Source of the DNA: Girardia tigrina
Taxonomy: Eukaryota
Direction of reading: 5' to 3'
NCBI GenBank assembly: GCA_001938485.1
Contig: MQRK01218349.1
Location: 1-53,428 of the forward strand
DNA: 53,428 nucleotides
Shown here one piece after another: positions 1 through 53,428 of the stretch. Within the stretch, counting starts at the first letter, position 1, and each line of letters begins with the position of its first letter. The notes under the pieces were generated by a model, which saw only the letters and a list, made by a program, of their open reading frames with translations, ran no database searches and was not told the DNA's origin. Both the position numbers and the translations under genes were made by a program.

Positions 1-99
1 CAAATTCCGATTTATCATAAAATTATTATTATGAAATATGAATAATATAAAAATTTAAAAATATACATTAAAAAACGAAAAAATTATATTTTTTTATTT

Positions 100-161
100 T
101 TCATCACTTGAAAAAGGTGTCGGTACGCCGTACCGGCGCGTACCGTCACAAAAAAGCACTG
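100..161. mobile_element. Terminus of a hAT-like DNA element abutting/interrupting the mariner
   Basis: GC-rich subterminal GTACCG repeats ending ...CACAAAAAAGCACTG (reverse complement CAGTGCTTTTTTGTG); mariner coding sequence starts immediately after. The other end is outside the window. Confidence 0.4.
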
Positions 162-1100
162 TGGACCATTACTGAAAACAGGGCTTAAACGCAACTGCAG
201 CAACAAAGAAGATATGCGAAGTTGAAGGTGATAATGTGGTCTCAAATCGTACTGCACAAAATTGGGTCAAAAGGTTCAACAAAGACGACATTGATCTCGG
301 AGACAATGCACGTTCAGGTCAACCTATCACCGTAGATTTCGGAGCAATTCGTGAAGCNGTCGAGACAAATCCGTCAATAAGTACTCGCAGATTGTCGGCC
401 GAACTCGATATTCCTCAAACATCCATTGTACGACACCTTCACACTCTTGGCAATGTCAATAGACGATGTCGAGAAGTGCCTCATGAATTGACACAAATTC
501 AAGCCGAAAAGCATTTCCAAACATGTCAAAAATTGCTTGAAAATCCGCGCGATGACCGTTTCATCCGACGAATTGTAACTTGCGATGAAAAGTGGGTTTA
601 TTTCAGTAAGCCAGACCAACAAAATCAATGGTTGGACCCCGGACAAATGGCGAAACCGGTAGCGAAACGAGATCGTTTCTCCAGGAAGGCACTTTTGTGT
701 GTTTGGTGGAATTTCGAAGGCGTGATTCACTTCGAGTTGGTTCCAAATGGTTGACCATCGACCCTGAACTTTACTGCGCTCAACTTGATCGAATGTATGC
801 GACACTTGGCGAGAAATACCCCGCTTTGATCAATCGAAAGCGAGTTCTTCTACAACAGGACAATGCAAAACCGTACACCGCTAAACAAACAAAGGAAAAA
901 ATCAAAAATCTCGACGCCTTTGAACTTCTTCCACACCCAGCGTATAGTTCGGATCTTGCGCCATCCGACTATCACCTTTTCCGTTCTATGGCACACTTTC
1001 TTCGTGGTCGCAGCTTCAATAATCTGGCCGAGGTCGAAAACGGGTGGCACCAGTTCTTCACTTCTAAGAACAAGTATTGGTACCGCAGCGGGATCGCAAA
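162..1100 (+). mobile_element. Mariner transposase pseudogene
   Basis: HTH, EVPHEL, TCDEKW, QQDNA and HPAYSSDLAPSDYHLF motifs; stop/frameshift near 752; C-terminus and TIRs not seen. Confidence 0.92.
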
Positions 1101-2230
1101 AATTGAAAAAAGAGAAATATGTAAAGTTGGATTAAATTAAGAAATTAATAAATCTATGTGATGTGTGTTCAAAGAACTGCCAGCCCCTCTAGAAAAGTAT
1201 CAACTTGCACAAATATCAACTGATAAAGTGTGGTACAAACTTTATAACTGCTTCACCTTTTTCAACGATGTAGCATATTTGACGATATTTAACTAAGCAA
1301 AAAGGTTTTGTATTTAGAGAAATGTTTGTAATGAAGCCGATGAGGAAATTATTTGGCATATAGAAAGTATATTTTAAGAATTTGGACCACCTAAACGCTT
1401 CTTTCCTGCTTCCAGAAGTACCACAATGAGACAGTAAATGGATAAATGGAAAATTGAACAAGGTTTTACATCAGCCTATCGACCTCCAAACCATAAAACA
1501 AAAATTATATAATTATTTGTTATTTATGTTAAGAAAAACTGTAATTTTGTGATTTTTTATAATCATTTATTTTTATTTTCTTAAAAAATATAATGTATTT
1601 AAAATAATAATAATATTAATATAATATTATTATACAAATTAACAAATATTCGTTCATAAAAAAATAATATTAAACTAATATTCGTTAATAACTTATAATT
1701 CAAATATTATATGAGATATTAAATTTGTAAAGGTGAAATCATATATGAAATCATTTATTCAAGTTTATAAAAAATTATTCTCATAAACTGAAGGACGTGA
1801 TTTTTAATATTCATTTTACAATGTGCTGTTAATAATAAAATAGGTTAGCCATTCATTAATAAAATAAACTTATACAAAATTTACGTGTAGTAATACGCTA
1901 GTCTATTACAATCAAAATTAAGTTAATATAAACTTTTATGACTACGACAAGTATACATGTGAATGAGTATTGATTATTAATTATTTTCCATTAATTCTAC
2001 AGAAAGTAATTGAAGTTTGAGAATGATCATTCCTATCCAGCTAAATTGAATGCCAACAATCAATTATTAGATTTGTGTGCCTATTTTACTTAACTGAATT
2101 CCTTTTATAACATTCAATTTTTGTTTTGTACACCTAATTAAGACATTCTGTATAAATAATCGTTGGTCGCATATGTCTGTTATTAAAATAATGTTCATTT
2201 TTTTCTAATTATTGATCACCTGAAAAAACA

Positions 2231-2251
2231 ATGAAGGAACTTAAGAGAAAG
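2231..2251 (+). CDS. DEG/ENaC putative exon 1 (MKELKRK)
   Basis: AAAAACA-ATG followed by AAG|GTAATA donor; phase 0 matches the acceptor at 5995. Short exon with no homology support. Confidence 0.5.
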
Positions 2252-5200
2252 GTAATAATTATTGTATTCTTTATATTGTGACATTGTTTTCGTATCATAA
2301 AAAGAAAAATATTTATAAAAAAGTACGATAAATAATGTACCTTTTAAATTTTGATCAAATATATTAAGTGTCCTATATATCATTAATTTTACAAATATTA
2401 GATAAATTAGAAAACATTGAAGTTTAAATTAAATGATTTTCATTATTAAATTAATACTCCCTCTGTTGCGAAATAATGTTTACATATTATCATGACTTTT
2501 TGTTCCAAAATAATGTATACATTTACAAACTTTTACACCCAAGAAGTAAATCATACTGAAAAGCATTTATTATAATTATTGAAACGAATTTTAATACTCC
2601 ATTATTTACAATATTTTATTTAAGATGAGGGGTCAGTATTCATATTTACAGGGTCTGCTCATCAATATTTTGCCGTGCCATGAGAATCGCTTCTGGTCTG
2701 CACGTTAGAGATGCTGGTAGAGTACCATTGTTGCGAAGCTTTGCTTTACCGATATGCGGTAACTTATAATTATTTCCTCTCTTCGCAAGCATCGTCTCCT
2801 CCATGCATTGCTGAAGTGTTAAAAATATATTATCCAGCTTATCTGGGTGTAGCTCATCGAAAGCCTTACTCACACAGGTAATCAGTTCGTCAATGGTCTT
2901 CGGAGAATGCTGATGTTGAATGGATTGAATGGCATTGAAGAACTCGAGATCCAATACGTTCATGTCGGGATTATTAGGTGGTTGGTTTTTAAACATAATG
3001 GTAAACCCATCTCTTGTTCCCTCTTCAAATATATCTGGATCATCTTTGTTGAACCTAAATGACATTATTTGATTGGGGAAGCTTTGCCCTGATCGCTGGA
3101 AGCACATTTTGCACTATCATTTTTTTACATTCCTGCGCATTGATCGATTCAATACTTTTTTGTGACGTAAGTACCCTTTGTTCGGTTCTTGCTACTTCTT
3201 TTGGCTGCCTCTTTATACACAAATGACCAGATGCCAATCTTACCATTAAAATAATCCTCAGAACCAACATCACCTCTGGGCCTCGCAACAGCTGCCATAA
3301 ACATCACCTTTGTGATGAATCTTTTGCTTTGGCATGTTCTGTGGGGAACCTCTTTATCCATGGTCAAGTAATAGTTACGCTTGACTTTCGAAAGGTAGAA
3401 CCATTTCTCATCAATATGAACATGATTGCAAAAATTCTCGAAGCACCCATCTGGTTTTACATAGGACAGGCGAAACTTCAGGCGGTCGATTTTATTTCTA
3501 TCCGTTAGTAATGACTTTGCTGTGGATGAAACCCGTTTTAATAACTTACGCTCCTTCAAATTCCTGAATAATGTTGTTTTTGGAATACCGTTGGCACACG
3601 ATAGACTTCGAAGGCTTCCTGGCCGGTTTTGAGGAATGTTCATGATGTCTTTTAATTTATCATCATAGTTTTTCTTTTTTTCGTTCACAATTTCTTTTCA
3701 TTGATAATGAGTCAACAACAATTTCACATCTTCGAAGTTGATCAGAAGCATTTCTCCAGAGTTTCGAAATCGAAACTCTGGACACGTTGTACTTAGCGGA
3801 AATTTCATTTATGGCTCCATGCTTCAGCTTGAGAGGATATCTGCTGAACATATTCATTAGAAAATCTTGAAAAATCGCACTCCTTTCTTCATTAGACAAA
3901 TGATAAGTTGGACGTAAATTTTCTGTAGTTATTTTCGATTTGTTAGCATAACTGTCGCCAAACAGGCAATAAAATTACTCATAGTTTAATTAATTTGTGA
4001 TGATTAATCACTGATGATTAAGTGCACCATAAAAGTGTAAAACGTTGTTTATTTTGTGATTGATGTCAATTTAACGTGGTAAATACCGCAAATTCATAAT
4101 TTTTCTAATTTGTGTTAAACGCTGCAATTTTCTTTACTAGAAAGGTCTAACTTGATAAAATTCTTTTATGAAGTGCCGAAAACGAGAAAAGGAAAGCATG
4201 ACATAAATGTTGTTAAAAAATGCGACTTGTAACCATGGAAATTTTTGTTGGTCCTGACGTGCAAGATCTTTATCTATCCTGATAATCGAAAAGATTGGTC
4301 CCAAATGTAAACATTATTTTGGAACAGAGGGAGTATATTTTAAAACAAGATAATTTTAAAAGAATAAAATAATTTTTTGAAAATAAATCAAAATAATTGA
4401 TAAGGATAATAAGCCATCTCCGACTGGACGGATAACTGAGTATCGTAGAGACTACAGTACCAGAATTTGCGTACAAACTGATGATAATGTTTCTGATAAC
4501 AATACTTTAATAATTTGAAAAAAAATAATGAAATAAGTCAAAATATTTAGATAATTCAGTTAAAAAAGAAAAATTCATGATGGCTTTTGTAGAGAAAATG
4601 ATAAACAGGCTACATAAAAAATTGAAGGAAATACTATTGAAATATTTTACTACGGAATCGGAATTGAGATTGCTGAGGTCTCTGTGGCGGTGACCCGACA
4701 AAATAACTCCAACAAAATAGTGCTAATAATAATCCATTATTCAATTTATAAACTTTTATTTGAAAAAAAAACAAAATAAAATTGATTTACTAAATGTATT
4801 TTTATTACAAAGTCAAATTGAAAGCGTAGAAATTTGATCAGTGGTTTTTTGCCATAAGTTGGCAACAAAGCAGAAAAAAATTGTTTAGTTGAACATACTT
4901 TGCTTAGCTTGAAGTTTTGCTTCGTTCTCCTGCATTATATCGTTGAATTCTGTTTTCAGTATGTTCTTGTTCTCTTAAAAAATAATTGATCAGCTTGTAG
5001 ACATAAGGGTGACCATAAACATACATCTGAAATGCATGGTGCCATCCCTCCACTAAATTATTTGTTCGTGGTAGATTGTCCTGTCCTCGATCTCGAACGA
5101 TTCACAATGTTACCGAAAATCTCGGACTAACTCTGCTGTTCCATCTCCAGTGACAAATATAGTCATACCACCCAGTAGTCATACAAATTCTCAACAACAT

Positions 5201-8200
5201 CTGGCTGAGTATCATTCAGTTCTTTGAAGGCAGTATACTGATTCAGCAGGTGGAACAAATATAAGGGCTAGCTGCACCTTAACAAATAAACGTACATTTT
5301 CATCATTATTTAAATAATTTAAAATTTATGCAACAAATCTGAAATTAAAATATTAATTGTTAATGATTTTCGATCTCTATTTTAAATCATAGTTTTTTAA
5401 ATGAAAATTAAAAAAATAATAATGGGCGCTATTTCGTCGGGTAACTTTCTGGGGCGATAAAAGAAATGGAAACGAAACTAAAGAATGTCGAAAGGAAAAT
5501 TTTATTGAAACTTGAGAAGCTAAATAATTTTTAAAATATATTAATCGGAGAATCACTAAAGAAAAAGTTTATAACGATTAGAAATTAATTAATATTATTA
5601 GTTGATGAAACAAAAACATGTTGTTTTAGAGAGTTATTTTTTTCCAAGTTATAAATTTATTTATTATTCTGTATCATCTTCAAAGAAATTTTGTAGTTTT
5701 GGTGAAATTCGAATACTTAAATGTTATAAGGTTTAGGTATGCAAGAAACATTAACATTTGTAAATGTATAATAATATGTTCAATAATAATATAATATCCA
5801 TTAACAGCTATAATAATCTCTAAATTTATCTATTGTATTATTATAGTGATAAAAAAGCTATTTAAATACCTTTAGAAACTGAAAATAAATATTTTTTTTA
5901 AATTATCAATATTAAAGTTTTAAAGGATATAATAATATTTAATACTTTTATTAATCTTCATGTAAAATATTTTTATAATTTAATATTTCGTTAAGAAACT
6001 AGAAGATGTACTCGGTGAAGAAGCCACAAGTATGCTTAATAACACAAGTTGCCTGGCTATCGGGAACATTTTTATCAGAAATCATCCTTTACTAAAGACT
6101 CTGTGGTGTATTGCTTTTATTCTGTGTACGATACTTACTATAAGGCAATTGTATAGTCTTAGTAATAGCTATTTTTCATATCCTCTAAGCACAGTAATTC
6201 GACTTCAGTCTGAGCCAATAGACTTTCCAAGTATAACATTCTGCAATCTGAATCCTTTGCAATACAATAAACTTAATTTGAGCAAACCAAATTTACAGAG
6301 GTTTTTCAAGAATTTAGAAGATAGACCATTTGTTAAAGATGTAAGTTTGAATCATATTAATAATGTCCGGGAAACCTTTTAATTATTATTATAAACTATC
6401 AAAATAATTGATGAAATAAATTGATTATATTGTTAATGGATTAATTGATTATATTTAATGGATCATCTTGAAAAGATACCATACTTAAATCATTGTACGC
6501 GGCTCTTCTACTAAATTCTAATGTGTTAAAGCTGTTTTGACCCGGATAATAAGAACTCCACCATATGTGATTTTCTCAACAATAGATCGAATTAAAAGAA
6601 ATGATCTGAGTACCAGATCGCTGCTTTAAGCCATGTCACCTAACGCCGACTCAGGTGATTGAACGCTTTCATCAAAAAGCAGACGACGATCACGATTTTT
6701 AATAAGACCTATTATAACATTAAAGAAAGCATTGTTTCAATGAAATACAACTTTTAAAATAAAATTCTCGTTTTTTATTTTTTTTGAATATTTATTACAT
6801 AAAAAAATGAACAATTAGAATTTTTCAATTTTTTGACAGAACGTCAAATTTAGACCTTATTTTGACTTAATAACGTCCTTCGCAACGTACTTGTGCTTAA
6901 AAAGTAACAGATTTGTTCATAATTTTAAAAATAGCTTTGTATTTCAATTTTGACTTTATTGACTTATGGTCACCCTGCACATTTCCAAATACTAAACTCA
7001 ACATACAAAATTCAACATACCAATTTTAACATACCAAATTAAAAATACTCCTCACAGGGTTATTAAATCAATGAATTAACATAAAAAATAATGCAGTGGA
7101 GCTAAATCATACGAATGAGAAGATTTTTTTAATACAAATAAATAAAGGATTAAAATATTGAAAAAAATTGAATAATTAAATTAAGGAAATTATCTTAAAA
7201 CAATGAAACTAAATTTAGAATAATAGATACTATTAAGGACACAGACTGATTTTGATAAGATTTATTGGTATGAAAAAAATCAGTGATCAGTCTCTGATTG
7301 TACATTTTAAAATTCTGCGAAAACAACCAATATTTAAACAAACTGTCATTATAAATTTTTTAAAAATTAAATTAATTAATTTTAAGACAGTTTCCAAAAA
7401 TACTAATTGTTTGGGAGAGTTCGCATTTTAATTCACGTCACACAAACATACATTTACATTAAACATTTCATACAAACATTGATAATTTCAGACATACCTT
7501 ACATCCCCCTCTCTTTAAATGGTTTCAACCATTCTACATTTCTTATCAATGTTTTACCGCCTTCAAACAGAAGTTCATAATTTCTCTGATGCAACTTTTT
7601 GTAATTATAACCGGACCAATGTATCGATTTGCACTTTTATTCATTGTTTCTGATTTTATTAGCACTTTTTCTCAAATATCGAAATATCTTATTGTTGGAT
7701 ATCTTTCACCTATATTCTTATCTTTGTCTTTGATGTTTTTTATGGCTTCTTTCCTTGCATAGTGACTAACAGTATTATGATTTATCCACCAATGTTTGAT
7801 CTTTCTTCCAAAAACGATTTGAGCTGGTGAAACTCCTGTGGTATTCTGAATAGTAGCAATTTAACATAAACTCTACTTCAGGCAATAATTCAACCCAATC
7901 TCTATGTGTACTGTCTTGCAATCGAATATACAGTGCGTCTCTAACAGTTCTAAATTGCCTCTCTGTAATTCCGCTGATATTGTGATGTTAGGGACTTGAA
8001 TACACAATTTTTATTTTAAACTTTTCCGCTATTTCTTTGAATACTTTTGATTCAAAAGTTTTCCCCCGATCAGCATGAATCTCCTGAGGTGGATCATATT
8101 TCCATATCCAATTATTCAGCAATATTCTGGTTGTTGTTTTATCATCTTGGTGTCCGACGGGATTTAGACTGATAATTATGCTAAAATGGTCAATAATGTC

Positions 8201-11200
8201 CAAAATATATTGATGAGTATGAAAACTCTTTTTAAGTGGACCAAAAAAATCTATGAATATCTTTTGGAACGGATCCTCAGCTGACTGTTTGATAGTTGCT
8301 TCTTTGGTTTTCATTGTTAAAACTTTCCTTTTTGACAATTTAAACAGCTTTGTGTTACGCTCTTCACTATTTCCTTCATTTCTTTCATGTCAAAATCATC
8401 ACGTACATAATTGTAAGTTTTTTATTGCCAGTATGGCAAAGCATTTTAAGAATTTCTTCTATGAATTCTATTCTTTTCTCTTGTGGTATCCAAATTTTGT
8501 TATCAGTAGACAAAACTATTCCATCTTTTATTAACGATTTTGATGTTTTATGTATATTTTCTTCGATTTCTTTGATTTCTTTGTCGTCTTTTTGCCATTT
8601 AAATTCCTCCATTTCTTCGTTAAATGCCAATATTTTGATTTTGATTTTACTTCTTTTGGCCTCTTCGTGAATAATTTGACATTGCGTGTATAAATCAATT
8701 AAGTTCCTTGATAATGTATCAACGTTTGAATGATTACTTCCTTTTCTGTATTCCATATCCATCTCTAAACTACTTAGAAAGTTGATCCACATATGGAACT
8801 GAGGGGTGATCGGTTTCTTTGTCGTAAGCATAAATATGATGGTCTTATGATCAGTTCTCAAAAAATTTCTTTTCATATAAAAAGTGTTTGAAATCTTGGG
8901 TTAAATAAAATACAGCCAACAATTCTTTTCTGGTAATACAGTAACCTAACTCATGCTTATTCATTTTGTGGGACCCATAAGTAATTACATTTTCGTGACT
9001 AAATTCATTTTTCTGTGAAAAAACTGCACCAATTGCATCAGTATTCAAAATAAATTGTTTGTTAAAATCGGGATACGCTAAAACCAGTGCCTTCGTCATT
9101 TGTACCTTTAAATTTTCAAGAGTAGTGTTACATTCCTCACTCCATTGCAGTTTCTTTTCCTGGTTTTTGCCACATAAACTTTCTAAAATTTTAGCATGCT
9201 TTGCATAATCTTTTATGAATTTTCTATAATAGTTTGTGAGTCCTAAGAAACTTCGAAGATGTTTAATGCACGAAAGACTTTTAAAATTCTTAATGGCTTC
9301 TACTTTATCTTCATCTGTCTGAATACCATTTTCACTTATTATGTATCCCAAATTTTTCGTTTTTCGTACTAAGAATTGACATTTATCTGGGTTTATTTTT
9401 AAGCCTGGTTCTTTTATTCTTCTCATGACATTTTCTAATCTTCTTAAGTGTTCTTCCTTATTTTTTGCAAATATTTAAATATCATCCAAGTAAACCATAG
9501 CCTCCTTCCAATTGAGATCTCCTAGAACTTTCTCCATCAATTCCTGAAATGTTGCTGGGGCAGCTGCGATTCCAAATGGTATCCTTTTGAAACAATATTG
9601 GCCGTCTCTGGTTGAAAAAGCAGTTTTAAGTCTTGATTCCTCCTCAAACTCTATCTGGTAATAAGCGATTTCTTGATCTATTGTATTAAAATATTTTGAT
9701 CCATATAAAGTGTTCATCATATCGTCCACATTTGGGATATGAAAGGCTGGTCTTAATGTAATTTTATTAAGTTGTCTAAAATCGATACATAATCTAATGT
9801 CTTGTTTATCCTTTTCCAGATGCATACTAGGGGAAATTCCATGGTAAATTGAATCGTACTATTATTTCATTTCTTTCTAAATTTTTATTCACTTCATCAA
9901 GTTTAGCTTCGAGATGTCTTGGTTGTCTATACGGTTTAACCAAAACTGGTTCACCCTGCGTATCAATTTTGTGTTTCGTAAGATTAGTTTTTCCTACTTG
10001 TCAGCAATAAATACGTCTCTATAATTCAACAAAATTTCCATCACATCATAATTATTTTAAGTGAGACACTTACGATTTTTTTCTTTTTTCTCGATCTCCT
10101 TATTAGTACTATTCATGACAAAAAGTTTATTATCTTCAGTTTTCCTTAGCACAATTTTAAACTGTTTTAGAAAATCCATTGCAGCTATTATTTCGGGATG
10201 AATTTCTTCAACCACATAGAATTATATTTCTTCCGTTTCGTTTCCTATATTTACATTTAATTTTACAGTTCCAAAATTTCTTAATTCAGAATCATTTGCG
10301 CAGAAAATGCGCCTATTTGTCTTAATTATTTTTAAGTTATTCATATTTTTAATAATTTCAGCTTTAAGTACATGTACTTGGGCTCCTGTATCTAATAAAC
10401 ACTCTACTACTTTATCATTAACTTTTAAACTTATACTTGGTCGGCCATTCATTTTGTGATATCTAATTTTGAAGAACTCAGTGTTCATGTAATTATGAGT
10501 TTTCTCAGCAATTTTTATATTTTTAATGTCTTTATAGTTCATAGTAAAACATTCCACTTCTTTAGATTTTATTTTAAACTTACTTAATTCACACCATTCG
10601 TCAGGGATATAACCAAGATCACACACACATATGCATTCATACAATCAAACATACACATACCTGTTATTCCATTCAGTGAAACACATTGATCAAATCTCTC
10701 TGTGATCGTGCATCTTCGTTTCCCGAACCATTGTTGTAGTTATATCTTTCATCTTTGTAGTTTGTGTATCCCTGGTATCGAGAATTGTCGGCATCAGAGA
10801 CACTGTCTGTTTCTTTGTAATTAACCTCTGCCACTGGAAAAGAAAGTCTCGAATTCTGTTTTCCTCCAATATCATCTTCATGTGATCTCCTGTTGTACCA
10901 AATTTGACTTCTATTATAAGGTGTTTGTCTTCGCTCATTGAATCGACTTGTATTTTGATAGCATTGAATTCTATTGTGGCCCTTCTTTCGACAGTGGGAA
11001 CATTTCACATTCGGACAATAAATTCTAATGTGCCCTTCTTCGTTACAAGCTCAGCATTTGACATTGTATCTTCTGTTGAAATATCTTTGATCGTTTGCTA
11101 AGGTCTGGTTGTGATCTGATTCTTTTTTGCGAATTTTCAAATCTCTTTCAGCTCTTCTTTCATTATAATTATTTCTTTTTTCATATCTGTTACTTTGAAT

Positions 11201-14200
11201 TTCCATCCTTGGATATTTCAGTTTTTGGGAAACAGTATAATCAGAAATCGGATTAGCTACTTCAATCTTCTGAAAACGACGCACTCGATTAATAACTTCT
11301 TTAATATCTTTTGTTTCTGATGCTCCTCTCAAAATCATTCCCTTTTTTATTTCATAGTTATCAATAATATTTAAATATACCGCATTTGATAACTCTTTCT
11401 TGGAAAGCTTCTTATCTGCTAACTGTTTTATAATTTCATCGGCTTTTTAAATATGGCTTCTGGATTATTATCACCGATTTTCAAGTTTACCGATTCGTTC
11501 ATCATATCCAGAATTGTTTTTGACCTTGAAAATACTACTTGTAATTTCTCTCGATAGTCCTTTCGGGCAGCATTTTCGTTCTTGATTAAAGCTTTTGGAG
11601 ATAGAAAAGCTGTGAAAATGATAATTTTATTTCTTCAGTTAATCCAGTTAATTTGAAAAATCTCTCGAACTCCAATTTGTTAGAATCTCCGTCAAATACT
11701 TCAGGGCCTCTGATATTCAGATTCAGATTGTCCGTGTTCGCCATATTAAGGAAACAAGACTGATTTTGATAAGATTTGGTTTGAAAAAAATCAGTGATCA
11801 GTCTCTGATTGTACATTTTAAAATTATGTGAAAACAACCAATATTTAAACAAACTGTCTTTTATCAATTTTTTAAAAATTAAATTAATTAATTTTATTTT
11901 AAGACAGTTTCCGAAAATACTAATTGTTTGGGAGAGTTCGCATTTTAATTCACATCAAACAAGCATACATTTACATCAAACATTTCATACAAACATTTAT
12001 AATTTCAGACATACATTACAGATACAAATTCCAATAATAAAAAGGAAATTCATCATGAAAACGTTTATTAAATAAATAAATTATGTGTTATTGTGTAAAT
12101 ATAATCCATGATATGTGGACGACTTTACGATCATTAATAATCGTTTGAAGTTTTTTTATCAATTTCAATACACTTTGTTCTTTAAGGGCATAAGTGTACT
12201 TGAAAGGTTATGTAAATTCCTCTCCCAGAAAATTAGTGCATTTATTGATAAATAAACTAACAATTTGGGGGAAAATAGATTTATCCAAAATACTTAAGAA
12301 ATTCAAAGGAACGATTTTCTTGGATAATAAAAGCAGGGGTAGATTCAGACTACTATTCCTGGGGGAATTTTTTACCCTATTTAAACAAAAAATAGAAATT
12401 TATGAAATGCATAATTATAGATATTATACTAGTAATTACATTTACCAAACTATCTCTTCAAACAAAAGTACATTATAATTAGAATAACTATTATAAAATT
12501 TTTAAAAACGTCATTTTAAGCTATTTAATTTTACAAAATATATAATTTTTATTTTTTATTTTAAAGATATTGACAAGTCGAAACTGATAGCAGAGTTTTA
12601 TTTTCAAATCAAAACCCTACACTCTCAAAGTTACCACAATTTCTCAGTTCAGACAAACAATCGCAATTAAATCCGATTACTATTTCTCCACACGCGCCCC
12701 TGCCCTCAAGGCACACAAGCAGACACCGCTTGTGCAGTGGGGACCCGATCACCGACACTGGCTTGAATTCCCGTATAGATGAATACATCGAATCTCGCTC
12801 GACGGCGAATAGCTTTTTGTGGCCGCCCCACTGGAGACTCTCCTCACTCTTCTAAATCGCATTCGACGGCTTGTGGCCCGTCCCGATCGCTACTTTCACT
12901 AGTCGCGCGCGGATCACCCATATCCATGATTTTGGTTCGTCCGACATCATCACTGCTCGCCGCGGGTGGGGCCAACCGCTCGTGACTTACGTGGTAGGGT
13001 CTGCCGTCGACTTCTATTTGATGCGGCAGGTGCAATCCGGTAACGGTTGCGCATCTCCACTGTGACATGCACGAATACGGTGGTGCCGGTTTCACAAATA
13101 CTTCATCTCCGATTCGAAATTCGTTAGTTTGTATTTTTCGACTCCGACTGATGTTAGTGAGGTTGAATGCCTTCGGCAATAATAGCCTCTGTCTGTGTGC
13201 AAAGATGGTTGAGGCGGGAATGACGCCACTTGAATTTGGCGTTGCTTTATACCTTGCGACCATCTCATTCACCGGCCTGTTACTATGAGCCACCATTCGT
13301 TTAATAGTCCTGTAGCCGCGTTCCACAATTCCATTTCCGCTCGGACGGTTCACGCATCTGAAATGAGTTTCGATACCCACTCGTTCTAGCAATCTCGACA
13401 CGCCCTGAAAGTGTAATAGTTATTGAGAATTACTTCCTCTGGTGGACCGAATTCGTTCCAGATGTCCGCTTTACTTTCAGTAGTAATTTGGTGACATATC
13501 ATCAATTGCCCGGGCCGCAATCCACCACGGTTAGAAATTTTGCCGCCCCAACATGTATTACATCCACAGCAACTCGGGTCCACGATTTCCTTACCCCGAG
13601 ATCACCTTTCTCCCACTGAATTGGCGATGGGTCGATTGATGCACACTGCTCGCACTACTGAATCACTGCTCTGATTTGGTGTTCTGACACCTTGCACGGA
13701 CCCCATATTTTTCTAACTAGGAACATCGATCTTCTCACTCCGAAATTATGCATCTCGTGGAGTTGCTTAAGACCGTCCACTGATTCCCGTTGATCTCTGA
13801 CAGTTACTGCTGCTGCCACCGTGGGATTTCTCGCCAACGTCCACCAGCTGGCTGGAACCTGAGTCAGCGCGTCCGCTCTGTTTTCTTCTGATCGGGCCAG
13901 TGTTATAGTGACTTTCAATTTCTCTTCCTCGACGACTTGTTTAAATAGGCCCACCCACTGCCTGATTAGAATATCGCTGAGTGCCTGAGATCTAATCGGT
14001 TCGCGTCCCGACAGTGCCGATGAGAGCCATTTGGTGACTGTTGTTGAGTCGGTTAATAATTCTAATTCCCGAATTCGCCATTTGACTCCCTCTTTGAGTG
14101 CGCGATTTGCGGCGTTTAACTCAGCTAAATCGATGTAGTTAGTGTTGTCTTTTTGACGCAACCAGCAGGCATCCTCGATGAAGACGCTCCCTATTTCGAC

Positions 14201-15439
14201 GCATATACCGACAACGATCGAGCTTGCGTCGCACCACACACGTATGAGAAACAGTAATCGTAATTAAATCGTAACAATTTTAACAATCGTAATTAAATCC
14301 GATTGCTATTTCTCCACAGATATTATGAGAAACAGCACAAATAAATGACTACGTACATTTTTCAAAGATTATTTTTTATTATTTTTATTATAACCTTGCT
14401 ATGGTGATTTTTTACGTTGATATTGTCTATGTGGAGCTAGAGTCGCTTGAATACCTGATAGAACTTCAAAATAACGTGGAAAAGGCTTGCCATGGATCTG
14501 ACGCACACAACAGAAGGGAAATTCAATACTCTGGTGTATTGCACGCTGGGCCGGTTCACTGTGTAGAGAAAAATCTTCTCGGAAGATGATTTGGATATAT
14601 ACGCTGAATTGAAGTCAATATTTAATGAGCTCGGTCCACCACAAAAGCTACTGCTCGACCATTTTACGACACATCAAGGAATGATAACTCGTGAATTTTA
14701 ATCCGGAATGGGTATCGAGATAGGGTTTTCTTTCGTCAATAGGCCATGGAGAAAAGCAATAGTGATGCGCTGTCACCGAACCATCGAGGGTGCAGCAAAC
14801 AGCATGGTCAATTCCACTCTAAACTCGAATGGAGTAATCCCAACTATCACAGTGTTCACTCAGAGGCGGCGGCTATCGTTTCCAGTGGAATTTGCGAAGC
14901 AGCTTTTGAGGTCTTGCAGTTCAGAGCATACGCTGGACCTACAATTGGAAGACTCAATTTTTGTAAGGCTGACTAACCCAACATGCGCGAAGCGGTGGAG
15001 GGATGCAGTAGTAAATGGTTTGAGCCATCAATTTATTATTTCTAATTCTTATTTATTGTTTTTCTTTTATACCTAACTTACATATACTACGAGTATTTTT
15101 ATTAATTCTTGTTAATCTTTTCTAGAATAATAATGAAATGGACAGCAGATCATTTGACGAAAATTTATTCACCAAACTAATATTAAATGAAACACGGTAA
15201 GACTAGTATGAAAGTTTCTGAGTTAAACGGGTTGTTTGAATAATAATATTTATGGTTATTTTATCATTTTAATAATAATTGGAGTTGTAATTTTTAGCAT
15301 AAGAATCATCATTTATACAGGAGTAAGAAAAAGTTTAAGACCACCGCGTTATTTTTAATTTTGTTGCTTTAAATATGAAATTGGTCAGTAAATTATTGCA
15401 TTGAATTTGATTTAATTTAAACAACAACTATTTATAAAA

Positions 15440-15471
<32 letters not shown>

Positions 15472-18400
15472 NNNNNNNNNNNNNNNNNNNNNNNNNNNNN
15501 NNNNNNNNNNNNNNNNNNNNNNNNNNNNNNNNNNNNTATATATATATAAATAAATTTTTATAAATAGTTGTTGTTTAAATTAAATCAAATTCAATGCAAT
15601 AATTTACTGACCAATTTCATATTTATATAATGTTATTGAGTCTTGTGGACAGTAATTTGATACATTTGAAAAATAATTTTGCTAAAGCTTTTTTAATAAT
15701 TCCATTTTTTGTATACCATTATCAGTAATTTTAATTAATATTTGTTAGTTGTTGAAGTGCCGGCTGCCGGACCGAGTAGCGGCGGCCAGCACCTCTTAAA
15801 TGTGCGGGAGGATACTGTATTGAGGAACTGATTCACCAGCTCGGTGGGTGTCAGTAACCAGTCAAACCGAGCGGACGTCAGCAGGAGCATCCTTGAATAG
15901 TCGATATCCCATAGCGTGCCGCCGACGTGTGTGAGGCGGTGGAAAGTGTGGCTCGATCAATCGACTCGAAATGACGCAGATCGGTTTGCGGTCAGGCATT
16001 GGAATGATAATTGCGGAAACCATGTTTCCCTCAACGACAAGCTATCCGATGAATTCACATTTTTGAGTAATTCAATGTAGTCACAGTTAAGCGAAATCAA
16101 TTTCAAAATCCACTTTTTAAGACATATTTATTTTTTATTCAAAACATTATACATTTAGTTGACTATTTAAACAAAAACAATTATTGTTGTTAGTTAGTTT
16201 TTTATCAATTATTAATTAATTTTTTTGATAGTTTTTTTCTGTTGTTGTCCGAATCACCACATGAGCCCTCGCCGAAGAATGTGGAGCATAGTTGGATAGG
16301 GGTTTATCAGCTGCGATTGACGTTTGACTGACTGCGGAAGTAACAATTTGTCAAAACGCAGCTGTATTGTGTTGCATGCTTGTTGTGTGTTTTGTTTGCG
16401 GTGCGTGTGTTGTTTGGGTTGTGTTTTTTGGTGCTTGTGATGGGGTGTTGTTGTGGTGACTGTCATTGTTGTTTTGCGTGTCGCTTCTTGGTTTCGTCTC
16501 GGAAACGTTTTGGACTCATGATCCTCCTTCCATATGGCTTTCTCGTGGAGGTGGCAGCTGGTTAATTTTTGGTTGTTTTTTGTCATCGGGTGATGCACGC
16601 TTCTGGTTCGTCTTGCAGCGGCTTGCACTCATCTTGGGGGAGTCCTCCAAGTGTATGCATGGCTTCAGTTTGCAGATATTTATGGTGAGTTCGATGCCGC
16701 TGACCAGGACTTTAGCGGTGTTACTGATGAGTGTGATGTCCAGGAGCTTATGTGTCCCTGTTTAGCGACTTTCTAGGGAGGACGTTGTTTCCTTTTGCAA
16801 ACACACAAACTTTGCAGTCGATAGCTACCAACAACTGTATACACGGACCTCAAGCCCTTGACTTTTTACTTGAACATGAAAAACCCGTCTTCAAAGCAAC
16901 AGCACCAGATTGGGTACCTCTTAGTTCAACATCGATGTCCAACACATCAAGGGAGCCGATAATGTAGTACCATTCACCATTCCTTGTTCACCATTCCCAA
17001 GAAGCTGCGCTAGTCTGTGACCGTCTCAGGGCGGGGGAAGTCCCAGATGGCCTTTATCCTGCTGTCGAGTGGTCGAATCCTTTCCCCCGAAATACTGTGG
17101 CCCAGGAATTCCACCGTCGGTTGAAAGAATTGACATTTGTCAAGCTTGATACGAAGATTGTGGTCTCGTAATCTGGACAGAATTTCGAGCAAATGTTTAT
17201 GGTGCTCCTCTTAATTGCCAGAGGCAATGATGATGTTGTCAACGTAGGCAGCAACGTTGTTAAAACCCCTGAAGACTATGTCTATGTGTCTTTGGAACGT
17301 TTGTGATTACTGTTGTTAGTTAGTTTTTATCAATTATTAATTAATATTTTTGATAGTTTTTTTCTGTTTTTGTCCGAATCACCACAGTTGTAATATTACT
17401 TTTATAATAAATTAGTGTACTTCGAACGACGGAAAATATATATTTATTCTAAATTTATTAAAATTAATTCAATTTGAACATTACTCAAATAATGAATATT
17501 AAAACACACATTTCAATAACTCAGAAAAACAAATATTAATATGTTTCATTCTACATCTCCCCCAGATTCATAAGAATCTAAATCGTCCCATGAGACATAG
17601 TCCTGAAATCTCGTTAGCGGTCGACGCTCTCGGACAATTGATTCCGTGTCAACTGGAACGAGGAGGAGAATCGCTCAGCTCCGAGACAATCAACTCGGAT
17701 CGCGGTCTTAGGTCATCGAAATGACGGAACGAATCAACATTTCTGATGGAGACAAGAAATTTAAGTGAACTAATTACTTCTTTCCATCTTTCATTACAGC
17801 GCTGGATCTGGTTTGGTTTCACCCAAACTTTTTCTCCAACCCTGAACTTAATTGAACAAAAGGTTCCAATACTTGTTTTATCGGTTGAGATACCGATCAA
17901 CTTCAACCGAGGCTTATACCCATAAAGAAATTCGACTGGTGGCTTATCGCTTATTCCGGAAGTGTTATTCATCCAGTAAAACGCTTCCTGGATCCCATTT
18001 CTAGCTCTCGCGACTAACGCCTTGACGGTCCGGTGGCTCCTTTCGATAATTCCATTCCAACTCGGTCTGTTCACGGCTAGATACACTACATTAATATTCC
18101 AGACATCCATCTCAGCAGTAAAAGATTCAGAATGAAAAGACACATAATTATCCGCTAACAACTCAGCAGGGGCTCCAAGTTCGAAGAATACATTTCTCAA
18201 ATTCTTAATGACTTCCTGCGCTCCTTCATTTCTAATGAGTATCCAGATAGCAAATCGTGATGGTCCACAGTCAATGAAGGTAAGAAACCTTGACTCCTCG
18301 AACTTCGTGACATCAATTGCAATTCTATTCCAAGTTTTGGTAACATCCAAACTCCCTTTTTCCCATCGAACCGGTGCGGGATCGATAGATTGGCACCGGT

Positions 18401-21400
18401 TACAATGAAAGATGATTTGCCGAATTTTTTAATCACTGATGTTAACTTTGAACTCCTTCGCTAGGAAAATCGATCTCTGGAGTCCCATATGCGTTCTATC
18501 ATGAATTTGCTTAAATCTTTCGATATCCAATTCTAATGAAGCCGAAAGAACGTTGTCACCTTCCATGGAGCGACATAAAAAAGACAATTGTGAAGGAATT
18601 CTCGTTAAGATGTCGGGCATCATTCATCTCAGATCTAACATAGACCACGTGCAGCTTCAAATTATATTCGGAAAGAATATCTTTGAGCAGATTAAGTCTT
18701 TTAAGAATCAATAGCTCAGAAACCACCTTAATTTTGTTTCTTTGCACTTTATCGATCACATTCGATATCCACCCACAAACAACCTGACTGTCGAGTCTCA
18801 ACTCAATGTCCGAAAAACCCCATGCAATCGCTAAGTTTAACCCCTTCACAACCGCTTCAAACTCAACTAGACTGATGTGTCGACAGTCATTGACTTTACG
18901 AAGCCAAGAAGCATCCTCAATTCTCTGTCCATCGACATCTAAACAAACGCCCAGTGCCAGCGTACTGGCATCACACCAAAGAATGACTTTACTATCGTCT
19001 TTCACAGACAAAGTCCCACTGGCGCAATCATTTTCCTTTATTCTTTCTACCATGTCTCCCATGGCTTTCTTCAACTCTTCACGGATCGGACTGTCCCAAT
19101 GTCCGGCAGATTAGCGTTTCGAAACGACGTCGCAACGCGTAACCATCCACATACAGGGTTGATTCCGGTTATTTGGCCACAGAAGGAATAAAGATCACAC
19201 CTAGTTTTGACCTCGTTAAGGTCTAAAAGCAATCTATTTGCCATAATTAAAAAAAAATCATTCTATTTGGAAATTTTTTTTGAACTTAACTTATTGACAG
19301 AATTTAATCCATGTTCTCCGATCGAAACAATGGAGGGCTTTCTTTTCCACCGAACCTCAATCATGGATCGAAAACATTTTGAAGAAAACAATATATTCGA
19401 AAAATACAGTTCTCCTTGACATTTTCATTTGGTTTGTGTTTGAAAGAAATAAAAGCATAACGTTTGTGTATGTGTAGACTTCCGTCTGTTGAATATAATT
19501 ATTTTCAGTCCAGCGTTTCCAGTTTCTTATAGAAACGATGTGTTGAACACTTTAAAAGGAGGATAATATTGTAGTACAACCGATTCAAGAAAAACACATA
19601 CGGTCAAGTAGAGTTGGAAGAAGAGTCAAAGATTAAAATGACATTCTCAAAAAAAGAATGGTCAATAATGTTTCGAAAGAATACTGTCGAAAAAAATCAA
19701 TAAATCAAAATTTTCGAATTTGTATTTTTAAAGAAAATATATTAACTCAAGATTCGCATTAATTCATCGGATTTACCCCCAAAAAACGAAGAAACCTCAT
19801 AAGAAGAATCAACTTTATTTTATAAAGAAATCCTTTTATTCCTGAAACTAAATTTATTTTTTTTATTCCTAACTAAATCCTTTTATTTAAGAAACTAAAT
19901 TCGTTTTAACCTCAGCAGCCATAATTATCAAAACGAACTACATTCAATACTGAATTATACAGGGTGGCCCAATGGGTACGCAGCCTCTAATTTTTGCATA
20001 TTCTAAATCTACTCGTCAAGACGAGTATTTTGATATATAACATGTGAGGTGTAAAAATTCCAGAACTTGACCTTTTTGCGCAATAAAGGTCAAATTTTGA
20101 AACTCAAAATTTTGTTATAAAAATGCATTCATTTTGTGGATTTTTTAATCCTGATTAGGAATATATGGTTATTTTTTTCATAACACTTATGGTTCGAAAG
20201 TTATACGATTTATAAAACTTAACATTTATTGGTCAATGTTGAAAAAATTGAAAGAATAATGTAATAAATAGAAAAATAATCAATGTTTGAATGAAAAAAT
20301 ATATTTGAATAAACGATGCTACATTAATAAAGTAGATGTTCAAAGTGCTTTCCTTCGGTCGCTATCACATGTCGAAGTCGTGTTTCAAAATTTGAAATAG
20401 TCTTTTTCAAAATATCGGATCCAATTTTCTTGATTTCTTGTTCAATTGCGATTTTAAGCTCGTCAAGTGTTGCTGGTTCTGTGCGATAAACCTTGTCTTT
20501 GAGATAGCCCCATAAAANNNNNNNNNNNNNNNNNNNNNNNNNNNNNNNNNNNNNNNNNNNNNNNNNNNNNNNNNNNNNNNNNNNNNNNNNNNNNNNNNNN
20601 NNNNNNNNNNNNNNNNNNNNNNNNNNNNNNNNNNNNNNNNNNNNNNNNNNNNNNNNNNNNNNNNNNNNNNNNNNNNNNNNNNNNNNNNNNNNNNNNNNNN
20701 NNNNNNNNNNNNNNNNNNNNNNNNNNNNNNNNNNNNNNNNNNNNNNNNNNNNNNNNNNNNNNNNNNNNNNNNNNNNNNNNNNNNNNNNNNNNNNNNNNNN
20801 NNNNNNNNNNNNNNNNNNNNNNNNNNNNNNNNNNNNNNNNNNNNNNNNNNNNNNNNNNNNNNNNNNNNNNNNNNNNNNNNNNNNNNNNNNNNNNNNNNNN
20901 NNNNNNNNNNNNNNNNNNNNNNNNNNNNNNNNNNNNNNNNNNNNNNNNNNNNNNNNNNNNNNNNNNNNNNNNNNNNNNNNNNNNNNNNNNNNNNNNNNNN
21001 NNNNNNNNNNNNNNNNNNNNNNNNNNNNNNNNNNNNNNNNCTTTTTCACTAATCGGTTGATTAATTTGAATCTTGTAAGGGAATAAAGCTAGATCTAATT
21101 TCATTATTCTTTGTATAGATGATCTTTGTATTCCGAGTACTCTTGAGGCCTGTCTTTGGATTGATTCGGGATTCTCTTGAAAATAATTTTGTACGGACTC
21201 AATGTTCTCTTCCGTTCTTACAGTCTTGGATTTCGTTTTCATTTCTTCTTTATTATCTAGAACCGTTCCAAATTCCGTGAACTTCTCGTATGCACGATTT
21301 ATTGTAGTTGGATCAATTTAATAATGGCTTCCAAACTCAATTCTAAATTCTTTAGCCACTTCGGTTGCCGATTTCAGTTCGTGGAACTTAAGAACCATGA

Positions 21401-24400
21401 AAATTCGTTGTTTAACGCTATATTTACTCATTTTTGGAAGCTTAAAAATAAAAAAATTATTTAATAAAATACAACAATTAAGGTTAATTAAACTAGTTCT
21501 TACCAGAAGTGATAAATTTAACTAAATTAGCTATCAAAATACAGATCTATAATTAATCTCTCGCAAGTTAATGCCAAANNNNNNNNCAAATGCTTTTTAA
21601 TCAATTGACAAAATACAACGATAGGGTTTTTTCATAAATTTAAAATATTTAATTTGTTTTTTATGAAACTGACCAATAAATGTTAAGTTTTATAAATCGT
21701 ATAACTTTCGAACCATAAGTGTTATGAAAAAAATAACCATATATTCCTAATCAGCATTAAAAAATCCACAAAATGAATGCATTTTTATAACAAAATTCTG
21801 AGTTTCAAAATTTGACCTTTATTGCGCAAAAAGGTCAAGTTCTGGAATTTTTACACCTCACATGTTATATATCAATATACTCGTCTTGACGAGTAGATTT
21901 AGAATATGCAAAAATTAGAGGCTGCGTACCCATTGGGCCACCCTGTATATTCATTCAAGAAACCAGAATATTTATTAATATACTTTATAGATATCGCCAC
22001 AATTTTTCGAGGAACTATCGACACTCAAAATATTTTTCATTATATACTTATTCCCTTATAATCAATGATTGATAAATTTATTTATTAACATATAATATTA
22101 AGCCAAAAATATTGATTAAGCTAATATATAATGATTCTTTTTTATTCTTTTTTTATTGTACATGATATGTACATGTATTTGAGAATTCTAATAGGTCCCA
22201 TTTTGACCTCCTCCGCCATTCTAGAGTAAATGAGGATGGAATCATTTACTGAAATGTTTCACCGTTTATAAAATCTACCTTTTTTCTAGAAATCATAAGG
22301 TCAAAAAGATGTTAATGGATACTGTAAGAAAAACAATCATTAATCAATTTATGTTTCTAGTTAGGTGCTAACTGCATTCAAATTAATATTTCTTTAGAAC
22401 GTAATCAGAATAAACATCATAAAATTCCAAACCTCAATTCATATATATTTATACATAGATATACGAATCGAATCTGTTTTTTTTGAGTTACTAAAAAGTG
22501 AAAAACATGTTAGTCTTTTTCACAGTTTTGACATTTATTGAACTCTTCTTTCAGATTTCTGTATTCAGCATCCATTTCCTTATTTTTTATATTTGATTAT
22601 TTAAATAAAATATTTTATTACATTTTGGTTATATTTATATATTTTTTATATAATAACTCTAAATGCTTTTAATATTATATTTACTTAAGAGACGTAAGAT
22701 TAGCCATGGGTCACCAAATCCATAATTTTATTCTTCAATGCTCTTTTCTCGGAGAAAAATGCAATATTGACAAGTAATTATTCAATATTCCATTATTATT
22801 CAATATTTTATGAATGTGAGTTATTTGTGGAATTAGAATTAATTCAATAATCTGATAGAATTTATTTAAATTAATAATGTAATCACAAAACAGTCAATTC
22901 ATTTTTTTTATAAAATTGATATTCTAAATTTGGAACAATAAATAAGGTGAACAATTTGTCCCGTGTCCTGTGACGTTTTTCCAAAGTCCAGACTTAAGAA
23001 TTAAGTCAAATTTTATATTTATGAAAATCATTGTTTTGCGTCTTTGGAATTGAACGGGCTACGACGACTAACATATTGCTTTTGCTACCCAGCTACATTG
23101 TATTTGTCTCTAAGATTAAAAATATGTCAAGGAATAAAATGTTATACATTTTTTATATTTTTAAATTGTACTTATGTTAAAAATAAAAAATATTACGATA
23201 TTATTTTTATTTTGTATGAAAATATTTGTTGATACCCCTCCTTCAGAGTTGTCCCGCTTTGCCCACCTAATAATCTGGTCACCTTAATAAATATCATTTA
23301 AGTGCAAAACATCTTACGTAAATGTTATTTTCAATTACAAAAAAGTGACCCTCACTGTCTCTTTAAAGAATTGAATTTTAATAATAAGACTTATTATATT
23401 AAAAAGTGATTTTATAAATATATTAACAATCAGTGATTCTAAGAATAACCAATTTAGTTAATAATACAATGTGAAATGAAAATCTACTATAATACAGAAT
23501 AATAGTACCAACCAAATTCAAATCATATCCTTTCAGATTTCAATTTCAATATAAAGTCGAGAGCAGTCAACTGTACCCGGCAGTAAGTTTCATTACTTTT
23601 TATGTTTTCGTCTCGTAATTCAATGGTTACATATTCAGTATAACATTTTCATAACTAATCCAAAACTAAGATGAGGAAAAAATGAACTAACAAGAGTTCA
23701 CTAATATTTCGTATAGCCACTTGAAACAACATGTAAGATAGAAATACGATTAGTCATAGAGTCAATCAATTTCCTCTTGTAGTTCGCATCTCCCATGATA
23801 TCTACCTAATTTATTCTTATGTATCGAAGAGTTGATTAGAATCAGCTGAATGCTCATAATCCCTCTTGAGAATATCCTCTATATTTCCCCACACATTCTC
23901 GATCGGCTTCATATCTGGGCTTGTGCTAGGTCAATGTTAGACGCCTGTTAGCTCTAGATATTATTTTGTTGCTCTTGATGTAGCGCAGGAATATTGTCCT
24001 GTTGAAAAAAACTACCATTGGTTAGTAATGTAGGTAAGTATGGTAGAAACGCATCTTGTAATATTAGGGTGAGTCATAAGTTGTGGGGCACTTTTTATTA
24101 AAAATTAAAATGTTCATAAAACAACGCACAATAAAGATTATGATTCGAAATAAAGTCCATTATGTTCAATACANNNNNNNNNNNNNNNNNNNNNNNNNNN
24201 NNNNNNNNNNNNNNNNNNNNNNNNNNNNNNNNNNNNNNNNNNNNNNNNNNNNNNNNNNNNNNNNNNNNNNNNNNNNNNNNNNNNNNNNNNNNNNNNNNNN
24301 NNNNNNNNNNNNNNNNNNNNNNNNNNNNNNNNNNNNNNNNNNNNNNNNNNNNNNNNNNNNNNNNNNNNNNNNNNNNNNNNNNNNNNNNNNNNNNNNNNNN

Positions 24401-27400
24401 NNNNNNNNNNNNNNNNNNNNNNNNNNNNNNNNNNNNNNNNNNNNNNNNNNNNNNNNNNNNNNNNNNNNNNNNNNNNNNNNNNNNNNNNNNNNNNNNNNNN
24501 NNNNNNNNNNNNNNNNNNNNNNNNNNNNNNNNNNNNNNNNNNNNNNNNNNNNNNNNNNNNNNNNNNNNNNNNNNNNNNNNNNNNNNNNNNNNNNNNNNNN
24601 NNNNNNNNNNNNNNNNNNNNNNNNNNNNNNNNNNNNNNNNNNNNNNNNNNNNNNNNNNNNNNNNNNNNNNNNNNNNNNNNNNNNNNNNNNNNNNNNNNNN
24701 NNNNNNNNNNNNNNNNNNNNNNNNNNNNNNNNNNNNNNNNNNNNNNNNNNNNNNNNNNNNNNNNNNNNNNNNNNNNNNNNNNNNNNNNNNNNNNNNNNNN
24801 NNNNNNNNNNNNNNNNNNNNNNNNNNNNNNNNNNNNNNNNNNNNNNNNNNNNNNNNNNNNNNNNNNNNNNNNNNNNNNNNNNNNNNNNNNNNNNNNNNNN
24901 NNNNNNNNNNNNNNNNNNNNNNNNNNNNNNNNNNNNNNNNNNNNNNNNNNNNNNNNNNNNNNNNNNNNNNNNNNNNNNNNNNNNNNNNNNNNNNNNNNNN
25001 NNNNNNNNNNNNNNNNNNNNNNNNNNNNNNNNNNNNNNNNNNNNNNNNNNNNNNNNNNNNNNNNNNNNNNNNNNNNNNNNNNNNNNNNNNNNNNNNNNNN
25101 NNNNNNNNNNNNNNNNNNNNAATGAACATAAAATCATGATTTTCTTACAAATACTGAAACTTCAGTTTATGAGCTTTATTACGATATACAAATTCAATTA
25201 ATATCGGATTCGACAATTCATGTTGTAATTAAAGATAATAGGTGAATATAACTCGGGGAATTCCATATGCCACCTTGAATTCTGTACAGAGGTTTGTAAT
25301 CATGCAATATGAAGGCTCCACAGATTATGTAATTTCCCCTATTTCGGTTTTCATGATATCTCATCCTACCATTGTCCTCATACACATGTCATCATAACGT
25401 TCACCAATATGAAGATACATACTTTACCATTATTACTACTTAGGGAGAAGCTACTCTAATCACTGAATGCTATTCTTCTCCAATCTTCAAATGTCTTGTG
25501 TAAAGGATCCTGTACCCATCGGCATCATAGAGTTTTTAATCTTTCTTTCAGTTTGGGCGTCTCTGCTGATGCGTGAGCATTAATCCATTTTCACATAATC
25601 TGCGTCTAAAAGGAAAATATACTTGCTGGATTTTAATAACTGCAGGAAATCTATCTGCATAAGTAAGGCTTGCCATATACCGTTCATCTTGTATAGTAGT
25701 TATTTTCTTACTGCCACAGTTCAATCTTTCACTTTCTTTGGGGTCGTCACTGCTCAATCGTTGACAAAATATTTAACTTATCAGTGATCTCTTGATAGGC
25801 AGCAAAACATAATACATCCTAGTCCAAAATCAGATAAATCCACGCCCCTTTGTTTATCACCATCAGCGTCCATTTTACTCTAAATGATTTGTAAGTAGCG
25901 TTTTTGCTACTTTCAGTATTATCAAATTCCGAAACCATAATTTAACACCACAAATTTTATTAATATCAACCATTCACATTTTTAAACAAATTTCTTAATA
26001 ATTCAATTATTTCGCCGAAAATTAATTCATTAAATTTTTTCGATTAAATTTTGAAAATTTACGAAATTTAAACTTTCATTTATTTTACATTTTTAATGAA
26101 ATTTAACGACATTTAAACTTTATATTAATTCAAACATTTTACGAAACTTTATCTTAAAAACTAATTAATTTAAATTTACGATAAACCCTTTTATTAAAAA
26201 ATTATTTCTTAAAATATTAATCCGTTAATTATTTATTTTAAAATTTATTTAAACCTATTTCATAAATTTTATTAAAATATATCAATTGTTATTACTGTAA
26301 GCATATTTTAAATTAGTATTTATTTTTATTATATTTTCACTCTACATTTTAATTTTATAATTTATTTCTTTTAAATTTTCAAATTAAAAAATAATAAACT
26401 ATTTTGGTGAAACTTAAATTTAAACTAACCCCTTATATGATTAATTAAAACACTGAAAAATAAACAATTATAAGTCATGATCATATCATAAATACAACAA
26501 TATATTTCGAATAACAATAAAAATTATTAAAAATTATATAAATTCAAGTAAAAGTAAATAAAAACATAACAAATTTTCTGCTGAGTACGATTCACTGCTC
26601 GCGACTGTATGAAACGATGACAATTTCAAACTGGAAAATATTTTCTACTGTTATAAACATCCTAAAAATTTGTATTCTCCAAAAATATCTTGATAATTTA
26701 AGACAGATTTTCCTCTGATAGAAATTAATAGTAATAAATAATTAAGTAAATATTCCAAAATTTCTAGTCTTTCAAAATTTTTGGCAATTATCGAAAAATA
26801 TTTATCAACATGTTGACAGGGCCTTTTTTAACATGTTGACTGGTGGACATTTACCCCCCCCCACCAGTGACCAAAAATGCCACCAGTCCAAGGCAAAAGT
26901 GATAGACTGGGAGGGCAATTTTTTAAAATCGATTTTTAAAAATACCTTTCTCTTTTTTTGCGATCATGACCTGATGCTTTTGCAACAACAGAAGATTTAA
27001 ACTTCACTGTTCTAGCAGAAGACTGAACCACAAATACACATATTGGCCCCTTCGCATCAGAAGAATACATTATCAGCATTTCTCACAATACTATGGAATG
27101 GTACAAGCACAAAAAAGTGAATGTAAAATGGTAAGTAGAAAATAATAGGGACTGATTGGAAGCATTTATGTTTGCACCTGCTGAAGGGAAGTGTAAAATA
27201 CAATATACAACTGTAAAATTGAAGCCTGTCATAGATCACCTTGACTCAATCTTCCATAAGGCAGCAGTGCGACAAGTAGATTCAAATTCCTTCCTCTCAT
27301 CACCATTGGCTGAAATGTTAGTGTGAGAAATATTTAGTTTTTGTGTAGTGTTTGCATGTTAAAATTTTGTATGTTGATTTGGGATTGTGCCTCTCCTAAT

Positions 27401-30400
27401 TAGATAGATGCTTAATATTTTAATTCTTATAATCTAATTAATTAATTTAAATTTAGATTTAATATTCAAATTTTTAATTTTTATTATTGTAACTTTTAAA
27501 TAATTTTATTAATTTTATTTTTGTAAATTTTTAAATAATTAAAATCCAAGTAATGTTTTAAAATGATTATAAAAAGTAATTTTATTTTAGCCAATAAAAT
27601 TTCAATTAAATAATTTAAATAAAACAATTTTCTCCAAGTTAGTTTACATTGTAATGAGAAGTATGTAAGATTGAGTGATGGATTTAAGTGCCAGCAATAC
27701 TATTGATTTTCATAGAGATGATCAAAATTGTCAATGTAATAAATGTTCTATCAAATATGTTAGTTCTCTTACAAAAGTACAGAGGGGAAATTGTGGAGTT
27801 TCTTACCTCAATTGCCGTCGACGTTTATAATGCCAGTTTAATAAGTACTCCTTTTGTCAACAGCTTGCCCTCAAGGTATTTAACTCTAGTACACAGGACC
27901 AAAATTATTTAAAGTCTTCGCGAAAATGAAGTTATTGCGGGAACGGTTGTCGTGTGTAATCGCGTCCACAACACTGTTGACTTCATTGAGTTTGACGCGT
28001 TCGTTAGCGACCGGATGACCGGCACCTAAATCATACAACCAATAACAGATAAAAGTTGATGTTCAACCTGATTCGTCCCGGATGTAATTTTAATCGACGT
28101 AACACTCGATTCTTTCGATCACTCCGTCTTGACAATCTTTTGTAAGTGGTATTTAATGAGAACGAGAATTTTCGATAAACGCTTATTTATAAACGATGTA
28201 GTATTAAATTTATCCTCGATATTCCTTCACTAAGCAGATTGGTTTTTGTAATTTGGATTTGTGCGTTTTGTTAATTTTTATTTCATCGATTGTTAATGTA
28301 GTTTTAGATTTTTATTAATTTGTTAATTTAGTTCTTGAATTAAAATAATTTTTTAAATGTAGTGGAGTTGGTATATACAACAGAAATGAATTCTCCATTG
28401 AAGGAATTCCAACCTTCCTCATTAACATTGCATTACAAAGATCCAAACTGCAATCGAGAAATTCTATTCATAGTTACTGGAGAAGTTAAGAAGGAACTAA
28501 CTCGTGAGGTACATGATTGTGTGCTTAAGTAGTACAAGTTGATAGCAACGTAAATCGGCAAATGGTGGATTAGAAGTAAGTCTCTGCGAGAATAGTAACA
28601 AAAGAGCGTGAAGTAAAGAACGTATTCAAAGTCTTCAACGAACCTCAACATATTGGAGCCCTTGGACTACTGTAAGCCACTCAAGGGGCCCTTAAAACCA
28701 TCAACTTTCAAGCTGATTGGAGTTACAACAGATGGCGAAAGAGCTAATACAGGATTAACAAGGTGGCTTTCGAAGCTCACGAAGAACTGGTTACATCGTG
28801 ATCTATTGAAGTTCTGGTGAAGTGACCTCACTTTTAAAATCATAGAAGGAGGCGTTTCAGAGCTACGTATCTGAATTAAAAATGTTAAGTATCTAGCTAC
28901 CTTCTTCATGACGTCTAAAAAGACAACGAAACTCCTGCATCAATTTCAACCAACGGCAAATCATTTCCTGCTCATTACGAAATTTGATTTGCGGAGCCGT
29001 TCTTTTAATCTTTACGACTGCCAGGAAGTTTTTAAGTTTTTAGAAGTGAAAAGCGAATTAAAAAAAGAGAAAGCAAAAGAATGGGGATATTTGAAGACAT
29101 AGACATATGAATCGCATCAAGTTTGGCTTAACGGTCACATAGTTGATGTTTTAAAGATATTTCGTGATTTGCAAAAGCAGCTACAGTGTCACGATCTAAT
29201 TCTACCAGAGATAATAAACAATAAAGATTCGGCACGTCGTAAATTAGATCTTTTATCCAGGCACCCCTATCCTGGAGGAAAGGAAAAGAAATTACAGCCC
29301 CAGGAAACAGAGACTCATTTTAAGAGCTGTTAACACGAATATGCCAACTACAAGAAATCAGGATGCGGTGCGCCTTGAAATTGTATATAATCAGCGCATA
29401 ATTATTTTGGAGAGTGGTTTGATGTGGAACAAGAAGTAGTCCAAGACATTTTAACTCTTTTACAAACAGCAGAACTCGAAACATTTATTAATGCAGAAGT
29501 CATAATAACATGACATTTCATCAATCCTTCATCAACGCAAGCACATATGAGCAACACTAAATGTAGAATAAGGTAGTTCGAAAAAGCCAAAAAAACTATT
29601 CTTCGATTTTAAGTTTTCCTGACATAACAAAGGGTTCTAAATGATAAAAAAGAAGCAAAATAACATTTTGAGCTGAATCAGTTATCATTTTCAGGTTTCA
29701 TACAAGTTTCGAAGAATTTCATCTTGTTGTTGTACTTTCATAACATACTCTGCTAGAAGTTTCAAGTTTTCTTTCGGTTCGGCGGTTGATACGTAGAGCA
29801 AAAGGTCATGTTGGCTGTAGTGAGGCACCTTTAGTAAGCCATCATCCCGGGACTCCTGTTTGCTATATCTGGAGGGCTTTTTCCAGAGTATACCACCAAA
29901 GAAATATCAAGGAGGTACTTCTGATCTGTACTAAGATCTGTTTTATCAATTACAGAAGGAGGAACTAATATGAGTTCATAATTCACCACGATAAGACTGT
30001 ACTGGTCCAAATGTCTTTTCACCAATTCTTAAGAAAAGATGTCAAAGAAGCCATTCGTTAGTGCACAAATCAATGCAGTTTATCACCAACAAAGAATTCT
30101 AGACACCTGACTACACCATTCAGAATATTTACGATCGTTCAATCACACGCAACATCAACTAGTTCAAAAACATATAACCCTTCTCTGTAGCGAAATCGAT
30201 GATTTTTGTTTAAATTTTTGCACTGGATATAGAATCCGGAGTCACATGTCCTATGTAAACAGAACCAGGTTCTGACAAGAGAACAACATATTTTTTCATG
30301 AATGTTCTTAAATAGGAAGTATTTCCCTTCTTCTGACAAAGTAAAGTTTTTGCCTTCCTTCCATCAAAGTAGATACTGTAGATCCGGTTTTTCTGTTGCC

Positions 30401-33400
30401 GTAGTCTGCATCTGAGTGCGCATCTTCCAACATTCTCTTCTAATCTTACTTCTGTCAATGACTTTAGCTTGGAACATCATTAGATGTAAACTTCACATCG
30501 TGAAGAACAGATGATGCAATGAAACTCCTGCTCTATCTCAATCAATGGCTAAATTTGACTGAGACATTCGCATTTGGCCTGCATTAGAGTTTGAGGCAAT
30601 TCGAATTATCAATTGTCTTCAAACCTTTAGCTTCATGGAAAATGTAATCGTTATGAGTGGCAGGTTCACTTTTAAAATTTTTGAAATAATTAATTTTTAT
30701 AAAGAATTTCTAACATAAGAAAATATCTAAAATCAAAATTTTTTCGAAACAATTATAAGTAAAAAAATATCTTTAATTAATTTTAAAAAGTTATTTTCGA
30801 AAATAATTGATATATAAAGCCAAGGATAATAATGTTTTGGATTAATTTTCAAAAGTCATTCTGACAAATAAATTAATGAAATTTTTGTTGCCAGAAATAT
30901 GAATTTAAAAAAACGGATAATTTTAAATCTTAAAGACGGTTTGAAATTCTGAAAATTAAAGATTTGATAAATAATTAATTCTAAACAGTTTTTGTAAAAA
31001 AATAAAACAGCCATTAAAATTTTATAATTAATGAATCGTAATAATATAACAATAAATTTAAATATTGTAAATTATGTTTTGTATTTGAATTGTATAGATA
31101 CTAAAGGATTTTTTTAATTAAAAAAATTGAGCTAATACATTAAAATAAGTTTAATATCATAAATATATTTTGTTAAGTTAATTAAAACACTTATAAAAAA
31201 TGAAACGAATAAATCGTAAAATAATTTCAGGTAACAAAATGTTTTTTAAATTGAAATATTGATAATGCGTTAAAATTTTTTAATTAATTAAAACGTTTTT
31301 ACAAATAAAATAAAATAACATTAAACTAATTTTAAAGTAATGAAAAAATCTTTTTGTTATTTTAGTTAAAATAAATTATGTTGATTTTATATTTTATTTT
31401 AAATTAAATTTTATAAAATAGCAGAATGTTAATCTATAAAATTAATGGAATAAAAAAAATAAAAATTCAATTTTTAAAATAACGTTTTAAAAAATAGCTC
31501 ATCAATATTTATAATCCCATATTTTTGTGTACAAGAAATCTGTTCAAAAGAAAACGAAAGAAAATTTCCTCGATGAAAAATTGTTTAAATAACTGTTATT
31601 TGTGTTATAAATAAAATTTGGTGCTAATGAATTATAATCTTGATCAAGAACCCAACTATCGTCATCAATTTCAGTACTGTTTTCTGTGTCGCACTCTAAA
31701 ATAGAATTCGCCTCTAAATCTTCAGTAAATAGATGATCTTTGTTTTCTCTTGCTTTATGTTCTTGATTTTCTCTTCTTTCTTGCCTATCTCTTATTCGTA
31801 TCAATTTTCGACTTACAGAAGAGTCATACTTCAATTTTCTGGCAGCATTTACAATCTTCGTAATTCAAACATTTACAGGACGAAATATCAAACAAAGTAC
31901 TGTTTGCTTGGTAGAAAAATTCATTCTTAATTTTTACTCTCCCTTTCGCGTTGTTGCTCTTTCTTTAATCTTCTAGTACTTTTCATTGTAATTTCATGAG
32001 AGATTATTTCTTGTTGACTAACTATTGGTAGGGAGGCTCTCCTCCAAATTTCGAAAATGTCAGAAGAGATAATTTCGCTGACATCTTTCACAGATGGATT
32101 CTTTTTATTCCCTTTCCACAATAACTCATGTCTGAGTTAAAGGAGATACTACATTAAATCAGTATAAAACTGATTTCTTAAGTTGTTCTGGAACTCCAAA
32201 AACATCAAAAAGAGTTTCACTTCTTGTTGAGGTCATCTTATTCCGACATAAAACACAACGTTGATATTGTTTTCACAAAGTAAAATCTAAAAACTAAAAA
32301 AACGTTGAAAGCTAATGTAGACTAGTATACAACTATACAATGTTCGGGTAATAAAAAAACAGTGTCACAATTTCGCAAATATATATCGCCTTATATTAAC
32401 ATAAACAAGAATAATTTTTGAATAACTTGATTAAATTTTGAATAATTTTATGGTTGAAAATATTTTTAATAGAGGTAAATCTAAATTTACTCACAATGAG
32501 TTTTCGCTTGTGTTAGATTTGCTATGTTAGAAGGATGCTGACATAACCTTTACGTGTTGAGAAAATAAAAAGGAGAGCAAGGCTCATGTTCACGTTAAGA
32601 ATGATGAAGTCCTAAAATTGATAAATAATCATACACATGAATCTTCAGCAGGGGCTGTAGAAGTAGCTGCCATAAAAAAATTCTGATATTTTATAACGTA
32701 GTTCATATTTTGTTTATTTATTTATTTAATTTAAAGTGTTTGTATATTTATATATTTCAAATTTATTTTATAATTAAGACTTTTCACTCCTTTATTATCC
32801 AATAAATATGGGAATTGTTTTACATTCAATCCTTACAATCATTTCAACAGATCGTATATTGTCAGCAAACGAAGTAGAAGTGAAGGTAAAAAATAATAAG
32901 ATAAATAAAAGTGACTTTATAATTAGGCCTGTTTATTACGTTTTATCTACAAATCGATGAGTATTTGAAAAATTTCATTCCAAGTTGCGGTGTCAGAATT
33001 CATTTTCAAGAACCTAGTTCTTTAGAGTTACCAGAATCTTATGGTATGAACTTACCTCCAGGTTTTGAAATATCTTTGGGCATAATTCCAGTTAGTTTAA
33101 TTATAACTTTAAAATGTCTTTTTAAATACAATAAATATTGTCTAAAATGTTAATTTATTGTTATAAAATAATTTTATTTGTATCATTTAAACGTGAAAAA
33201 ATATTTTTGTCTAATAAGTCTTTTATTATTGAATAACAAAGCTATCAAAGAATATTTCTATTGCTGAAATCAAGCTATAATTGGAGCAATAAACAAAGAG
33301 TGTTTAGGTTACAATTTTCAAAGATTCTATTTCAGAGTAGGCCTCCTCCCCCGGCGACAGCACATGAGCGAACTCATGCTTCACTTACTCGAGATTAGTG

Positions 33401-36400
33401 AGTCATAGAGACTATCAGGAGGTGAATAGGTGTATCATTGTACAGGCACTAACGTATGAGTACTCAACTGATCATGGACCCCGCCGTTACACATTTCCAT
33501 AATTCCGGTCAGATAGCATTGCCTTTTACGTAGTGGACTCCAAGTTATCGCCTATCATACTGTGTTGGGCAGTAATTTCAACAAAGCAAGTTTCGGACAT
33601 TTTAGCCTGTAGAAGAGAGCTCCATTTTCCCAGGGACAGCGCGTGGAGATATTTCTGACTGGCTTAACACAGATGGCAAATGCAACAGGTTCCCATATCA
33701 GAGTATTAAAATTTCCAATCAAGGTCCTGGTCTATCCTGGTTAAATAAAATATTTTAAAGAAACTCTGTAATTCTATAAAGTCTTCATCATAAAATTGGC
33801 CAGATTTTTTTCCGGAGATGATAGTTGCCGAAAGAAATGGTATTCATATACTATGAAAAATATAAGAGCATAATGAACACAAAAATATATTCCGTCAAAG
33901 ATAAATTGAAAAACTGAAATATAATGTATTATTGATATATTGAGTTGTGGAGTTATCACAATAAATACTCGTGTGAGTTCGTAGGAAATTTGAAATTGAG
34001 AATAAATATTCGTCTTCATATTATTTTCCTGTTAAAATAATTCTGTTGACCAAGAAGAATTGATAAATTTTTTTTGGTTTACTATTTTTATTAAGTAGTC
34101 AGTGCAAGATTTTAAAATAAGATTTTGATACTAGAGATTTTAATTTCTTATTATCGATATTTTATAATTACATAGTATTTTTATGTAAAATAAAATCCAG
34201 AAATAAGATTTTAAAATAAAACGTTAAAATAAGATTTTAGTTTTCAATTTTTTACTATCAATATTTTAATATTATACCATAAAAAATTGAAAAAAAATTT
34301 AGTCAATGGCCGCAGTTAGGTACGGTGGATTTCGTCTGATCTCCGAAGTTAAGTAACTAACGGCTGCGTTAGTACTTATATGGGTGACCGATAGGGACAT
34401 AGCGGGGCCATTAACTCAGCTCAGGTCAGACTAGCTGTCTGCTACAGGTACCATTTAAATTCGTTAAACCTGTCCCATGGTCGAATGGTTGGTAACTAAA
34501 CCGGCTTCCGCACCCAAAGCAACCTGAGTGAAGAGGGCGTGTGGATACCTAGCAGGATGAAAAACGAAACCTATCAAAGGGCGGATGAGTTCCTTAGAGC
34601 CAACGGCCATTCATACTTGGATAGTTTTAATACCTTAGTTTTAATACATTCTGTTGACCATTTTTCAAATTTTTTAAAAATCATTTGCTGCTTCAGTGTT
34701 CGGGAATTTAAAAAAAGTTTCTTAACTTCATCCTTTGAAATTTTTGATGAGGAACTCGATATCCTACATAGTAAAATTAGTCATAATGTATACTATTAGC
34801 AACATCACAATTTGAGGGAAAACATTTATTAACAACACAAACAGACTCATTTTCAGTTACACAATCTGCGGAAAGCATCGTTCTTAATCAATATAGTTTT
34901 TGTATATTTATTTTAATCTTTGATTATTGAATGAGATTATCCACTTTATATTTTTTAATTCATCAAAATTTTATTGAGTAAAAATAAATTAAATAAATTT
35001 AAAAATAAACATTAGTTTTTTAATTATATTAAAGTTTATAAGTTAAATTATTTACTTAAAAATATTATTAAAATTTCAAATTACAAAACTTTTAATTAAT
35101 TAATTATTTAGACATTAATCTCATTAGATTTATTAAGAACACCAACATGGCTTTTCAAACTTTTATTTTCATTACAATCAGAATTGTCTTTTGGACAACT
35201 CTCAGCAAAACTCTCATCGTTCGACATCGTTCTAAATTGATAATTTNNNNNNNNNNNNNNNNNNNNNNNNNNNNNNNNNNNNNNNNNNNNNNNNNNNNNN
35301 NNNNNNNNNNNNNNNNNNNNNNNNNNNNNNNNNNNNNNNNNNNNNNNNNNNNNNNNNNNNNNNNNNNNNNNNNNNNNNNNNNNNNNNNNNNNNNNNNNNN
35401 NNNNNNNNNNNNNNNNNNNNNNNNNNNNNNNNNNNNNNNNNNNNNNNNNNNNNNNNNNNNNNNNNNNNNNNNNNNNNNNNNNNNNNNNNNNNNNCATCTA
35501 AAATATCAATTTTCCATCTGGGTGGGAGAAACACATTTCCAAATACTAAACTCAACATACAAAATTCAACAAACCAATTTCAACATACCGAATTTAAAAT
35601 ATTCCTCACAAGATTAAAATAATTAATCAATAACATATCTATCCCACCTGGGTTGGTGAGTCACCAATCTAAACAACTTACAAATAACATTCAGAATTTT
35701 CCCTCACAGATATAATACAAAATATTTAAATAATATCATTAATAATACGGTAGAATCGATCTATGTAAAAACTCTTAATTTTATTTTTAGATATGAGAAA
35801 GGGAGTAACGCAAAGAAACTTTTCTTAAAATTCCCGTACTCTAAAGGAGCAAAGGAGTTTTTTACGATCAGTGAAATGGCCATTATGTTAGATATTTTGG
35901 TCAGTATTATAATTAAGTTAGCAATATATTGATTTAATAATCAATTTTATTTGTGAAGTTTGTTTTATACGTTTTAGAATTTTAAATTTACAGTATCATT
36001 ATGTCCATGGATTGAAGAGCTACAAAAGTACAACACCATAAATTTTAAAGGATAGACAAGTGGTTATCGATGCACAAAGAGCAAAGAATTCGTAAAATCA
36101 AAAGAGCTTGTATATAGTATAGAATTTTATTGTATACCGAAAGATGAGGATAAACTAACAAATGAAGAAATTCAGAATGCTAAAGAAATGAATCTAAAAC
36201 TTTTGATAAATCAAAAAAAGAGCGTTTGCAGCATTGATTGTTGAGTTAACAAAAGAGCGCTTGCAGATGTCAGGAAGGTCGCTGTACATGCCCGAGTTTT
36301 TTCAAGAAATATATAGTTAGCAATTCATCTAAAATATGTTAAACCACCATCAAATGCCAAAGATGATTTAATTAATGAAAGACGTAAATGTTGTAGACCA

Positions 36401-39400
36401 CATAGCTTTTAAACGCATTGTTGGTTGATTAATTAATAAAAACTTAGTTTTGATTATATAATATAATACTTGCCATTTAATAAAAAACTAGTAAATAAAA
36501 AAAATTTTATTACCTTGCTTTATGCTGACAGAACTTTTCTTGGCTAACAAAATTCGTGAAAACACTAGCACACATCTCTCGTTCATTGTAAAATGAACAG
36601 AGGGTTGAAAATTGAAATTTAGTTAACTTTATTAACTTTTTGGATCAAATTTTCACATTATCATTTATTGTCATCGAAAATGAATAAGTGTGCAAAGTTT
36701 GGAGAAACTGGTTGAGTAAAAAGCATTCAAAAGTATTTTTTAAGTCCATTACATATTAAGAAAGCTAATAAGTAATATAAAGGATGGGAAAATAGTGACC
36801 AATATAATAAAAATACTAACAATTTAATTTTTGCCTTAGTTTTTGTCAAATGTGTTTATACAATGTGAAAGTATATTGTCTTACTATTTATTGGTCTGGT
36901 CTTCAGAAATAAATTCCTATCATGTCAAGGAGATGTTTTAATTTATCTTCTATACTCTCCTGAAATTGTTTCTTCCGATTATAACCTATTTTTCATTGAA
37001 AAATTCTCTTATTAATCGTGAGAAATATTTGAATGTTTTATGTTTGAAAGCTGTGTTGATTTGGGGTTATGTCTCTCCTATCCAGATAAATGATATTATA
37101 AATGAATGAATTCATATTATCTTAAATTAATTTGATTTAAATTAAGATTTAATGTTTAAATGTATTTTTAATTTCAAATCATTGTAAAATTTGGAATTTA
37201 ATTAATTTTATTTTAAATTTGTAAACAAATAAATCAATTTAATATTTTTAAATAATTACTATTAAGAACACCAACATGGGTTTTCAAACTTTTATTTTCA
37301 TTACAATCAGAATTGTCTTTTGGACAACTCTCAGCAAAGCTCTCGTCACTCGACATCGTTCTAAATTGATAATTTTTTGTTAATGTTTGTTAATAAACAA
37401 TTATTCGAACAAATATTTCATTATTTTCAGATTTTATTTTTAGAGTTCAAATTTTGTCGTTTTAGTATTAATTTTTATTTACATATTAATTTTATTTAAA
37501 AATTATTTTATGTAAAGAAAGAATATTTAATTAATTCAAAACTTAGTTAAAACTATTTATTTTATTTAAATTTTAATATGAAGATTTGAAAAGATTTAAT
37601 ATTTTTAATGTTTTTAAATATCTTTTGCTGTACTTTAAAATATAAATTATACTCGAATAATTATTTATCGTGAACATCTAAAATATCAATTTTCCATCTG
37701 GATGGGAGAAACACATTTCCAAATACTAAACTAAACATACAAAATTCAACATACCAAATTTAAAATAATACTCACAATTACAATTTATAAAACACATAAC
37801 GAAAAATGGCAAATGTTTCACTTAATCAATTACGCCATTTGGATCTGAAAAAAATATTAATTTAAAATTTTCCTTTTTTTGCAAAATATTGTGGTGGATT
37901 TTCAGGCAAACTTTTCAAAAATTGTAGTACCTTATTTATAAAGGGTAATTATGAAATCAACTTATGCAATAGCTAATTAAATACTTTCTACAAATAAATC
38001 TGAAGATTTATTGATGGATTAATGGATTCGATGTCTCACAGGAGAATCTCTTCAAATAATTATTTTGAATTATTGCACAGTATTTTAAAATTGTTTATCG
38101 TCACATTTCACCTACAAACCTCCATATGTCCAGCAATATTCCAACCGTTACACAATCGTTTCTGCACCTGAATCCGCTTACAGAGATTACAAGAAGTTTC
38201 TTCAATGTTTGTAACATTACCCCCATTTCCTTAATAGCCTCGAAGCCCACAATTATTTTTCAAAGGGCTGTTCTGCTCTAAAGTATTATTCTTTGCAAAA
38301 AATATTTTGTCCTTTGATATGTCAGTTAATTCCTCTAAAACTATTAAAACATACATCTAGAATATTTATTCGAAAATCTCTATTAAAACTATAAAAATGA
38401 ATATTTAAATTTGGTCGCCAATTCACAATATAAATAATCAGTATGTGAAATATAATTATTATGTTTCAGTTTAATTAATGAAAAGATAATTTAGACCAAA
38501 ATAAGAAGACTCAGGGAAATACAAAATAATTGCGAAGAGGGAAAATTATTCACGAAGAAGTACAAGTCAACCTACACAAGACAAGTAAAGTTTATTAATC
38601 TTAATAATTATTATCTTATTGATCGTAACTTTCTGAAATGAAATGAATAATATAATAAAAAACTTAATAATAAGCTCAGAAACAATGCAATTTGTATATT
38701 CATTACCATTATTGACCCTTCGAAATTCTAAAATTTTGTGACCAGAAAAATTAGGCAAAAATAGATTAAACTCAATAAAACTGTGCCAAACTTTATTTTA
38801 TAAATTTATCATTAATCAGAATGTACATCATTGTTTGATTGTTTACATTCATTAGACAAAACAAATTTAACTGAGCGATAATCACATAAAAACAAATCAT
38901 ATACTGGTTTGGCTCAAAAGTTTCTGCCGAAATTTCAATAACAAATGAATATCAACAAAGTATTTAATCATCAACGTCACATAAGTTTTCAAAATATTCA
39001 CCATCATGCTCAATGCATTAGCCTAAATGATATGATCCATCCCTGGCCGAGGCTGCCGGGAAATCTAATAAAGATAATCCTAAGATTTCGAAAACATTCT
39101 ATCGCACTGATTTGCGACATTGCCGAAATGTATCTATAAATGCGACTTGCTGATGACGATCAAAGATTCCATCGATTCTTATGGGGAAAATTGATGAAAT
39201 AAAAGAATTCGAATTATTAACCCGTTGACTACCGGGACCCGTATATGGCTTTACGGCTTATAACTTTTGAACGAAGAGAAATTTTTTAATGCGGTTTTTT
39301 TCAAAATATTACTATTAACTTTTCTAGTCCAGCTCTCTCGCTCTCTAGTGCAACTCTATTCAATTTGAATCATAACAAAACTGGAGCAGGTGGAACATTG

Positions 39401-42400
39401 AGAAAAAATCGTAAAGGATTGCCAGAAATCACAGGAAAATCACTAAAAGGAGATGTTCAATGGTTTTCGTCTTCAGCTCTTCTAGCAATGAAATGGAGAG
39501 ACAAACGAGATGTCTACATGTTATCGACTGTAAATAGTATGAATTTCTTGAACAGTGGAAAAATTGATAGAATAAATGGAACAGAAATTATGAAGCCCGC
39601 TCTAGTCATGGAATATTCGCAAAAAATTGGAGCTGTTGATGAAACTGACATGCAGTTATCATTCTCTGCTTCAATTAGGAAAACTTTGAAGTGGTATGAA
39701 ATACTTCAGAGATATGGTCCTTCAGAGAGAAATAGAGTTGGTAGACCTATTAATGCTCCTACACCTTTGAGATCAAATGCTCATCACTTTCCCGGCAATG
39801 TTCCACAAGATCTAAAGAGTAGAGAACGAAGTAGAAGAAATTGTATTGTTTGTAGTGCGAAACAAATTCGACAACGAATTTATTTCATGTGCCTTGACTG
39901 TAATGTGCCATTATGCGTACCAAATTGTTTCCGAATTTACCACACTAAGCTTCATTTTGATGTAGATGAGTGATAAAACCCAATTCTAATTAGTAAAATA
40001 TAATAATACAGCAATATTCATTGAAAACTCTTGTTTGTAGCTCAAGAAACTCATTTTTGTAACTCTTATGTAATAAATATTTCTAAGTCTTTTTTAATTT
40101 TTTTTTCATGCTGAATTACCTTTGTTACGTCTAAAACTTCAATAAAATTAACATATTTCCAAAAAAATTCGATAATCAACGGGTTAAGAGTGGTATTCGG
40201 AGTATCTGCATAACTTTTTCTTGCTCAATTTGTGTCTCAAATAAATGCAAGAAAATACTTGGATAAATACCCACGAGCAGCTGAGGTAATTGAAAACTCA
40301 ACATTTATGGACGATTGTTTGGATTCAGTTAACTCAGAGGAGGATACTATCAGATTGTATTTTGAGCTAAATAAAATCTGGCAAAAGACGGGAATGAAAG
40401 CTAGAAAATGGGTCAAAAATTCAAAATTTGTACTTCATGAAATTCCAGAAGAAGAGAGAAGCGGTGAACTTGAAATTTGTAATGGAGAATCACTACAGTT
40501 CTCGGCTTGAGATGGTTATCTGAGGAAGATGCATTCGTTTTTTCAAGTACAAACAACATCAGAAGGAAAGATTTCTAAAAGAAAATTATTATGCATACCG
40601 TAATTTCCGTATAATAAGCCGCACATTGCCTGCTTTTCCAAAAAAACATTATAAGCTATGACATTAAGGTAATTGTTGAATATTCTATCCAGTGGGTTTT
40701 TTGCGGTAATTATATATACCGCTAAAAACAATTACAATATCATTTTCTTTTCTCCCTAACACACACACAATTACCCAATCAAAAGAACCTAAACAATTTC
40801 CCATATAAATATCACAAAATCGAAACACACTTACAGTCAAATCAATTTATTTTCTTCCCATATTTTTATTTCACACAAAAAATTACACACATTTCATTTT
40901 ATATACATACACATAAATAATTTTTCTCACTATACACAACAACACGTATATGGTCGATTGCAAATGAATAAAGGTTATTTTTTCACGAATTTCCCTAGTC
41001 TTTTATTGATAGAATATAATAACGAAAAAAATAATGAAAGGAAAATTATACTTTATTTAATTTATTTCTTTAATTTATTATCAATCATTTATTTGGCTAA
41101 TTTTTTATTTAATTTCTTTCCTCTTTTGTGTGGCCTAATGTTTGGTCAATCCATTACTTTTCCACTCCAACTACAAAAAACCCTATTACATCACAGTTGC
41201 GAACGGTGAGAAACACTCAAATGCTGACGGGATGTCTAGAAATTCTTGCGGGTTGTGTAGTCAGTGTTAGACGATGAATGAAGAAGCCAAGAAAGGAAAG
41301 ATTAAAACTAGAATTCTCGCATTAAAGGAAGAGTCAGATGGTTTCAAATGGCAAAAGAATAATGACGAACTAAAATAAATAATGAAGGATAACCGACAAG
41401 GAAAAACGAGGAAATGGACATTAAAAAATGATATCGTGGCTACTTAGGATAATACAAACAAATGAAATCCAAAACAAAATGAACAGATTTTATTGAAGAG
41501 ATGCAGAAACTATTGTGCCATGCTGGTAGTAAAAAGGTCTGTAACTGTAAAAATAGAAATTTGGACGAATCTCTATTTTTACTATAAAATAAAAGTTGTC
41601 AAACAAAGCTAAACTAAATGATTAATTCAAAAGAAAAATAACACGAAAACTTTTAATTCAGTAAAAAAACTAAAGAATACATACTTCACAAAAGAACATT
41701 AGTCCAAAATTTGTAGTCATAATAATCGTCGGTAAGTTAGTATTTGTAATTAACTATTTATGGATTTTTTTGACGATCTTTATTATATTATATGAGCCTT
41801 ACGATATATATATATATTTATATATATTATTTGAGCTTTAATAAAAAAATTTTTCTTGATTTTGGTCTTTCGTTAATCTTTTAGCTGATTCTTTTTCTCT
41901 GATTACTTTCTGACACCTTCGTAACTTTCGATACAGTTTACTTTAGGAAATAATTCCGGATTTATTTTCATCAATCATAGAAACAACACTCTGCATTTCG
42001 TTGACTGTCAAGGGAACTCGGATTTTCTAACAATGAAACTTCCATGATTCATAGAAATGAAATTATGTTTCACTTTCATATTACTGATGAAGGAACTTCA
42101 CTGGTACAAAAATAACAATCAACAAAGAAAACACACACATCAAACAAGAAAGGGTTACCAAAGCACTCGAAAACAAACACAAAAATCAAAGAATATGCAA
42201 ATAAAATAATCACGCAGTGTCAGTAAGTAGGGCACTACATAAGCCCCCCGTATTGTAAGTGGAACGTTAAGATGTTTGTTTGTGTGTTTGTGACTCATTT
42301 GATCTTGGCGTTTCTTATGTTATATGTTTTGTGTTTATGTGTATGTTTATGTGAAATAATTTGGGCTGAATCTTGGTTTTATTTTATTTCGTAATTCTTT

Positions 42401-45400
42401 GTCTAGAAGTCCGAAATTTATTTCGTCTGGGTGTTTTTTCGAACAAAACCTTATCCTTTTCTTGTTCACTGGTACATTTTTGTCGTCAATGTTTAATATG
42501 AATCTTTTCTTTTCATGGTCTATAATCTTGTATGGACCTTCGAAAGTGTCATTTTCATTATTTTTAACTAAGGCTAAAAAAATTTTTAGGGTTTTGTTTT
42601 GTGAGTAATATTCTTCTTCATCGATGATGGCCTCTGTGATTTTTTTTGTGTACCAAGCTCTGTTATTACGTTTATTTATGTGTGTGATTCGTTGTTGGTA
42701 TTACCTTTTGGTTTTCTTATTTTCATATTTACTATTTCCTTTTCTGTTGTTTTATTAGTGTTTGTATTGTCAGTTTGTATTGATTGTGATTCTGTTTTTG
42801 TTGTTGTTTGGGTTATTTTGTTTACTGATGAGGCGTTTGCTTGGATTGATTTTTCGATTGTAAGTATGGTGGTGATTGCTTTCGTCTGCGTTGTTGGTGA
42901 TTCGAGTAACTTAGTCTTGTCTTCGGTTTGTGTTCGGTCATCTTTTGAAATTCTGATTGTATCGTTTGATTGTGTGTAGTTATCTACTAATTTTTTTGTA
43001 AGTGTGTGCTCTGTTTGTGACTGTACGTCTTTTATTCGCTGATTTCTTACAAAGATGAAACTGTTTTTTGATTTTAACAAGTTTTCTTCTGTTTTTGTAT
43101 ATTTGATTGTAGAGAGTGGTTTTTTTGTATAAGATTCGCGGTATGTTGATTTTGATAAAATACTATCTATATGTAAATATTTAAGATTATTATTATAGTT
43201 TTTTTATGTTTTCTAATATTTGAAATGGTTTTGTAGAATTTCTGTTGTATTCTTTTGTATTTGTTACATTTGTTTTTGTAAACATATAATTGTTTGAATT
43301 TTTCTTTAGTTTTGAATTGTAAAATGTTCGTATTCTAGGTTGGTTTCTCATCAATTCTTTTCTTGATTTGAATGAGCACGGATTTACGCAATTGAATGCC
43401 TTTCTTTGAACCTTTTATGATACCAGCATAAATTAGTCTCTCTCTCAATTGATTTGTTCGGATTGTGATATTTGTGATTTTCAAGTGACTCGATGAAGTA
43501 CTTTGATTTACTTTCGTAATTTTCTTTTCTTAATTCTGTAATTTCTAATTTAAGCCTTTTATTTTCCATCTCCATGTTTTCTAATTTGGTGATTATTTGC
43601 TTAAGTAATTGTACATTTGAATTTTTTATTGTGCTGTTGACGTCTGGTTTGATATGATGAGTTTTTTCTTCGTGTTTGTACTGTGGTATGTGTGTATTGT
43701 TGAAATTGATATTATTTATATGAATTGAATATTTGTTTGTTTGTGTTTGGATTGTATTTGTTATTGTAAAAGTAAGTTCTTTGTATGAATGAGAGTTTAT
43801 TTTGTGTGGAGGCATTTAGGTATTTTTGTGAAAGTGAATATAATGCAAGGTCGTAAATGTTGCTTGTGATGTAATGCTGTGTGATAGAGGCCGTACGTGG
43901 GTACAATTGTAACTTCTGACACCAGTTGTAAAAATAGAAATTTGGACGAGTTGCCAAATCTCTATTTTTACTATAAAATAAAAGTTGTCAAACAAAGCTA
44001 AACTAAATGATTAATTTAAAAGAAAAATAACACGAAAACTTCTAATTCAGTAAAAAAAACTAAAGAATACATACTTCACAAAAGAACATTGGTCCAAAAT
44101 TTGTAGTCATATTAAAATTTTTAGTAAATTAAATTTTTTTATTAAAATTTGTAGTCATATTTGTAATGGAAAATGAGAGTGAGTGGATAAATTAATAAAC
44201 ACAAAATAATCTGAAAAATTTATTGTTTAGAATGATCAAGATAAGGTTGTTTCAAGATTGTTGGTACTATTGATATAAAATAAATAGATTGTTTTCCGGA
44301 GTCCCATATCAGTAATAAGTATATTTCTGTACCAGTAAAAATGTGTTAACTGAAATCATCAACACGAGATTTGCTGAACAAATGTTGATTCCATGTTTAG
44401 ATCACTACTAAACATTCATCGGGTGAAATTGCGAGTGGTTTAGGTGTCGGTAGTTTGATGGAAATTCGTCGGCGTGAGTGCCATGTGAGACGAATTTCCA
44501 GTACCGACTAAATCTGAAAACCCGATAAATGATTAGTGCTCCGGTAGGAAGCGTCGCAGCTATTGTTATGGAAATCGATTTGTTGATTTTTTCCATGTGA
44601 TAAAATTCCGCTGACATTGACTTGTACAATATACTTACATACTAGTTTGGGACGGTAGAAATCTATTATGTGGTAGCATTGTGATACATGTAACAACATA
44701 CATAAAAATAACATTGTCGTGCTTTAAACAAAACATACTCACTTGCATGGGCGTCCCCAAGGGGGGGCAAAGAGGGCGGTTACCCCCCCCCCTGGAAACT
44801 TGAATAATTTATCATTTTAATTGTACTATGTCGATCTCCCATAGTCTCAGAAAAAAAGTTATTTTAGTCTAAAATCTAACTAAAAGGCTTTTAATTAAAT
44901 TTTTTTTAATAATAATATTTTGAAATTAGGTGGCAAAACGGAAGTCGAATATTATTAGAATTAAATATTAAATATTATTAGAATTTAATAAATATTATTA
45001 GAATTTCTAATTTAGAAAATTGAAATTGTAAACACTTTATTCGTGAATCATGATTTATATAAAATTATTTTGGTAAAATTTTTTAATCGTTTCATTCCTC
45101 TCCTTTTAGAATAGATATAAGAATATATTTATCCTGTGACAAGCCCGAAAATAAAAAGCAGAAAATACAGACTCTAAGTGAACATGAATCTGTACCATAT
45201 ACTAAATTTAGTGACCATGCAGAAATTACTTATCCTGTGAATGATCGAATAGAAGAGTCAACTACAAAAGAAAACACAAATGAAAATATGTACGATATTG
45301 GTGCACATATCAGCGTTTCTTCTATTCCCTTTGATTTAAAATTAAAGATTCTCCTAAACACAACAGTTCCTAAAAAAGAATAGAATTTTAAAAAAGATTC

Positions 45401-48400
45401 AACTGGGAAAATGGCTTTTCGATTTCCTTGGATAGAAGAATATTCACCTTGGTTGTGCTATTCAATAATAAAAAAGGTGCATTTTTGCAAATATTGTGTC
45501 CTTTTTCCACCAAAGGTTCATCGAGGTCTTCAAGGGGCATTTATAAAATCAGCATTTATAAACTATAAAAATTTTCATGAAGCTGCTAGATATCATCTGA
45601 TGTCGCAATGGCACAAAGAAGTAACTATTGATGCGCAAAATTTTATTACCGTTAACAAATATCACAAGAAAGATATAATTAGTCAAATCGATTCTACAGC
45701 ACAGGCGACTATAAAATCGAATCGAATAAAACTAGGTTCAATTTTGTCTTCGAATATATTTTGTGCTACTCATGACTTACTCTTGCGGGGAAAACATAGC
45801 AATAAAGGGAATTTAAAGGATTTATTTCGATTTCGAATTGAAGCTGGTGATGTTACATTACAAAAACATTTACCACAGCACCTGCAAACGCATGATATAC
45901 ATCTGTGAGAACTGAACATCAATTAATTGAATTTGTGAATTGGAATTGAGAGATTCCATCATTTCAGAAGTCAATAAATCAATTGGGTTTTCAATTTTAG
46001 CTGATGAAACAGCTGATATAGCAGGTGTAGAACAGCTTTCACTTGGTGTTCGATTTTTTGATGAAGCTAAAAACATTCGTGAAGAATTTGTTGGCTTTGT
46101 GAAGCTTTTCGAAATGGATGCTAAAAGCATCAGTTCTGCAATTCTTAACAAGTGTGTAGAATATGGTTTGGAATCCAAACTTTGGATATGAGTAAATTGA
46201 TTGGAAGAGGATACGATGGTTGTGCAACTATGGCCGGAAATGAAGCTGGTGTTCAGGTGCAAATCAAAAATAGATATCCAAATGCTACTTATGTACATTG
46301 TGCTTCTCATAGATTAAATCTAGTTGTTAAGGATTTGAACATTGTCGCAGAAGTCCGTCAAACAATTGGAATAGTAAAATCGATAATAACATTTTTTAGA
46401 GAGTCCAAAACGTAGAGCTACTGTTCCCACCATTCCTCTTCTATCAGAAACAAGATGGACATCAAAATATCAAAGTATTTCCATTTTCTCAAAACATTTT
46501 GGGCTTATTTTTAATAAACTGGATGAAATGTCAACGAATTGGACTGGTTCAACAAGCCAAGAAGCTCCTCGTTTATTAACGGCGACTAGTAATGGAATGT
46601 TTATCCTTTGTTTAAAAATAATAGCCAAATATTCAGCCATTTTGGAACCAGTAACCCAGACTCCTCAGTCTGTAAAATTTGATTTACAAGCTGCTCATCA
46701 ACACGTTCAGGATTTAATTAATATATATTTATTGCATCGAGAAAACTCTGACGAAATATTTCAAGAAATATTGCAAAATTATTCATCAATATTGAAATAC
46801 CCAGGCGTTGTTTCAAGTAAAAACATAGAAACAATTGTACAGGAATCACTCCTGAAATATACTTTCGACAATCAATATTTATACCATATTTGGATTCTTT
46901 AATATCTTCTTTAACATCAAGATTTTCTAAAGATAACCAAACCATAATTTCAATTTTTTAATTTCAGCCAAACTGTATTATAAAATTAGACAAAACGACA
47001 TTTTTAGAAAACGCAAAAAAACTTGGTGCAATATAATAAATTTACAAATCGAAGCTACAACATGGTACGAAAAATGGAAAATTTGTACTCCATCAAAAAA
47101 TTTTCCATCAACTTTAATAGACGTTCTTGAACATTGTGACTATTTTCCATCAGTCAAAACAATTATAACCATCGCTTTGAGTTTACCAGTTACGACTTGT
47201 ACGATTGAACGAAGTTTTAACACATTGAGACGTGTTAAAACATGNCTAAGAGCTACAATATCAGAATCACGATTGTCCGGTTTATGTATGATGAGCTTGC
47301 ACCGAAAGAAAATTCAGGACGAAACAAACAAAACAAAGTTTATTGAAAATATAATAAAGAAATTTGGCAGTGATAAAAGACGAATTCAATTTTTACTTGC
47401 TGAATGATAAATTGTAATAATACATTGTAATACATAATAAAGATATTATATATTCATTATGTAAAATTTATTACTTATAAAATTGATTTTGTATAATTCT
47501 ATTTTTATATTTCTATGCTTGTTCGATATCATTAAAAAACATTCTAAAAATATTTGTTAATTTACTGTTTTCATTTTTTCCCCCCCCTGGATTTTTTTCT
47601 GTGGACGCCCATGCTCACTTGTTACAGGAAATGAAAGACTGATTAATTAAATCAAATTCTAGATAAAAGTGACACACAAAAATTCGCATTATCGGTAAGA
47701 CAGTTAAAAATAATCATAATAAACCGTGGCTTATGATATTTGGGAGGTAGACGAACGATTCATTGATGGTTATGGTATAACTGGATGTCATCACTATGAA
47801 TTCCGACGACAGAAGTGTCAAGATAAATTAGAATTCCTTCTTTGTATTTGACGAGTTCTGACGGATTGTGTCCCGTTATGCGAACCAATTTCATCCAATA
47901 CGGCACTAATGCGATCCGAATCTGAGAATCTCCAACATTGTATTTCGGACAAACAACATATCATCTCCAAAGAGGTATATTTGAATTTCAAGAAATTACC
48001 TCCGCTAATTGATAGAAATATTAAATAATCAATTTTAAAAAATTGATTAATTATTTAATATATATATATATATATAAATACATATATTAATATATATTTA
48101 TATAAATAAAAAATGTGGATCACTATAGTAACTATTTTTGAGAAGATTTCGACATGGAAAATATGAAAATATTTATTAAAGAAATTGGCCAAAGTTCATT
48201 AAAAAAATTCTTTAACAGCAAAAATGAAAGAAAAGTATATTAAGTTGTCGGCAGATGAACCTTTCCAAAAAATATATATGGACTTCTGTGGACCATTTAA
48301 AGGAAAATAAACGGATTTCAATACGTACTGGCATTAGTAGACATATTCAGTAGATACATTAGCCTGAATGCAGTTGCTAGTCAAGATGAAAGAACAGTGC

Positions 48401-51400
48401 CTAGAGTGATATTGGACAGATGGATATGGAAGTTTGGACCTGCAAAAGACATCTATGTGGATAGAAGAAAAACATTTGTGTGAGGAATATTTTAAATTGT
48501 CTGAATGTGTGAATGTATTGATGTTGTATATTGATTTGAATATGCTAGACTTAAAATGGTGATTCTCCCACCCAGATGAAAATTATTATTTTTTTAATTT
48601 AAAGTGATTGACTATTCGAACATTATTAAAATAATAATTTTATAAGTTTATATTTTTAAAATTAACAATTTAAATTAAGTTTAATATTCTTTAAGAAAAG
48701 AAAAGCATTTAATTAAATATAAATAAATTTAATAAGATTTAAATTAAAGTCATTTTTATAATTTGATAACATTTTTATAATTTTTGTGTTTTTATTAAGA
48801 AATGATTAAAATTATTATTTTTAATTAATATTTTTAAAAATTAAATATTTTAAAAAGATTTAGACAAATTGTTCGAATAATCATGATGAAAAATAGAAAT
48901 TAACATCAATTAGAGCGATGTCAAACGATAAAAGATCTGCTGAGAGTTGTAATGACTCTTAATGTGATAGTAATAAAGTCAAATGAGAATTGTCTCAATG
49001 TTCTTAATAATTTGAATCGACTTTGCTCACAGATACATTTAGAAGGTTCAAAGTTGAGATGACCTATTCGACTCCATATCATCATAATACAAATGGAATC
49101 GTGGAAAGACAATTTCAAACAATCAGAGATGCCATAAACATTTGAATGAAGGACGTAGATGACATAGATTGACAGAAGTTTTGTCGGAAATAGAATTTAT
49201 GTTGACTAGTACATTGTACGACATGTGTTTCACTGGCTGAAATAATATTTGGGTGGTGATTAAGATATTGATTGAAGAACAATAAAGAAAATAAATGGAA
49301 CCAAGTTAATGTCGAACAAAATATTGAGACAAGAAGAGTTTTTGAAATTGCATTGATAAAAAAATAATTTTTCAAAAGACGATGACAGTTACATTGGTCA
49401 GATAATAGTAATGTAATTTGAAATTTTAATTAAATTAGAAAAATGTATAAATCTAATTTTAACCAATGAGAAATAATGATAATTAATTAATATTATAATT
49501 ATTTTCCTATTTGTTTTCAAAAAACTAGGATTACAGAAAAAATATTAATCAAGAAGAATGTCTAATAGCAAAAGTGGTTTGAATAATTAAAGTAATGACA
49601 ATTTGACTTGTGATATTAATAAATGCTCGAAAAATTATACTAATGTTGTTAATAATAATAATGTTGTTAATTAGAGAAAACAATAAGACGGTATTACATG
49701 TTCACTATCTTTTTGAATTCTGTTTCTTGGACAAACGTTTTAAATTCACTAAAAATTTCTTTATTACGACCAAACATTTGCTTACATTAGGTATTTTACA
49801 AGCATTTAAAACGGAAATATAAGAGTTTAGTTCATAGTGAACACAAGTCAGAAAAGGATTAAAATTGTTCGATTTTCTTGTACACTTTTAAACAATATAC
49901 TCATTATAGAAGCTCTATCAAATCTTCAGTCTCACACTTTTCTTATGTAAGCACTGCAATTTGTAGGTCTTCAAAAATTGAAATAAATCTTCCAGGAAGA
50001 ATTAAACCACATTTTATATTTCAAAGCTCCAGATTTTTTGGGTAAGCATGATTTGGGCGCCGTGATAAAATGTTCATTTTGGCGCCGTAATAAAGTGCAT
50101 TAAAGTAAAACTTTTATTTTTGATCAAGTATTTTAATAAATGTAATGTATAAATGTCATAATATATTTAATTAAATGTAATTAAGTAATAAATTTGTTTA
50201 AATCAAATTTTTAATTAAGTGTAATAAAGTAATGAAGTAATATTTTTGTTTTAATCTAATATTTTATTAAAATTATTAATGTAATAATTTTATATTTATC
50301 AAACATTTCATAAAATGATTAAAAGTTACAATTTAATTTTATTCAAATATTTTATAAAATTATTTAAAGTTACAAAGTAATTACAAAATTATTACTTTAA
50401 TAAATTAAATAAAATATTATATTAAAACAAAAATATTACTTTATTACATTTAATTAAATATTTGATTAAATAAATATTAATTAAATATTAATTAAAAATA
50501 ATAATTTTAACCATATTTTTTAAAAACTCAAACTAATAAAAATTTTATCAAATTGTTAAAAACGAATTTAATTAAAATTTTATTAGTTTTATTTATATCT
50601 AATTAAATGCTTTTCTTTCAAAAAAATATTAAACTTGATTTTAATTGTTAATTTTAAGAATATAAACTTATAAAATTATTATTTTAATTATTTGAGTCAA
50701 TCACTGTAAATACAAAAAAATATAAATTTCCATCTAGGTGAGAGAATCACCGTTCTAAGTTCAACATACTAAAATCAACATACAGCATCAATACATTCAC
50801 ACATTCATATAATTTTAAATATTCCTCATAGAAATATTCTCTTGGAAATAATTACTTTAACAGAATTCAGATTTTCAATGATTTTAAAAAAATTATTTAA
50901 AAATTCATATGGAAATAATAAATAACATTTAATTTGACAGGCATGCGAGTACGTTTGTTTACAAGAGAGGATCTACCAAAATTGTCGCTGTTATGATGAA
51001 GGTTTTCAGCTGTACCTGAGAAATACGTCAGATCAAACTTGTGACACCGATTTCAGTAAATAGGAATTGTATATTTCCATTTTAACTTTCCTTTTAGAAA
51101 TAAATTGCTTGTTGAACATTACTCAGAACTTTGATGATTACATTAATCTATGCAATTGTAACATTGCTTGTAACACAACTATTTATAATATACGACAATC
51201 ATATGCGGAATGGCCGGCAACTTCTTATGAGGTTAAAATATTTAAATTTTTAAAAAAATGCAAAAGATTTTTGTTTCAGAAAAGATTTTTCAATGACCTT
51301 CGCGATATTTACCCAAAATTTAATAATACACATATCGATGACACAAACAACGCAAGACAAAATTTGACAAATGTTTTAATCTATGTGGAAGATCGATCTT

Positions 51401-51637
51401 ATCAGGAGATTTACCAAATAAGAGCATATAAGGTACAATGTGTAATTAAATTGAAAATGATAAACAATTGTGTTTCAGTGGGACAACTTTTTGTCAGATA
51501 TCGGTGGTACCCTCAGTTTGTACTTAGGATTCAGTGTTTTAACAGGTTTCGAATTTTTCGAAGCAATGTCACTAATATTGGCCTATTTCTGCAATAAAGT
51601 ACTCTGTGGTAAACGTGATAATGAACTTAATACGTGA
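2231..51637 (+). CDS. DEG/ENaC (amiloride-sensitive sodium channel / ASIC-like) subunit, 11 exons: join(2231..2251,5996..6340,15126..15196,22690..22773,32779..32885,32927..33090,38495..38584,50941..51055,51098..51231,51280..51432,51479..51637), ~480 aa
   Basis: All junctions are GT-AG with compatible phases; total 1443 nt, open to TGA at 51635-51637. Family motifs appear in order: TM1 (LWCIAFILCTILTI), YP..T, FPSITFCNLNP, GHQI..FILQCSFLGEKC, YGNCFTFN, GL.I.F, GVRIHF..P, PPGFE, YTRQ-ACEYVCLQERIYQNCRC, CNCNIAC, WP, and TM2 (FLSDIGGTLSLYLGFSVLTGFEFFE). Exons 1 and 3 are less certain; small extra exons in gaps cannot be excluded. Confidence 0.88.
2457..4333 (-). mobile_element. Plant-type (DD39D/Osmar-Soymar-like) Tc1/mariner element with both TIRs and a degenerate transposase
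   Basis: TA TSDs (2455-56, 4334-35); TIRs CTCCCTCTGTT(G/C)C(G/A)AAATAATGTTTACATT; ORFs 2646..3899 carry HIDEKWFY, SKRFITKVMFMAAVARPR, GKIGIW, AKRSSKNR.KGT, QPPN.PDMNVLDL and GNNYKLPH. Confidence 0.9.
4689..5445 (-). mobile_element. Internally deleted Mutator-like (MULE) element
   Basis: Imperfect inverted ends (G(T/G)(G/T)ACCCGAC(A/G)AAATA); minus-strand remnants LA..FVPP and TNNLVEGWHHAF typical of MULE transposases. Confidence 0.5.
5996..6340 (+). CDS. DEG/ENaC exon 2 (N-terminus, TM1, FPxxTxCN)
   Basis: ttaag| acceptor and GAT|GTAAGT donor; ORF 6032..6382 has a hydrophobic TM1 and DFPSITFCNLNP. Confidence 0.92.
7231..7503 (-). repeat. 3' LTR of Gypsy element
   Basis: Direct repeat of 11744..12020; begins TGT on the minus strand after the polypurine tract. 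Confidence 0.9.
11744..12020 (-). repeat. 5' LTR of Gypsy element
   Basis: Direct repeat of 7231..7503; followed on the minus strand by a TGG PBS. Confidence 0.9.
12571..14318 (-). mobile_element. Internally deleted Gypsy-like LTR element (RNase H and integrase remnants)
   Basis: TSD GATAT (12566-70, 14319-23); ~122-bp 3' LTR 12571..12692 with PPT; 5' LTR remnant ending 14318; WCDAS RNase H and GNGIVER..RTIK integrase. Confidence 0.88.
14400..15030 (+). mobile_element. Degenerate Gypsy-like integrase fragment (same group as 12571..14318)
   Basis: ELGPPQKLLLD and RP....IV.RCHRTI similarity to neighbouring integrases. Confidence 0.55.
15126..15196 (+). CDS. DEG/ENaC exon 3 (finger domain, NNNEMDSRSFDENLFTKLILNET)
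   Basis: ttttctag| and |gtaaga; phase 0 in and phase 2 out, exactly bridging exons 2 and 4. Confidence 0.65.
15753..17386 (-). mobile_element. Internally deleted Gypsy LTR element (RT fragment plus integrase GPY-type tail)
   Basis: TSD GTTGT (15748-52, 17387-91); 3' LTR 15753..16261 (TG..CA) with PPT; 5' LTR remnant 17311..17386; RT YVDNII/KCQFF..VEFLGH. Confidence 0.85.
17392..19200 (-). mobile_element. 5'-truncated Gypsy-like element (RNase H, integrase, 3' LTR)
   Basis: ORFs 18556..19074 (WCDAS) and 17649..18350 (integrase D..D..E); PPT TGGGGGAGA before TGTAG at 17555. Confidence 0.85.
19960..21945 (-). mobile_element. Tc1/mariner element with ~276-bp TIRs (rosa/DD41D-like), central gap
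   Basis: TA TSDs; near-identical TIRs 19960..20235 and 21670..21945; transposase from ATG 21431 (MSKYSVKQRIFMV, one early stop) to LWGYLKDKVY...GKHFEHLLY* at 20324. Confidence 0.9.
22690..22773 (+). CDS. DEG/ENaC exon 4 (DVRLAMGHQIHNFILQCSFLGEKCNID)
   Basis: cttaag| and |gtaatt; conserved GH.....I..C.F.G..C motif. Confidence 0.9.
22943..23286. mobile_element. Small hAT-like MITE
   Basis: Ends TAAGGTGAACA...TGGTCACCTTA with subterminal GTCCCG motifs; no clean 8-bp TSD. Confidence 0.45.
23750..25800 (-). mobile_element. Degenerate Tc1-like transposase fragments spanning an assembly gap
   Basis: SPDMKPIENVWG (~23890-23930) and N-terminal TT.QDER / RRRL.E.GL (25548..25757). Confidence 0.6.
28380..29510 (+). 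mobile_element. Degenerate hAT transposase fragment (ZNF862/KIAA1586-like)
   Basis: LIGVTTDGERANTG at ~28715-28755 plus fragmented downstream frames. Confidence 0.45.
29560..32236 (-). mobile_element. Degenerate intron-containing DDE transposase (hATm/hATx-like)
   Basis: MTSTRS..FG.P start at 32236, WRRASLPIVS, YFDGRK.KTL, SEPGSVYIGHVTP, LSTDQKYL and PG.M...WL remnants. Confidence 0.55.
32779..32885 (+). CDS. DEG/ENaC exon 5 (YGNCFTFN signature)
   Basis: aattaag| and G|gtaaaa; LFTPLLSNKYGNCFTFNP. Confidence 0.92.
32927..33090 (+). CDS. DEG/ENaC exon 6 (GLFITFYLQIDEYL...GVRIHFQEP...PPGFEISLGI)
   Basis: Follows a 41-nt intron; beta-ball/palm motifs; donor |gttagt. Confidence 0.92.
34302..34617 (+). 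mobile_element. 5S rRNA-derived SINE (SINE3-like)
   Basis: 34302..34416 resembles 5S rRNA (GATTTCGTCTGATCTCCGAAGTTAAG...GTTAGTACTT..ATGGGTGACCG); no T-run terminator follows, and ~200 bp of GC-rich body continues. Confidence 0.7.
37018..37775. mobile_element. Non-autonomous TIR element of a TGTGAG-ended family
   Basis: Imperfect inverted ends (GTGAG...CTCACA); internal sequence nearly duplicated at 35130..35610. Confidence 0.6.
38495..38584 (+). CDS. DEG/ENaC exon 7 (TKIRRLREIQNNCEEG...STYTRQ)
   Basis: aatttag| and |gtaaag; 90 nt, phase 0/0; matches the RL....C...Y(S/T) segment preceding the thumb cysteines. Confidence 0.85.
38990..40600 (+). mobile_element. BEL/Pao retrotransposon RT fragment (interrupted by piggyBac)
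   Basis: SLND....P.L...IILRFR...IAL.CDIAEMYL, RVVFGVS, TFMDDCL and RKWV.N motifs. Confidence 0.85.
39221..40183 (+). mobile_element. Internally deleted piggyBac element
   Basis: TTAA TSDs (39217-20, 40184-87); TIR CCCGTTGA(C/T)TA(C/T)CG; ORF 39365..39973 with GTLRKNRKGLP, WRDKRDV.MLST, GAVD..D and the C-terminal Cys-rich domain. Confidence 0.93.
41180..41545 (+). mobile_element. Gypsy pol fragment (left part; family of 7231..12020)
   Basis: HSNADGMSR..C..C..C....EEAKKGKIKTRILA...LCHAGSKKV; resumes at 48133. Confidence 0.75.
41546..48127 (-). mobile_element. Non-autonomous CsRn1-like Gypsy LTR element with mismatched LTRs; carries a hAT insertion
   Basis: TSD GTAAC (41541-45, 48128-32); 3' LTR 41546..42239 with PPT; second LTR starts at 43927 with PBS TGGTGTCAGAAG; gag CWYH.RF...AFNC.NPC (CHCC, across a frameshift); integrase GPY tail; no PR/RT seen. 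Confidence 0.78.
44746..47613 (+). mobile_element. hAT transposon (Tip100/Zaphod; ZMYM1/P52rIPK-like transposase), full length, frameshifted
   Basis: 8-bp TSD CTCACTTG on both sides; TIR CATGGGCGTCC; TTF-type zinc finger (FCKYC), FSILADET.D, GYDG, HCASHRLNL, TRW and ERSF..LRRVK. Confidence 0.95.
48133..48478 (+). mobile_element. Gypsy integrase fragment (right part of 41180..41545)
   Basis: ADEPFQKIYMDFCGPF, LVDIFSRY and WIWKFGP, homologous to ORF 7988..8338. Confidence 0.8.
48479..50830. mobile_element. TGT-ended element with ~250-bp imperfect TIRs (non-autonomous, possibly Ginger-like)
   Basis: TGTGAGGAATATTT... at 48479 and ...AAATATTCCTCATA at 50830 with long inverted similarity; no TSD found. 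Confidence 0.6.
50941..51055 (+). CDS. DEG/ENaC exon 8 (thumb: ACEYVCLQERIYQNCRC)
   Basis: ttgacag| and A|gtaaat; C...C.Q......C.C motif. Confidence 0.92.
51098..51231 (+). CDS. DEG/ENaC exon 9 (CNCNIAC...WP)
   Basis: ctttttag-type acceptor and GAG|gttaaa; in frame with ORF 51067..51597. Confidence 0.9.
51280..51432 (+). CDS. DEG/ENaC exon 10 (RQNLTNVLIYVED...RAYK)
   Basis: tttcag| and AAG|gtacaa; N....IY motif of the final palm strand. Confidence 0.9.
51479..51637 (+). CDS. DEG/ENaC exon 11 (TM2 and C-terminus, stop)
   Basis: tttcag|TGG; WDNFLSDIGGTLSLYLGFSVLTGFEFFE...ELNT*. Confidence 0.93.
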   Translation, partial: WDNFLSDIGGTLSLYLGFSVLTGFEFFEAMSLILAYFCNKVLCGKRDNELNT

Positions 51638-52224
51638 TTTCGTAATATTTATAAGTTATGTTTAATTAACGAATTATAATATCGTATTTTTCTTGTAGTA
51701 TTAATTTTTTGTGTGATTTGGTAAAAATAATTTGGAGAAAAAAATATTAAAAAAATAAATCTCAAGGTTTCCAATAAATTTACTATTACATCTAAAAATT
51801 TTGATTTCAATGAAGTACTATTAGAATTTCAAAGTAACTGTTATGAGAGTTATTAAAATATTATATAATAGTGATAATAAAAGTAAAATTAGATGTTGTA
51901 ATCGCAATAAACAACGCAGAAATGAGAATTAATCTTTATTTATACTTAAAGTTTTAAATCACTTACACTTTCCCAATTATTCAAACAAACATGAAGAAAA
52001 CAAATCCTGCCGATCATGGCACTAAAGTAAGTTTTTTGAGCGCAAACTAAATTATATAAATTATATATACTAGTGATAAATTAAATAATATAAATAAATT
52101 TAATAATAGAAATAAATATAATCAATTAAATGATAATATTAATGAAAATTTTATATTATAAACGATAAAATTATTCAAAACAAATTAGAAAAAAAGAGTG
52201 ACACGAAATTCTACCACGAATCTG

Positions 52225-52802
52225 AGTAGGGGAAAAATGGGGATTCACCGGCAGACCCCCCCCGGGGGGGGTAGCCCGTTGCCATGGTTACGTAACCAGT
52301 TACCACGCGGGGTTACCATGGCAACGGTCGCGATCACCTTAGCAACGGTCGCGGTTACCATGGCAACGGTTGCGATCACCCTAGCAACGGTTACGGTTAC
52401 CATGGCAACGGTCGCGATCACCTTAGCAACGCTTCTGATTGGCTCATTGGTTCCCTAGCAACGGTCGCGGTCACCTTAGCAACGCTTCTGATTGGTTCCC
52501 GGTTCCCTAGCAACGGTCGCGATTACCTAAAAACACTTCTGATTGGTCGACGGTTCCCTAGCAACGGTCACGATCACCTTAGCAACGGTCGCGATCACCA
52601 TAGCAACGGTCGCGATCACCATAGCAACGGTCACGATCACCTTAGGAACCGTTCCGGTTCACTTGGTGACGTAACCAAGGTCTCGGTTCCCAGGGTAACC
52701 GTAACCAAGGGACGTTTTTCATTAGCAACGGATACAGTGATCCTAGGCGGTTGTAACCATGGTTACGGCCCCCGTATCCATAGCAACCGTGACCCCGTAA
52801 CT
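52225..52802. repeat. GC-rich minisatellite (21/42- and 52-bp periods) of X-box-like and CCAAT motifs, possibly the terminus of a large DNA transposon
   Basis: Repeats GCAACGGTCGCGATCACCTTA / GTTACCATGGCAAC; CTGATTGG three times; abrupt AT-to-GC transition at AGTAGGGG; runs into a gap. Confidence 0.8.
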
Positions 52803-53428
52803 NNNNNNNNNNNNNNNNNNNNNNNNNNNNNNNNNNNNNNNNNNNNNNNNNNNNNNNNNNNNNNNNNNNNNNNNNNNNNNNNNNNNNNNNNNNNNNNNNN
52901 NNNNNNNNNNNNNNNNNNNNNNNNNNNNNNNNNNNNNNNNNNNNNNNNNNNNNNNNNNNNNNNNNNNNNNNNNNNNNNNNNNNNNNNNNNNNGTGTTTGA
53001 TGAACATTTTGAATCTCTATCTGATTATGCAATTAGAAATTTCATATATTGATTACTTTTTTCTATAATTAGCAAAATGTTCAAATTTGCACAAAGTGCA
53101 CATTGATTTTACAGGTATAAGGAAGCAGAATATCAAAAAAGTGTTGATGTACTTGAATAGTAACCCACATACACACATTCAGATTCCATGTCAACATTGT
53201 CAAAAAAGTGCTGATAAATCGATTTTTTCGAACATTTTTGAAATTCTCAAAAAAGTGCTCAAAAATCTATTTTTTCGTACATATCTGAAACCCATATGAT
53301 ATATGTAATTTGTTTACCATCAAACAATACCTCATGAATCTCCTAATGTACACCAGTATAATCACAAGTACCATGGTTACCGTAACCAAGATACATAACA
53401 TTTTATTTTACATGTAAAAACGGCATGT

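Follow-up and report, generated by a model that had tools for sequence, protein, structure and literature searches.

Most DEG/ENaC ion channels carry a His-Gly (HG) pair in the re-entrant segment that precedes the first transmembrane helix (pre-TM1). A locus of the flatworm Girardia tigrina, in which Leu-Ala (LA) occupies this site, raises the question of whether the substitution is real, how widely it is shared and what kind of channel subunit would result from it. To answer it, we analysed the whole available stretch of 53,428 nucleotides (contig MQRK01218349.1, positions 1 to 53,428, hereafter the window), which consists of AT-rich DNA with assembly gaps.

Leu-Ala at the His-Gly site

The plus strand of the window encodes N-N-T-S-C-L-A-I-G-N-I at 6038–6070, with Leu27 and Ala28 specified by the codons CTG GCT (6053–6058) at the His-Gly position of the DEG/ENaC pre-TM1. 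The span of 6041–6070 originally given for this motif does contain LA; it begins at the second Asn and so misses the first codon of the full NNTSCLAIGNI. In phmmer alignments, LA falls without gaps on the HG of alpha-ENaC (6wth) and of ASIC5 (9mkz), and the LA of an orthologue from Macrostomum (see below) aligned to the HG of chicken ASIC1 and of Aplysia FaNaC. The codons and these alignments confirm that LA stands for HG in this protein, as originally noted. The Gly two residues past LA is not a shifted HG glycine, because both Macrostomum proteins have Ser there. The two LA codons are at least three base changes away from any HG codon pair, and HG is absent from every plus-strand frame of 5900–6150 as well as from the entire spliced product of 480 aa.

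Gene structure and transcription

Exons were mapped by probing the window with its nearest full-length relatives (tblastn and scans) and from the loose ends of read contigs. In silico splicing gave a gene of 11 coding exons that extends from 2231 to 51637 on the plus strand (~49.4 kb) and encodes 480 aa with no internal stop; all ten introns are of the GT-AG type and their phases are consistent. The expectation that the rest of the reading frame is intact with all extracellular motifs thus holds after splicing, but not for a single ORF: the frame is divided among 11 exons and, left unspliced, stops at 6380–6382.

The coding part of exon 1 (2231–2251) provides the start ATG and seven residues; an in-frame TGA lies six codons upstream and the donor GT is at 2252. 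Its assignment is based on the loose ends of the contigs from three read runs (X1, X5 and X6), in which the bases before 5993 match the window exactly at 2233. The ATG codons at 5467 and 6032 were also considered as starts and were dropped in favour of 2231. Exon 2 (5996–6340), recognized by the Pfam profile PF00858 and covered by contigs of all four runs, encodes the re-entrant loop with LA, TM1 with its conserved Trp and the first strands of the extracellular part, which include FPxxTxCN. Exon 3 (15126–15196), in the finger region, was found by a scan and has AG/GT ends; its join to exon 2 (6340 to 15126) is present in the loose ends of X1, X5 and X6. Exon 4 (22690–22773) came from tblastn with the Macrostomum proteins and is consistent in its AG/GT ends and phase. 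The same tblastn searches and splice ends define exon 5 (32779–32885, with the GNCFTFN motif, also detected by a profile), exon 6 (32927–33090), exon 8 (50941–51055, with the thumb cysteines) and exons 9 (51098–51231) and 10 (51280–51432), the last two again with profile matches, whereas exon 7 (38495–38584) was recovered by a scan and its splice ends. Exon 11 (51479–51637), placed by tblastn with the Macrostomum proteins and by the spliced frame, carries TM2 and the stop codon. All 11 exons are on the plus strand. The N-terminus of a close relative of the window protein, P0151, had no match within positions 1–6000 of the window.

Four of 13 read runs (X1, X5, X6 and X9) were compared with positions 3700–7200; that they represent RNA is judged from splice joins, not from the run records. 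Each of the four yielded one contig that covers exactly 5993–6340, and joins into exon 1 and exon 3 were seen in three of them (X1, X5 and X6) among the loose ends listed. Exons 1–3 are therefore transcribed and spliced; exons 4–11 are known from homology and splice signals. Over 5993–6340, the X1 and X9 contigs, which come from two studies, show no differences from the window, which speaks against a sequencing error; those of X5 and X6 differ at five and eight sites, respectively, whose positions are unlisted, so that LA is confirmed in two of the four runs.

LA and TM1 are encoded in one exon, so that a transcript with HG instead would have to draw TM1 from another exon. Searched with a profile of 144 non-LA relatives, the 2196 pieces obtained by translating the window in six frames gave exon 2 as the sole match (E 2e-31; 0.13 for the runner-up); the search covers the sequenced bases of the window. 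Within these bounds, there is no alternative N-terminal exon of the kind that had been named as potentially fatal to the original prediction.

The X1 and X9 contigs continue for 246 bases before 5993, 30 of which are visible. If colinear with the window, they would start at 2003, just past a pyrimidine-rich AG, and this site may serve as an acceptor either for spliced-leader trans-splicing or for an extra non-coding exon.

Membership in the DEG/ENaC family

The Pfam cut-off for PF00858 (23.6 bits) is exceeded by exon 2 alone (68.6 bits) and by the exon 9–10 region (33.4 bits). The spliced product, the alignment and a model of the orthologue all give the same topology, with two TM helices, short intracellular termini and a large ectodomain, and a PDB fold search with the orthologue model returned matches at E of about 1e-31. 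The ectodomain has cysteines at 14 conserved positions (90–357), where the family has 11–14, plus an extra one at 230. TM2 retains D0', G3', S6', the GFS belt (G10'-F11'-S12'), T15', E18' and E21'. Of the features described as DEG/ENaC hallmarks, the initial Trp of TM1 and the GxS in TM2 (PMC9822975) are both present; the pre-TM1 HG is not, LA being found instead. We did not treat HG as defining the family because the accepted members DEGT-1 and PDPNaC1 are without it. The gene is an intact, expressed DEG/ENaC variant and marks a conserved flatworm clade.

ENaC and ASIC1a share with the window protein the two-TM topology, the cysteine pattern, the GxS belt, E18', the TM1 Trp and a Ser/Thr two positions ahead of the HG site, and differ from it in having HG itself. 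Among solved structures, the best matches of the Macrostomum orthologue both by sequence and by fold are, narrowly, the FaNaC/WaNaC channels (Aplysia 7yvb and Malacoceros 8on7), with 137.8 bits to FaNaC versus 122.1 to ASIC1 in a PDB sequence search. However, identity to FaNaCs is only about 22–23% and these channels have kept the His (HG in Aplysia; H17). Their re-entrant loop is reported to line the lower pore (PMC11026163). Three Macrostomum genes near the FaNaC branch, which are different from the LA genes, gave no response when assayed (PMC9234716).

One of the Macrostomum proteins, P0002, is labelled 'Acid-sensing ion channel 4' in UniRef. Identity as an ASIC is unsupported, as the proton-gating His that ASICs have just after TM1 is missing: the position has Lys in P0002 and Leu in the window protein. 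According to one survey that included Schmidtea and a polyclad, ASICs are absent from platyhelminths (PMC9949801).

A flatworm clade with Leu-Ala

A HMMER search with exon 2 against 1.84 billion representatives, from which the best 150 matches were used, was headed by P0001 (89%), P0002 (56%) and P0003 (55%), after which the scores dropped to E 1e-13. P0002 is Mlig031795 of Macrostomum lignano (PAA67194.1, A0A267F1U6) and P0003, which corresponds to P0157, is Mlig025217 of the same species (PAA63866.1, A0A267EQY0); both are uncharacterised. LA is present in four relatives, P0001, P0151, P0002 and P0157, and the GFS belt is common to all full-length LA proteins. The window protein is 43–44% identical to the two Macrostomum paralogues over 463 columns. 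Unlike it, these are 596 and 601 aa long (versus 480), with longer N- and C-termini, and have Gly rather than Ser at 6'. Another record of the P0002 cluster, the 1244-aa P0156 of Macrostomum, is labelled an E3 ubiquitin ligase; its gene model has probably been merged with that of an adjacent gene.

A maximum-likelihood tree was built from 35 rows that contain both ends of the protein (the window and, out of 156 candidates, 34 proteins, with no named FaNaC, ENaC or ASIC reference). In it, the three full-length LA proteins grouped together at 100/100, with a long branch leading to them. Their closest neighbour was P0161, an HG-bearing protein of the nemertean Lineus longissimus (support 90/80). 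The suggestion that LA could mark a lineage-specific clade is borne out by this grouping and by the presence of LA in both Macrostomum lignano paralogues, which also answers the question of whether orthologues share it. Macrostomorphs diverged from other rhabditophorans several hundred million years ago. Since LA is found in the window and in Macrostomum, the loss of HG is old and lineage-wide, and the gene has persisted without HG in two distant flatworm lineages and was duplicated in one of them.

Three word-based, insensitive searches added no members: no further LA protein was found with the full-length protein (eight matches among 5999 candidates), exon 2 matched none of 122 longer candidates in a search so insensitive that it missed P0002, and residues 76–186 of P0002 matched none of six shorter ones. 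Given the insensitivity of these searches, their negative outcome is no evidence that other flatworms are without such a protein. Among the best 150 exon 2 matches, 16 of which are identified by name, there was no neodermatan orthologue.

Both Macrostomum LA proteins are included in the sequence files of PMC10507113, where they stand without the 'TESTED' tag, and the main text of that paper, in the portion available, had no matches to 'HG motif' or 'Macrostomum'. Nor was the clade matched in the accessible supplements of PMC9234716 and PMC9949801. Our literature search found no published study of the LA clade or of its electrophysiology, a search that may miss remarks in tree figures.

Loss of His-Gly in other invertebrate channels

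From the best 150 exon 2 matches, three without the anchor motif were dropped and six did not cover the site, leaving 141 proteins to be scored, a sample biased by having been ranked by likeness to an LA query. HG was found in 51 of the 141. A further 71 kept only the Gly (QG in 32 and PG in 17), four had HA and 15 had lost both residues: LA in three, TA in six and six singletons, some of them perhaps misaligned. Among these 141 relatives, with their bias towards LA, HG is thus far less general than the originally cited consensus implies. Within the same set, LA was confined to the flatworm clade.

The TA proteins comprise P0030, P0048 and four more, and include an oyster gene annotated 'degenerin unc-8-like'. 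They are a parallel case, with high TM2 conservation (82% in one pair). The oyster TA clade (XP_052701236.1, P0030) and other xA relatives resemble the LA clade in having lost both HG residues and in having Ala at the Gly position; unlike it, the TA clade has a GLS belt and occupies separate tree branches, so that the TA and LA losses were probably independent. HG loss is recurrent in invertebrates, with the flatworm LA clade as one clear and old case.

Two other channels that have naturally lost HG are reported to retain conduction with altered permeability. PDPNaC1 of a centipede lacks HG, forms a homotrimer and has a broader cation selectivity (PMC12714832), and DEGT-1d of Caenorhabditis elegans, likewise without HG, conducts as a homomer whose reversal potential is shifted to more negative values (PMC8536179, PMC7933985). 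Their lineages are unrelated to the LA clade; PDPNaC1 matches P0002 only at E 0.0007.

Conservation and model of the pore

Between the window protein and the two Macrostomum paralogues, identity is 37–38% in the ectodomain, 77% and 62% in TM1, and 75% for both in TM2. The controls were the 66 of 496 non-LA pairs with ectodomain identities of 33–45%; in these pairs, which are mostly paralogues rather than orthologues, share ancestry and are mutually non-independent, TM1 identity had a median of 35% and a maximum of 58%, and TM2 identity had a median of 54% with one of 66 pairs above 75%. With these controls, the comparison suggests that the pore helices of the LA clade are unusually conserved, and such conservation argues against a dead pore. 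The identity of LA itself between the two lineages is not above background, the re-entrant region being 53–59% identical.

An AlphaFold monomer model of P0002, made with a 38-row alignment, has a helix at 67–87, a turn at 88–91, a second helix at 92–98 and TM1 at 102–131, with LA (91–92) at the turn. Mean pLDDT is 77.7, residues 88–90 of the turn are below 50 and TM2 is drawn unbroken. The predicted layout would be that of a re-entrant helix-turn-helix, with low confidence at 88–90.

Predicted function

We put at about even the chances of the reading that we prefer, namely that the LA protein conducts, through a lower pore that has been remodelled and selects less strongly for Na+. In such a channel, the re-entrant helix-turn-helix would still form and would be tethered to TM1 and TM2b by the retained set of Ser (at the position of ASIC1a T26), the TM1 Trp, T15' and E18'. 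The lumen-facing His would be lost along with its hydrogen bond to the belt Ser of the neighbouring subunit, and the Gly of the turn would become Ala. Opened by some extracellular ligand or stimulus, the trimer would conduct through this remodelled lower pore as a cation channel with little or no selectivity for Na+ and a shifted open probability.

The roles of these residues are taken from ASICs. The His of chicken ASIC1 lines a constriction below the GAS belt and forms a bond with the belt Ser of the neighbour (PMC7308080), and T26 of human ASIC1a links the loop to T449, E452 and a Trp of TM1 (PMC8594623). Mouse ASIC1a mutants G29A and H28A conduct with Na+/K+ ratios of 1.1 and 0.8, whereas T26S, with a ratio of 5.7, keeps much of the selectivity (PMC8404453). 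By analogy with these mutants, which belong to clade A ASICs and are distant from the LA protein, altered selectivity or gating is what would be predicted, in agreement with one of the options originally proposed. Evidence against the preferred reading comes from human ASIC1a, in which H28L is among the His substitutions that abolish or markedly decrease the current (PMC8594623); an LA homotrimer may therefore be silent.

This last result favours a different reading, unlikely but well worth considering, in which the LA protein is an obligate heteromer partner, silent alone, that joins HG-bearing flatworm subunits at one position of a trimer and adjusts open probability, selectivity or trafficking. 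MEC-10 plays such a partner role for MEC-4. Heteromers are common in the family (PMC10148893, PMC4212090), Macrostomum has HG-bearing paralogues (supplements of PMC9234716 and PMC10507113), and the strong conservation of TM1 could reflect a fixed partner interface. However, the beta and gamma subunits of ENaC, which are themselves partners, need their own HG glycine (PMC7308080), so the loss of HG is not a mark of a partner, and the two LA paralogues of Macrostomum would fit LA-only trimers equally well.

A bolder form of the conducting channel, which we consider speculative and rather doubtful, is that the lower pore was rebuilt as a unit before the macrostomorph–triclad split and has been kept since, with a hydrophobic Leu ring, a Phe-bearing belt and a clade-specific TM1 in place of the His-Gly/GAS network. 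It would represent another natural solution for the lower gate and filter (e.g. non-selective or Ca2+-permeable and gated at the Leu ring) and would conduct well as an LA-only trimer.

It is improbable, in our view, that LA is simply tolerated and compensated in an ordinary Na+-selective DEG/ENaC whose selectivity comes from the GxS belt and E18'/E21'. The belt and the acidic residues of TM2b are indeed intact, exact HG is missing from 90 of the 141 relatives that cover the site, and one study both argues that the belt may be enough for selectivity and shows second-site rescue of H28 mutants (PMC8594623). Yet H28A and G29A each lose selectivity in ASIC1a (PMC8404453), the rescued double mutants are non-selective (PMC8594623), and the rescuing Phe at 21' is absent from the window protein, which has E21'.

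Still less probable is a non-conducting protein, another of the options raised at the outset, in which a ring of three Leu under the Phe-bearing belt would seal the pore and leave a sensor, a scaffold or a dominant-negative subunit. A hydrophobic Leu at the narrowest position of the lower pore would be in keeping with this, but G3', G10', S12', E18' and E21' are all retained and, when set against the controls, conservation is higher in the pore helices than in the ectodomain. Loss of conduction is hard to reconcile with such a pore, and equally with the reports that DEGT-1d and PDPNaC1, both HG-less, conduct as homomers.

Finally, an assembly error, a pseudogene or a minor exon of a gene whose real product comes from an HG-bearing alternative first exon is largely refuted and deserves hardly any weight, given the identical spliced contigs of two studies, the open frame across 11 exons, the occurrence of LA in P0001, P0151, P0002 and P0157 and the single pre-TM1/TM1 exon in the window, even though the LA codons are confirmed in two of four runs, the reads cover exons 1–3, and upstream DNA and intronic N gaps lie outside the view.

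It is still argued whether selectivity is determined by the HG loop or by the GxS belt, and the evidence so far has come from mutations that cripple the channel (PMC7308080, PMC8594623, PMC8404453). A natural clade without either HG residue, with three full-length members and a conserved pore, offers a test case through reciprocal LA/HG swaps, and the gene offers RNAi experiments a defined target in model flatworms, where DEG/ENaCs have hardly been characterised. Its value is limited by the fact that HG-less conducting channels are already known and that HG is often altered in invertebrate paralogues.

Repeats and mobile elements around the gene

The sizes of the introns are bimodal: four are of 41–48 bases and six, of 3.7–12.4 kb, are packed with transposon remnants. 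Upstream of exon 1, a remnant of a Mariner/Tc1-like transposase is found at 628–1140 on the plus strand, with a weak DDE_3 match for 628–1137. Judging by their motifs, two minus-strand ORFs of intron 1 (2646–3643), which have no Pfam match, are presumably Mariner/Tc1-like transposase remnants as well. Intron 2 contains a broken Ty3/gypsy-like LTR retrotransposon (7988–10542, minus strand), with pieces of the protease, RT, RNase H and integrase in separate ORFs, and intron 7 contains remnants of piggyBac-like (39290–39973; DDE_Tnp_1_7, zf-Tnp_2) and hAT-like (45384–47404; Dimer_Tnp_hAT) transposases, both on the plus strand.

In intron 3, an inverted repeat of 285 bases with 98.6% identity between its arms (19951–20235 and 21670–21953) flanks a gap-containing stretch and probably marks the two termini of a DNA transposon of recent origin. 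A second inverted repeat, of about 375 bases and 84% identity (48471–48843 and 50471–50838), lies in intron 7 and ends ~100 bases before exon 8. A short AT-rich stretch at 6976–7092 recurs at 35532, 37675 and 48479 and reaches a very high contig depth in each of the four runs; it is a genome-wide repeat. About 700 bases past the stop codon, a GC-richer tandem array with periods of 21, 42 and 51–53 bases (52311–52649) adjoins an assembly gap.
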